A stretch of 44,186 nt of DNA, taken from contig CALYOL010000001.1 in the NCBI GenBank assembly GCA_945231345.1, positions 1-44,186 on the forward strand, read 5' to 3'. The stretch is from an uncultured Porphyromonadaceae bacterium (GTDB lineage: Bacteria; Bacteroidota; Bacteroidia; Bacteroidales; Muribaculaceae). The notes beneath the pieces are model-generated. The model searched no databases, was not told where the DNA came from, and saw only the letters and a list, made by a program, of their open reading frames with translations. Shown in pieces: positions 1 to 44,186 of this stretch. Both the position numbers and the translations under genes were made by a program. Each line of letters begins with the position of its first letter. The first letter of the stretch is position 1.

Positions 1-69
1 CGGGAAATCAACATCGTAAACCGACGGGCATACCGAGAAAGTCTTTATCAAATAGAATATTTCAAATGA
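1..69 (+). CDS. Possible 3' end of an unidentified + strand CDS (frame 1 reads ...REINIVNRRAYRESLYQIEYFK*)
   Basis: Frame 1 is open from the window edge to TGA at 67-69 and is followed by a hairpin plus T-tract at 81-117. It is too short to assign a family. Confidence 0.25.
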   Translation, partial: REINIVNRRAYRESLYQIEYFK

Positions 70-72
70 TGC

Positions 73-117
73 AAAAAATTAAGTTGTGCCGCCATTAGCG
101 ACACAACTTATTTTTTT
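73..117. terminator. Bidirectional Rho-independent terminator between an upstream + gene and rpsP
   Basis: Hairpin aagttgtgccg/cgacacaactt at 81-109 (8 bp, one mismatch, 2 bp). It is flanked by AAAAAA (73-78) and TTTTTTT (111-117), so a U-tract follows the stem on both strands. Confidence 0.6.
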
Positions 118-154
118 CAAATCACAATCAGAGGGAAAACCCTCAAGTAGTAAT

Positions 155-679
155 TTATTCAGCAGCCTGTGCTTCTTCTGCGTTTTCAGCAGCCTGAGCC
201 TCCGCAGCAGCGGCAGCAGCTTCTGCCTTCTTCTTTGCTACAGCCTCAGCCTTTGCCTGATTTTTAGCCTGCTCCTCTGCAAGACGCTGTTTTGCAGCAG
301 CTTCTTTCTTTGCAGCTTCTGAAGTCTTTACTGCGCTTACTGCAGCTTCCTTCTTGGCCTTCCACGCATCAAAGCGACGCTGTGCTTCTGCTTCGTCAAA
401 AGCACCCTTCTTAACGCCACCCATAAGGTGTTTCATTAAGAGCACACCTTCCTTTGAGAGGATTGTGCGAACTGTGTCTGTAGGCTGTGCACCTACGTTA
501 ACCCAATACAAAGCACGTTCGAAATTCAATGAGATTGTAGCAGGATTAGTGTTAGGATTATATGAACCTATCCTTTCAATAAATTTACCATCTCGTGGTG
601 CTCTGCTATCGGCGATAACAATTGGATAAAACGCATAGTTCTTATGACCATGACGTTGTAATCTGATTTTTGTTGCCAT
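155..679 (-). CDS. rpsP: 30S ribosomal protein S16 with a long Ala/Lys/Glu-rich C-terminal extension
   Basis: [42 protein letters not shown]... is the canonical S16 N-terminus. I chose the internal ATG at 679 over the track start at 745 because homology begins at MATK. About 90 low-complexity residues follow the S16 core. Confidence 0.95.
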
Positions 680-734
680 GAATTTTTTGTTTAAAAATTT
701 GTTAGTATTGTTTTGTATTGTTGTTTTGCGACTG

Positions 735-742
735 CAAAGGTA
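735..742 (-). promoter_or_regulatory. Bacteroidota -7 promoter box (TACCTTTG) for rpsP
   Basis: The plus strand reads caaaggta, which is TACCTTTG on the minus strand and matches TAnnTTTG. It lies 56 nt upstream of the rpsP ATG. Confidence 0.5.
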
Positions 743-807
743 CAACTTTTTTTCTGATTACAAACACTTTATGACCACTTTTTTCTTCAAAAAAATCAAT
801 TTGCCTG

Positions 808-1644
808 CTATTTTTTGCCTGTAAGTGAAATAGAGTCGTCGTTTATCACTATTTTATGACGCTTATATAGCGCTCCTATTGCCTTTTTAAAGTCTTTTTT
901 GCTGCATGAAAACGTAGCGGCAATTATCTCGGGCTCTGTTTTGTCCGTAATACTTATTTTGCCTCCATTCAGCTTGATATTCTGATATATACGCTCCGCA
1001 AGAACTGATATTCTCCTATCCGCACGGTCTGACATTGTCAAGTCTATCTTTCCATCCTCACGCACACACTTCACAAATGCTGTAAAATGGCAGTCTTCGG
1101 GAATTTCACCATGCACCTCATCATAGTAGAGTATGCCATAGTGTGCATTATCAACTATAACTCGGTAGCCTATCTCCGTCTGCTTGTAAAATATACAGTC
1201 AACCTTTGTGCCACGCCAATATTTTGGGAAAAGATTGCCAACGTATTTTTCAACCTTGGTGGTGCCTGCTATTCGTTGTGTAACATTATCAACATAGACA
1301 TAAACCAAATACTTTCCTCCTGTACGCAATCTGTTACGCTGCTCACTATATGGCACAAGCAAATCCTTTTGAACGCCCCAGTCCATAAAAGCACCTACAT
1401 CATTCACCTGTTTTACAGTCATATACGCAAGTTCTCCTACTTTTGCTACCGGAGTTTCCGTTGTAGCCACAAGGCGGTCTTCTGAGTCTCGATACACAAA
1501 CACTTCTATTTCATCGCCTATCTGCTCATCTCCGCTTAGGTATTTCGCAGGAACAAGGATTTCAACCCCATCCCCTCCATCAACGTATACCCCGAAATCC
1601 ACTTTCCGGACTATCGCCAAACTATTATATTTTCCTAATTCCAT
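808..1644 (-). CDS. S1-like RNA-binding domain protein, CvfB/YitL family
   Basis: 278 aa. Repeated S1/OB-like segments (VDFGVYVDGG..., VNDVGAFMDWGVQKDLLVP..., EIGYRVIVDN...) and a C-terminal winged-helix-like tail fit the CvfB family layout. Confidence 0.8.
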   Translation of the reverse strand: MELGKYNSLAIVRKVDFGVYVDGGDGVEILVPAKYLSGDEQIGDEIEVFVYRDSEDRLVATTETPVAKVGELAYMTVKQVNDVGAFMDWGVQKDLLVPYSEQRNRLRTGGKYLVYVYVDNVTQRIAGTTKVEKYVGNLFPKYWRGTKVDCIFYKQTEIGYRVIVDNAHYGILYYDEVHGEIPEDCHFTAFVKCVREDGKIDLTMSDRADRRISVLAERIYQNIKLNGGKISITDKTEPEIIAATFSCSKKDFKKAIGALYKRHKIVINDDSISLTGKK

Positions 1645-1665
1645 ATTATTTTCAAAAAATCACCA

Positions 1666-1673
1666 CAAAGGTA
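1666..1673 (-). promoter_or_regulatory. -7 promoter box (TACCTTTG) for the CvfB-like gene
   Basis: caaaggta on the plus strand, 22 nt upstream of the ATG at 1644. Confidence 0.45.
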
Positions 1674-1687
1674 GTAATTTTTTTTCG

Positions 1688-1695
1688 TAACTTTG
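1688..1695 (+). promoter_or_regulatory. -7 promoter box (TAACTTTG) for the divergent transporter gene
   Basis: TAACTTTG matches TAnnTTTG and lies about 35-55 nt upstream of the candidate starts at 1724 (GTG), 1730 and 1751. Confidence 0.45.
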
Positions 1696-1750
1696 CACTG
1701 TTTTTTGGGCAAGTCCATACTAAGTGGACATGTCAATTAAAATTTACGAT

Positions 1751-2656
1751 ATGAAAGGTGCAATTCTAAGAAACCGCATAAAGCCATTTATGTTACCACT
1801 GGCTATGATACTCGGTGTGATATTTCACGAGGAGATAGGCTATCTGTCGCCATTCGCCCCTTATCTGATTTTTATCATGCTGTTTATCACTTTCTGCAAA
1901 GTGAAATTATCCGAATTTACCATCACTCGCCTCTCGTGGGCTCTTTTGACAATCCAGGTGATAGGTGCACTTGCAGTATACTTCTGTCTCCTCCCCGCAA
2001 GCAAAGACCTTGCTATTGCCACATTTGTTTGTATTTTCTGCCCTACGGCTACTGCAGCACCTGTTGTCACTGGCATGCTCGGAGGAAGTGTCACAAGGCT
2101 TGCCACTTATTCTATCGTCAGCAACCTCGCTGTTGCTGTTTTATCACCTATCCTATTCAGCACTCTTGGCGGCAACAGTGAAATCTCACTATGGTCTGCT
2201 ACTCTAAGAATTTTCATGCAGGTTGTGCCACTCATTCTCGCTCCCCTCGCATTAGCACTACTCATGCGGCGATTTACTCCGCGCATTCACAACGCAATTT
2301 CACAGCACCAGTCCATTTCATTTTACATCTGGTCCATATCACTGCTAATCGTAGTAGGAAACGCCGTAAGCTACGTCATACGCCATCATGAAAATGTCAC
2401 CATTATGATTTTGATGGCACTTGCATCTCTAATTGTATGCTGTTTGCAATTCTACATAGGCAGACGTTTCGGAAACAAATATGGCGACAAAATCGTAGGC
2501 GCACAAGGACTGGGACAGAAAAATACCGTCCTCGCTGTTTGGATGTGCCTCACATTCTTTAACCCGGTCACATCTGTCGGTCCCGCCGCATATATCGCTT
2601 GGCAGAACATCATAAACAGTTACCAACTTTATCGGAAATCCAAATCAATCTCATAA
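1751..2656 (+). CDS. Bile acid:Na+ symporter (BASS/SBF)-fold membrane transporter, substrate unknown
   Basis: Polytopic membrane protein. FCPTATAAPVVTGMLGGSV...SNL resembles the BASS CPGGxxSN region, and GQKNTVLAVW...PAAYIAWQNI resembles the second BASS crossover (xQNxxLA...N). The start is ambiguous among 1724, 1730 and 1751. Confidence 0.6.
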   Translation: MKGAILRNRIKPFMLPLAMILGVIFHEEIGYLSPFAPYLIFIMLFITFCKVKLSEFTITRLSWALLTIQVIGALAVYFCLLPASKDLAIATFVCIFCPTATAAPVVTGMLGGSVTRLATYSIVSNLAVAVLSPILFSTLGGNSEISLWSATLRIFMQVVPLILAPLALALLMRRFTPRIHNAISQHQSISFYIWSISLLIVVGNAVSYVIRHHENVTIMILMALASLIVCCLQFYIGRRFGNKYGDKIVGAQGLGQKNTVLAVWMCLTFFNPVTSVGPAAYIAWQNIINSYQLYRKSKSIS

Positions 2657-2661
2657 CCAAA

Positions 2662-3834
2662 ATGAACGAAAAAATGACGGCAAAACACTGGATAGCGCTT
2701 ATCGGACTAAACTTCTGCTCATTTATCTTCAACACTTCTGAATTTATCCCCGTTGGCTTGCTGACAGACATTGGAAATGATTTTCATCTCACCGAGGCTG
2801 GAGCAGGTATGCTAATATCAGTTTATGCTTGGATGGTAATGCTCATGTCACTGCCATTAATGGTATGGACATCCAAAATGGAGATGAAAAAACTTATGAT
2901 AATCCTCGTAGCACTTTTCACACTATGCCAGGTGTGTTCATACTTTTCACAGAATTTTGCCATGCTCATGGCATCGCGTATCGGCGTTGCATGTTGCCAT
3001 GCAATATTCTGGGCTATAGTATCACCACTTGCCGTAAAAATTGTGCCTCAAAAATATCAGGCTGTAGCTCTCAGCACCATAGTGACAGGCTCGAGCATTG
3101 CCATGATTCTCGGAATGCCTATCGGGCGAATGATTGGATTGTGGCTTGGATGGAGAATGACATTCCTCAGCATCGGAATTTTCAGTTTTGCCACACTGAT
3201 ATATATCTGCTTTACACTTCCGCGTGTACAGAGCGAGGGAAAATTTTCGCTTAGACAAGTTCCTATTCTGCTTAAAAACAAAGGATTAGTTACAGTATAC
3301 ATTCTTGCATTTGCAATACCACTCGCATATTACACCTGCTATGGCTACATTGAGCCTTTTTTGCTTAAAGTGGCTGGAATGGGCGAAAACATGGTCACTA
3401 CAACACTTATGGTATATGGAGCTGCAGGTTTTTTGGGCAGTGTTATTTTCGCCAAATTCTCCAAGAAAAACACTACAGCATTCGACCACCTGACCATGAT
3501 TTTTATGGCAATTTCTATGGCTCTCCTCCACATCTGCTCCGGCAGCATTCTGCTCACGATTGCTGCTTGCATTGTCTGGGGTGCTTCTTGCACTGCATTT
3601 AACGTCGCCATGCAAAACGAAATAATAGTCCGCTCCCCTCGCATCGGCACCGCCGTATCCATGGCTATCTTTTCCGGAATTTACAACCTTGGCATTGGCA
3701 CCGGCACATACCTCGGCGGTGCCGTCTGCACCCACCTTGACATCTCATTCATCGGATACACTGGCTCTATCGTTGCTATCCTCGCCGTAATTGCACTAAA
3801 ATCTGGTGTATTATCCCTGCCAAAAACAACGTAA
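2662..3834 (+). CDS. MFS transporter, sugar-efflux SotB/YdeA-like
   Basis: EFIPVGLLTDIGNDFHLTEAGAGMLISVYAWMVMLMSLPLMV closely parallels the E. coli SotB N-terminal region (EFVPVGLLSDIA..FH...IYAWVVALMSLP). It has about 12 hydrophobic segments. I chose the ATG at 2662 because it comes after the upstream gene's stop. Confidence 0.8.
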   Translation: MNEKMTAKHWIALIGLNFCSFIFNTSEFIPVGLLTDIGNDFHLTEAGAGMLISVYAWMVMLMSLPLMVWTSKMEMKKLMIILVALFTLCQVCSYFSQNFAMLMASRIGVACCHAIFWAIVSPLAVKIVPQKYQAVALSTIVTGSSIAMILGMPIGRMIGLWLGWRMTFLSIGIFSFATLIYICFTLPRVQSEGKFSLRQVPILLKNKGLVTVYILAFAIPLAYYTCYGYIEPFLLKVAGMGENMVTTTLMVYGAAGFLGSVIFAKFSKKNTTAFDHLTMIFMAISMALLHICSGSILLTIAACIVWGASCTAFNVAMQNEIIVRSPRIGTAVSMAIFSGIYNLGIGTGTYLGGAVCTHLDISFIGYTGSIVAILAVIALKSGVLSLPKTT

Positions 3835-3847
3835 ACAAAGACGCCTT

Positions 3848-4921
3848 TCACTCTTCCACAATCGCTGACTCACGCTCAACTTTTATGTTATGCTTTTTGA
3901 AAACTGCCTCTGCATTTTTCACAAACACATTGCATGCATGCTTCATAAGCGAAGTACTTTCTGACTCAACTGGTACTACCTGGAATTGTTTGCTTGCCGG
4001 TGGCTGCAGCGTGAATACTAACGCATAATTTGCAGCCTTAATCACCGCCCTCCCCTTCACATCTCGCTGCAAAGTCACTTTCACAAGTGCACCGCCTCGC
4101 GTATCATTCGTTTTCATGTTTGATATGAAATTGCCAAGAGAATACACAAGCAGACAATCCTTATCATACTTATCAAGATGCCTTATTTCCATTGGCTCCA
4201 CCACATGAGGGTGTCCGCCAATTATTAAATCAACTCCCTGCCTGCAAAGGAAATCGGCAATACGTTTCTGCGTTTTGTTTGGTAATAGTTTATATTCGTC
4301 ACCCCAATGAACAGCTACAGTCACCAATTCCGCACCGGCTTCGCGAGACTTCTCAATATCTGATTTCATCTGCAAAGTGTCTATGTAATCCACTTTTACC
4401 ACTTTATTTGGCTTTATTCCATTTGTGCCATAGGTGTAGTTTAGAAATGCAATTTTAAAACCTTTCACATCTTTCACAAATGGCAAAACAGAATCACGTG
4501 CAGCTGCATTCTTATAAGTTCCGATATGTGAAATCCCCTTTTTGTCAAGGGTTTCTATCGTTTTTTCGAGTCCGCGGCTATTGCGGTCCAGTGTATGATT
4601 ATTCGCATTCAGGAAAAGGTCAAAACCCGCATCTGAGAGTGCATCTGCAAAGCTATCCGGCGAACTGAAACATGGATAGCCGGCGTAAGGTTTTCCTCCG
4701 AGTGTAGTCTCAAAATTCACCACAGCATAATCTGCAGCTGAAATATAATCCCTCACCTCGCTGAAACACCCGGTATAATCATACACATCACCCGACTTCT
4801 TTGCCGATTGTATCTGAGCTATGTGCTGCATTGCATCTCCCGCAAAAAGAAGCGTAGCCTCCTGTGGCTGCATTCCGGGATATAGCAGTCCAAGAGTCAA
4901 TGATAGCAAGAACTCGTTCAT
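3848..4921 (-). CDS. CapA-family protein (PGA_cap metallophosphatase-like)
   Basis: LLFAGDAMQH...AVVNFETTLGG...NANNHTLD...VAVHWGDEY...IIGGHPHVV are the CapA/metallophosphatase signature blocks. The internal ATG at 4921 (MNEFLL...) avoids overlap with folD. Confidence 0.8.
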   Translation of the reverse strand: MNEFLLSLTLGLLYPGMQPQEATLLFAGDAMQHIAQIQSAKKSGDVYDYTGCFSEVRDYISAADYAVVNFETTLGGKPYAGYPCFSSPDSFADALSDAGFDLFLNANNHTLDRNSRGLEKTIETLDKKGISHIGTYKNAAARDSVLPFVKDVKGFKIAFLNYTYGTNGIKPNKVVKVDYIDTLQMKSDIEKSREAGAELVTVAVHWGDEYKLLPNKTQKRIADFLCRQGVDLIIGGHPHVVEPMEIRHLDKYDKDCLLVYSLGNFISNMKTNDTRGGALVKVTLQRDVKGRAVIKAANYALVFTLQPPASKQFQVVPVESESTSLMKHACNVFVKNAEAVFKKHNIKVERESAIVEE

Positions 4922-4935
4922 GGTATTAAAAAATA

Positions 4936-5811
4936 TTAATAAATAGCGTGGGTAGCAGCAAGAAGAGTATTGTTCATCAACGATACTATAGTCATCGGAC
5001 CTACACCACCGGGAACAGGCGTAATATAGCTGCATTTAGGCGCTACATTATCGTAATCCACATCACCGGTGAGCTTAAAGCCCGATTTTCGTGTTTCGTC
5101 TTTTACTCTCGTGGTACCAACGTCTATCACTACTGCACCATCCTTCACCATATCGGCAGTGACAAATTTTGGACTCCCAAGCGCAGCAATAATAATGTCC
5201 GCTTCACGGCATATATCCTTCAAGTCTTTTGTCGCACTATGGCAGACTGTGACTGTTGCATTGCCGGGGTATCCTTTCTGCATCAGCAAAGTGGCAACCG
5301 GTTTGCCAACGATATTGCTTCTTCCCAGCACCACACATCGCTTGCCATTAGTCTCTATCTCATATCTCTCAAGAAGCATCATGATTCCCGCGGGAGTCGC
5401 AGACCTAAAACACGGCAAGCCGATAGACATTCGACCGACATTGATTGGATGGAATCCATCAACATCCTTACGATAGTCTATTGCCTCAATCACTTTTTGC
5501 TCATTGATGTGGCGTGGCAATGGTAGTTGCACGATGAAACCGTCTACTCCATCATCATTGTTTAACTTGTGGATTGCTGAAAGCAATTCACTTTCTTCCA
5601 CGTCGCTTTCAAAACGAAGCAGTGTGGATATAAACCCACACTGCTCACAAGCACGAATTTTATGTGCCACGTATGTTTCGCTGCCACCATCATGCCCCAC
5701 AAGAATAGCCGCAAGATGCGGGGGACGCTGTCCCGATGATACGAGTGAGTCAACCTTTGCCCGTATCTCCTGCTTGATGGTATCAGCAATTTTTTTACCG
5801 TCTATTATCAT
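4936..5811 (-). CDS. folD: Bifunctional methylenetetrahydrofolate dehydrogenase/methenyl-THF cyclohydrolase
   Basis: MIIDGKKIA...[30 protein letters not shown]...VQLPLP...GRSNIVGKP...[11 protein letters not shown] are canonical FolD motifs. I chose the start at 5811, downstream of the ffh stop. Confidence 0.95.
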
Positions 5812-5833
5812 ATTATATTTTCTGGAAACGTAT

Positions 5834-7168
5834 TTACCTTCCACCCCTCATTCCACGCATCAGCTTCATAGGATTACCCTTAAACTGTGACGCTGCTTTC
5901 AGCATCTTGCGTGTCTGTTCAAACTGTGTAAGCAGCCTGTTGACCTCCTGCAAGCTTGTACCGGAACCTTTCGCAATTCTTTGGCGGCGTGAACCATTGA
6001 TAATCTGAGGATTAACACGTTCTTTTTCTGTCATTGAGCGGATTATCGCCTCAATGCTCTTAAATGCATTGTCGTCAATGTCAAGGTCTTTTATCGCCTT
6101 ACCTACACCCGGAATCATCGAAGCGAGTTCCTTTATGTTACCCATCTTCTTGATTTGCTGTATCTGGTTGAGGAAGTCGTTGAAGTTAAACTGATTCTTT
6201 ACGATTTTGCTCTGAATCTGCTTTGCCTCGTCTTCGCTGATTACGTTCTGCGCACGCTCTACAAGAGACATAATATCGCCTTGTCCAAGAATACGAGCAG
6301 CCATACGCTCAGGATGGAACACATCTATCGCATCAAGCTTTTCACCTGTACCAATATATTTAATCGGCTTGTTGACAACCGTACGGATTGAAAGGGCCGC
6401 ACCACCGCGAGTGTCACCATCAAGTTTTGTAAGCACTACGCCGTCAAAGTCAAGTCTGTCGTTAAAAGTCTTAGCTGTATTTACTGCATCTTGACCTGTC
6501 ATTGAGTCCACAACGAAAAGAATTTCATTAGGATTAATTGCCTTCTTGATAGACTCAATCTCATTCATCATCTGTTCGTCTACTGCCAGACGTCCGGCAG
6601 TATCGACGATGACGAGGTCCATATAGTTTGCCTTTGCATAGCCGATAGCATTTTTCGCAATTTCTACAGGATTCTTATTGCCATCTTCAGTATATACTGG
6701 CACTCCTATTTGCTCTCCAAGCACTTTCAGCTGGTCTATAGCGGCAGGACGATATACGTCGCACGCAACAAGCAACGGACGCTTTGCCTTTTCCGATTTC
6801 AGCTTCATTGCGAGCTTTCCGGAAAGTGTTGTCTTACCTGAACCCTGCAGACCCGACATCAAGATTACTGTTGGATTGCCGCTAAGGTTCAGTGGAACAG
6901 CCTCGCCACCCATGAGGATAGTAAGTTCATCATATACTATCTTCAGCATGAGTTCTTTTGGCTTCAATGCCGTGAGGACATTCTGTCCGAGTGCCTTTTC
7001 CTTCACACTGCTGACAAATTCCTTTGCTATCTTGTAGTTTACGTCGGCATCAACAAGTGCACGCCGCACTTCCTTCAGCGTTTCCGCTACGTTTATCTCT
7101 GTTATGCGACCCTGACCTTTTAGGGTCTGTAGGCATTTCTCTAATTTCTCGCTAAGTTTTTCAAACAT
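5834..7168 (-). CDS. ffh: Signal recognition particle protein Ffh
   Basis: N, G and M domains are present: GLQGSGKTT (P-loop), DTAGR, TKLDGD, and a Met-rich C-terminus. Confidence 0.97.
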
Positions 7169-7192
7169 ATCTGTTGTATTGCGGATATATTA

Positions 7193-7543
7193 TTAAATAA
7201 GTTTATTTGTTTTTGTATCAGGGAAAATCACTTTGGGCTTAAACGTCTTCGCTTCTTCAAACGACATAGTGGCATAACTCATTATTATCACCACGTCTCC
7301 CGGCTGCACTTTTCTTGCGGCAGCTCCATTGAGGCAAATCACGCCTGAACCTCGCTTCCCCTTTATTACGTAAGTGTCAAGTCGTTCTCCATTGTTATTG
7401 TTCACTATATAAACCCTCTCGCCGGCGATTATGCCTGCCGCGTCCATCAGGTCCTCGTCTATAGTGATACTGCCAATGTAATCAAGTCGCGCTTCTGTCA
7501 CTGTCACACGATGAATTTTTGACTTTAATACTTCGATATACAT
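7193..7543 (-). CDS. panD: Aspartate 1-decarboxylase
   Basis: 116 aa. [38 protein letters not shown] contains the PanD G-S self-cleavage site (YIGSIT). Confidence 0.95.
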
Positions 7544-7553
7544 ACTTTATAAA

Positions 7554-8399
7554 TCAATATTTTATATTATCTATCAGTCTCACCTCACCGCAATACACGG
7601 TGATGCACCCATGTGGAGCTCCATTAACAGATTCTTTCCACTCGTGTATCGGCTGCATTGTTATAGGGTCTACAATCTCGTAATATTCAACTTCAAAACC
7701 GTCTACTGCATTGAGATTGTCTATCACCATCTTGCGTGTTTCGTCAACGGTATGACTTTTTGCATACGCCACACTTTCACACAGCGTCTTGTAAATCATC
7801 GGAGCTATCGCACGGTTTTCAGGCGTCAACCTCACGTTTCGGCTACTCAGTGCAAGACCGTCATCCTCGCGCTTGATAGGACAATCAACTATTTCAATAT
7901 CAAAACCGCATATTTCCACCATACGGCGTATGACCGCAATCTGCTGGAAATCTTTTTCTCCGAAATAAGCCTTATCCGGATTAACCATCGCAAATAGTTT
8001 GCTTACTATCTGAGCTACACCATTGAAATGACCTGGACGCATCGGACCTTCCATTACGTTTGCCACTTCTCCAAGGTCAAAAATTCTCGTATCTGGCTCT
8101 GGATATATTTCCTCTACCGATGGGATAAATGCTATATCTACTCCCGCGCCCCTGAGTAGTTCGCAGTCCGCATCCTCTGTGCGAGGATAAGTTTTGAGGT
8201 CGTTCGCATTATTGAATTGCGTAGGGTTAACAAAAACGCTTACCACTACATACTCACATTCTTTTCTTGCTCGCTGTATCAGGGATAAGTGCCCCGCATG
8301 CAGCGCACCCATTGTAGGAACGAGTCCTACAACTTTCCCCGCAGCCTTCGCTTCTTTTGTAAGACTTGAAAGTCGGCTTGTTGTACGTATAATTTCCAT
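7554..8399 (-). CDS. panC: Pantoate--beta-alanine ligase
   Basis: [15 protein letters not shown] (HIGH-like), FVNPTQF and FGEKDFQQ are conserved PanC blocks. Confidence 0.95.
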
Positions 8400-8428
8400 T
8401 GATGGATTTCTTTTCTTTTTTCAGACTG

Positions 8429-8436
8429 CAAAGTTA
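8429..8436 (-). promoter_or_regulatory. -7 promoter box (TAACTTTG) for the panC-panD-ffh-folD-capA string
   Basis: caaagtta on the plus strand, 30 nt upstream of the panC ATG at 8399. Confidence 0.45.
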
Positions 8437-8521
8437 CTCAAAATTATTTACATAGCAGTTAATTATGCAAATTTTTCTATTATTTGACCAATTTTTTCAC
8501 CGATTTCGCCATTTCGGCTTA

Positions 8522-9040
8522 TCATTGTAGTTCTAATCGCAAAACCCTAATTGGCTTGTCTTCACCCATATATAGAGTTTGGTCATAGCATATATCCCCC
8601 GTCGCTATAAAACCACATTTTTCCATCACTCGTCCTGATGCCGCATTATCAATGAAATGACCACTGATGAGTGAAGATATTTCAGTATTTTTCTTCACAT
8701 AATCTATAATCATTTGTAACGCCTCCGTACAAATGCCCATTCCCCAAAATGGTTTCGCAACCCAGTAGCCTACAGTAGGCTCTCCCTCCCACGCCGGCAA
8801 AGAGCAATCGCAAGACGGTCCATAACCTATCGCGCCAATCGCCTCTCCCGTTTCATTAAGCTCAATAGCCCATGTTGTTGGATTATTAAATACCGTCTTG
8901 ATAATACTTAAACTTTCTTCTACAGAACGATGTGGCTGCCATCCGGCACGTGTACCCACTTCCTCATCACTCGCATATTTATATAAAGTTTCCGCATCGC
9001 TATCTCGCCAAGACCTCAATGTAATCCTATCCGACTTCAT
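8522..9040 (-). CDS. GNAT-family N-acetyltransferase (RimJ/RimL-like)
   Basis: 172 aa. ITLRSWRDSDAETLYKYASD..., a WAIE...GEAIGAIG beta-bulge region and FWGMGICTEAL (Q/RxxGxG/A-like acetyl-CoA loop) are typical of the Acetyltransf_3 type. Confidence 0.8.
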   Translation of the reverse strand: MKSDRITLRSWRDSDAETLYKYASDEEVGTRAGWQPHRSVEESLSIIKTVFNNPTTWAIELNETGEAIGAIGYGPSCDCSLPAWEGEPTVGYWVAKPFWGMGICTEALQMIIDYVKKNTEISSLISGHFIDNAASGRVMEKCGFIATGDICYDQTLYMGEDKPIRVLRLELQ

Positions 9041-9115
9041 TTCATAAAAATTTAATTAACTTACAATATGTTACTAAAATTATATTTTATACCTCAAAAT
9101 TAGAGCCTATAATAT

Positions 9116-9145
9116 AAAAAGGAGCCTTTCACAAGACTCCTTTTT
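9116..9145 (-). terminator. Candidate terminator downstream of lpxH
   Basis: aaaaaggag/ctccttttt forms a 9-bp stem with a 12-nt loop. On the minus strand the stem's 3' arm ends in TTTTT followed by ATATT. The loop is rather large, so support is moderate only. Confidence 0.4.
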
Positions 9146-9392
9146 CGTTTCCAATAGGTACAATTTCTAAGGTAAAAAAGATTGTTTTAGGTTTGCGCTA
9201 CAAAGGTCGTACTTTTATTTTACGTGACAAAATTTTTTTTTATGTTTTTCAACATACTTTTTTATCACATTTCATTCTTTTCATAGCACCAAAACCTTAT
9301 ACTATTGATTTTCAGATATTTATACACAATTTACAAATTCAATATCAGTATGTTAATTTTTATTAATTTAAAAGACAACTTACAATTTGTAA

Positions 9393-10142
9393 TTAAAATT
9401 CCCTCAAATTAAAGTTTTGACCATCAAAAACGCCGTATGTAGTGTGGTCAATCCAGTCTCCAAGTATAATCACGGCAGACTTAGGCATCTTTTCAGGATG
9501 ATAATTAAAAACAACATGCCGATGCCCAAAAACGAAGAAATCTGCCTCGGAACCTGGATTCTGAGCATTATACTCATACGCAAACTGCACATAACGGTCT
9601 GATTCAGGCTCTTTTACCACATATTTCTTACCATTCTCCCTACTATGTGCAGACCAGGCATGTGCAAAGGGGACTGTCCAGCATGGTGGTATAAGCTTAT
9701 AAAACCATTGACAAAATTTATTCCTAAATATTGCCCTTATAAATTTAAATCCCGGTTTCAAACTTCCAAGTGCATCGCCATGGGCTAAATAAAAGCGCTT
9801 TCCTGAATGTTCCACCACTAAACCACCATCCACGACCTCCATTCCAATCTCGTTGCGAAGATAATCAAACAGCCATATATCATGATTTCCTACTATCCAC
9901 GTCAATTTAACTCCACAATCGGCAAGTGATGCAAGTGCGCCAAAAAAACGCACATATCCACGCGGCACTACCGTGGAATATTCAAACCAATAGTCAAGTA
10001 TATCGCCCAAAAGATATAAATGCGATGCCTTATCCTTTATCGAATAGAGAAACTCAACCACTCTACGCTCATAATCAAGCGGCGGAATAAGATACTTTGC
10101 ACCGAGGTGCAGGTCTGATATGAAATAAACAGACTTATCCAT
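9393..10142 (-). CDS. lpxH: UDP-2,3-diacylglucosamine diphosphatase (LpxH-type calcineurin-like phosphoesterase)
   Basis: VYFISDLHLG..., YLLGDILDYW..., VGNHDIW and AHGD parallel E. coli LpxH FIADLHL / LGDLFEAW / GNRDFL / HGD. Confidence 0.8.
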   Translation of the reverse strand: MDKSVYFISDLHLGAKYLIPPLDYERRVVEFLYSIKDKASHLYLLGDILDYWFEYSTVVPRGYVRFFGALASLADCGVKLTWIVGNHDIWLFDYLRNEIGMEVVDGGLVVEHSGKRFYLAHGDALGSLKPGFKFIRAIFRNKFCQWFYKLIPPCWTVPFAHAWSAHSRENGKKYVVKEPESDRYVQFAYEYNAQNPGSEADFFVFGHRHVVFNYHPEKMPKSAVIILGDWIDHTTYGVFDGQNFNLREF

Positions 10143-10180
10143 CTATGATATTGAAATACGGATGATATAATGTACAGACA

Positions 10181-10501
10181 TCACAAAAAACCAAGCTCAA
10201 GCTTTGCCTCCTCACTCATCATGTCTTTCGTCCACTCTGGCTCAAACACGATGTTGATTGTTACACTATTTAGCTCCTTAATTGACTCAAGCTTATATCT
10301 CGCATCATCTACTATAAAGTCTGCCATCGGACAGTTCGGAGCTGTCATCGTCATATCGATATTAAGGTCAGCATTATCATTGATGTCAATTTTATAGACA
10401 AGCCCCAGGCTATACACATCTACTGGGATTTCAGGATCGAAAACCGTACGCAGCATCTGTATCACCTTCTCTTCTATGTTAAGTCTTTCTTCCGTTGTCA
10501 T
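10181..10501 (-). CDS. DUF59 (MIP18/SufT-like) Fe-S cluster assembly protein
   Basis: 106 aa from the internal ATG at 10501. VFDPEIPVDVYSLGLVY...TMTAPNCPMAD is the DUF59 signature with its conserved Cys. Confidence 0.8.
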   Translation of the reverse strand: MTTEERLNIEEKVIQMLRTVFDPEIPVDVYSLGLVYKIDINDNADLNIDMTMTAPNCPMADFIVDDARYKLESIKELNSVTINIVFEPEWTKDMMSEEAKLELGFL

Positions 10502-10537
10502 TTTATATTCAATTACCTTATTTGGTATATATCCTCG

Positions 10538-10545
10538 CAAAGTTA
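10538..10545 (-). promoter_or_regulatory. -7 promoter box (TAACTTTG) for DUF59-lpxH
   Basis: caaagtta on the plus strand, 37 nt upstream of the ATG at 10501. Confidence 0.45.
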
Positions 10546-10577
10546 TAAAAAAAATTGCAATAATCAATAATATTTTT

Positions 10578-10585
10578 TACCTTTG
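10578..10585 (+). promoter_or_regulatory. -7 promoter box (TACCTTTG) for the OM beta-barrel gene
   Basis: TACCTTTG lies 44 nt upstream of the ATG at 10629, divergent from the DUF59 promoter. Confidence 0.45.
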
Positions 10586-10628
10586 CACAAATTAACATAC
10601 AGAAAAAGCAAATTAATAGATTACAATT

Positions 10629-11228
10629 ATGAAATTATTCAAGAAACTTTTCGTAGCAATAGCACTTTGTGCACTATTCGCTACCCCAGCCATGGCACAA
10701 TTTAGATTTGGTGTAAAAGCCGGTGTTGCCATCAACGATTTGAAGTTTAACAAGGATGTCTTTGAATCAAGCAACCAGACCGGTTTTACTGGCGGTGTAG
10801 TTACTGAATTTACAGTACCCGTTATCGGCATAGGTGTTGACGCATCACTCCTTTACGCTCGCCGTTCCGCAGATGTCCCCGTAGGTGGTGATAACAATAT
10901 TACAGAATCTGAAAACCGTGACTATATCGACATCCCTATTAACCTTAAATGGAAAATTGGAATCCCTGCGGTTAGCAAAATTGTATCTCCTTTCATCACT
11001 ACCGGCCCTGACTTCTCATTCCTCGTCTCAAAGAAAAATATCAATGAAGCATGGAAAAACAAGACATTTGACACCGCATGGACTGTTGGTGCCGGAGTTG
11101 AACTTCTCAGCAAAGTACAAGTAGGTGCTACCTACGGATTCGGTCTCAGCAAATCAGCTTCCGGAGATAATGCACAATATTCCGCTAAAAACCGTTGCTG
11201 GACAATCACCGCAGCTTTATTCTTCTAA
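10629..11228 (+). CDS. Small outer-membrane beta-barrel protein (OMP_b-brl_2/PorT-like porin family)
   Basis: It has a signal peptide (ALFATPAMAQ), alternating amphipathic strands, and a C-terminal beta-signal ending in ...TITAALFF. Confidence 0.75.
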   Translation: MKLFKKLFVAIALCALFATPAMAQFRFGVKAGVAINDLKFNKDVFESSNQTGFTGGVVTEFTVPVIGIGVDASLLYARRSADVPVGGDNNITESENRDYIDIPINLKWKIGIPAVSKIVSPFITTGPDFSFLVSKKNINEAWKNKTFDTAWTVGAGVELLSKVQVGATYGFGLSKSASGDNAQYSAKNRCWTITAALFF

Positions 11229-11267
11229 TAGATAGCGGCTCCGACTTAAATAATAAAAACATCAAAA

Positions 11268-11302
11268 GTGTCTCAAAAGTATCTGTTTTGAGGCACTTTT
11301 TT
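11268..11302 (+). terminator. Rho-independent terminator after the OM beta-barrel gene
   Basis: gtgtctcaaaa/ttttgaggcac forms an 11-bp stem (one G-U pair) followed by TTTTTT. Confidence 0.7.
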
Positions 11303-11710
11303 ATTGCCGTAAGATAAACAACCTCAAAAAATAAGAAAATAATTTTGCCAATTCAAACATTGTTCGTAATTTAACAAACAAAATATTATGGCAACAAAAG
11401 AAGACATTTTTCACTCTTGGCTCGAAAGCAGCGAATTACCAATACTTACGGCATTCATTCTTGGACTTCTGAACTTGTTTAACATCATATTATGACAAGT
11501 TCAATTATTCATTAAAAGCATTTATTCCGCAATTCCTTTCAAAAAAATAAGCCATTATCAAAAGATTTTAATACCACACATTTGCAAAAAGACACCTAAA
11601 CGGAATGATTGTGCCGAAAATACCACTATAATTGCTTAAATTACCAATATTAGCGGAATATGGAAATAAAAAAGTTTTATAAATATAGGTAAAATGTGGG
11701 ATAAAATTGT

Positions 11711-11718
11711 TAAATTTG
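11711..11718 (+). promoter_or_regulatory. -7 promoter box (TAAATTTG) for the mce-mmd operon
   Basis: TAAATTTG lies 108 nt upstream of the mce ATG. The leader contains two small hairpins at 11739-11759 and 11761-11776. Confidence 0.45.
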
Positions 11719-11825
11719 CATCGTGAAAAAGAGGGTGAAGTGTATCCGAGAGATACACTCCGCTCGATTTTGAGCGTAATTAACTGATTATTAACTTATT
11801 TATTTACAAAATAATACCATTTGTT

Positions 11826-12254
11826 ATGAATATTTCTCATATTGAACACATCGGTATAGCAGTTCCATCACTTGATGAGGCTATTCCTTTCTACGAAAAC
11901 ATCCTCGGTTTTAAATGCTTCGCTATCGAAGAAGTTGCAGACCAGAAAGTACGCACTGCTTTCTTCCAGGTTGGTCAGACTAAGATTGAACTCCTCGAAG
12001 GCACTGCAGAAGACAGCGCTATTTCTAAATTCATCGCAAACAACGGTGGTCGCGGCGGAATACAACATGTGGCTTTCGCTGTAGAAGACGGAGTGGCTAA
12101 TGCTTTGGCTGAGGCTGAAGGCAAAGGCTGCCGCCTCATCGACAAGGCTCCTCGCAAAGGCGCTGAAGGACTTAACATCGCATTCCTCCACCCGAAATCA
12201 ACTGTAGGCACACTCGTTGAGCTTTGCGAAGACCCTAAAAAATGCGGTTGCTAA
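11826..12254 (+). CDS. mce: Methylmalonyl-CoA epimerase (glyoxalase/VOC fold)
   Basis: IEHIGIAV...A..FY...LGF....EEV..Q.V..AF...G...IELLE......I..F....G.G.HH/QHVAF.V is the typical Mce pattern. The gene sits directly upstream of the decarboxylase subunits. Confidence 0.9.
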   Translation: MNISHIEHIGIAVPSLDEAIPFYENILGFKCFAIEEVADQKVRTAFFQVGQTKIELLEGTAEDSAISKFIANNGGRGGIQHVAFAVEDGVANALAEAEGKGCRLIDKAPRKGAEGLNIAFLHPKSTVGTLVELCEDPKKCGC

Positions 12255-12300
12255 TATTCCGTAAATTATTTCAATCACATATAAAAAGACACTTTACAAA

Positions 12301-13854
12301 ATGAGCAGTCAACTTGAAAAAGTAAAAGAGCTTATTGCGCTACGCGAAGAGGCACGCCTCGGTGGTGGTCAAAAAGCTATCGACAAACAGCATGAACGCG
12401 GTAAATACACAGCCCGTGAACGTATCGCTCAACTCCTTGACGAAGGCAGTTTTGAAGAACTCGACATGTTTGTTCGTCACCGTTGTACTAACTTCGGACA
12501 AGACAAAAAATCATATTTAGGCGACGGCGTTGTAACCGGTTATGGTACAATCGAAGGTCGCCTTGTCTATGTTTTTGCACAAGACTTCACCGTATTCGGT
12601 GGTAGCCTTTCTGAGACTATGGCTCTCAAAATCTGCAAAATCATGGATATGGCTATGAAGATGGGTGCACCAGTTATCGGACTTAATGACTCTGGTGGCG
12701 CTCGTATTCAGGAAGGTATTAACGCACTCGCAGGATACGCTGAAATCTTCCAGCGCAACATCATGGCATCCGGTGTTATTCCACAGATTTCATGCATTCT
12801 TGGACCTTGCGCAGGTGGTGCTGTTTACTCTCCTGCACTCACAGACTTCACTATCATGGCTAAAGGAATTTCTTACATGTTCCTCACCGGACCAAAAGTT
12901 GTAAAAACTGTAACTGGTGAAGATGTAAGCCAAGACGCTCTCGGCGGCGCTGAAGTTCACTCATCAAAGAGTGGTGTAGCACATTTCGCTGCTGAAGACG
13001 GCGAAGACGCTCTTAAAATCACTCGTAAGCTATTCAGCTTCATTCCACAGAATAACCTTGAAGAGGCTCCACTCGTAGAATGTACAGACCCTATTGACAG
13101 ACTCGAGGATTCTCTCAACGAAATCATTCCTGACTCTGCAAACCGTCCTTACGATATGTATGAGGTTATCGGAGCTATCATCGACAACGGTGAGTTCCTT
13201 GAAGTACAGCGCGACTATGCTAAAAACATAATCGTTGGTTTCGCTCGCTTCAACGGTCAGAGCGTTGGTATTGTTGCAAACCAGCCTAAATACCTCGCAG
13301 GTGTACTTGACTGTAACGCATCACGCAAAGGTGCTCGCTTCGTACGTTTCTGCGACGCTTTCAATATTCCACTTGTTACACTTGTTGACGTTCCGGGCTT
13401 CCTCCCTGGTACAGGACAAGAATACAACGCTGTCATCCTACACGGTGCTAAATTGCTTTACGCTTACGGTGAAGCAACAGTGCCAAAAGTGACAGTTACC
13501 CTCCGCAAGAGCTACGGTGGTAGCCACATTGTGATGAGCTGTAAGCAGCTGCGCGGCGACATGAACTATGCATGGCCAACTGCTGAAATTGCTGTTATGG
13601 GTGGCGCTGGTGCTGTAGAAGTACTTTACGCTAAGGAAGCTAAAGCTGCCGAAGACCCTGCAAAGGTTCTCGCAGAAAAAGAAGCAGAATACAACAAACT
13701 CTTCTGCAACCCTTACAACGCTGCTAAATACGGATATATCGACGACGTTATCGAACCTCGAAACACTCGTTTCCGCATAATCCGCGCTCTACAGCAGCTT
13801 GCAACTAAGAAGGTAGTAAATCCGGCCAAGAAACATGGCAACATTCCATTGTAG
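12301..13854 (+). CDS. mmdA: Methylmalonyl-CoA decarboxylase alpha subunit (acyl-CoA carboxyltransferase)
   Basis: 517 aa carboxyl-transferase. [14 protein letters not shown]..., [20 protein letters not shown] and [16 protein letters not shown] are the conserved PCC-beta/MmdA blocks. Confidence 0.9.
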
Positions 13855-13858
13855 TGAG

Positions 13859-14755
13859 ATGAAAAAGAGTTTAGTAATATTAATCATCACCCTCTTTGCC
13901 TTTTCTGCAAACGTCTTCGCACAGAGCCGTAGCGGACTGAAAATCAACGAGGTGATGGTCATCAATGAAAACAACGCTATTGACGATTTCGGTCAGCGTC
14001 ATGCTTGGATTGAGCTTTTCAACTCCACTCACGCTCCCCTCGAAATCTCCAGCGTATATATCACTGACGACAAGAACAATCCGATAAAATACCCTGTACC
14101 ACTGGGCGACGTCAATACCCGCATACCTAAGCGCCAGCACGTCATCTTCTGGGCTGACGGATGCCCAAGCCGCGGTACGTTCCACTTGAATTTCACCCTC
14201 AAACCGGGACAAGAAAACTGGATTGGCGTGTACGACGCAGACGGTATTACACTGATTGACGAGGTCACAATTCCCGCAACTCTTTGCGCAGACCAATCAT
14301 ATGCACGTAGTATCGACGGAAAAGGCGAATGGGAAATCCGCAATGATGTAGGTGATAAATACATCACCCCTTCAAGCAACAATGTCATCCGCGATGTAAA
14401 CAATAAGATTGAAACATTTGCAAAGCAAGACCCTCACGGTTTTTCAATGGCTCTTATGGCAATGGGCGTGGTATTCTCCGCGCTGCTCGTGCTCTGTCTT
14501 AGCTTCTTGCTCATCAGCAAAATCGGTAGTGCTGTTGCACGCCGAAACAAGCGCGAATCACAAGGCGTTACTGCTGAAGAAGTTAAGGGCAACCTTGCTG
14601 ACTCAGGTGAAGAAATCGCTGCTATCGTAATGGCTCTTCACGAGCATCTCGACGCACACGACCAGGAGTCTACAATACTCACCATCAACAAGGTACGCCG
14701 AAGCTACTCTCCATGGAGTTCTAAAATCTACGGTATGCGCCGACTCCCTAAATAA
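13859..14755 (+). CDS. OadG-like decarboxylase small membrane subunit with an N-terminal exported lamin-tail domain (LTD)
   Basis: The order is signal peptide MKKSLVILIITLFAFSANVFAQ, then an LTD-like pattern (LKINEV...AWIELFN...ISSVYITDD...FTLKPGQENWIGVYDADGITLIDEV...SYARS), then one TM helix (FSMALMAMGVVFSALLVLCLSFLLI), then an OadG-type cytoplasmic tail (EEIAAIVMALHEH...). The ATG at 13859 follows the mmdA stop at 13852-13854. Confidence 0.7.
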   Translation: MKKSLVILIITLFAFSANVFAQSRSGLKINEVMVINENNAIDDFGQRHAWIELFNSTHAPLEISSVYITDDKNNPIKYPVPLGDVNTRIPKRQHVIFWADGCPSRGTFHLNFTLKPGQENWIGVYDADGITLIDEVTIPATLCADQSYARSIDGKGEWEIRNDVGDKYITPSSNNVIRDVNNKIETFAKQDPHGFSMALMAMGVVFSALLVLCLSFLLISKIGSAVARRNKRESQGVTAEEVKGNLADSGEEIAAIVMALHEHLDAHDQESTILTINKVRRSYSPWSSKIYGMRRLPK

Positions 14756-14790
14756 TTTTAAGACTTAATTTTATCTCAAGACAAAGTAAA

Positions 14791-15222
14791 ATGAAAGAAT
14801 ATAAGTATAAAATCAACGGTAACACCTACAATGTGACTATCGGCGACATCGACGACAATATGGCGCAAGTGGAAGTAAATGGTGTACCTTACAAAGTAGA
14901 ACTTGAAAAAGCTCCTGCTGTAAAAGTGTCTGTTGCTCCACGTCCTTCTGCTGCTCCTCGCACTGAGACTGGTGACAAAGTTATCGCTAAGCCTACCACT
15001 TCTGGTGGCAAAAATGCCGTAAAAGCACCTCTGCCAGGAACCGTACTATCTGTACAGGTAAAAGAAGGCGACTCTGTTAAGGCTTCCGATACCGTTATCA
15101 TGCTCGAGGCTATGAAGATGGAAAACGCTATACATGCCGGTCGCGACGGTGTAGTGAAAACTATCAACGTTAAGCAGGGCGACAGCGTTCTACAAGACGA
15201 CGTTCTCCTCGTAATCGAATAA
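14791..15222 (+). CDS. Biotin carboxyl carrier subunit of the decarboxylase (biotinyl domain)
   Basis: It has a C-terminal biotinyl domain with the LEAMKMEN biotinylation motif and an Ala/Pro-rich linker (APAVKVSVAPRPSAAPR). Confidence 0.9.
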   Translation: MKEYKYKINGNTYNVTIGDIDDNMAQVEVNGVPYKVELEKAPAVKVSVAPRPSAAPRTETGDKVIAKPTTSGGKNAVKAPLPGTVLSVQVKEGDSVKASDTVIMLEAMKMENAIHAGRDGVVKTINVKQGDSVLQDDVLLVIE

Positions 15223-15252
15223 TTCTCACCCTAAAAGAACACATAATCTAAA

Positions 15253-16416
15253 ATGGAACAATCTTTTGGTGATTTTATAGTTTCGAACCTGACTCAGTTT
15301 TGGGAATTTACAGGCTTTTACAACGCCACATTCCCTCACTTTGTCATGCTCGCCGTAGGTCTGTTCTTCATATGGCTTGCCATAAAGAAGAACTTCGAGC
15401 CTATGCTCCTTGTGCCAATCGGCTTCGGTATCTTGATTGGCAATATTCCATTTAACACAGAAGCTGGACTTGAAATCGGTATTTACGAACAAGGTTCTGT
15501 GTTAAACATTCTCTATAACGGCGTAAGCGCAGGCTGGTATCCACCTCTTATCTTCCTTGGTATCGGTGCTATGACAGATTTCTCTGCACTTATCGCTAAT
15601 CCTAAGCTTATGCTCATCGGTGCAGCGGCACAATTTGGTATTTTCGGCGCATACATGGTAGCCCTCGCTATTGGTTTTGCACCGGACCAGGCTGGTGCTA
15701 TCGCTATCATCGGTGGTGCTGACGGTCCTACAGCTATCTTCCTTTCATCTAAGCTCGCTCCTAACCTTATGGGTGCAATCGCTGTTTCGGCTTACTCTTA
15801 CATGGCACTCGTGCCTGTAATTCAGCCACCTATCATGCGACTCCTCACCACTAAAAACGAGCGTCTCATAAAGATGAAACCTGCTCGTGCCGTTTCACAA
15901 AATGAAAAAATCATATTCCCTATCGTTGGTCTGCTTCTTACCTGTTTTGTTGTGCCTACCGGTCTTCCACTGCTCGGTATGCTCTTCTTCGGTAACCTGC
16001 TCCGCGAATGCGGCGTGACAACTCGCCTTGCGAAAACTGCAAGCAATGCCCTGACCGATATCGTGACTATCCTCCTTGGTATGACAGTAGGAGCCTCTAC
16101 ACAGGCTACTACATTCCTTACAAAGGAAACGATTTTCATTTTCTTCCTCGGCTTCATGGCATTTATCATCGCTTCTACTTCAGGTGTACTGTTTGTAAAG
16201 CTATTTAACCTATTCCTCCGCAAGGACCAGAAAATCAACCCGCTTATTGGTAATGCAGGAGTTTCTGCAGTGCCTATGTCTGCGCGTATTTCTAACAACC
16301 TCGGACTCGAATACGACCCATCCAACTATCTTTTGATGCACGCTATGGGTCCAAACGTAGCTGGTGTTATTGGTTCCGCTGTTGCTGCAGGTGTACTCCT
16401 CGGCTTCCTCGCATAA
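15253..16416 (+). CDS. mmdB: Na+-translocating decarboxylase beta subunit (OadB/MmdB family)
   Basis: 387-aa polytopic protein. [19 protein letters not shown] and [12 protein letters not shown] are conserved OadB/MmdB blocks. Confidence 0.9.
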
Positions 16417-16441
16417 GGATATAATTTTTCACTCTCTATAT

Positions 16442-16481
16442 AATCCCGATGAGTTATTTTTCTCATCGGGATTATTTTTTT
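16442..16481 (+). terminator. Rho-independent terminator of the mce-mmd operon
   Basis: aatcccgatgag/ctcatcgggatt forms a perfect 12-bp stem followed by ATTTTTTTT. Confidence 0.85.
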
Positions 16482-16599
16482 ACATTTTTTCTTAAAATAT
16501 TTCAAACAATTTTTCACATTTATTAGTTATATAATTGACCGCTAATATAATACATCTCGCATTATGCTTATATCTCATCCTTAAACCACACATAAGAAT

Positions 16600-16959
16600 A
16601 TGATATCACAAAAAGCTATTCAATACCTATACGATAAATACAGTAGTAGACCCGAATCGCCTGACTGCCTTGATATAAACCTTCTCTTTGACATTCCGGA
16701 GGAGTATCACCACATACATATAGATGAGCGTGACATTGAAATTGGCTCTGTATGCTGCGACTCACCTTTCCGCAAAATAAACCTACGGCACATCAACGCC
16801 ATCGTAGACCTGGAAGAAAACATCGCCATTGTGCTCAATTACTCAATTATATTCCTCAGCAAGCTATCCCGCGACATCTCAATTGATATCAAAAAAATTG
16901 CGCCCGGAGTTATTGACAAATTCCTCGATATTTTCAAACATGATGCTGATTGCCAATAA
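16600..16959 (+). CDS. Hypothetical protein (119 aa, acidic, no recognisable domain)
   Basis: Clean ORF with no overlapping competitor, upstream of and on the same strand as the M28 peptidase gene. I recognise no motifs. Confidence 0.5.
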   Translation: MISQKAIQYLYDKYSSRPESPDCLDINLLFDIPEEYHHIHIDERDIEIGSVCCDSPFRKINLRHINAIVDLEENIAIVLNYSIIFLSKLSRDISIDIKKIAPGVIDKFLDIFKHDADCQ

Positions 16960-17007
16960 GTGTTCAGTCGCTATTTAACTTGATAATAGAAATCCAAATA
17001 TCCTCAA

Positions 17008-18405
17008 ATGAACTACAAAACATTTCTTGCCATGTGTTTAGCAACTGCTTTGTGCTCTTGCACGAATACTGACTATCAAAAAGAATACACCAATATTATT
17101 GATGAAATTTCATCACCTCAATACTACGGTAGGAGTGATTTTGCCAATGGTGACATAAATGCAGCCAAATATATCATCGACTATATTTCAGACATTGAAG
17201 GATTAACGCCAATGGCGAGTGAATTGACTACACCAACTCCCGCATACCCTCCATACAAATCAGCAGTAAAGCCAGCGAGCGAAGGCCGGTGGAACGACAT
17301 AGACAATGCAGACAAATATCTGCCCTATCTTCAGCATTTCCAGATACCAATGAACGTAATGAGAGAAGATATGGCTGTAGAAATAGATGGCAAAGCACTA
17401 CGCCCAACATTTGACTTCACCGCAAAGGAATTTTCTCCTTCATGCCACGGTACTTACCCAATTCAGTATGTACCTGACTCAATCGTTACCCATGAACATT
17501 TCATTAACTACCTAAATAGCGGCAAACTCGCAGGCAAATTTGCCGTAATAAATATGGCAAAATACTGTACTCTCCCCGCGCACCCATTTGAGAGATATAA
17601 ACCATACCTTTGCCTAATTGATTCAACAAAAGTTGGCGGAATAATTCTAAAGAGTGACGAATTGATACCGTATTTTAAGGCTCGCTCATATTTCACCACA
17701 CCCGTTCCGGTTATTGGAGTGGACAAATCTTTTCCGGAAGATGCTCAGAATATTACTATAAACATTGACTCAAAATTTCTCCTCAATCATGACTGTCACA
17801 ACATAATCGCATACCTACCGGGCACAGATATGGGAACTGATGTCATCACTTTGATTGCTCACTACGACCACCTCGGACTTATGGGACGCGACAACATTTT
17901 CTATGGCTCTAACGACAACGCAAGTGGTACCGCCATGCTATGCGTTCTTGCCAAATATTTCAGTACACACCGCCCTAAATGCAACCTGCAATTCATTTGG
18001 CTTGATGCTGAAGAAGCTAACCTTCTTGGAGCATTTTATTACTGCCAGAACCCTACTATTCCGCTGGAGAACGTAAAACTTGTCATAAACCTTGATATGA
18101 TAGCCGATGATGGAGACCATCTCGCCACTGAATGTAGCGAAAATGGAATGTCAGAACTGGAAATCATCAAGCAAATAAACGACAACAACGACGAATACAA
18201 GCCTTTTAATATCGCGATACAGGAACTGACCGATAATAGTGACCACTATGCTTTCGACCAAGCAGGCGTACCATCAATATACTTCTCCACAGAAGGTAGT
18301 TTTCTAAAAGATTACCATTCTCCTCGCGACAGCAATTCAAACTACTCAGCCGACAATTTCAACCGACTTTTCTCTCTCATCACATCATTCATAAACATGA
18401 AGTAA
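17008..18405 (+). CDS. M28-family metallopeptidase lipoprotein
   Basis: It has a lipobox (ATALCSC). The M28 zinc-ligand blocks are AHYDHLG, NDNASGTA, WLDAEEANLLG, NLDM and SDHYAF. Confidence 0.85.
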   Translation: MNYKTFLAMCLATALCSCTNTDYQKEYTNIIDEISSPQYYGRSDFANGDINAAKYIIDYISDIEGLTPMASELTTPTPAYPPYKSAVKPASEGRWNDIDNADKYLPYLQHFQIPMNVMREDMAVEIDGKALRPTFDFTAKEFSPSCHGTYPIQYVPDSIVTHEHFINYLNSGKLAGKFAVINMAKYCTLPAHPFERYKPYLCLIDSTKVGGIILKSDELIPYFKARSYFTTPVPVIGVDKSFPEDAQNITINIDSKFLLNHDCHNIIAYLPGTDMGTDVITLIAHYDHLGLMGRDNIFYGSNDNASGTAMLCVLAKYFSTHRPKCNLQFIWLDAEEANLLGAFYYCQNPTIPLENVKLVINLDMIADDGDHLATECSENGMSELEIIKQINDNNDEYKPFNIAIQELTDNSDHYAFDQAGVPSIYFSTEGSFLKDYHSPRDSNSNYSADNFNRLFSLITSFINMK

Positions 18406-18645
18406 CATTATACCGCATGATTTTGCGAAAGTACCCGGTAACATACCTCACTCGTATTTATTGGGCTAAGCATCCAAGCGGTAATATATTTCTCTCTCGC
18501 AATGTTTTTTCACAGTAGAAAAAAATTAGCCCGTAAATAACTGATATTTGCAAAAAAAGTTGTAACTTTACATCTTGAAATCTTGTGCAGATTTCAAGAC
18601 AGACTCTTTACGTCGCAAAAAATAAAGTATACTTAATATATAGCT

Positions 18646-20403
18646 ATGTATAGAACTAAAACTTGCGGAGAACTCCGCTTAAGCGATGCAGGAACTACGG
18701 TTACACTCGCCGGATGGGTGCAGCGCTTGCGTAAAATGGGAGGTATGACATTTGTTGACCTCCGCGACCGATATGGCATCACTCAAATCGTGTTTAACAA
18801 CGAGGTAAACGCAGACCTTTGCGAGGCTGCAAATCACCTTGGTCGAGAATACGTCGTGCAAGTAACAGGCACTGTATCTGAAAGAAGTAACAAAAACGCC
18901 AACCTGCCTACAGGCGACATTGAAATCATTGCCGGACAGCTTTGTGTGCTTAATCCGAGTGAAATCCCTCCATTCACAATTGAGGACGACACCGACGGTG
19001 GTGACGACCTCCGTATGAAATATCGATACCTTGACCTCCGCCGTACTGCAGTTCGCAAAAATTTGGAGCTTCGCCATAAAATGACTATGGAAGTACGCCG
19101 TTATCTCGACAGCAAAGGCTTCCTTGAAATAGAAACCCCTATGCTCGTTGGCTCCACTCCGGAAGGCGCACGCGATTTCGTGGTACCTTCGCGCATGAAC
19201 CAGGGTCAATTCTATGCCCTTCCACAGTCTCCACAAACACTTAAGCAGCTGTTAATGGTTTCTGGCATGGACCGTTACTTCCAAATTGTGAAGTGTTTCC
19301 GTGACGAAGACCTCCGCGCTGACCGTCAGCCCGAATTCACTCAGATTGACTGTGAAATGAGCTACGTTCACCAAGACGACATTATAAATCTATTTGAAGG
19401 AATGGCTAAACACCTCTTCAAGGAAATACGAGGAATTGAACTCACTGAGCCTTTCCAGCGAATGCCTTGGGCTGAAGCCATGAAATACTACGGCAGCGAT
19501 AAGCCTGACCTCCGCTTCGGAATGAAGTTCGTAGAACTAATGGACATTCTGAAAGGCTATGGCTTCTCTGTCTTTGACAACGCTGAATACATCGGTGGTA
19601 TTTGCGCGAAAGGTGCTGCATCATACACCCGCAAGCAGATTGACCAGCTCACAGAATTTGTTAAGCGTCCGCAAATCGGTGCTAAAGGTATGGTTTATGC
19701 CCGCATTGAGGCAGACGGAACAGTAAAAAGCAGCGTAGATAAATTCTATTCGCAAGATGTTCTCGCAAAAGTAAAAGAAGCATTTGCTGCTGAGCCTGGC
19801 GACCTTATCCTCATCCTCTCCGGCGACGACGCCATGAAGACTCGCAAGCAGCTTTGCGAACTTCGACTTGAAATGGGTAACAGACTCGGACTAAGAGACA
19901 AAAATCAGTTCGCTTGCCTATGGGTTGTGGATTTCCCAATGTTTGAATGGAGCGACGAAGAACAACGACTGATGGCTATGCACCATCCGTTCACTCACCC
20001 TAAAGACGAAGACATCGCACTCCTTGATACTGACCCTGCTGCCGTTAGAGCAGACGCCTACGACATGGTTATTAACGGTGTCGAAGTGGGTGGCGGTAGT
20101 ATTCGTATCCACGACAGCAAGCTACAAGCTAAAATGTTTGAAATCCTTGGCTTCACACCTGAAAAGGCACAGGAACAGTTTGGATTCCTTATGAATGCAT
20201 TCAAGTTTGGCGCACCTCCTCACGGTGGACTCGCATACGGTCTTGACCGTTGGGTATCTCTTTTTGCCGGACTTGACAGCATCCGAGACTGCATCGCTTT
20301 CCCGAAAAACAATAGCGGACGAGACGTAATGCTCGACGCTCCTGCTGCATTAGACCAAAAGCAGCTTGACGAGCTTGCGCTGAAAATTGATATAAAGGAA
20401 TAA
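18646..20403 (+). CDS. aspS: Aspartate--tRNA ligase
   Basis: 585 aa. It has an N-terminal OB fold ([22 protein letters not shown]), class II motifs ([30 protein letters not shown]), and a bacterial insertion domain. Confidence 0.97.
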
Positions 20404-20406
20404 TCC

Positions 20407-21186
20407 GTGAAACACAGGGATATAGCTAATATTATAGAAGAAATCGCGCCCCTCCGCCTTCAGGAGGGGTACGATAATTGCGGCTTTCAAGTAGGTGACC
20501 CTGATGATGAATGTAGTGGAATTTTAATATGCGTAGATGCTACTGAGGATATTCTTGACGAAGCAATTCAGAAAGGTTGCAACCTCATAGTGACGCATCA
20601 TCCCCTACTCTTCCACGCAACAAAGCAAATTCTTGTACGCCACCGAATGGATATGGTACTACGCAAAGCACTGAAGCACGACATTACTATTTATAGCTGC
20701 CATACAGCTATTGACAATGCACCCATAATGGGTGTCTCAATGACTGATGCACAAATGCTCGGGTTGACAGACATCGTGGCGATTGCACCACATGGAGATG
20801 CCGTAGGTCCCGTAGTTGGAAACCTTCCAACATCCATGAAAGTGACAGATGCCATCAGCTACGTCAAAAACATTTTCAACAGCACAACTGCCCGTGTAAG
20901 CCGATTTGACGACTCCACCACAGTATCACGAATCGCTATCGGAGGCGGTGCTTGTCACGAATTTTTGCCGGATGCCATTGCTGCAGGAGCACAGATGTTT
21001 GTTACCTCCGATTGCAAACATAACGACTTCCTGGACTATCAAAATAGCATTATTTTGATGGATTTAGGACATTTTGACACTGAAAAGTGCACAAAACACA
21101 TCTTTTATAATATTATTACAGAAAAAATTCCTAACTTTGCAGTCTATAAATCTGAAATTGAAAAAAATCCCATAATTTACTGTTAA
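20407..21186 (+). CDS. Nif3-like dinuclear metal centre protein (YbgI/YqfO family)
   Basis: EGYDNCGFQVGD, IVTHHPLLF and LGHFDTE are Nif3 motifs. GTG start 3 nt after the aspS stop. Confidence 0.9.
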   Translation: MKHRDIANIIEEIAPLRLQEGYDNCGFQVGDPDDECSGILICVDATEDILDEAIQKGCNLIVTHHPLLFHATKQILVRHRMDMVLRKALKHDITIYSCHTAIDNAPIMGVSMTDAQMLGLTDIVAIAPHGDAVGPVVGNLPTSMKVTDAISYVKNIFNSTTARVSRFDDSTTVSRIAIGGGACHEFLPDAIAAGAQMFVTSDCKHNDFLDYQNSIILMDLGHFDTEKCTKHIFYNIITEKIPNFAVYKSEIEKNPIIYC

Positions 21187-21190
21187 AATA

Positions 21191-21967
21191 ATGGCAACAG
21201 AAAAAAAATCAGAAAACCTATCAGTGGAAGAACGTCTTAAAGCACTCTACGAGCTTCAGACTATTCTCTCTGAGATAGACAGAATAAAAATCGTGCGTGG
21301 CGAACTTCCTATCGAGGTGCAAGACCTTGAAGACGATATCGCTCGCCTTCAGACTCGTATCGCTAATTTCAAGGCTGAAATCGATGAAGTCCGCAAAAAG
21401 CTCGGTGCTGAAAAAGCCAAAATAGAAGAGTCTAAGATGAAAATCGTCCGCTACAAAGAGCAGATTAACAACGTCAGCAACAACCGCGAATACGACCTCC
21501 TCTCAAAGGAAATCGAATTCCAATCTCTTGAAATCGAGCTCGCTGAAAAGCATATCAATGAATACAACCGCATCATTGAAAACAAGTCTGCAGAAATTGC
21601 TTCTATTGAAGAAAACCTTGTAGACCGCAACCACATCCTCGAAGAAAAAAAACGTGAACTTGAAGAAATCGTTGCGGAAACTCGACAAGATGAAGAGAGA
21701 CTACGCGAAAAGGCTCACGACATCGAACCTCGAATTGACGAGCGTACACTCACTGCATTCAAGCGCATCCGCAAAAATGCTCGCAACGGACTTGGTGTAG
21801 TATACATCCAACGTAACGCTTGCGGTGGTTGCTTCAATCGTATCCCGCCTCAAAAACAGCTTGAAATCAAGATGCACAAGAAAATTATCGTATGTGAATA
21901 CTGCGGTCGCATCATGATTGACCCTGAGCTTGCCGGCATCGTTGATAACGAACACGAAGGAAAATAA
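21191..21967 (+). CDS. Coiled-coil zinc-ribbon protein (COG1579/DUF164 type)
   Basis: A long coiled coil is followed by CGGC...(x24)...CEYCGR, a C4 zinc ribbon. This is the conserved partner downstream of Nif3. Confidence 0.8.
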   Translation: MATEKKSENLSVEERLKALYELQTILSEIDRIKIVRGELPIEVQDLEDDIARLQTRIANFKAEIDEVRKKLGAEKAKIEESKMKIVRYKEQINNVSNNREYDLLSKEIEFQSLEIELAEKHINEYNRIIENKSAEIASIEENLVDRNHILEEKKRELEEIVAETRQDEERLREKAHDIEPRIDERTLTAFKRIRKNARNGLGVVYIQRNACGGCFNRIPPQKQLEIKMHKKIIVCEYCGRIMIDPELAGIVDNEHEGK

Positions 21968-21995
21968 TTTTTCATAATTCATTTCCATAACATTT

Positions 21996-22030
21996 CCGCC
22001 TCTGAAACTATTTCAGGGGCGGATTTTTTT
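21996..22030 (+). terminator. Rho-independent terminator of the aspS-nif3-zinc ribbon operon
   Basis: ccgcctctgaaa/tttcaggggcgg forms a 12-bp stem (one G-U pair) with a 3-nt loop, followed by ATTTTTTT. Confidence 0.8.
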
Positions 22031-22045
22031 GTCAATTTTGATGTA

Positions 22046-22942
22046 TCACATCTTGCCCAACTTCTCACTCACCCCATCTCTATAAGCTCGCCATAGTACA
22101 GGAATATCTTTATACGACCACGCTTTTGAAAATGGAGCTGTAAAAAAGGCGGTGGCTATACTTCCAAACACATTTATGAAACCGCGCAGATATTTAACTC
22201 CCCAATTCTTGCCATAGTGATGATTGAGGTACGCTGAATTACGCGCCTGATAAAACCTTTTCCACTTCTTCTTGCGATTGCGCTCAGCCCAGTCGTCATC
22301 ACTGAAAAACTTTTGCTTATCCATAAGTGCGTCAGGAACATACAAAATCTTATATCCGGCTTGAAGCGTTCTAATGCAATAATCTGTATCATCACAGAAT
22401 ATAAAAAGGTCTCGGGTCGGAAGACCTATCTTCTCCACAACTTCTCGGCGGATAAAAGGTCCTTCAAATGCCGTTCCCGCTATAAAAATCGGACCATTCA
22501 CAGCACTGTTTTCTATCCTTCCGGTATACATTGAAGAGAACGGATTTGTCAAGTTATAACCCTGAAAATCATGGCAGAAAATTTCTCCATCTATCAGCCT
22601 GCGTGGTGCAAGAATACCTATCTCCGGGTTATCAATATGCTCAAGTAACCGCTCCATACAGTCAGCCCTTGGAAACACATCATCATCCATACACCATATC
22701 CAGTCAGCCCCACTGCTATACGCATAGTCTATCCCCGTATAAAATCCACCGGAACCCCCTACATTCTCCTGATGTATTACATGAATATCCGCCTGAGTAT
22801 CCAGCCATTCTGCAGTGCCGTCGGTGCTTCCGTTGTTTACAACTACAATCTCATTTACAGGACCATTTGCTCGAAGGCAATCTACTGTGCGTTTAAGCAG
22901 GTTAATGCGGTTATATGTTACTACTACGGCACTAATTTTCAT
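22046..22942 (-). CDS. Family 2 glycosyltransferase (GlfT1/WbbL-like, possible galactofuranosyltransferase)
   Basis: VVVTYNR...VVVNNGSTDGT...NVGGSGGF...WCMDDD is the GT2 DxD architecture of the COG1216 group. The galactofuranose assignment is inferred only from the nearby glf. Confidence 0.8.
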   Translation of the reverse strand: MKISAVVVTYNRINLLKRTVDCLRANGPVNEIVVVNNGSTDGTAEWLDTQADIHVIHQENVGGSGGFYTGIDYAYSSGADWIWCMDDDVFPRADCMERLLEHIDNPEIGILAPRRLIDGEIFCHDFQGYNLTNPFSSMYTGRIENSAVNGPIFIAGTAFEGPFIRREVVEKIGLPTRDLFIFCDDTDYCIRTLQAGYKILYVPDALMDKQKFFSDDDWAERNRKKKWKRFYQARNSAYLNHHYGKNWGVKYLRGFINVFGSIATAFFTAPFSKAWSYKDIPVLWRAYRDGVSEKLGKM

Positions 22943-23682
22943 ATCTCTTCTGTTCCTTTATCCTTCTTTCTGAAATCAACTATCAGCTTATAGCATTCAT
23001 CCGCATCAAAACCGCGTCCCGCTGCATATTCCTCTGCCATCCACCTCTGCATCTGCGGAGTAGCCGGCAGTCGCTCAAAATTTTGGCAACCATCACGAAA
23101 ACCTATTTTTCCTATTGTCATGCGGTTTAAATCCACAATTTCAAGGTATGCTTTGCCATCTTCTTGTATCTTAAACAAAATATTTCTGCGACCATAGTCC
23201 TTGTGAGCAAAGCCATTGTTATGAAGTATTGCTGTAATCCTGCCTATCTCTCTGCAAACAGCCTCGCAATGTTCTGCTTGAGTACTGAACAGGTCTTCAT
23301 AAACATATGGGCATGGTGACATCAGGCTCACATAGTAGCTCTTATCCAGCAATATTCCGTCTCGAACATCCATATACGCAACTGGTTGGGGTGAACCTAC
23401 ACCTATGCTGAGGAAAGACAGCGCATTTAGGTAAGACCGTTTTGCCTTGCTGCCGCGTAGTATGCCATAGGCTATTCGGTTTATTATATAGGGCTTTGTA
23501 AACGATTTCACCACAAGATTATGTTCACCCCACTTCATCAGACGTATCTCATTTCTGCCCTTATAAATCACTTCTCCCTCGCCGGCTTCAAACCGTTCTG
23601 GCAAAGTCTCCATAAATTCGGCTACGTCATTATAGTCTGGATTTACGTATATCGTGCGGTGATGTGTGAGATTATCTAACAT
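22939..23682 (-). CDS. Lipopolysaccharide kinase (Kdo/WaaP) family protein
   Basis: 247 aa. GRNEIRLMKWGEHNLVVKSF (Lys of the kinase N-lobe), HNNGFAHKDYGRRNILF (catalytic loop) and IVDLNRM (DxN/DFG-equivalent) resemble PF06293 members. Confidence 0.7.
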   Translation of the reverse strand: MLDNLTHHRTIYVNPDYNDVAEFMETLPERFEAGEGEVIYKGRNEIRLMKWGEHNLVVKSFTKPYIINRIAYGILRGSKAKRSYLNALSFLSIGVGSPQPVAYMDVRDGILLDKSYYVSLMSPCPYVYEDLFSTQAEHCEAVCREIGRITAILHNNGFAHKDYGRRNILFKIQEDGKAYLEIVDLNRMTIGKIGFRDGCQNFERLPATPQMQRWMAEEYAAGRGFDADECYKLIVDFRKKDKGTEEI

Positions 23683-23685
23683 GTC

Positions 23686-24807
23686 TTAATGTCTGTTTAA
23701 TTGTTCATTTGCAAGCCTTAACGCAGCTGCTATCGTGTCATCCATGTCAGCATATACATATGTAGCAAGACGACCTCCGAATATCACATTTTCCTCTCTC
23801 TGCGCCATAGCCAGGTAATCAGCATACTTCTTACCATTTACCTCATCATTTATTGGATAGTATGGTTCTTTTCCCTCCGCATATTCATCAGGATACTCAT
23901 ATGTGATTACCGTATGCGGCTGAGTTCCATACTCAAAATGCTTATGCTCGATAATTCGGGTATATGGTACATCTCGCTCTGTATAATTCACCACCGCATT
24001 ACCCTGAAAATTGCTTACATCAAGGCTTTTATGCTCAAATCGCAAGCTTCTGTAGTCAAGATGACCGCATTTATAGTCATAATAGCGGTCAATGCAGCCT
24101 GTGAATAGCGTCTTATGGGCTATACTGTCATATTCCCGACGATTTTCAAAATAGTCTTCGCACAGCCGAACTTCTACTCCATCTAATAAATTATCTATCA
24201 ACGCATTATACCCACCAATAGGTATACCTTGATACGCATCATTAAAATAATTATTATCAAACGTAAACCTGAAAGGAAGACGACGGATAATAAAAGCCGG
24301 AAGCTCGGTTGCCGCCCTACCCCATTGCTTTTCAGTATAGCCCTTTATCAGGGTATAGTATATATCTTTTCCACAAAGTGTAAGTGCCTGCTCTTCAAGA
24401 TTTTTAGGTGATGTTATATGTGCAAATTCCTCACGCTGTTCTTCTATTTTAGCCTGTGCCTCTGCCGGAGTCTTTACACCCCACAGAGCATAAAACGTAT
24501 TCATGTTAAACGGCAAATTATAGAGTTTGCCTTTATAGTTTGCTACAGGACAGTTTGTGTAGCGGTTAAATTCCACAAACTGATTTACGTATTGCCACAC
24601 ATCCTTGTCGTCTGTATGAAAAATGTGCGCACCATATTTGTGTACGTTTATTCCATCTACATTCTCGCAGTATATGTTTCCCCCGCGATGTTCACGCTTG
24701 TCTATCACAAGGCATCGCTTGCCCGCAAGTTTTGCCTCGTGAGCGAATACAGCACCAAAAAGCCCTGCTCCAACTATCAGATAGTCATATTTCTTGTCAT
24801 TTTTCAT
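23686..24807 (-). CDS. glf: UDP-galactopyranose mutase
   Basis: YDYLIVGAGLFGAVFA (FAD GxGxxG), HKYGAHIFHT, FNRY and GRLATYVYADMD are canonical Glf blocks. Confidence 0.93.
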   Translation of the reverse strand: MKNDKKYDYLIVGAGLFGAVFAHEAKLAGKRCLVIDKREHRGGNIYCENVDGINVHKYGAHIFHTDDKDVWQYVNQFVEFNRYTNCPVANYKGKLYNLPFNMNTFYALWGVKTPAEAQAKIEEQREEFAHITSPKNLEEQALTLCGKDIYYTLIKGYTEKQWGRAATELPAFIIRRLPFRFTFDNNYFNDAYQGIPIGGYNALIDNLLDGVEVRLCEDYFENRREYDSIAHKTLFTGCIDRYYDYKCGHLDYRSLRFEHKSLDVSNFQGNAVVNYTERDVPYTRIIEHKHFEYGTQPHTVITYEYPDEYAEGKEPYYPINDEVNGKKYADYLAMAQREENVIFGGRLATYVYADMDDTIAAALRLANEQLNRH

Positions 24808-25552
24808 GCTCTAATAATCTTAAGCTGTCCTCGGCTTTTTGAAGTGTTTCAGGCTTGCCTATGTCAAACCAATTATATGGCTTTTCCGGCATGAATGATA
24901 CTATTTTCAGCCTTGAAATAGCACTCAGATAAAATGGGAATATTGGGAAGACATCAGTCGTAGCATAATGCCGAATTTCCTGTAACACTGACGGATTAAT
25001 AATATGAACTCCTCCAAAAGCGCAGCTATCATAATCATCGTAGTCAGTGAAATTTTCAGGAATTGACTCTCCTGTCTTTAGGTTTCTCCAGCCGTGCAAT
25101 ACATGCGTATTGCGGTCAAAATATATCTGACGTGAAGACTCTCTATGCGCTACAAGTAGAGTTGCGTCTGCACCATATTTCTCGTGTTTGGCAAGCATCT
25201 CATTGACGTCAAAGTCCGTCAGAATATCTGCATTATGGATTAGGATTGGCTCTTCTCCTTTAAATAAGTTAGCTGCATATAGCAATGCCCCACCCGTTTC
25301 CATAGGATGCTCAACCTCGTGAGAAATTAGGATGTTGACTCCAAAATTATCATTTTGCGCAAGGAAATCTATTATCTGCTGCGCAAAATGATGTACATTT
25401 ATCACAAAGTCCTTTATCCCGGCATTTTTCAGCTTTAGTATCACTCGCTGCAACATTGGCACACCACACACAGGCACCAACGCTTTTGGATGATGCTCTG
25501 TAAATGGCTTAAGACGTGTACCAAGACCTGCTGCAAAGATAAAAGCACGCAT
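24797..25552 (-). CDS. Sugar-1-phosphate nucleotidyltransferase, MurU-like
   Basis: MRAFIFAAGLGTRLKPFTEHHPKALVPVCGVPML parallels MurU/GlmU-type G-x-G-T-R-(x)-P...PK.L. It overlaps glf by 11 nt and sits 2 nt downstream of the AmgK-like gene. Confidence 0.7.
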   Translation of the reverse strand: MRAFIFAAGLGTRLKPFTEHHPKALVPVCGVPMLQRVILKLKNAGIKDFVINVHHFAQQIIDFLAQNDNFGVNILISHEVEHPMETGGALLYAANLFKGEEPILIHNADILTDFDVNEMLAKHEKYGADATLLVAHRESSRQIYFDRNTHVLHGWRNLKTGESIPENFTDYDDYDSCAFGGVHIINPSVLQEIRHYATTDVFPIFPFYLSAISRLKIVSFMPEKPYNWFDIGKPETLQKAEDSLRLLEHEK

Positions 25553-25554
25553 AC

Positions 25555-26973
25555 CTATTTTGCCGGAAATGACTGTTCTATATTTTGTTCACGATGTACA
25601 AGGTCTACCTGTACGCCATATTTTTTGGAGATATGCTCGGCAAGGTGTTGAGCGCAGTAAACTGACCGGTGCTGACCGCCTGTACAGCCAAAAGAAATCA
25701 TAAGCGACGTAAATCCTCGCTCTATATATCTGCTCACTGACGAATCTACAAGAGGATAGACATGGTCAAGAAACTTCAGTATCTCCCCGTCATCTTCAAG
25801 GTATTTTATCACCGGTTGGTCAAGTCCCGTAAATGGCTTATAGCGCTCATATTTACCCGGATTGTTGATTGCTCGGCAATCGAAAACATATCCCCCACCA
25901 TTCCCCGATGGGTCATTTGGAATACCTTTTTTATATGCAAAGCTAAACACCTTCACTTTCAGTGCATTTTTCTGCAAATCATCTGTAAACTGCTTCATGT
26001 TTACAAGTTGCGTCAGCAATTCTGAAAGGTAAGGATATTCGGCAAATGGTGTGGCTATTATATTCCGCAAATTTGCAAGCGCATACGGCACTGACTGCAT
26101 AAAGTGTGGCTTTTTCTCAAAATAGCCTCGGAAACCGTATGCACCGAGAACTTGCAGCGTTCTGAATAGTACAAAGTGGCGTAATTGACTATAAAACACC
26201 GCTTTATCTACTTGAATATACTTATTCAGAGCATCAATATAATGGTCTATCAGCTCATAGCGTAATGAATCCGGGAAGTTTGCTTTGGCTTGCCATAGAA
26301 ATGATGCAAGGTCATAGTAATATGGTCCTTTGCGTCCGCCCTGAAAGTCTATAAACCAGGGTTCACCATCTTTTATCATCACGTTTCGCGACTGAAAATC
26401 ACGATACATAAACGAATTGCAATCCACCTGAAGCAATGTCTTGGCAAGGGCTACAAAATCATCCTCAAGCAAATCCTCCTGAAATTCAAGCCCTGTTGCC
26501 TTCAGGAAACAATACTTAAAGTAGTTTAAGTCCCACATTATGGAACGCATGTCAAATGCCGGTGCTGGATAGCAGTGACTGTAGTCAAAGCCATCTGCTC
26601 CCTTAAACTGTATGTCCGGAAGCAAACGGATTACCTTTATAAGCAATTCTTTCTCCTCATTGCCAAATGAGCGTGTTAGCCTCCCCTTTTCTATCGCTGC
26701 AAAAAGTGACAGGTCGCCCAAGTCCTCCTGAATATAAGACATCCGGTCTTCCGACACTGCATAAAGTTCGGGGGTGGGCAGACCCTTGGCTTTGAAATGC
26801 TTTGCCATATATATAAAGGCTTCATTCTCTGCCTTACACGTCCCTACAGCACCAATTATGGATTGTTCCCCGGTGAGTCGGAAATATCGTCGGTTTGAGC
26901 CGGAGGCTGGCAATTCTGTCATCCCCTTGGGCTCTGAACCTACGAATTTTTCATATAGTTTATTTAAGTTCAT
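25555..26973 (-). CDS. Fusion protein: AmgK-like anomeric amino-sugar kinase (APH fold) plus a RapZ C-terminal-like domain
   Basis: The N-terminal ~330 aa carry GSNRRYFRL, YRDFQSRNVMI and FIDFQGG (compare AmgK HRDFHSRNL / LDFQDA). Residues ~338-462, KVFSFAYKKGIP...YVFDCRAINNP...FTGLD.PV..YL...SFGCTGGQHRSVYCAQHLA, line up with E. coli RapZ FESFGFKHGIP...YVFDVRFLPNP...MTGLDKPVAAFL...AIGCTGGKHRSVYIAEQLA. Confidence 0.7.
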   Translation of the reverse strand: MNLNKLYEKFVGSEPKGMTELPASGSNRRYFRLTGEQSIIGAVGTCKAENEAFIYMAKHFKAKGLPTPELYAVSEDRMSYIQEDLGDLSLFAAIEKGRLTRSFGNEEKELLIKVIRLLPDIQFKGADGFDYSHCYPAPAFDMRSIMWDLNYFKYCFLKATGLEFQEDLLEDDFVALAKTLLQVDCNSFMYRDFQSRNVMIKDGEPWFIDFQGGRKGPYYYDLASFLWQAKANFPDSLRYELIDHYIDALNKYIQVDKAVFYSQLRHFVLFRTLQVLGAYGFRGYFEKKPHFMQSVPYALANLRNIIATPFAEYPYLSELLTQLVNMKQFTDDLQKNALKVKVFSFAYKKGIPNDPSGNGGGYVFDCRAINNPGKYERYKPFTGLDQPVIKYLEDDGEILKFLDHVYPLVDSSVSRYIERGFTSLMISFGCTGGQHRSVYCAQHLAEHISKKYGVQVDLVHREQNIEQSFPAK

Positions 26974-27011
26974 TATGGATTAACCTTTTTGTGAGAATTA
27001 CGCATTGCTGA

Positions 27012-29699
27012 CTAACCCTTTAGCGCTGCGAGGGTCTGTTCTATGTTGGCTATCTTAGTTTCTGCATCTGCCTGTTTGCGGCGTTCTACTTCAACTACCT
27101 GAGCCGGTGCATTGTTCACAAAGCGTTCATTTGATAGCTTCTTCATTACTGATGCAAGGAAACCGCGTAGATAGTCAAGTTCCTTATTCAGTCGCTCTAT
27201 TTCTGCTTCTACGTCGATATTCTGCGCAAGTGGTACATTAAACTCTGTCGTGCCTACCATAAATGAAGCTGCTGCCGCATCTTTTTCTGCCACTGCTACA
27301 ACCTCAGACAAGTTTGCAAGTTTTGCTATCACTTCTTGATATGACGGCAGCTCATCACCTATTATTCTCAGGCTGAGGGCATCTTTCTGCGGAATATTCT
27401 TGGCTGCTCTTACACCACGAACTCCGGCGATAATTTCCTTTGCATACTCTACATCGTCAAGGAGTTTCTTATTCACTTCACCTGCAACTGGCACCGATGC
27501 ATACATTATTGACTCGCCTTCTTTGCGCTCTGCAAGGTGCTGCCATAGCTCCTCCGTGATAAATGGCATAAATGGGTGGAGCAGACGCAGCAACTTGTCA
27601 AGGTACTCAAGTGTCTGACAATATGTTTTACTGTCAATAGGCTCGCCATATGCCGGCTTTACCATCTCAAGATACCATGATGAATATTCATCGCGGAACA
27701 GTCGATATACTGCCATAAGTGCCTCATTCAGGCGGAATTTACTGAAAAGGTCTTCTATTTCAAGTATTGCCTCGCTTAGTTTTGAGTCAAACCACTCTGT
27801 TGCAACTCGCGAAGCCTCTGGCTGGGGTATATCTGCTGTCTGCCATCCCTTTATTAGGCGGAATGCGTTCCATATCTTATTGCAGAAAAATTGTCCCTGT
27901 TCACACAGTTTCTCGTCAAACATGATATCGTTGCCTGCCGGTGCTGATAGCATCATACCCATTCTTACACCATCTGCTCCAAAGTTTGCAATAAGTTCCA
28001 GTGGGTCTGGTGAATTGCCCAGCTGCTTTGACATCTTGCGACCTATCTTATCGCGAACTATTCCTGTGAAATACACGTTGTTAAATGGTTGCTTGCCTAC
28101 GTATTCATAGCCTGCCATTATCATTCGTGCTACCCAGAAGAAGATGATATCTGGTCCGGTTACGAGCGTTGCAGTTGGATAATAATACTTTATCTCTTCG
28201 TTACCCGGATTGTTGATACCGTCAAAAAGGGTGATTGGCCATAGCCAGCTTGAGAACCATGTGTCAAGTGCTCCCTCATCTTGGCGCAAATCATCAGCTG
28301 TGAGTGAAAGTCCTGAGGAGGCTACAGCCTTTTCAAGTGCCTGTTCCTTGCTTTCGGCCACAACTATCTGCTCTTTTCCTTCTGCATCGTTATAGTAGTA
28401 TGCAGGTATACGATGACCCCACCACAGCTGGCGACTGATACACCAGTCTTGGATATTCTCTATCCATAGGCGATATGTTGTTTTATATTTTTCTGGTACA
28501 AACTTGATGATATCATCCATCACCGGCTTCAGAGAAATTTCTGCAAAGTGACGCATATCTATAAACCACTGAAGTGACAGGCGTGGCTCTATCGCAACCT
28601 TCGTGCGCTCTGAGAAACCAACCTTATTTGTGTAGTCTTCTATCTTCTCAAGCAATCCGGCAGCCTCAAGGTCTTTCGCTATCTGCTTGCGCACGTCAAA
28701 TCGGTCCATGCCAACATACATTCCTCCGGCCTCGCTTACTGTTCCGTCTTCATTGAAAATATCAATGGTCTCCAGGTTGTATTTCTTGCCCAGCATATTG
28801 TCATTCTTATCATGTGCCGGAGTAACCTTTAGGCAACCTGTTCCAAAGTCAATTTCTACATATCTGTCTTCTATTACTGGTATTACACGACCTACAAGCG
28901 GTACTATCACCTTTTTACCCTTGAGCCACTGGTTTTTTGGGTCTTTTGGATTTATACACATCGCCGTATCGCCCATTATGGTCTCAGGACGTGTTGTTGC
29001 TACTACCGCATATCTGCGACCCTGAGCATCACGGTGTACAACCTCTTGCTCATCTCCGGTTTCACCGGTCATGTCATCATCTGCAATATAATATTTCAGA
29101 TAGTATAGCTTTGACTGCTCTTCCACGAAGAAAACCTCATCATCTGAGATTGCAGTACGGTTTTGTGGGTCCCAGTTAACCATGCGCAGTCCTCGATAGA
29201 TTAGTCCTTTCTCATAGAGGTCACAGAACACCTTTATCACGCTCTTGCTGCGTGTTTCATCCATTGTAAAGGCTGTACGGCTCCAGTCGCATGAAGCTCC
29301 AAGTTTACGAAGTTGCTGTAGGATTATCCCACCATGCTTATGTGTCCATGCCCATGCATGCTCCAAAAACTGCTCGCGAGTAAGGTCTGTCTTCTTGATA
29401 CCTTCTGATGCCAACTTTGCTATCACCTTTGTTTCTGTTGCAATAGACGCATGGTCTGTGCCCGGCACCCACAGAGCATTCTTTCCCTCCATACGAGCGC
29501 GGCGGACAAGGATATCCTGTATCGTATTATTTAGCATATGACCCATATGAAGTATGCCCGTCACGTTTGGTGGCGGTATCACTATAGTGTACGGTTCTCT
29601 ACTATCTGGCACTGACTTAAACAAGTCGTGCTTTATCCAATATTCATACCATTTCTCCTCTACTTCTGAGGGACTGTACTTTGATGCTAATTGCTCCAT
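27012..29699 (-). CDS. valS: Valine--tRNA ligase
   Basis: 895 aa. It has [13 protein letters not shown] (HIGH), KMSKQLGNS (KMSKS), an editing domain, and a C-terminal coiled coil. Confidence 0.97.
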
Positions 29700-29743
29700 A
29701 TATGGTCTATTTTCTTTTTATTATTATTCAAATATTTAATTTA

Positions 29744-29751
29744 CAAAGTTA
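29744..29751 (-). promoter_or_regulatory. -7 promoter box (TAACTTTG) for valS
   Basis: caaagtta on the plus strand, 45 nt upstream of the valS ATG at 29699. Confidence 0.45.
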
Positions 29752-29901
29752 CTGCTTTTTTCTCATACAACAAAAACTACCTCACAAATTCAACACCATT
29801 TTCACAAAAACAATGCCATGCTATATATTATGCTGAATTTGGTCGAATACATAATCGTCTAATAATCTTCATTTACTCTATTTACACAAGCAAACTGGCA
29901 T

Positions 29902-30708
29902 TTACCAATATTTCTTGCACAATTTCTCATATCGTTCTGTGGATTTATATTCCCTGAGCCATACATTCAGGCTATCGCGCAGTGCTACATTGTCCTTCGA
30001 CAATACCCAAGATTGAAACTGGTTAAATGATATGGCTGTAGATATGTCAAGCTGAGGATATTCGGCAGCTAATGATTCTGCGTACTTCATATTCACCACC
30101 GCCTGCTTCCTCTCACCCAAGGCTGTGAGGATTATTAGCTGCTCTGCCCCGTATTTCTCGTCTTCCACAACGTATATCGTGTCGCCTATCTCCTCTGACA
30201 GATTATGGAGGCGTTCCACCGCAAGCGAACCCTTTGGCACCCAAATGGTGTCTCCCGCAAGGTCGTTTTGTGTAAAACCCTTTTCTATAGTTCCCTTTAG
30301 CCGTACAAGCACCTGATAGTCAATGTATATTGAGTCTGTATAGAGATATTTCTCCTTCATTTTCGTTGTCACCGGTATATCTGCTATCACCACATCAAAA
30401 AGGCTCTCATCAAGCTGGCGCAAGGCGGAATTTAGGTTCGTAAATGCGGAGATTTTCACCGGGCGACAATGTTCTGAGCATATTTCTCTGATTAGTTCAT
30501 AATGAAACCCACACAGCGTATCCTCTCGCATCGATAGTGCTATTGGCGAAAGTTCTATCGCAACATTTAGAGTATCTCCATCCGCTCGTCCAATTGCATT
30601 TGACCTCGGCGACGAACATTCTCTCAGACCCCACATCGCCGCCAGCACTATTATCAGCAACACGATGTATATCGCAATTCTACCTGTCTTTAATACCTTC
30701 TTTTCCAT
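29902..30708 (-). CDS. Membrane-anchored solute-binding-protein-like (SBP_bac_3/MltF N-domain-like) protein
   Basis: An N-terminal TM anchor (IAIYIVLLIIVLAAMWGL) is followed by a type-2 periplasmic binding fold pattern (LNVAIE...GFHYELI...FDVVIADIPVT...YLYTDSIY...). There is no transglycosylase domain. Confidence 0.6.
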   Translation of the reverse strand: MEKKVLKTGRIAIYIVLLIIVLAAMWGLRECSSPRSNAIGRADGDTLNVAIELSPIALSMREDTLCGFHYELIREICSEHCRPVKISAFTNLNSALRQLDESLFDVVIADIPVTTKMKEKYLYTDSIYIDYQVLVRLKGTIEKGFTQNDLAGDTIWVPKGSLAVERLHNLSEEIGDTIYVVEDEKYGAEQLIILTALGERKQAVVNMKYAESLAAEYPQLDISTAISFNQFQSWVLSKDNVALRDSLNVWLREYKSTERYEKLCKKYW

Positions 30709-30726
30709 CCCGTTTTTCTCTGCATT

Positions 30727-32688
30727 TTAGTTCGCAAAATCAATCGTCAAGCCAAGCAAAAAGCGACGCGGATTTAGAGGATAATGCGGCATAGAGAAAT
30801 AATTATCCTCTGTCATTCCCTGATTGACGTGCGACATCATGACGTAAAAGCGTACCTTGCTCAACTTCATGTTTACGTATGCGTTCATGTAGGGAAATCC
30901 ACCACACTCCACCTCGTCTTGATTATAAAAAGTCATAGTTGCCGGCTGATAGGCAACGCTCTTATACTTTGTGTAATACGAACAATCAATACCTAATTGT
31001 ACATCAAGCACCCTCGCCACCTTAAACGTCAGATAGGCATTGCTGTATATCGAAAGCTTTGGCAGAGGTATCACACCCTCTTCCGTCGATGTCTGATACG
31101 TTATTTCATTATCCCAGTTCAATGCGCGATATCCAAGATGCTGGCTCAGTGTTGCATTAAACACTTGTACACTACCACTATGCTGAACCGGCTTACATGT
31201 TTTGTCAAAGTAGATATAGTTTTGTACATTTTCCACTCCGATATTTAGCCGGGTATTTGTGTATGGCACCGTCAAGATTCCACCCACGCGAACCTTGCGT
31301 ATCTTTGAAAAGTCATTTTTCCAAATAAAATGATTTGAAACATAGTTATTATAAAGATATGGCGGTGCTACGTTTTCAAACTTCCCATACGCTGTCAGTC
31401 CTACTGTGTCACCTAACAATGGAAAGCGCGTATTGATTTTTCCGTCTATCTTTACCTCCCCGGATGCCGGACCTACAAGTCCTATCTCTCCTTTGACATC
31501 ATAAGTTAGATAAGTACCTTGCTGCTTGGTCAGTTGAGCGCCTACCCACATCAGGTTTTGCTTTTCCTTTGCCTTGATATCAGGAAATGGATTCGGTGTC
31601 AGTCCCGCTGCTTGCTCTGTGCCTGTCACCGTGTCCGGAGCCTGTGTATAGCTGCGAATTTGATGCGTCACATACGCCGCAAGTCCTGCCTTCGCATACT
31701 TGTTAAAACCCTCAAGAAGAGAAATACCTACAGTATTTGTCAATGCCCAATATTGTGTACGGTCATCCGTCCCATTTGGATTTATATATTGGTTTTCCCA
31801 AAATTCCTTACCCTCAGACAGGTTATCATTCTTGAAAATATGCTTACTCGCATCATACTTCATAGTCCATATAAAACTGGATACTGGTACGTAGGTCTTC
31901 ACCACCGTTGTATCGTCTAAATGCTCCTCCTTGTAAAATCCAACCTTATACCTGTGATTCATAAGAAATTTCTGTGCCACGATTTTTGAGTGCGCCTTTG
32001 AAAGATTTGTAGGTATTGTCTTGAAATCAACCTTTGTACTACCACCCTGTATTTCAGCCGGGTCTGTTATATACAAGTCATCTTCAATACCACCATTTTC
32101 CTTGTTCAAAAAATTATAGTGATTAAAATACCCCTGAAACTCATATCTGTCACCTATGTAAGAGCCATTAAATCCCCAACTAAGGTCTTTGTCTGCCTGA
32201 TAGTTATAGCTGCCCTTTGAATATAGATAATCAAGCATTGCTCCCACCTGGGCATTTTTGTTTATATTTCCGGAAAATGTTCCCGAAAGCCTGTCCTGTC
32301 CATTATCTCGGCTTCCTCCCGTATTATAAGACAAAAGCGTCATAGGTATACGAGTATTATAAAACACCTGCTCATAAAAATTTGGCATCCAAGCACTTAA
32401 CGCATCTTGAAAAAAGAAGTCTGATGTTGGCTTGCGGTCAAAATACTTCAAATTAAGTCCTTCGGCTCCCAAGTTTCCTGTTGTAGCGTATGCTGGATAA
32501 GCCATCGCTGCCACAGACCGTAGATGATAGTTTTGAAAAAGAGTATCTATCGTAGACTCCTCCCTCAGTCCCAATGGCTCATTTATGCTCCACGCATAAG
32601 ACGGTAGCACAGGCTCTGGCTTCTCAGCATATACATAACACACTGATAAACCAATTATTATAGATAATATTATCGACTTTATTCTCAT
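30727..32688 (-). CDS. Putative outer-membrane porin (Bacteroidota 'putative porin' PF14121-like beta-barrel)
   Basis: 653 aa with a signal peptide (IIIGLSVCYVYA). It is Tyr/Asn/Gly-rich with alternating amphipathic strands throughout. The family call comes from general resemblance, not a diagnostic motif. Confidence 0.6.
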   Translation of the reverse strand: MRIKSIILSIIIGLSVCYVYAEKPEPVLPSYAWSINEPLGLREESTIDTLFQNYHLRSVAAMAYPAYATTGNLGAEGLNLKYFDRKPTSDFFFQDALSAWMPNFYEQVFYNTRIPMTLLSYNTGGSRDNGQDRLSGTFSGNINKNAQVGAMLDYLYSKGSYNYQADKDLSWGFNGSYIGDRYEFQGYFNHYNFLNKENGGIEDDLYITDPAEIQGGSTKVDFKTIPTNLSKAHSKIVAQKFLMNHRYKVGFYKEEHLDDTTVVKTYVPVSSFIWTMKYDASKHIFKNDNLSEGKEFWENQYINPNGTDDRTQYWALTNTVGISLLEGFNKYAKAGLAAYVTHQIRSYTQAPDTVTGTEQAAGLTPNPFPDIKAKEKQNLMWVGAQLTKQQGTYLTYDVKGEIGLVGPASGEVKIDGKINTRFPLLGDTVGLTAYGKFENVAPPYLYNNYVSNHFIWKNDFSKIRKVRVGGILTVPYTNTRLNIGVENVQNYIYFDKTCKPVQHSGSVQVFNATLSQHLGYRALNWDNEITYQTSTEEGVIPLPKLSIYSNAYLTFKVARVLDVQLGIDCSYYTKYKSVAYQPATMTFYNQDEVECGGFPYMNAYVNMKLSKVRFYVMMSHVNQGMTEDNYFSMPHYPLNPRRFLLGLTIDFAN

Positions 32689-32716
32689 ACTTTTTTCTTT
32701 CTTTCTAAATATCTTG

Positions 32717-32724
32717 CAAAATTA
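32717..32724 (-). promoter_or_regulatory. -7 promoter box (TAATTTTG) for the porin-SBP pair
   Basis: caaaatta on the plus strand, 29 nt upstream of the ATG at 32688. Confidence 0.4.
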
Positions 32725-32959
32725 AGCAAAAAATATGAAAAAATCTGCATTTATACCTGACTAAACATTTATTTGCAAAAATTATATCATATTCTTCGCA
32801 TTTCTGGCTGCAAAGATAATTTTTTACCTGGGCAAAAAACCTGCTCACATTTCTTAATCTTTCTTAATTTGGCAACTGAAAAATTCTCAATAGGGATGAC
32901 TCATGCAATATTGGCAAGCCGTTATCTTTATCTGCATTCAAAAACACTTTAACTGTATT

Positions 32960-32994
32960 GAAAAAATAGAGACGCGACTATTAATCGCGCCTCT
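32960..32994 (-). terminator. Rho-independent terminator closing the 33-44 kb minus-strand operon
   Basis: On the minus strand, agaggcgcga/tcgcgtctct forms a 10-bp stem (one mismatch) with a 7-nt loop, followed by ATTTTTT. Confidence 0.7.
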
Positions 32995-33060
32995 AAAAGT
33001 AAATCTCAGAAAAATGTAGGGTATACGCTATATTGATACACCCTCTTTGGTGTCAATTAT

Positions 33061-33120
33061 TTATATTGCTAATGCAAGTGATACGGCTGCCGACAATGCA
33101 AGGATTCTGTTCAGTTTCAT
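33061..33120 (-). CDS. Possible 19-aa hydrophobic micro-ORF (MKLNRILALSAAVSLALAI*)
   Basis: ATG-initiated ORF between the DUF1573 gene and the operon terminator. It is signal-peptide-like and could be spurious. Confidence 0.2.
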   Translation of the reverse strand: MKLNRILALSAAVSLALAI

Positions 33121-33171
33121 ATTATCTAAATTTTTAGATAATAATCTATTTTACTAATGCATTATTTATCG

Positions 33172-33621
33172 TTATAAATCCGTCTCCAAGTCATATTTCT
33201 TCAATTCGCCACGAATAAAAATGCGTGTATATGAGCGAGGGTCGTTTGAATACACCGTTACGGATTTGCGAAATCTGCCAACCGGTTGTCCATACCCTTT
33301 ATAGTTCACGGTGACTATTCCGGAATCACCCGGCTCTATAGGCGTTTTGGGGTATTGCGGTCGAGTGCAGCCGCAGCCGGTTGCGACGTGTAGGATTACC
33401 AGCGGCTGCTGTCCTGTGTTGTAAAAGCGGAAAGAGTGCGACTTTAATGTGTCGTTCCCTACCGGTTCAAAACTGCCAAAATCATATTCTTGCTCTTTGA
33501 ATTCAATCTTGGGATTTTGCGGTGTGTGGTTTTGTATTGAATCGGGAATATTTATCTTCACTCCTTGTGCAGAGGCAAGGAGTGAGGATAAAAACAGTAT
33601 TATATGTGCAGCGGGTTTCAT
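33172..33621 (-). CDS. DUF1573 domain protein (exported, Ig/ASH-like fold)
   Basis: It has a signal peptide (ILFLSSLLASAQG). F.F.N.G..PL.I..V...CGCT.P.....PI.PG..G.I.V.Y is the DUF1573 signature, including CGCT. Confidence 0.8.
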   Translation of the reverse strand: MKPAAHIILFLSSLLASAQGVKINIPDSIQNHTPQNPKIEFKEQEYDFGSFEPVGNDTLKSHSFRFYNTGQQPLVILHVATGCGCTRPQYPKTPIEPGDSGIVTVNYKGYGQPVGRFRKSVTVYSNDPRSYTRIFIRGELKKYDLETDL

Positions 33622-33632
33622 ATCACCTGCAA

Positions 33633-36002
33633 TTATAAATCTTGTGATATAGCAGTTCCCACAATGTATGGACCGCCTTTACGCTCGGAGGGATAATATA
33701 AATTGATATATTTTGAGCGAGCAAAATATTTCTTTTCGCCATCGTATTTGCAATAAGGTTTAGCGGTTACAGATAAGGCATCAATGCCGGTGTTGGGAGA
33801 CTTAGGTCTGTGTTCGGAAATAAACGTCGTGATAATGGTGTATTTACCGGCACGGCATAGTCCGTCAAACGGTATAGAGTATTCTTTTTCAAGGATAACT
33901 TTACCATCAGGAGCTTCCAATCGGAATTCCATTCCCCATTCTTTAATACGGGTAGCGTTTTTGAGTTCCACAACTGTTGTGAAGGCATATTCGGTGAAGT
34001 CTTCACGTTTTTTCCCTTTGAAAGCTTCTTCACCGTATTCTTCGAGATAATATTCCCAAACCTCTACGGAAAGTTCTCTGCCAAACCATTGATAGCACTT
34101 GGGCTGTGAAATTATGGGAGTTCCGGGTGTAACAATCATTGAATTATTTCGATATTCAGTGGTCATTCCCGAGCCTTTATCATAGATACACGGCACAACT
34201 TCATAAACGCCTACAGTTTCACTCAGTCCTGCTTTTTTGAGATTAACGGAAAATTTATATGTTTTGTCGGCAGCCAGCTCTTCGTCTATTACCTCTTGCT
34301 TGAATTTGCCGCTTCCACTTGCGATTTCACCCTCGTAGATACGCAATGCGGGACGCTGATTCATTTTATCAATCTTAGGGAAAATGAAGAAAGTTTCAAG
34401 TTTGTCAAAATTCAAAGATGTGTTAATCGCCAATTCGTCTCGAGTGCCAATCATCGGAGTTCCAGTCCAAGGGTCGATAAGCGGATTGCCGTTTTCGTCT
34501 TCCAAGACATATTCCACTTCCTCGGTAGTCAATTTTGACTTAGTTTCTTTATCATTTATTTCCGCCTTCATATTAATCATTGCCGATACCTCCTTGGTGT
34601 TGAAGTTTAAGTCGCCGAGGCTCACAGCCAAAGGTCCCAGTTTCAGCAAGCCTTCGGCAAAGCCACTGTAATTGGCATATAAACCAGCGTTGAAATTCTG
34701 ACGGTCGATAATAGTATAGTCGTTGAGCGATTCGGTTTCCAAAGATGCTTTAAAACCCACCTTACCTTCGATGCCTATGACACCGCCAACACCGCCTAAT
34801 TCACTTCCCACCAAAACACCGACACCAATCCTGCCACGAAGCCAAAAATCGGCACTGCCTCCAAATTGGATATTGGTAACATCGGAAAATGGTGGTTTCT
34901 CGGGATTATACACCAATTTATTGTCGATTTCACTCTTTTCTCCTTTATTAATAATACATCCGTTTCTGAGGGTTTCCGACCGATATTTCATTTCGGCAAC
35001 ACCATAACCCAATATGGTATATCCCACAGAAACATCCACTCTAAACATCACACCGGCTGGAAAAGAAGGGATGCTGAGAACGGGATTGATAGACTTAACA
35101 CTTTTAGTAATTCTCATTAAATCTTTGACAGCCTTTAGAGAATTCATCATACCTCTGATATCCCCGACATTTTTGGGAAAACTTGCAAGAGATTTAGATG
35201 CTTCTTCAGGATTATTACCATAGCCTATGAGCATCTTAATATTTCTTTCGGTATAAGTGTCGTTCCATTCTTCTTTATATTCTTTTACGAGGTCTTTATC
35301 TTCATGAACTTTAACCACCTCTGTAGATTCATAAGTAAGGTCAACATATATTACTTTCTTGTTGGGGAGGTCAAAAGACTTGTTAAACTGAAATCTTGTC
35401 TTGTCCTCATGTACGCCATCGGCGCGTGCACCGGGCTCATATAGCGACATATCGACAAAAACGGAGTCGTTTTTCCAAAACCCGGGGCGATTGATTGAAG
35501 GGGTGGACCGTGATTCTTCTGTACTGTCTTCAACAAAATCGGACACTCCGGGCACTATATAGTTGAAGTCGAGACGCATCTTCAATATTTTGAACACGTT
35601 TTCTTCATCGGTAGGTTCATGCTCGACACGAATCATTCCGGCGTCGCGGGTAACGGAACGCACTTTTGAACAAATTCCGAGAGGAATTGTCTTGGAACAA
35701 TTCGCAGCGATGTAATGTCCTTCTTTCGGCACCCATTTATCCGGGAGATTATCCATAAACCAGATGACGGAATCGTTCATCATGGCAATATAGTTTTGCG
35801 GCTCTCCATTAAGGGCAGTTACATCGTCGTGGTATTGGTATGTAAATTCGCCATATTCACTCACTTCGGTGTAAGGTTCTTCTTTGCCTTTATCTTCTTC
35901 CGTTACTACATATTCCTCCATGCTCAATTCGCATGACGACAACAGTAACGCTGACAAAAGAAGACCATTTCTAACTATCTTATTCATTATATATTTTTGC
36001 AT
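33633..36002 (-). CDS. Large lipoprotein of unknown function (789 aa) with a Gly-rich amphipathic block
   Basis: It has a lipobox (LLLSSC, Cys24) followed by acidic residues (ELSMEEY). I recognise no domain. A Gly/Val/Ile-rich segment, GGSADFWLRGRIGVGVLVGSELGGVGGVIGIEGKVGFKASLETE, lies at nt 34740-34862. The start could be 36002 or 35987. Confidence 0.75.
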   Translation of the reverse strand: MQKYIMNKIVRNGLLLSALLLSSCELSMEEYVVTEEDKGKEEPYTEVSEYGEFTYQYHDDVTALNGEPQNYIAMMNDSVIWFMDNLPDKWVPKEGHYIAANCSKTIPLGICSKVRSVTRDAGMIRVEHEPTDEENVFKILKMRLDFNYIVPGVSDFVEDSTEESRSTPSINRPGFWKNDSVFVDMSLYEPGARADGVHEDKTRFQFNKSFDLPNKKVIYVDLTYESTEVVKVHEDKDLVKEYKEEWNDTYTERNIKMLIGYGNNPEEASKSLASFPKNVGDIRGMMNSLKAVKDLMRITKSVKSINPVLSIPSFPAGVMFRVDVSVGYTILGYGVAEMKYRSETLRNGCIINKGEKSEIDNKLVYNPEKPPFSDVTNIQFGGSADFWLRGRIGVGVLVGSELGGVGGVIGIEGKVGFKASLETESLNDYTIIDRQNFNAGLYANYSGFAEGLLKLGPLAVSLGDLNFNTKEVSAMINMKAEINDKETKSKLTTEEVEYVLEDENGNPLIDPWTGTPMIGTRDELAINTSLNFDKLETFFIFPKIDKMNQRPALRIYEGEIASGSGKFKQEVIDEELAADKTYKFSVNLKKAGLSETVGVYEVVPCIYDKGSGMTTEYRNNSMIVTPGTPIISQPKCYQWFGRELSVEVWEYYLEEYGEEAFKGKKREDFTEYAFTTVVELKNATRIKEWGMEFRLEAPDGKVILEKEYSIPFDGLCRAGKYTIITTFISEHRPKSPNTGIDALSVTAKPYCKYDGEKKYFARSKYINLYYPSERKGGPYIVGTAISQDL

Positions 36003-36018
36003 ATTCGGTTATATTTTT

Positions 36019-36726
36019 TTAATGACTTGTTAATTCAATCGGGGCAGAAGGACTTCCATGGGTTTCCCCGTCGAAGTCTAAATAAACGGGCAATTTTTTG
36101 AGCATAAGATTCTCTTTATCGTAAATGGCAAAACGCACAAGTTCAGGGCGTGTGGGCTCAAGGTCGTCCCATTCAAGATGACCGTAAATACGCATTTGTA
36201 TAACTTCTTTGTCTTTTAATTCAATAGGTTTGCCTATTCCTCGAAGTTCAGAACCCACAAATGCAACCACCTTCTGCTTTTCAAAATCCACGGGCACACC
36301 ATCGATTGTTGCCGAGAGATATGCCACCATATCGTTGGAAAACATGTGGATGTTGATTTCCCACGGTGCTAACACGAAAACATGACAGAATGCCATCATT
36401 TCATTCATCACCGAAGTTGCGCTGACAATGGTTTCGCCCTGGCTCTCCGCAATAATAGTGTCGTTCTTGATGTATGCGATTTCTTCGTTTGACGACCGAA
36501 AGAAGACTTCGCGATTGCTCACCGTATCGGGAGTAAACACGGGATGGAGCACAAAAGAATCTCCCTGCGTTACAAATACCGTATCGCGGTCTAATTGCAT
36601 GTCATAAGCCATTTGAACATTATCGTCAAATTCCATGTCAATGAGTCCGCACGACGCAAGTAGCGAAGCCATTAGGAGGAGGCAGGATAATGGAGATAAG
36701 TATGTGAGTCTCTTTTTCACAGTCAT
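36019..36726 (-). CDS. Lipoprotein with an N-terminal Big_2-like Ig domain and an unknown C-terminal beta domain (235 aa)
   Basis: It has a lipobox (LLASC, Cys26) followed by GLIDMEFDD. VFVTQGDSFVLHPVFTPDTVSNREVFFRSSNEEIAYIKNDTIIAESQGETIVSATS fits the Big_2 pattern. Confidence 0.75.
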   Translation of the reverse strand: MTVKKRLTYLSPLSCLLLMASLLASCGLIDMEFDDNVQMAYDMQLDRDTVFVTQGDSFVLHPVFTPDTVSNREVFFRSSNEEIAYIKNDTIIAESQGETIVSATSVMNEMMAFCHVFVLAPWEINIHMFSNDMVAYLSATIDGVPVDFEKQKVVAFVGSELRGIGKPIELKDKEVIQMRIYGHLEWDDLEPTRPELVRFAIYDKENLMLKKLPVYLDFDGETHGSPSAPIELTSH

Positions 36727-36777
36727 TGTTTATCAGTTATAAGGAAATTATTATTAAAACCTTGCAGTAAATGCTAA

Positions 36778-39144
36778 TTATTTAGTTTTTTCTTTAGGGG
36801 CTGTTACAACGACAGTATTTGAATTGGTTGTGGCACGTCCGTCTTTATATCTGATTCTGACATAATACTCTGCCGTTTCGCCTGCCGAAAGGAGATTGTC
36901 TTGGAATGTCAGAGCATCGGAGCTGACAGACATTAAGAATTTATGACGTCTGTCTTTTGGTCCTTTTCTGTAAACACAGAAATACCACTCGCCTTTGTAT
37001 GGAAGATTTTTGTCTGTTTCCCACACAATTTTTGTTTTCTTGTTTTTTTCGTCATAAACGCCAATCAACTTGATTTTCCAATCAAAAACGCGCTCGCCTT
37101 CGAAACGAGTTGAATAGACCAAACTTAGCCCGCTTGAAATTCCTGCAAAAGTGAACGATTCCATAGCATATTCGTAGCGGGTGCGGCGTGCGTATTCCGG
37201 GACATCGATTACGTTGAGCAAATTGCCGGCTTGGCGAAGTGAATCGGCATCATAAGTGCCAATCGTGGTCCATTCTTTAGTGTTGGCAATGCGCCGCATC
37301 AACACATGGTGTGATATTTGCTGCTCGTTGCTGCACACCCATCTCATATATATCCCGCGTACTTGGTCGACCCATAGGGAGTCGATGTGTGGAGCGTCGG
37401 GCTTAATCATGCTTGGGCGAATCACTTGCAGCGGAGCAGTGTATTCACCTTCGTTTGAAGCGAAGTCCACAGCACGCACCTTGTAATAGATGTATTTCTG
37501 GTTTACATCTACCGCAAGCGTATCGATAAATGTTGTGTCTCTCAACAAAGAGCCCGAATGCATTGAGCGCAACATGAATTCGTGAGTAGTGTCGTTGGCA
37601 AAAGCCAGTTCATAATAGTCAACGTCGGCAGATGGGGCATCCCATGATAATTTTACCGCACCGGCTTGGTTGTCAACTATTTCATAGCGGAAATTAGTAG
37701 GTGCTTCGGGCGCCTTTAAGTCTGAGATACGCAAAATATGCGTCATTGAATAACTTACATTTTGAATCGAGTCGTAAGCCGCTACCGCAACCTGGCTTGT
37801 GCTGATTTTTGACACATTAACCGTGCAAATGGTGTCGTTAACGGGAATCAAATCAGGAGTCAATTCCACCCATTCCGCTTTGTTATCATCGCTTGAGCGT
37901 TGATAGTAAAGAATTTTGTAGCCGATGAAGTCAGGCTCAATAGTGTCTTTAGAGAAATGGAAGTCGGCATATACATCTTTAGAAAGGTCGTCGGGATTTC
38001 GTCGGTCGATAACAATCGCCTTCAACAGGGGTGGACGAGGAGCCTCCAAGTCGGGCATTGAGGCAACATGATAGTTTTTAGCCGCAATCAAGTCGCCATA
38101 AGTGTCATATCCCGAGATGCGGTATTCATAAGTGCCGGGGCGCACATTGTCGTTGATGAAATTGTCTAATCCCTCGTCATGAATATCCCGCATCATGATG
38201 AAAGGATTGTCGTTGACCTTAGTCCAATTCTTTTCACCCATAGCACGGCGGTGGATGTCGAACGATGAGAATCGCTCGGTCCTTTCCCACCAGATACGCA
38301 ACTGGTTGATACCCACAACAGAGTCTCCCATAACTGCTTCGTAAGGCTCGGGAACGTAGGGCTTATTCTCTATTTCATCGATATATCCCACACGGAATAT
38401 CAAATTCTTGGTAGAGTCAAACTCTGCCGGTCTGACAATGTAGCGATATTTAGCCTTCTTTTTAACATTTCTGTCAACGAAACGCATCGCCAACATTTCG
38501 GCTATATCCTTACGCCACTCGCTTGCCAATACAGCCATACCGAACCTGAATTGCTGGTCGTTATAGACATCGAGCAACGCCCCCATTTCGCCTGTTCCGT
38601 ATCGCGATTGGTCTTGGGTAAAACCGCCCTCGCTGTAGAGAGTGCCTAAGGCAATGGCAGCCACGGAATCTGTTTCAGGATAAATTGCTCTAAACCGCTC
38701 TAAGGTTGCCGGTTTCAGATGCATGGCAAGTGTGTCGATACGTATTGCATCATTCTGTTTTTTGCCATCGGGCAACGATATGCGATAGATGTTTACCCCC
38801 ACGGCGTTAAGATATTGCCAACTCACATAGTCTTCCGGAGCCCAACGGAGCACAATGCTGTCGCCGTATGAGCGGGCGAGAAGATGGATTCTGCTGTCGT
38901 AATTGCGATGCGTAGCATCCTTGCGGAAAAATTCGGCTGTATCGCGCACTTCTCCGGGCAGATAATTGAGCGTAGTGTCGGGCTTCCATACATATATGGT
39001 ATCTTCGGCACTTACTTCCTCCAAATCCTCGGGGTCGATAGGAACCGAGAGGTTATTGTCGGGAGTAACACCTTTTTGCGATGCGGCAGAAGCCACCAAA
39101 ATGCTCGCTATAAAAAAGAATAATATATTTCTGCTTTTTTTCAT
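36778..39144 (-). CDS. Exported multi-FN3-like repeat protein (788 aa)
   Basis: It has a signal peptide (ILFFFIASILVASAAS). About six modules each show an FN3-style W...Y.Y/Y.V pattern, several introduced by D(L/A)xAPxxP linkers, for example DLKAPEAPTNFRYEIVDNQAGAVKLSWDAPSADVDYYELAF...YYKVRAVDFASNEGEYT. Confidence 0.75.
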   Translation of the reverse strand: MKKSRNILFFFIASILVASAASQKGVTPDNNLSVPIDPEDLEEVSAEDTIYVWKPDTTLNYLPGEVRDTAEFFRKDATHRNYDSRIHLLARSYGDSIVLRWAPEDYVSWQYLNAVGVNIYRISLPDGKKQNDAIRIDTLAMHLKPATLERFRAIYPETDSVAAIALGTLYSEGGFTQDQSRYGTGEMGALLDVYNDQQFRFGMAVLASEWRKDIAEMLAMRFVDRNVKKKAKYRYIVRPAEFDSTKNLIFRVGYIDEIENKPYVPEPYEAVMGDSVVGINQLRIWWERTERFSSFDIHRRAMGEKNWTKVNDNPFIMMRDIHDEGLDNFINDNVRPGTYEYRISGYDTYGDLIAAKNYHVASMPDLEAPRPPLLKAIVIDRRNPDDLSKDVYADFHFSKDTIEPDFIGYKILYYQRSSDDNKAEWVELTPDLIPVNDTICTVNVSKISTSQVAVAAYDSIQNVSYSMTHILRISDLKAPEAPTNFRYEIVDNQAGAVKLSWDAPSADVDYYELAFANDTTHEFMLRSMHSGSLLRDTTFIDTLAVDVNQKYIYYKVRAVDFASNEGEYTAPLQVIRPSMIKPDAPHIDSLWVDQVRGIYMRWVCSNEQQISHHVLMRRIANTKEWTTIGTYDADSLRQAGNLLNVIDVPEYARRTRYEYAMESFTFAGISSGLSLVYSTRFEGERVFDWKIKLIGVYDEKNKKTKIVWETDKNLPYKGEWYFCVYRKGPKDRRHKFLMSVSSDALTFQDNLLSAGETAEYYVRIRYKDGRATTNSNTVVVTAPKEKTK

Positions 39145-39163
39145 ATATCAAAAGTATTGTATT

Positions 39164-42100
39164 CTAATAATTATTATAAAACCAGTTGTTTACATTCTTG
39201 CATGAGAACAATCTAGACGGGTTGTTAATCGTGTAAACATAACGAGACCAACGCGGACCCATATTCAAGTATGCCCTATTGGAAACGGTGTATTCCGCTT
39301 TCTTGAAGTTGTAGGCATTCACGCGGAACGATGTAACATTTATTTTTGTGATATTGTTCCAGCGTGGGATAAAGTCAAGGTAAGGGCCACGAGTGCCTTT
39401 GGTGTAACGCCCATTCTTGTCAACCCCCGTGATTACTTGATTATAATTTATTTCAACAATATTGTGTCGATTGTTGCCCACAAGACCCAACAAAATATCC
39501 TCGCTTCGTTCTTCCTGAGGACGAGTGTAATCTTTGGGTATATTGTCGAAACTCGACCACATCGTAGTCTTCCCGCGAGTAGCGGCGTTGTTGAATGGAG
39601 AGCCCCAAAGAATTCCCAATTGATAATACGGCACCTCTATGCGAACATTAGAATTTAGTCGGGAGGTGGCAGTAATGTACACACCGGCATTAGCATTCAT
39701 CAACTGTTCCACGGCGTTTGCTGCAGAGGAGTAGAATTCACCTTTTCCGTAACTCAAAATTTGTTGTAACTCACAACGGAATTTGGAGTCAAATTCATCG
39801 ACAGCGGAATAAACGGCATAAAGGTCCAAAATAAGATTTATTGCACGAGAGTCATCGTCTTTACCTGACGTAAATAACTTGTATGCACGTTCTCGTCCGC
39901 CGAATGCGTAGTTGTATTTTGCATCAGTCATTTGCGGGAGAGGGAACTGACAATCGTTATTCCACTGGGATTGATCATAAATAGACATTGCTTTCACCTT
40001 TTCGTAGTCGGCCATAGAGCCGTAACTTGTCTTGTAGGCGCCCTCGTAAACGCCTCCGCGGTCGTAATAGATGAGCGACTGAGCCGTGGTGGCATTTACC
40101 GCCAGACGTTTGTTTGTAAGATTCCAACCGCCAACAAGTCCGTAGTTACTCATATAAGTAATATAGGTGTACGGGTCTTGATAACGCATCGGATTTACTC
40201 CTTCATCAGTCATATATTTCTTATAGAATGAGAGACCGCGAGCATTGCCTTTCCAAGCGGAGGTTTTCATGGTGACACTGTTTAAGCGAATGCCAACGAA
40301 AGGCTTCTCGTAGTCAACCTGCTTACCCTTGTTATAGCCGCAATGGTAATACCCGTCTTTCGACTCCAGCAACAAATTGACTATATTGGTTGTGTCGGCG
40401 ACTATCACTGTAGATACCCTCCTTACGGATTTCTGTTGCCTTGGGTCCCATACAAAGGTTACTTTCGATTCGGAGCGCGAAACCACATAGTTGAGTTGCA
40501 GACGATAGTCGGAGTTATTATATACTTTAGCGTCAAACTCGCCACCTTTGACGGTCATATTGCAAGTGCTGTCGGTTACAACCCAATATGCGTCTTTTTC
40601 TTCGACTAATTGCCAACCTCTATTTCTATCCATATATCTTTCCAACTTCCAGCGCAATTTGCCTTTCTTGAAAGTTTTGCCTGAAATGTCGCTCAGGAAT
40701 GCGATGTTTGGAGACTTAATATCCGCACTGTAGGCAGGGATGTATTTGTCGTGCTTAAGTTGGTTGTAATTCGACGGATATGCGATAGCCACATACTGTT
40801 GCAAATCTTCCGGATTGTCGTCCAACTCCTGTTTCGGACCGGTGCAGAAGTAATACACCTTTGTCTGCTCCCATTTCACATTTTCATATTTTTTCTTGGT
40901 TTCGTTCCACTTAAGAGGGTCAACTTCTTGTCCGTTTTCTATTTCTTTCGCCCAGCCGACAAACACCATGCGATAGAACTTGTTAGGATTGAGTTCAGTC
41001 ATATTTATTTGATGGTTGAAGCGCGATGTGCCTTTGATTTTAAATCCGATGCAACGGTCGTAGTTTTTCAGATTATTTGTCGCTTTGCTGTATTCATAAA
41101 GTAATACCGTGGTGTTCATATCAAATACGAATGTGCGACTTGCTTGTGCTTTGAGTTTTTCTTTGTCGCCATTGAAATCTTTAGCCAATCGATTCAATTC
41201 GGTTTCGTCGAGCACACGGAAGTGTTCCTTGATAGGGGCTTCGGTGTTGATGTATGGCGTAATGAAAAACTTTGGATTGATTGCATTTTCTTTTTTCCAT
41301 CCATTGGCCTTAATAGTATCTCCCATAGAGCACTCACCAAAGAGTTTGAAATTGTCAAGGGCGTTGCCGTAGAAAAGATCGCAACGGTCGCCACATTCAA
41401 ATTCAAACTTTCTGTTAATCTTGACAAGACCTGCCAGCAAATTCAATTTCACACGAGCCTCACCGGTAAAGTAGGTTGGATTGGGAAGTCCCATTCTAAA
41501 CACACCACCAATTCCGGCATCTACGATGTCAAACTTTTTGTCCCAGAATCCGAGGTTGACATGTATTCCAAACTTGGCATATATGTAGGCATACAACTGT
41601 CCTTCGGCATACCAGCCTTTGTAGCCGGGTGTGCGAGGAATATTCATACACGGTGTGTTACCCATATTGCGAACACACACATCAAATCCTGCCAATACAC
41701 CCATGTCTCCATAGAACAATCCGAGGTTGAAGTCGAGGTAACCCCAAGCGGAAGCACCCATCATAACTCCTCCATTGACTTGCGCCTGGAAATCTTTGAG
41801 AGCGGCAGTGCGGGCATTGTTAGCCTTGCTAATGTCGGCACTTTCCACACCGCTTCCCTTTGTGGAACCATCGAGGAACTGACGAATCTTGCTCGGAATG
41901 GGCGGCAACTCACCGTTGCCCGGCAATTCGTTACCTACACAAAGATATGCGTTGGCACCGATGTTTACACTCACAATCTTGGATTTGAAATCCACTAACA
42001 CGAATTTGCATCGCAAGTCTTCGTCGGGCTGTCCCAGATAGAGATGCCATTTCACTTTGTCGAGTTTCTTCCCTTTCTCCTTCATCGTGATGCGGAAGTC

Positions 42101-44186
42101 CAGGGCGACAGACCCTTTGCCCACCGTTGGTTTCTCGGGGGTTTTAGCATTGGTTTCTTCATCGGCTTTTGATTCCGACTGGTCGTCGAATGCCGCTTCC
42201 AATCCTCCTTTTGCGTTGCTTACAGGTTTCTCCATTTTTGGGTTGAGCTTGCCCTGCAGGTAAGCCAACTCTGAAGACAAAGCAGTCATTTTTTCGCTCA
42301 CTCCGCCTATGCCATCGGCTTTGGCATCTACAGTGATGTTGAGTGCAAAGTATTTGTCGTTTGTGTCCTCTTGATAAACGATAGTGGCTTTGGATTTAAT
42401 CAAATCATTCACGGCACTCAGGCGGCCTGTAAGCATAAACGTGGTGAGTCGTTTGGTCTCCTTGTTATAAACAACTGTCATTTCAAAATTGCCGTCCATC
42501 AAGCCTTCTCCGGCAGATGAACAAAGTCCCATTCCTGCCACCACTCCAATGACGCCTTTTTGAGGCTCGGCTTCTGTTTCCGATTTGCGAACGCAGTTGA
42601 AATAGAATCCGGCAGAGATACTTGTGATAGCAACAGGTGGAATTTCAATGCCGTAGGAACTGCCTAACGAAGCATAAAAATAGCCCCACTTGTAGTCTTT
42701 GAGTTGGTAATATCCACCCGTTGCTTCAGCGGTGAAGAGGTCGCCGGGCATGGTGAAAGAGAGCGTTCCCTTGTAGCCTTTTCCATATTTGGCGTCATCA
42801 CTTGCTCTCAACGTGCCACTCAACTTCATTCCGGCAAAAGAAGAATTAAACGACGCTTCATCAAACTTGGTACTTTCGTACTTAAAGGCGATTTTGGAGA
42901 AATCAAAGTTCTTGGCTACGTTAGTCACACCGCTCAATTTAGCACTGATTGTAATCCCGGCATCGGCACTGATGGCAAGACCGTCGATGAATTTTACGCC
43001 GCCTTTTACCGACATTGTCAACAACTCGTTTTTGAAGTCGAAGTCGTATTTTTCAATAGAAAATTCAAACGGACCAAGTTTCTTTGCCATTGAAGCCAAC
43101 GACCACTCTCCGGTGCTGAAATAGAATTGGTTCTTGATGTTAAATTCCTTCCCTTTGTAGAGCGTCGTAATCTTTTTCTTAGTGTCGGTCGCGGTTTGCA
43201 ATTCTTTGATATCTTCAAACTGCGATTTCCATACCGGACAGTTGGCAAGACGCATTTTTGAGAAATGGATATCCGGCAGTTCAAATGGAAGCGGCAAATT
43301 CTTCATCTTGCTCTTCATCGCTTCGCCGCCGATGCTGAGGTCGCCGGTCAAGAGCAATTCTACGCGGGTTTTCAATTCTTCCTTTTCGGGAACCGCCTCA
43401 ACGAGCATATAACTTAACTGCTTGTCAAATTCGGCGGTTGCAAGCAGGAAGTCCAGTTTTAATTTGTCCACTTGCTGCACTTTGAAAACGTAGGCATAGT
43501 TTCCTGCCTTACTGTTCTTCAAGTTGTTTATTTTAAGGATTTGGCAAGCATAACCTAACTTTCCGTCAAGCAGCGGAACATCAAACTTTCCACTGAATCC
43601 ACATTCATTGAAGTCGTTTTGGATAAATGTGGCGTGCACCTTGTCCAGCGAGAATGCCCAGCCACCGGCTTTACCGGTTTTGGCAGAAAGGATGTCGTCG
43701 GCCTCGATTTCGAGAGTAACGCCGGAATCGTCGAAGAACATATTTTTTGTGGCAATCTTAAGACGTTTGTCGCCCGAAGTGCCAAATTCCAACGATTTGG
43801 GCATTTTCACGCTTATTTCTTTGATATAAAGTCCCTGCCATGTGTTTATCTGTCCGGCAATCAGGGTCCTTGATTTGTCGTACTTGTTAGGGAATTTCCC
43901 CATTTGTTCCGAATTGCGAAAAATAGAGTGGTCATACACTATATTTTGTGCGGTGAATGTCCAGCCCGGGAGGTCTTCCGCTTGGAATGGGTCGATGGAC
44001 ACATTATCCACCATCCAGTCTTCCCAATCTCCGATGCTTGTCTTGATGTTTAACACCGGACATTCTGCTTGTGCCACTCCATTGATGTCTTTCTTCAATC
44101 CCGGGATTTTCATATCCACATCTACACCCAGAAGTTCAAACTTATCGGCATGCCATGAAACATAGCAACCATCTTTTGGGTTAATC
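39164..44186 (-). CDS. Giant protein of unknown function, 5'-truncated by the window edge (at least 1673 aa visible)
   Basis: A single uninterrupted ORF. The track starts it at GTG 44119, but the same frame has no stop from 44120 to 44186 (...INPKDGCYVSWHADKFELLGVDV-DMKIPG...) and no signal peptide follows 44119. The true start is therefore probably outside the window. I found no recognisable catalytic or nucleotide-binding motifs. Confidence 0.8.
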   Translation of the reverse strand, partial: INPKDGCYVSWHADKFELLGVDVDMKIPGLKKDINGVAQAECPVLNIKTSIGDWEDWMVDNVSIDPFQAEDLPGWTFTAQNIVYDHSIFRNSEQMGKFPNKYDKSRTLIAGQINTWQGLYIKEISVKMPKSLEFGTSGDKRLKIATKNMFFDDSGVTLEIEADDILSAKTGKAGGWAFSLDKVHATFIQNDFNECGFSGKFDVPLLDGKLGYACQILKINNLKNSKAGNYAYVFKVQQVDKLKLDFLLATAEFDKQLSYMLVEAVPEKEELKTRVELLLTGDLSIGGEAMKSKMKNLPLPFELPDIHFSKMRLANCPVWKSQFEDIKELQTATDTKKKITTLYKGKEFNIKNQFYFSTGEWSLASMAKKLGPFEFSIEKYDFDFKNELLTMSVKGGVKFIDGLAISADAGITISAKLSGVTNVAKNFDFSKIAFKYESTKFDEASFNSSFAGMKLSGTLRASDDAKYGKGYKGTLSFTMPGDLFTAEATGGYYQLKDYKWGYFYASLGSSYGIEIPPVAITSISAGFYFNCVRKSETEAEPQKGVIGVVAGMGLCSSAGEGLMDGNFEMTVVYNKETKRLTTFMLTGRLSAVNDLIKSKATIVYQEDTNDKYFALNITVDAKADGIGGVSEKMTALSSELAYLQGKLNPKMEKPVSNAKGGLEAAFDDQSESKADEETNAKTPEKPTVGKGSVALDFRITMKEKGKKLDKVKWHLYLGQPDEDLRCKFVLVDFKSKIVSVNIGANAYLCVGNELPGNGELPPIPSKIRQFLDGSTKGSGVESADISKANNARTAALKDFQAQVNGGVMMGASAWGYLDFNLGLFYGDMGVLAGFDVCVRNMGNTPCMNIPRTPGYKGWYAEGQLYAYIYAKFGIHVNLGFWDKKFDIVDAGIGGVFRMGLPNPTYFTGEARVKLNLLAGLVKINRKFEFECGDRCDLFYGNALDNFKLFGECSMGDTIKANGWKKENAINPKFFITPYINTEAPIKEHFRVLDETELNRLAKDFNGDKEKLKAQASRTFVFDMNTTVLLYEYSKATNNLKNYDRCIGFKIKGTSRFNHQINMTELNPNKFYRMVFVGWAKEIENGQEVDPLKWNETKKKYENVKWEQTKVYYFCTGPKQELDDNPEDLQQYVAIAYPSNYNQLKHDKYIPAYSADIKSPNIAFLSDISGKTFKKGKLRWKLERYMDRNRGWQLVEEKDAYWVVTDSTCNMTVKGGEFDAKVYNNSDYRLQLNYVVSRSESKVTFVWDPRQQKSVRRVSTVIVADTTNIVNLLLESKDGYYHCGYNKGKQVDYEKPFVGIRLNSVTMKTSAWKGNARGLSFYKKYMTDEGVNPMRYQDPYTYITYMSNYGLVGGWNLTNKRLAVNATTAQSLIYYDRGGVYEGAYKTSYGSMADYEKVKAMSIYDQSQWNNDCQFPLPQMTDAKYNYAFGGRERAYKLFTSGKDDDSRAINLILDLYAVYSAVDEFDSKFRCELQQILSYGKGEFYSSAANAVEQLMNANAGVYITATSRLNSNVRIEVPYYQLGILWGSPFNNAATRGKTTMWSSFDNIPKDYTRPQEERSEDILLGLVGNNRHNIVEINYNQVITGVDKNGRYTKGTRGPYLDFIPRWNNITKINVTSFRVNAYNFKKAEYTVSNRAYLNMGPRWSRYVYTINNPSRLFSCKNVNNWFYNNY

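Follow-up and report, generated by a model that had tools for sequence, protein, structure and literature searches.

In two-partner secretion (TPS), represented by TpsB/TpsA pairs such as FhaC/FHA and CdiB/CdiA, a barrel gene adjoins and is coupled to the gene of a giant Sec-exported protein, the N-terminal part of which is conserved and the C-terminal part variable. BspA-type LRR proteins, exemplified by BspA of Tannerella forsythia, use T9SS for their export, directed by a C-terminal sorting domain (CTD), and Mfa5 is a T9SS-CTD-bearing member encoded in the mfa operon. Together with the three-gene MtrCAB module, chaperone-usher systems and T9SS cargo or type V pili (Mfa/FimA), these are the described systems closest to the gene cassette considered here. 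It shares certain traits with each of them, and profile searches with every product led to no characterised system: among the five proteins encoded in the analysed DNA only the DUF1573 protein exceeded a Pfam/NCBIfam threshold, and none matched models of T6SS, T9SS, fimbriae, SusC/D, TamB or AsmA. As predicted from the genes alone, the cassette, found in conserved form across hundreds of Bacteroidota species, probably builds an outer-membrane or cell-surface structure around one giant protein.

The analysed stretch of 44,186 nucleotides from an uncultured Porphyromonadaceae bacterium (the window) contains genes 3–7, i.e. the downstream two-thirds, of a predicted seven-gene operon (g1–g7), all on the minus strand. 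The original prediction described five minus-strand ORFs lying 11–51 bp apart and a terminator behind them, and expected four to six genes in total. Recomputed coordinates reproduced the spacing, with gaps of 11, 16, 51 and 19 bp from g7 to g3, but the number of genes was underestimated. The complete operon is seen in a 97%-identical relative (L001), which allowed the proposed rightward extension: there the giant gene g3 is preceded by g2 and, as the first gene, g1. The giant ORF indeed runs past the window edge, with 1673 sense codons and no stop, and its full-length product in the relative comprises ~2437 aa. Genes g2 and g3 are joined by a TAATG overlap and on this ground are predicted to be translationally coupled. 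The predicted operon is closed by a Rho-independent terminator (32967..32995, minus strand) with a 13-bp stem, including 6 G-C pairs, and a T-run, which is kept in a further relative (L030). It is the strongest terminator-like site of the region, and the sole other one on the minus strand (37109–37093) is weak, with 7 pairs. Between g7 and the terminator there is a 19-codon ORF (33061..33119, minus strand; MKLNRILALSAAVSLALAI), which was rejected as a member of the system, being not conserved in relatives; at its position L030 has a decayed CTD-like peptide, and probably it is a remnant. Upstream of g1 in L001, where an invertible promoter was sought, there are only weak AT-rich inverted repeats.

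All data on export signals support Sec-dependent export of every product. Reading of the complete window proteins assigned signal peptides to g4 and g7 and lipoboxes to g5 (LLASC) and g6 (LLSSC), just as had been claimed, and these starts are conserved in orthologues. The N-terminal signal peptide of the giant is cleavable, its conserved site A|QE being of the Bacteroidota A|Q type. In line with the earlier statement on Walker and HExxH motifs, neither Walker A nor HExxH, nor CxxCH, was found in any product by motif search.

The giant is the conserved centrepiece of the unit, as the accumulated data support. Its 3' 1673 codons occupy positions 39164..44186 (minus strand), with ~764 5' codons beyond the window. 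The conserved part corresponds to the first ~1900 aa of the protein, and its all-beta core in the window spans 40736..44185 on the minus strand (window residues 1–1150, full-length residues 765–1914). Core identity across the family is 45–68%, against 18–49% for the last ~500 aa, which form a variable “head” (39164..40735, minus strand; window residues 1151–1673 and the stop codon). In relatives of 4400–4600 aa the head is replaced by DUF285/LRR_5 arrays of BspA type (E=1e-137 to 1e-149), and this speaks for a head that is exposed and binds ligands. The giants of the family differ from BspA-type proteins in having no sorting domain, and Pfam detected neither LRRs (LRR_5/DUF285) nor another recognisable binding domain in the giant of the window. 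No Pfam/NCBIfam family reached its threshold with the full-length giant, sequence and profile searches of PDB gave nothing useful, and Pfam was equally silent on mid-size giants (2650–3050 aa) and on distant relatives of ~1400 aa. The only trace of a family is a likeness of ~150 core residues (42578..43027, minus strand; full-length residues ~1151–1300) to the uncharacterised family DUF6603 (PF20248). These repeated marginal matches, with E=0.007 in family member P0001 and 4e-6 to 2e-5 in three others, cover only model positions 2–150 of 502, and their scores in the four proteins (15–26 bits) all lie below the gathering cut-off of 27 bits. No description of DUF6603/PF20248 or of related operons was found in the literature searched.

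The product of g2 (~571 aa), in the AlphaFold2 model, is a 26-strand outer-membrane barrel (pLDDT 75.5) without a plug or periplasmic domains. It matches no Pfam/NCBIfam family and has no sequence or profile match in PDB, and according to Foldseek it resembles known barrels in fold only. The best match is MtrB (6r2q_B, E=2e-11, TM 0.51), and further ones are the FimD/PapC ushers (E=1e-10), LptD and the SlpA S-layer barrel complex. The position of this gene next to that of a giant Sec-exported protein, conserved in its N-terminal and variable in its C-terminal part, is reminiscent of TPS. However, g2 has 26 strands, is devoid of POTRA and has no Omp85/ShlB match in Pfam, while the giant has no TPS domain (Haemagg_act) and does not form a beta-helix; none of the models PF03865/PF08479 and PF05860 was matched by g2 or the giant in Pfam/NCBIfam searches. 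Besides, the conserved third partner of the cassette, the FN3-array protein g4, has no counterpart in TPS.

The same pair of a barrel and a giant with a variable C-terminus could also serve contact-dependent delivery of a toxin in the manner of CdiB/CdiA, where the barrel would export the giant and its C-terminus would act as the toxin. We rejected this reading as highly improbable: the genes downstream of the giant encode conserved exported proteins rather than a small cytoplasmic immunity protein, toxin, VENN and TPS domains were not found, the C-terminal region of the giant retains family-wide motifs and is not polymorphic, and the alternative heads are LRR arrays. Comparison with MtrCAB is suggested by the best structural match of g2 and by the composition of three genes, since in both modules a 26-strand barrel could enclose one partner and hold another at the surface; yet there is no sequence homology, CxxCH is missing from all products and the partners are as large as 780 and 2400–4600 aa. 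As regards chaperone-usher systems, g2 resembles the ushers in the barrel fold only. The usher plug, NTD and CTD are missing from g2, there are no pilin-like subunits, and Pfam searches for PF00577 and PF00345/PF02753 gave no match.

The AlphaFold2 model of the giant's core (pLDDT 76, pTM 0.47) contains more than 40 long antiparallel strands, and parts of it read as five strands plus a helix. Foldseek searches against PDB and BFVD returned no structural match (TM≤0.13), so that no fold can be assigned; neither TamB nor VPS13 was matched. The strands of the core equal those of the g2 barrel in amphipathicity, a property that fails to separate membrane-embedded from soluble sheets, and the giant's strands would fit a sheet that is embedded in a membrane or binds lipid just as well. 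This brings up a conduit for envelope biogenesis or hydrophobic cargo, similar to LptD or TamAB, in which amphipathic sheets of the giant would form a groove or belt for lipid, LPS or another such cargo and the barrel would be the outer-membrane port. Apart from the amphipathic strands and the five-strands-plus-helix parts, such a role is suggested by the top Foldseek matches of the core, which are the ApoB-100 beta-belt, LptD and SlpA, and by the likeness of the g2 fold to LptD and MtrB. All three matches of the core, however, have TM of only ~0.1, Pfam revealed no AsmA, DUF490 or Lpt domains, and the cleavable signal peptide at the N-terminus of the giant leaves it without an inner-membrane anchor. 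No conserved inner-membrane partner accompanies it. Moreover, several genomes carry 2–3 paralogous cassettes with different giants, and this multiplicity, the swappable head and the LRR arrays ill suit a housekeeping transporter. Thus we consider a conduit unlikely. The envelope-spanning bridge, which was among the structures originally proposed, is disfavoured for the same reasons, i.e. the cleavable A|Q signal peptide of the giant, with no inner-membrane anchor, and the lack of a conserved inner-membrane or ATPase partner.

Immediately downstream of the giant, g4 (36778..39144, minus strand) encodes a 788-aa exported protein with an array of FN3 domains. The FN3 label, as well as the Big_2 label of g5, corresponds to Pfam matches below threshold (E=0.003 and E=0.012, respectively); the former is backed by a profile search against PDB, which found FN3 domains of titin and RPTP, that is generic FN3 matches only. 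This gene adjoins the giant in 71/81 Bacteroidales and 65/80 environmental loci. Its product contains 16 sequons D(S/T)(A/I/L/V/M/T), compared with 3.0±1.6 in shuffled sequences, and the enrichment is conserved, which makes heavy O-glycosylation of g4 probable. Enrichment of O-glycosylation sequons is also a trait of Bacteroidota S-layer glycoproteins, and the SlpA S-layer barrel complex is among the Foldseek matches. One may therefore imagine an S-layer-like coat, with g4 and the giant tiling the surface and the barrel anchoring them. S-layer proteins are, nevertheless, usually encoded by one gene copy and made in very large amounts, unlike this cassette, which occurs in several paralogous copies with regulators of their own; homology to TfsA/TfsB-type proteins was not found, and the S-layer proteins known from Bacteroidota rely on T9SS CTDs, absent from g3 and g4. 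A coat of this kind seems to us quite unlikely.

The exported proteins differ in the rate of change, which is far higher in g1, g5 and g6 than in g2, g3 and g4; such a contrast would be expected if the first three were exposed. The first of them, g1 (~950 aa, outside the window), consists of Ig repeats and a tail resembling the T9SS sorting domain, and has no Pfam/NCBIfam match above threshold. Tails of its orthologues matched Por_Secre_tail (PF18962) with E=5e-5 to 6e-3 and 20–24 bits at a cut-off of 27 bits, and in L001 the tail is shortened to YDLxGRRV...GIxIVK...KKVIKK, which gave no HMM match. The claim that T9SS markers are absent holds within the window, where none of the five proteins matched PF18962/TIGR04183 and the C-termini are not CTD-like; the operon as a whole includes the CTD-like tail of g1. 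The lipoprotein g5 (235 aa; 36019..36726, minus strand), registered in 71/81 Bacteroidales loci, is composed of a Big_2-like Ig domain followed by a domain of ~115 aa (domain X; 36022..36366, minus strand), which is common to g5 and g1. Two copies of it are present in g1, one N-terminal and another ahead of the tail, and hhalign aligned residues 21–127 of g1 with residues 121–234 of g5 with a probability of 99% (E=3e-18). In the all-against-all hhalign comparison of the seven families it was the sole similarity; a relationship of the giant to g6, which had been suspected, received no support (probability 1.9%). With domain X as the query, a profile search yielded nothing but 19 fragments of the same families and hence no functional lead.

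The second lipoprotein, g6 (789 aa; 33633..36002, minus strand), is fast-evolving, with its N-terminal ~130 aa conserved. Its identity to distant orthologues is 19–24%, where the giant holds ~45%, and neither Pfam nor sequence and profile searches of PDB gave a match. Conserved acidic residues follow the lipidated Cys both in g6 (C-ELSMEE in the window, C-(T/E)LSMEE in orthologues) and in g5 (C-GLIDMEFDD, with lipobox and C-GLIDMEFD conserved), and the original prediction took them for the surface-export signal of Bacteroidota lipoproteins. The published signal (LES) has been reported as C-X-K-(D/E)2, as SDDDD at positions +2..+6 or as SDDFE, and is position-sensitive (PMC5080379). The criterion applied here demands at least two consecutive acidic residues at approximately +3 to +6 after the Cys, preceded by a residue that is polar or positive. 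By this measure the residues of g5 and g6 are acidic and conserved as claimed but are off the published register, and the argument for surface export is weaker than stated. The presence of lipoproteins and a T9SS-CTD-like protein in one operon resembles the type V pilus, which differs in that neither g5 nor g6 matched P_gingi_FimA or Mfa-like families, the CTD-like matches are sub-threshold and the core genes of the cassette have no equivalent there.

The last gene, g7 (33172..33621, minus strand), codes for a 149-aa protein with a signal peptide and an unambiguous DUF1573 domain (PF07610; 99.3 bits at a cut-off of 26.1, E=1e-28). DUF1573 presumably has a PapD/ASH-like Ig fold, a further likeness to chaperone-usher systems; yet the gene was found in only 29/81 Bacteroidales loci, is missing from the environmental ones discussed below and counts as optional in the cassette. 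Its C-G-C motif (33367..33375, minus strand) is kept as CxC in 27/27 orthologues and is the counterpart of the selenocysteine motif UGC, which has been listed for selenoproteins with DUF1573 (PMC9312934). The protein also matches the OS_HP2 (seleno)protein model (E=1e-17).

Relatives of the giant are numerous: there are 299 among GTDB species genomes, at least 450 on environmental metagenome contigs, and 1762 clusters at 50% identity in the superfamily (E≤1e-3). The gene-neighbourhood check suggested in the original prediction bore out conservation of the cassette, as the genes are co-conserved and the order g1-g2-giant-g4-g5-g6 is held in almost every one of 80 loci from Bacteroidales. In distant environmental loci having the barrel, the giant and the FN3 protein, these three genes were adjacent and co-oriented without exception (52/52), in the order g2-g3-g4 in 41 cases, g3-g4-g2 in 7 and g3-g2-g4 in 4, while both lipoproteins and the DUF1573 gene were missing there. 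Judging by this distribution, the triad is the evolutionary core, and g5, g6 and g7 are clade-specific additions. The idea of a unit assembled around the giant is therefore retained as regards the co-conserved genes and the central place of g3, but the lipoproteins and the DUF1573 protein would have joined later. Origin of the cassette from a structural module of a phage or prophage was rejected, since PHROGs gave only generic Ig/FN3 matches, IMG/VR viral contigs contained no relative and the Foldseek search in BFVD did not exceed TM 0.13.

The only recurrent neighbour of the cassette is a regulator, either a hybrid two-component or an AraC-type one, found in 47/81 Bacteroidales and 21/80 environmental loci; no recurrent ATPase or inner-membrane component was seen in the flanks of either set. 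Regulation of this kind, the presence of two lipoproteins, the large unplugged lumen of the modelled barrel and the hosts, which are polysaccharide degraders of rumen and gut, could all point to a complex for nutrient or glycan capture. It would resemble a PUL without SusC/D, where lipoproteins and Ig/FN3/LRR domains bind the substrate and the barrel imports it. But TonB box, plug, SusC/D, CAZyme and binding-module matches are lacking in all members (TonB_dep_Rec, Plug and SusD are absent from the cassette and not recurrent in its flanks), uptake needs no protein of 2400–4600 aa, and environmental triads do without lipoproteins. Capture of glycans is accordingly an improbable function.

Taken as a whole, the data lead us to favour, with about even confidence, a barrel-anchored and glycoprotein-decorated adhesin or fibril system of the cell surface, lying outside characterised families, for which location, assembly and function are putative. 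Sec would carry all parts across the inner membrane, and the g2 barrel, dedicated to the giant, would be its port, anchor or sheath in the outer membrane. The crossing of the outer membrane is hypothetical, because T9SS CTD, TPS domain and other known secretion signals are absent from the giant. Its conserved core may form the base or stalk, while the variable head would face outward and bind ligands, in the long relatives by means of BspA-type LRR arrays. The glycosylated g4 could be a partner of the stalk, a spacer or a sheath. In gut and rumen Bacteroidales this triad would be decorated with the T9SS-type Ig-repeat protein g1 and lipoproteins g5 and g6, for which domain X may provide a common docking module, and the CxC of optional g7 may be used in thiol chemistry for the giant, which is rich in Cys. 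The adjacent regulator probably controls expression. A bolder version of this adhesin or fibril system, which we consider possible but rather doubtful, takes the triad for an unrecognised Bacteroidota-wide system of export and anchoring, which would amount to a new type of secretion. In it the 26-strand barrel, without sequence relationship to the Omp85, usher, LptD or MtrB families, would thread or export the novel-fold giant independently of T9SS with Sec as the only energy source, gut Bacteroidales having added subunits delivered by T9SS or as lipoproteins.

Gut and rumen communities are dominated by Bacteroidota, whose surface machinery determines adhesion, recognition by phages and the immune system, and niche occupancy. 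The cassette would add to this machinery a multi-gene module, none of whose core components belongs to a Pfam/NCBIfam family above threshold. Homologues of the giant are carried by the cultured Prevotella sp. 885, which has the cassette through g6, and Fulvivirga marina, which makes the question directly testable. If the barrel exports or anchors the giant, it would represent a new route of outer-membrane assembly beside T9SS and lipoprotein export, and would explain how very large proteins devoid of a CTD reach the surface of Bacteroidota.

ORF calling placed five ORFs in a row on the minus strand at 33172-44186. In the direction of transcription these are the giant g3 (start beyond the window, end at 39164), the FN3-array protein g4 (36778-39144, 788 aa), the lipoproteins g5 (36019-36726, 235 aa) and g6 (33633-36002, 789 aa) and the DUF1573 protein g7 (33172-33621, 149 aa). 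The gaps, counted from g7 to g3, are 11, 16, 51 and 19 bp, and translation of 39164-44185 gave 1673 stop-free codons, so that the closely spaced string led by a giant, as described in the original prediction, was borne out. It is indeed closed by a terminator-like site (32995-32967, 13-bp stem and T-run), which is the best in the region, while the claim that the string lacks internal terminators stands for strong sites but not for one weak minus-strand site inside it. Type-I signal peptides at the N-termini of g4 and g7 and lipoboxes on g5 and g6 agree with the expected export of all complete products. Walker A, HExxH and CxxCH motifs were not found in the proteins, the first two having been reported absent before. 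DUF1573 in g7 (E=1e-28) was the sole above-threshold Pfam match among the five window proteins and NCBIfam added nothing further; of the three domain labels proposed earlier DUF1573 was confirmed, whereas the matches of g4 to fn3 (E=0.003) and of g5 to Big_2 (E=0.012) stay below threshold.

A 19-codon ORF at 33061-33119 resembles a bare signal peptide and is unconserved; at the matching position locus L030 has a decayed peptide ending in a motif similar to the T9SS C-terminal sorting domain (IYTIDGIRH...GVNIVRMSDGTIRKIIRK), and a downstream gene was probably once present at this site and has since been lost. Genes further downstream (22046-32688) look unrelated to the operon: a Porin_10 protein (30727-32688), a solute-binding protein, valyl-tRNA synthetase, a RapZ-like/APH protein, a nucleotidyltransferase, UDP-galactopyranose mutase and a GT2 glycosyltransferase. 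The lowest G+C of the window (0.366 vs ~0.43) was registered at 10001-12000.

The full operon was found in L001, a 21.4-kb contig of a relative with a 97%-identical giant (P0001, 2437 aa). There a divergent regulator gene is followed by g1 (959 aa), g2 (571 aa), the giant and the window's four other genes, giving seven genes with g1 and g2 preceding the giant instead of the four to six originally proposed. The stop codon of g2 overlaps the start of the giant (TAATG). The regulator has a hybrid two-component architecture (TPR-HisKA-HATPase-REC-AraC), and between its gene and g1 (L001 3095-3192) there are two GCATTGTTTT(C/A)(-/T)CAT-like motifs ~80 bp apart, which may be its candidate binding sites. 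The g1 product starts with a signal peptide, continues with Ig-like repeats and ends with ...YDLYGRRV...GIHIVK...KKVIKK; tails of its orthologues matched Por_Secre_tail below the cut-off (E=5e-5 to 6e-3). Since a T9SS sorting domain is absent from every window protein, the reported lack of T9SS markers holds for them, but g1, lying outside the window, may be the sole operon protein with such a domain. For g2, sequence and profile searches of Pfam, NCBIfam and PDB gave no family match, while AlphaFold2 (pLDDT 75.5) models it as a barrel of 26 antiparallel strands with no extra domains. Its best Foldseek match was MtrB (E=2e-11, TM 0.51), with FimD/PapC ushers, LptD and SlpA also among the top ones, all of them large-lumen outer-membrane barrels.

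At least 224 giant homologues of ~2400-2900 aa were present among candidates scored in a word-indexed search, and a scan with one genome per GTDB species gave 299 relatives, 80 loci of which were kept (81 with L001). All taxon-labelled kept loci belong to Bacteroidales (Prevotella, Bacteroidaceae, Muribaculaceae; mostly rumen/gut MAGs), and one carrier, Prevotella sp. 885, is an isolate (NZ_NOVE01000010, with its giant at ~72240-80200 of the contig). Checking of neighbourhood conservation, as suggested originally, revealed the order g1-g2-g3-g4-g5-g6 in the 80 kept loci as far as contigs extend. Presence varied from 75/81 loci for g2, 71/81 for g4 and likewise g5, to 55/81 for g6 and only 29/81 for g7. 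The sequences of g2, g3 and g4 change far more slowly than those of g1, g5 and g6. Among the neighbours only a regulator of the hybrid two-component or AraC type recurs (47 loci); no recurrent ATPase or inner-membrane protein was found near the Bacteroidales loci. A second g1-like gene, also opening with domain X (a module described below), precedes g1 in nine loci (e.g. L014 286-3291). Two or three paralogous cassettes were registered in at least eight genomes (L017/L058/L066, L026/L040, L042/L053, L033/L045, L054/L067, L055/L057, L016/L073 and L071/L078), some of which combine a giant of ~2400 aa with another of distinctly greater length, and this suggests a repertoire of alternative C-terminal heads.

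Beyond this clade, a phmmer search of 1.84 billion representatives, with the part of the giant inside the window as query, gave 1762 clusters at E<=1e-3, of which 529 reach E<=1e-30. Named distant members, originating from the cultured Fulvivirga marina (WP_202855245), Saprospiraceae, Prevotellaceae and one 'Phycisphaerales' MAG, are all annotated as 'hypothetical protein'. A metagenome scan with a distant subfamily, whose members share 25-30% identity, gave >450 relatives among the matches listed, and these come from soil, sediment and freshwater. When 80 of the environmental loci were searched with HMMs for all seven families, g2 was detected in 62 and g4 in 65, and in all 52 loci containing g2, g3 and g4 these genes are co-oriented and adjacent, though in different orders (g2-g3-g4 in 41, g3-g4-g2 in 7 and g3-g2-g4 in 4). 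Preservation of adjacency despite permuted order is strong evidence for functional coupling of this triad. Detection of the genes g1, g5, g6 and g7 was limited to 2/80 loci (L119 and L120), which, because of near-orthologous scores against the cassette models, look like gut/rumen-clade members picked up in the environmental scan. The invariant unit is therefore the barrel, the giant and the FN3 protein, while the other four genes were added in the gut/rumen clade.

Within the Bacteroidales family the first ~1900 aa of the giant retain 45-68% identity and the last ~500 aa only 18-49%; ten cysteines are invariant. In relatives of 4400-4600 aa the conserved ~1900 aa are kept and the head is replaced by leucine-rich repeats of the BspA type that match DUF285/LRR_5 (E=1e-137 to 1e-149), while heads of mid-size variants have no Pfam match. 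Surface adhesins show just this combination of a conserved base and an exchangeable head that bears repeats; that the cassette is instead a CDI-like toxin system appears the least probable of the alternatives considered. A few close relatives have a separate BspA-type LRR gene directly downstream of the cassette (L004 24686-26017; L018 from ~23370 onward). An AlphaFold2 model of full-length residues 765-1914 (pLDDT 76, pTM 0.47) is composed almost entirely of long (12-20 residue) antiparallel strands. The proposed structural comparison gave for this core no match with TM >0.13 in PDB and BFVD. Nominal top matches were the ApoB-100 beta-belt, SlpA and LptD. A conduit for hydrophobic cargo is rather improbable and an S-layer-like coat somewhat more so; amphipathicity, equal in strands of the giant and of the g2 barrel, fails to separate the models. 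A ~150-residue stretch repeatedly gave marginal matches to DUF6603, a family without known function, on which a search of a literature library returned no paper.

The g4 protein contains 16 D(S/T)(A/I/L/V/M/T) motifs, which serve as sequons for the general O-glycosylation system of Bacteroidota, against 3.0+/-1.6 in shuffled sequences, none of 2000 shuffles reaching 16. This enrichment is kept in 71 orthologues and 58 environmental relatives, while the giant does not rise above background and g1 has almost none of the motifs. Domain X, a module of ~115 aa, is common to g5 and g1 (hhalign probability 99%, E=3e-18) and was not found by profile search outside these two families. In g5 and g6 the acidic residues after the lipid-modified cysteine, noticed originally, are conserved but lie outside the published register of the lipoprotein surface-export signal (PMC5080379). 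The CxC motif of g7, present in 27/27 orthologues (C-G-C at 33367-33375, minus strand), matches the UGC motif that is listed with selenocysteine for DUF1573 selenoproteins (PMC9312934). This hints at thiol-redox function of g7 and of the otherwise uncharacterised DUF1573 domain.

The logic of the cassette is similar to that of two-partner secretion, of MtrCAB and of chaperone-usher systems. None of the membership tests run for two-partner secretion, TamB/AsmA, usher, SusC/D, FimA/Mfa and phage modules places it there. A PUL-like capture complex is as improbable as the cargo conduit. Our preferred reading, to which we give about even chances, is a barrel-anchored surface structure. All its parts would be exported by Sec, the giant would have in the 26-strand barrel its own port, anchor or sheath, the putatively glycosylated FN3 protein would be a stalk or sheath partner, and the variable head would face outward and bind ligands. 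In gut Bacteroidales the putatively T9SS-delivered Ig-repeat protein and two lipoproteins may dock on this structure, g1 and g5 doing so via domain X. As to its kind, the system is rated among surface systems combining an outer-membrane barrel with a giant exoprotein, and a genuinely new route of export and anchoring is less likely than not. The finding is real, beyond chance and wider than the window alone reveals: this is a conserved, unannotated, exported system of several components, the function of which we infer.

What the first reader, a model, noticed from the sequence alone, without database searches (positions are those of the whole stretch)
39164..44186. Giant ORF runs off the window edge, and the annotated GTG start is probably internal
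The six-frame track begins this ORF at 44119 (GTG). I translated the same frame for 44120-44186 and found no stop codon: I-N-P-K-D-G-C-Y-V-S-W-H-A-D-K-F-E-L-L-G-V-D-V, then DMKIPGLKK. The residues after 44119 do not look like a signal peptide, whereas all downstream partners are exported. The protein is therefore longer than 1651 aa, and its N-terminus (signal peptide, TM anchor or lipobox) is unseen. At this size, with pervasive beta-strand-like composition and no enzymatic motifs, it belongs among the giant envelope or surface proteins. I compared it from memory with SprA/Sov, TamB and alpha-2-macroglobulin and could not match it to any of them.
Basis: seen in the sequence. Interest (0 to 1): 0.7.

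Follow-up and report, generated by a model that had tools for sequence, protein, structure and literature searches.

The report
Truncated giant TANFOR-type envelope protein gene
The open reading frame really does run off the window: it is the last two thirds of a ~2,440-residue exported protein of gut and rumen Bacteroidales, a distant and previously unrecognised relative of the 'TANFOR' giant toxin-carrier proteins, and it sits in a conserved six-gene envelope cassette whose working is still unknown.

Summary
Observation confirmed. The minus-strand frame is open for 1,673 codons up to the window edge, and GTG 44119 is internal.

- **Missing part:** a 96.5%-identical homologue (P0001, 2,437 aa) continues 764 residues further, to an ATG followed by a Sec signal peptide.
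- **Family matches:** Pfam, NCBIfam, PHROGs and PDB sequence searches give no match that reaches a curated threshold.
- **Structure:** AlphaFold models show a roughly 1,000-residue meander of long amphipathic beta-hairpins, then beta-sandwich and alpha/beta domains. No solved or viral structure superposes (TM at most 0.15).
- **Closest known class:** remote homology links the family to TANFOR-domain proteins (Jana et al. 2020, proposed Bacteroidetes polymorphic toxins). This rests on collinear body similarity, an N-terminal hhalign match, and homologous flanking genes.
- **Context:** the gene is the centre of a cassette conserved in about 70 of 80 fetched species loci. It comprises a T9SS-tailed protein, an OMP-like 571-aa protein, the giant, an FN3 protein and two lipoproteins.
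- **What this copy lacks:** it has no toxin domain and no immunity gene.

I read it as a body-only, surface-directed scaffold. The function and the export route are inferred, not shown.

The parts
39164..44186 (-). C-terminal 1,673 codons plus stop of the giant gene ('C'). The full protein is about 2,437 aa. Window residue i corresponds to P0001 residue i+764.
41378..44185 (-). The part of the giant beta-hairpin meander that lies in the window (P0001 ~765-1700). The whole meander runs from ~685 to ~1700 and has about 50 long amphipathic strands.
   Evidence: Model 2 secondary structure. Strand amphipathicity. Foldseek finds only class-level matches to very large beta-barrels or belts.
42578..43087 (-). 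Segment with sub-threshold similarity to the first ~150 positions of Pfam DUF6603 (P0001 ~1131-1300).
   Evidence: 16 of 58 family members hit PF20248 at E<=0.01, best 2.6e-8.
42128..42298 (-). Poorly conserved, low-confidence helical and disordered linker inside the meander (P0001 ~1394-1450).
   Evidence: Conservation profile. pLDDT below 50 in model 2.
41303..42085 (-). Most widely conserved core of the superfamily (P0001 ~1465-1725). It holds Gly- and aromatic-rich long hairpins with motifs GNELPxxGxLP and WYGxGQLYA.
   Evidence: Best-conserved stretch in distant relatives. Invariant columns. Patterns chosen by the locus scan.
40028..41377 (-). High-confidence beta-sandwich (FN3/Ig-like) domains following the meander (P0001 ~1700-2150).
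   Evidence: Model 1 pLDDT mostly above 85. Local Foldseek hits to cytokine-receptor FN3 pairs and pilins.
39167..40027 (-). C-terminal alpha/beta domain. It is the fastest-evolving part but is alignable across the family. It has no recognised toxin or T9SS sorting domain.
36778..39144 (-). Gene D: a 788-aa signal-peptide protein with central FN3 domains. It starts 19 nt after the giant's stop.
   Evidence: Found in 71-73 of the fetched loci. Homologous to the gene downstream of a TANFOR-annotated giant.
36019..36726 (-). Gene E: a 235-aa lipoprotein (LASC lipobox) with an Ig-like/Big_2-type domain that is shared with protein A.
33633..36002 (-). Gene F: a 789-aa lipoprotein (LSSC lipobox). 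It evolves fast and has no known domain.
33172..33621 (-). Gene G: a 149-aa DUF1573 Ig-like protein, an accessory member present in about a quarter of the cassettes.
32967..32995 (-). Terminator-like hairpin (13-bp stem followed by a T run) about 180 nt after gene G. It is the probable end of the operon.

Best explanation
**Shown.** The ORF is the 3' two thirds of a single gene of about 2,437 codons. Its product starts with a cleavable Sec signal peptide.

The protein has this layout:
- a divergent TANFOR-like N-terminal domain and a second N-terminal region, both outside the window;
- a roughly 1,000-residue meander of long amphipathic beta-hairpins;
- FN3/Ig-like sandwiches;
- a C-terminal alpha/beta domain.

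It is collinearly homologous to TANFOR-domain giants of other Bacteroidota. It lies in a conserved cassette, A-B-C-D-E-F, with G sometimes added:
- **A:** a protein with a T9SS C-terminal sorting domain;
- **B:** a 571-aa protein whose features resemble an outer-membrane barrel, and whose stop overlaps the giant's start;
- **C:** the giant itself;
- **D:** an FN3 protein;
- **E and F:** two lipoproteins;
- **G:** a DUF1573 protein, present in some loci.

**Inferred.** After Sec export the giant is taken to, or across, the outer membrane with the help of B. There it forms, with D, E, F and the T9SS-delivered A, a surface-associated complex.

The conserved 2,400-residue body would be the carrier or display scaffold of the class. 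Relatives hang variable modules on its C-terminus: LRR arrays in this study, and nuclease and other toxins in the published TANFOR set.

The window's copy is 'body only'. It has no toxin and no immunity gene, so it most likely mediates contact or adhesion, or carries a partner encoded separately, rather than being a toxin itself.
For: **Truncation and signal peptide:**

**Architecture.** Model 1 has pLDDT 81 and pTM 0.73. Model 2 has pLDDT 70 and pTM 0.43. The strands are amphipathic.

**TANFOR link.**
- The relatives P0447 and P0444 hit TIGR02542.
- P0001 is collinear with P0447: residues 505-1008 and 1472-1795, E 2e-32 and 5e-28. Its N-terminus matches P0455 at E 3e-25.
- hhalign of the N-terminal domain against TANFOR regions gives probability 87%, E 3.7e-6.
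- 5 of 60 family N-termini hit TIGR02542, and no other family recurs.

**Cassette.**
- Synteny holds in about 70 of 80 species loci.
- B and D are homologous to the genes flanking P0447 (hhalign 100%, E 1e-49 and 3e-50).
- Both also occur in Fulvivirga.
- 13 of 35 A-family C-termini hit Por_Secre_tail.
- All products carry signal peptides or lipoboxes.
- B ends in an OMP-type ...YxF signal.
- The B stop and the C start overlap as TAATG.

**Variable C-terminal extensions on the shared body:**

**Published properties of the class.** Sec signal peptides, and neighbourhoods enriched in SprB, Fn3, PKD and CTD domains: PMC7073777.
Against: - No experiment bears on localisation, export or function.
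- The TANFOR domain is outside the window. It is undetectable in P0001 by hmmscan, and every TIGR02542 hit is below the curated cut-off.
- This family has no toxin domain, and its C-terminus is conserved rather than swapped. The defining 'polymorphic toxin' property is therefore absent.
- B has no detectable relation to any known transporter.
- The giant has no T9SS sorting domain.
- Model 2 has low global confidence, and the coordinates could not be inspected.
Confidence: 0.55

Rival explanations
1. The giant is itself an integral outer-membrane protein. The ~50-strand meander closes into one very large beta-barrel, or two, in the manner of SprA, LptD or Deinococcus SlpA. This would form a channel or anchor, with lipoproteins E/F as plugs or caps and B as an accessory barrel.
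For: - The best Foldseek matches of model 2 are the largest known single-chain barrels and amphipathic belts: SlpA/SDBC at E 6.5e-6 (probability 0.89), LptD at E 1.6e-4 and above, ushers, and ApoB100.
- Model 1 gives weak hits to TonB-dependent receptors, BamA and autotransporter barrels.
- The strands have one hydrophobic and one polar face.
- Two lipoproteins sit in the operon.
Against: - TM-scores are only 0.10-0.15 with rmsd above 36 A, so only the hairpin-meander pattern matches.
- SprA itself is not among the best 50 hits.
- The giant has no C-terminal beta-signal.
- About 680 residues of soluble-looking domains lie before the meander and about 740 after it.
- Relatives add 400-2,200-residue C-terminal modules such as LRR arrays, which fits an exported passenger better.
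- pTM is 0.43.
Confidence: 0.2
2. B and the giant form a Bacteroidota-specific analogue of two-partner secretion / contact-dependent inhibition (CdiB/CdiA). B would be a dedicated outer-membrane exporter and the giant its exoprotein, independent of the T9SS.
For: - A ~570-aa OMP-like protein is encoded immediately upstream of the giant exoprotein and is translationally coupled to it.
- B is the most conserved member of the cassette, at 54-82% identity.
- B co-occurs with the giant even in Fulvivirga and in a TANFOR-annotated locus.
- Relatives carry variable C-terminal modules.
- The published class carries polymorphic toxins.
Against: - B has no Omp85, POTRA or ShlB signature and no PDB relative.
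- The giant has no TPS domain and no beta-helix repeats.
- B's barrel nature is inferred only from composition and its C-terminal motif.
- In Fulvivirga, B is not adjacent to the giant.
Confidence: 0.2
3. GTG 44119 (or ATG 44113) is the true start, and the protein is about 1,650 aa.
For: Only the mechanical ORF list.
Against: - The frame is open to the window edge.
- The upstream codons are conserved.
- More than 100 homologues extend about 764 residues further to a signal peptide.
- The site lies inside a predicted beta-strand.
- No signal peptide follows it, although every operon partner is exported.
Confidence: 0.01
4. The cassette is a prophage or mobile-element structural module, with tail- or fibre-like proteins.
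For: - Weak PHROG hits of D to the FN3 part of tail fibre J, and of E to Ig-domain tail proteins.
- The flanks are not conserved between species.
Against: - The giant, A, B and F have no PHROG hits.
- Foldseek against viral structures finds nothing beyond FN3/Ig modules.
- Every product has a Sec or lipoprotein signal.
- No phage genes lie nearby; the window flank is housekeeping.
Confidence: 0.03

Closest known systems
TANFOR-domain proteins (TIGR02542), proposed as a class of Bacteroidetes polymorphic toxins by Jana, Salomon and Bosis 2020 (PMC7073777)
   Same: - Giant Sec-signal proteins restricted to Bacteroidota.
- Collinear homology of the ~2,300-residue body to TANFOR-annotated proteins.
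- An N-terminal domain remotely similar to TANFOR.
- Neighbourhoods containing Fn3 proteins and T9SS-CTD proteins.
- The same flanking B and D genes.
   Different: - The TANFOR model does not reach its cut-off.
- The published list of 339 proteins contains no Prevotella, Hallella or Muribaculaceae entry.
- There is no C-terminal toxin domain and no immunity gene.
- The C-terminus is conserved rather than polymorphic.
- The partners B, E and F were not described in that paper.
Pfam DUF6603 (PF20248)
   Same: A recurrent sub-threshold match of the meander segment P0001 ~1131-1300 to profile positions ~2-150. Five database relatives carry the precomputed hit.
   Different: - Only the first third of the 502-position model is covered.
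- Scores are just under the gathering threshold.
- The family has no known function and no literature.
Two-partner secretion / CDI (CdiB-CdiA)
   Same: A ~570-aa outer-membrane-type protein is encoded just upstream of a giant exported protein, and relatives of that giant carry variable C-terminal modules.
   Different: - No sequence or domain relationship was found: no POTRA/Omp85 and no TPS domain.
- The giant is a beta-meander rather than a beta-helix.
- The resemblance is one of organisation only.
Very large beta-barrel or beta-belt proteins (Deinococcus SlpA, LptD, SprA/Sov, ApoB100)
   Same: A long run of amphipathic antiparallel hairpins, and they are the best Foldseek class matches.
   Different: - TM-scores are at most 0.15.
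- No family-level signal was found.
- SprA is not among the hits.
- Membrane insertion is unproven.

Membership tests
TANFOR-class polymorphic toxins | N-terminal TANFOR domain (TIGR02542) | tested here: inconclusive
   This region lies outside the window. P0001 gives no hit at E<=1. 5 of 60 family N-termini hit, best 1.4e-5 and all below the 67-bit cut-off. hhalign against TANFOR regions gives probability 87%, E 3.7e-6.
TANFOR-class polymorphic toxins | Large protein with an N-terminal Sec signal peptide, in Bacteroidota | tested here: met
   Full-length homologues are 2,300-2,900 aa with a hydrophobic leader ending in A|Q. All named sources are Bacteroidota, apart from three contigs from MAGs labelled Oscillospiraceae, Lachnospiraceae or simply 'bacterium'.
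TANFOR-class polymorphic toxins | Body homologous to recognised TANFOR proteins | tested here: met
   BLASTP of P0001 against P0447/P0444 gives two collinear blocks, E 2e-32 to 5e-28.
TANFOR-class polymorphic toxins | Polymorphic C-terminal toxin domain with a downstream immunity gene | tested here: not met
   No toxin domain in Pfam or NCBIfam. The C-terminus aligns across the family. The downstream genes are the conserved D, E and F.
TANFOR-class polymorphic toxins | Neighbourhood enriched in T9SS-CTD, SprB, Fn3 or PKD proteins | tested here: met
   D has FN3 domains. 13 of 35 A-family C-termini hit Por_Secre_tail. Fulvivirga and L085 neighbours carry SprB+CTD and PKD.
Pfam DUF6603 | Match at the gathering score over the 502-position model | tested here: not met
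   Best scores are 25-26 bits against a cut-off of 27, covering only positions ~2-150. 16 of 58 members hit at E<=0.01.
SprA/Sov T9SS translocon | SprA family signatures or a SprA-like fold | tested here: not met
   No Pfam or NCBIfam hit. No SprA chain among the best 50 Foldseek hits of either model.
TamB/AsmA-like | AsmA or DUF490 domains and an N-terminal membrane anchor | tested here: not met
   No domain hit. The N-terminus is a cleavable signal peptide. No TamB among the Foldseek hits.
Alpha-2-macroglobulin | A2M/MG domains and a CxEQ thioester | tested here: not met
   No domain hit. No C[GLA]EQ motif. Complement C5 appears only at E 0.037, probability 0.06.
T9SS cargo (the giant itself) | C-terminal sorting domain (type A or B CTD) | tested here: not met
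   No Por_Secre_tail or TIGR04183/04131 hit. The C-termini of 21 relatives show no CTD-like ending.
Two-partner secretion (TpsB/TpsA) | Omp85 barrel with POTRA domains in the partner; TPS domain in the exoprotein | tested here: not met
   B has no Pfam, NCBIfam or PDB match. The giant has none either.

The most novel reading that the evidence does not exclude
The OMP-like protein B and the giant may constitute a previously undescribed outer-membrane export and display route of Bacteroidota. It would be functionally analogous to CdiB/CdiA but built from unrelated folds: a non-Omp85 barrel and a ~50-strand beta-meander carrier. It would be the missing delivery mechanism of the TANFOR polymorphic-toxin class. 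The gut and rumen Prevotellaceae/Muribaculaceae cassettes would then be its toxin-less contact or adhesion version.
Probability: 0.2. Interest if true: 0.85.

Novelty: new variant of a known kind. Interest (0 to 1): 0.55.

Why it matters
- **The delivery mechanism of the class is unknown.** TANFOR proteins were proposed in 2020 as a Bacteroidetes polymorphic-toxin class, and only one paper in the searched library deals with them.
- **The class may be wider than reported.** The same giant body appears in at least 325 loci in GTDB species-representative genomes of host-associated Bacteroidales. These include Prevotella, Muribaculaceae and Hallella, where the published screen found none.
- **Candidate co-workers are identified.** The giant always travels with an OMP-like partner, an FN3 protein and lipoproteins. 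These give concrete candidates for the export or anchoring machinery, and cultured strains in which to test them (Hallella seregens ATCC 51272, Prevotella sp. 885).
- **The fold has no solved counterpart.** The central ~1,000-residue hairpin meander superposes on no known structure.
- **Practical point.** Annotators should treat the 1,651-aa call as a fragment.

Tried and rejected
- **Family scans.** Pfam, NCBIfam and PHROGs scans of the giant, of full-length homologues and of distant relatives gave nothing above threshold.
- **PDB sequence searches.** Searches with the fragment, with the full-length family profile and with the B profile gave nothing meaningful.
- **Foldseek.** Both models against PDB, and model 1 against viral structures, gave no superposable match.
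- **Internal repeats.** hhalign between seven segments of the giant found none.
- **Paralogy of the 788- and 789-aa neighbours.** None found.
- **B against the nearby Porin_10 protein.** No relation.
- **T9SS tail on the giant or its extended relatives.** None found.
- **Toxins in the C-terminal extensions of longer relatives.** Only LRR modules were recognisable.
- **Thioester, HExxH and YD motifs.** All absent.
- **Literature on DUF6603/PF20248 and on giant Bacteroidota proteins.** Nothing found.
- **Same-strain contig extending the window.** None in two metagenome scans.
- **Names for the B family.** All 'hypothetical'.
Full report
**Observation.** On the minus strand the frame that ends with a stop at 39164-39166 stays open for 1,673 codons up to the last complete codon of the window, 44185-44183. 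The '39164..44119 GTG' entry only reflects the ORF lister's rule of taking the first possible start codon after the edge. A random frame would stay open this long with probability of about 1e-35.

**How much is missing.**
- A search of 5.8 billion proteins returned 224 relatives. The full-length ones are 2,300-2,900 aa.
- The closest, P0001, is 2,437 aa and 96.5% identical to the window's 1,673 residues without indels. Window residue i therefore equals P0001 residue i+764.
- The contig that encodes it, L001, aligns with the window at 96.6% nucleotide identity.
- In L001 the gene starts at an ATG that overlaps the stop of the upstream gene as TAATG.
- P0001 begins with a typical signal peptide, MRSYMNINRIFAILTVWLATCFNAFT|QEV. 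The family consensus keeps a hydrophobic leader ending in A-Q. From my own knowledge, this fits the Gln-after-cleavage habit of Bacteroidota signal peptidase I substrates.
- GTG 44119 and ATG 44113 lie inside a conserved predicted beta-strand.
- The same strain's own upstream DNA was not found. The extension therefore rests on homologues.

**What the protein looks like.**
- No Pfam, NCBIfam, PHROG or PDB-sequence match reaches significance for the fragment, for P0001 or for the family profile.
- The family is conserved over its whole length. There are two weakly conserved linkers, and the last ~450 residues evolve faster.
- The AlphaFold model of window residues 701-1673 has pLDDT 81 and pTM 0.73. 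It shows long hairpins, then confident beta-sandwich domains, then an alpha/beta C-terminal domain.
- The model of P0001 residues 590-1789 has pLDDT 70 and pTM 0.43. It shows an almost uninterrupted meander of about 50 strands, each 10-20 residues long, from about residue 685 to 1700.
- These strands have one hydrophobic and one polar face.
- Foldseek finds no superposable structure. For the meander, the best matches are the largest barrels and belts known: Deinococcus SlpA, LptD, ushers and ApoB100. TM-scores are only 0.10-0.15.
- For the C-terminal part only FN3/Ig modules match.
- No internal repeats were detected.
- A segment at P0001 ~1131-1300 gives a recurrent sub-threshold match to the start of DUF6603, in 16 of 58 members. 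That family has no literature.

**Family and relatives.**
- An exhaustive HMMER scan of 1.84 billion cluster representatives found 1,772 relatives at E<=1e-3. They range from 1,350 to 5,511 aa. The stretch equivalent to window residues ~700-960 is the most widely conserved.
- Named members come from Prevotella, Bacteroidaceae, Muribaculaceae, Saprospiraceae, Fulvivirga, Chitinophaga, Flavobacterium and others. Nearly all are annotated 'hypothetical'; the exceptions are one BspA-family LRR annotation and one TANFOR annotation.
- A scan of one genome per GTDB species found 325 loci encoding a relative. They include the cultured Hallella seregens ATCC 51272 and Prevotella sp. 885, and some genomes carry two or three copies.

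**The TANFOR link.**
- Searching with the Fulvivirga relative brought up a protein that JGI names 'TANFOR domain-containing'.
- That protein and one more hit TIGR02542 at their N-termini, at E 7.5e-9 and 1.2e-6.
- P0001 is collinear with them over two long blocks (E 2e-32 and 5e-28). Its N-terminus matches that of another relative (E 3e-25).
- The N-terminal domain profile aligns with their TANFOR regions: hhalign probability 87%, E 3.7e-6, including the shared LPEGxY motif.
- Five of 60 family N-termini hit TIGR02542, and no other family recurs.
- TANFOR proteins were described by Jana, Salomon and Bosis (PMC7073777). They are large, mostly Sec-signal-bearing Bacteroidetes proteins with polymorphic C-terminal toxins. 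Their neighbourhoods are enriched in SprB, Fn3, PKD and T9SS-CTD domains, and their export route is unknown.
- The supplementary list of that paper contains no Prevotella, Hallella or Muribaculaceae TANFOR protein. It appears to score Hallella seregens as having a T9SS but zero TANFOR proteins; the column meanings were inferred from an unlabelled fragment. The genome scan here nevertheless finds a homologue of the window's giant in that organism (L065).
- No later paper in the searched library deals with the class.

**The cassette.**
- In the window the giant is followed at short distances by four genes:
  - D, 788 aa, with FN3 domains;
  - E, a 235-aa Ig-like lipoprotein;
  - F, a 789-aa lipoprotein;
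  - G, a DUF1573 protein.
- A terminator-like hairpin follows G.
- In L001 two more genes precede the giant: A (959 aa) and B (571 aa).
- tblastn and clustering over 83 fetched loci show A-B-C-D-E in 70-77 loci, F in 49-60 and G in about 21. The flanks are not conserved.
- B is the most conserved member, at 54-82% identity.
- B is rich in Ser, Asn, Thr, Gly and Tyr and carries a signal peptide. It ends in an OMP-type motif...LNYSYRF-COOH in Fulvivirga. It matches no known family or structure.
- Thirteen of 35 A-family C-termini hit the T9SS sorting domain Por_Secre_tail.
- The genes flanking the TANFOR-annotated giant P0447 are clear homologues of B and D (hhalign 100%, E 1e-49 and 3e-50).
- Fulvivirga also has B- and D-like genes next to a SprB+CTD protein.
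- The rest of the window is housekeeping: ValRS, AspRS, Ffh and methylmalonyl-CoA decarboxylase.

**Interpretation.** The following are shown:
- the gene is truncated;
- homologues carry a signal peptide;
- the giant has a beta-meander architecture;
- it is homologous to TANFOR-type giants;
- the cassette is conserved.

The rest is inferred. The giant probably leaves the periplasm, or is anchored at the outer membrane, with the help of B. The complex probably includes the T9SS-delivered A. The conserved 2,400-residue body probably serves as the carrier of the class. Many relatives keep the whole body and add 400-2,200 variable C-terminal residues, including LRR arrays.

The window's copy has no such module, no toxin domain and no immunity gene. 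I therefore do not file it as a polymorphic toxin. I file it as a body-only, divergent member of the TANFOR-type family.

Two readings remain open: an integral mega-barrel, and a two-partner-like export route. Separating them needs coordinates of a full model or experiments.

**Verdict.** The gene belongs to a poorly understood known class, in a variant not recognised before. Its conserved partner genes make the class's unknown delivery mechanism testable. Interest is moderate.

Noticed in passing
window 25555-26973 (-): A 472-aa ORF that combines an AmgK-like MurNAc/GlcNAc kinase region (residues 25-324) with a RapZ-like C-terminal region (residues 326-462). This looks like an unusual fusion.
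   Followed up: no
window 12301-16416 (+): Genes of a Na+-translocating methylmalonyl-CoA decarboxylase: alpha subunit, an oadG-like gamma domain and the beta subunit. This is typical propionate-pathway housekeeping.
   Followed up: no
window 17008-18405 (+): A 465-aa ORF with no NCBIfam match.
   Followed up: no
window 29902-32688 (-): A Porin_10 family protein (653 aa, E 3e-185) and an MltF-like SBP_bac_3 protein lie downstream of the cassette. A 483-nt spacer separates them from it, and they are not part of the conserved cassette: 0 of 83 loci.
   Followed up: partly
L001 3368-6247 and window 36019-36726: Protein A and lipoprotein E fall into one BLASTP cluster. This indicates a shared, probably Ig-like, domain that is repeated in A.
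   Followed up: partly
proteins P0124 and P0212 (C-terminal ~60 residues): The C-terminal ends of two extended relatives look like ribosomal protein L7/L12 C-terminal domains. This was judged by eye only and was not tested.
   Followed up: no
L028 and L033 (contig JAZQOH010000044.1), L037: One Prevotella MAG carries three cassettes, two of them in tandem on the same contig.
   Followed up: no
L001 252-3065 (-); L002 26961-27596; L084 6041-7375: A TPR-containing regulator lies next to the cassette in three distant loci. In L001 it has a TPR + HisKA + HATPase + REC + AraC-HTH architecture. It is not conserved across most loci.
   Followed up: partly
proteins P0079, P0085, P0086, P0139 (C-termini): Long Ser/Thr-rich low-complexity tails on some family members. 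These may be glycosylated surface linkers.
   Followed up: no
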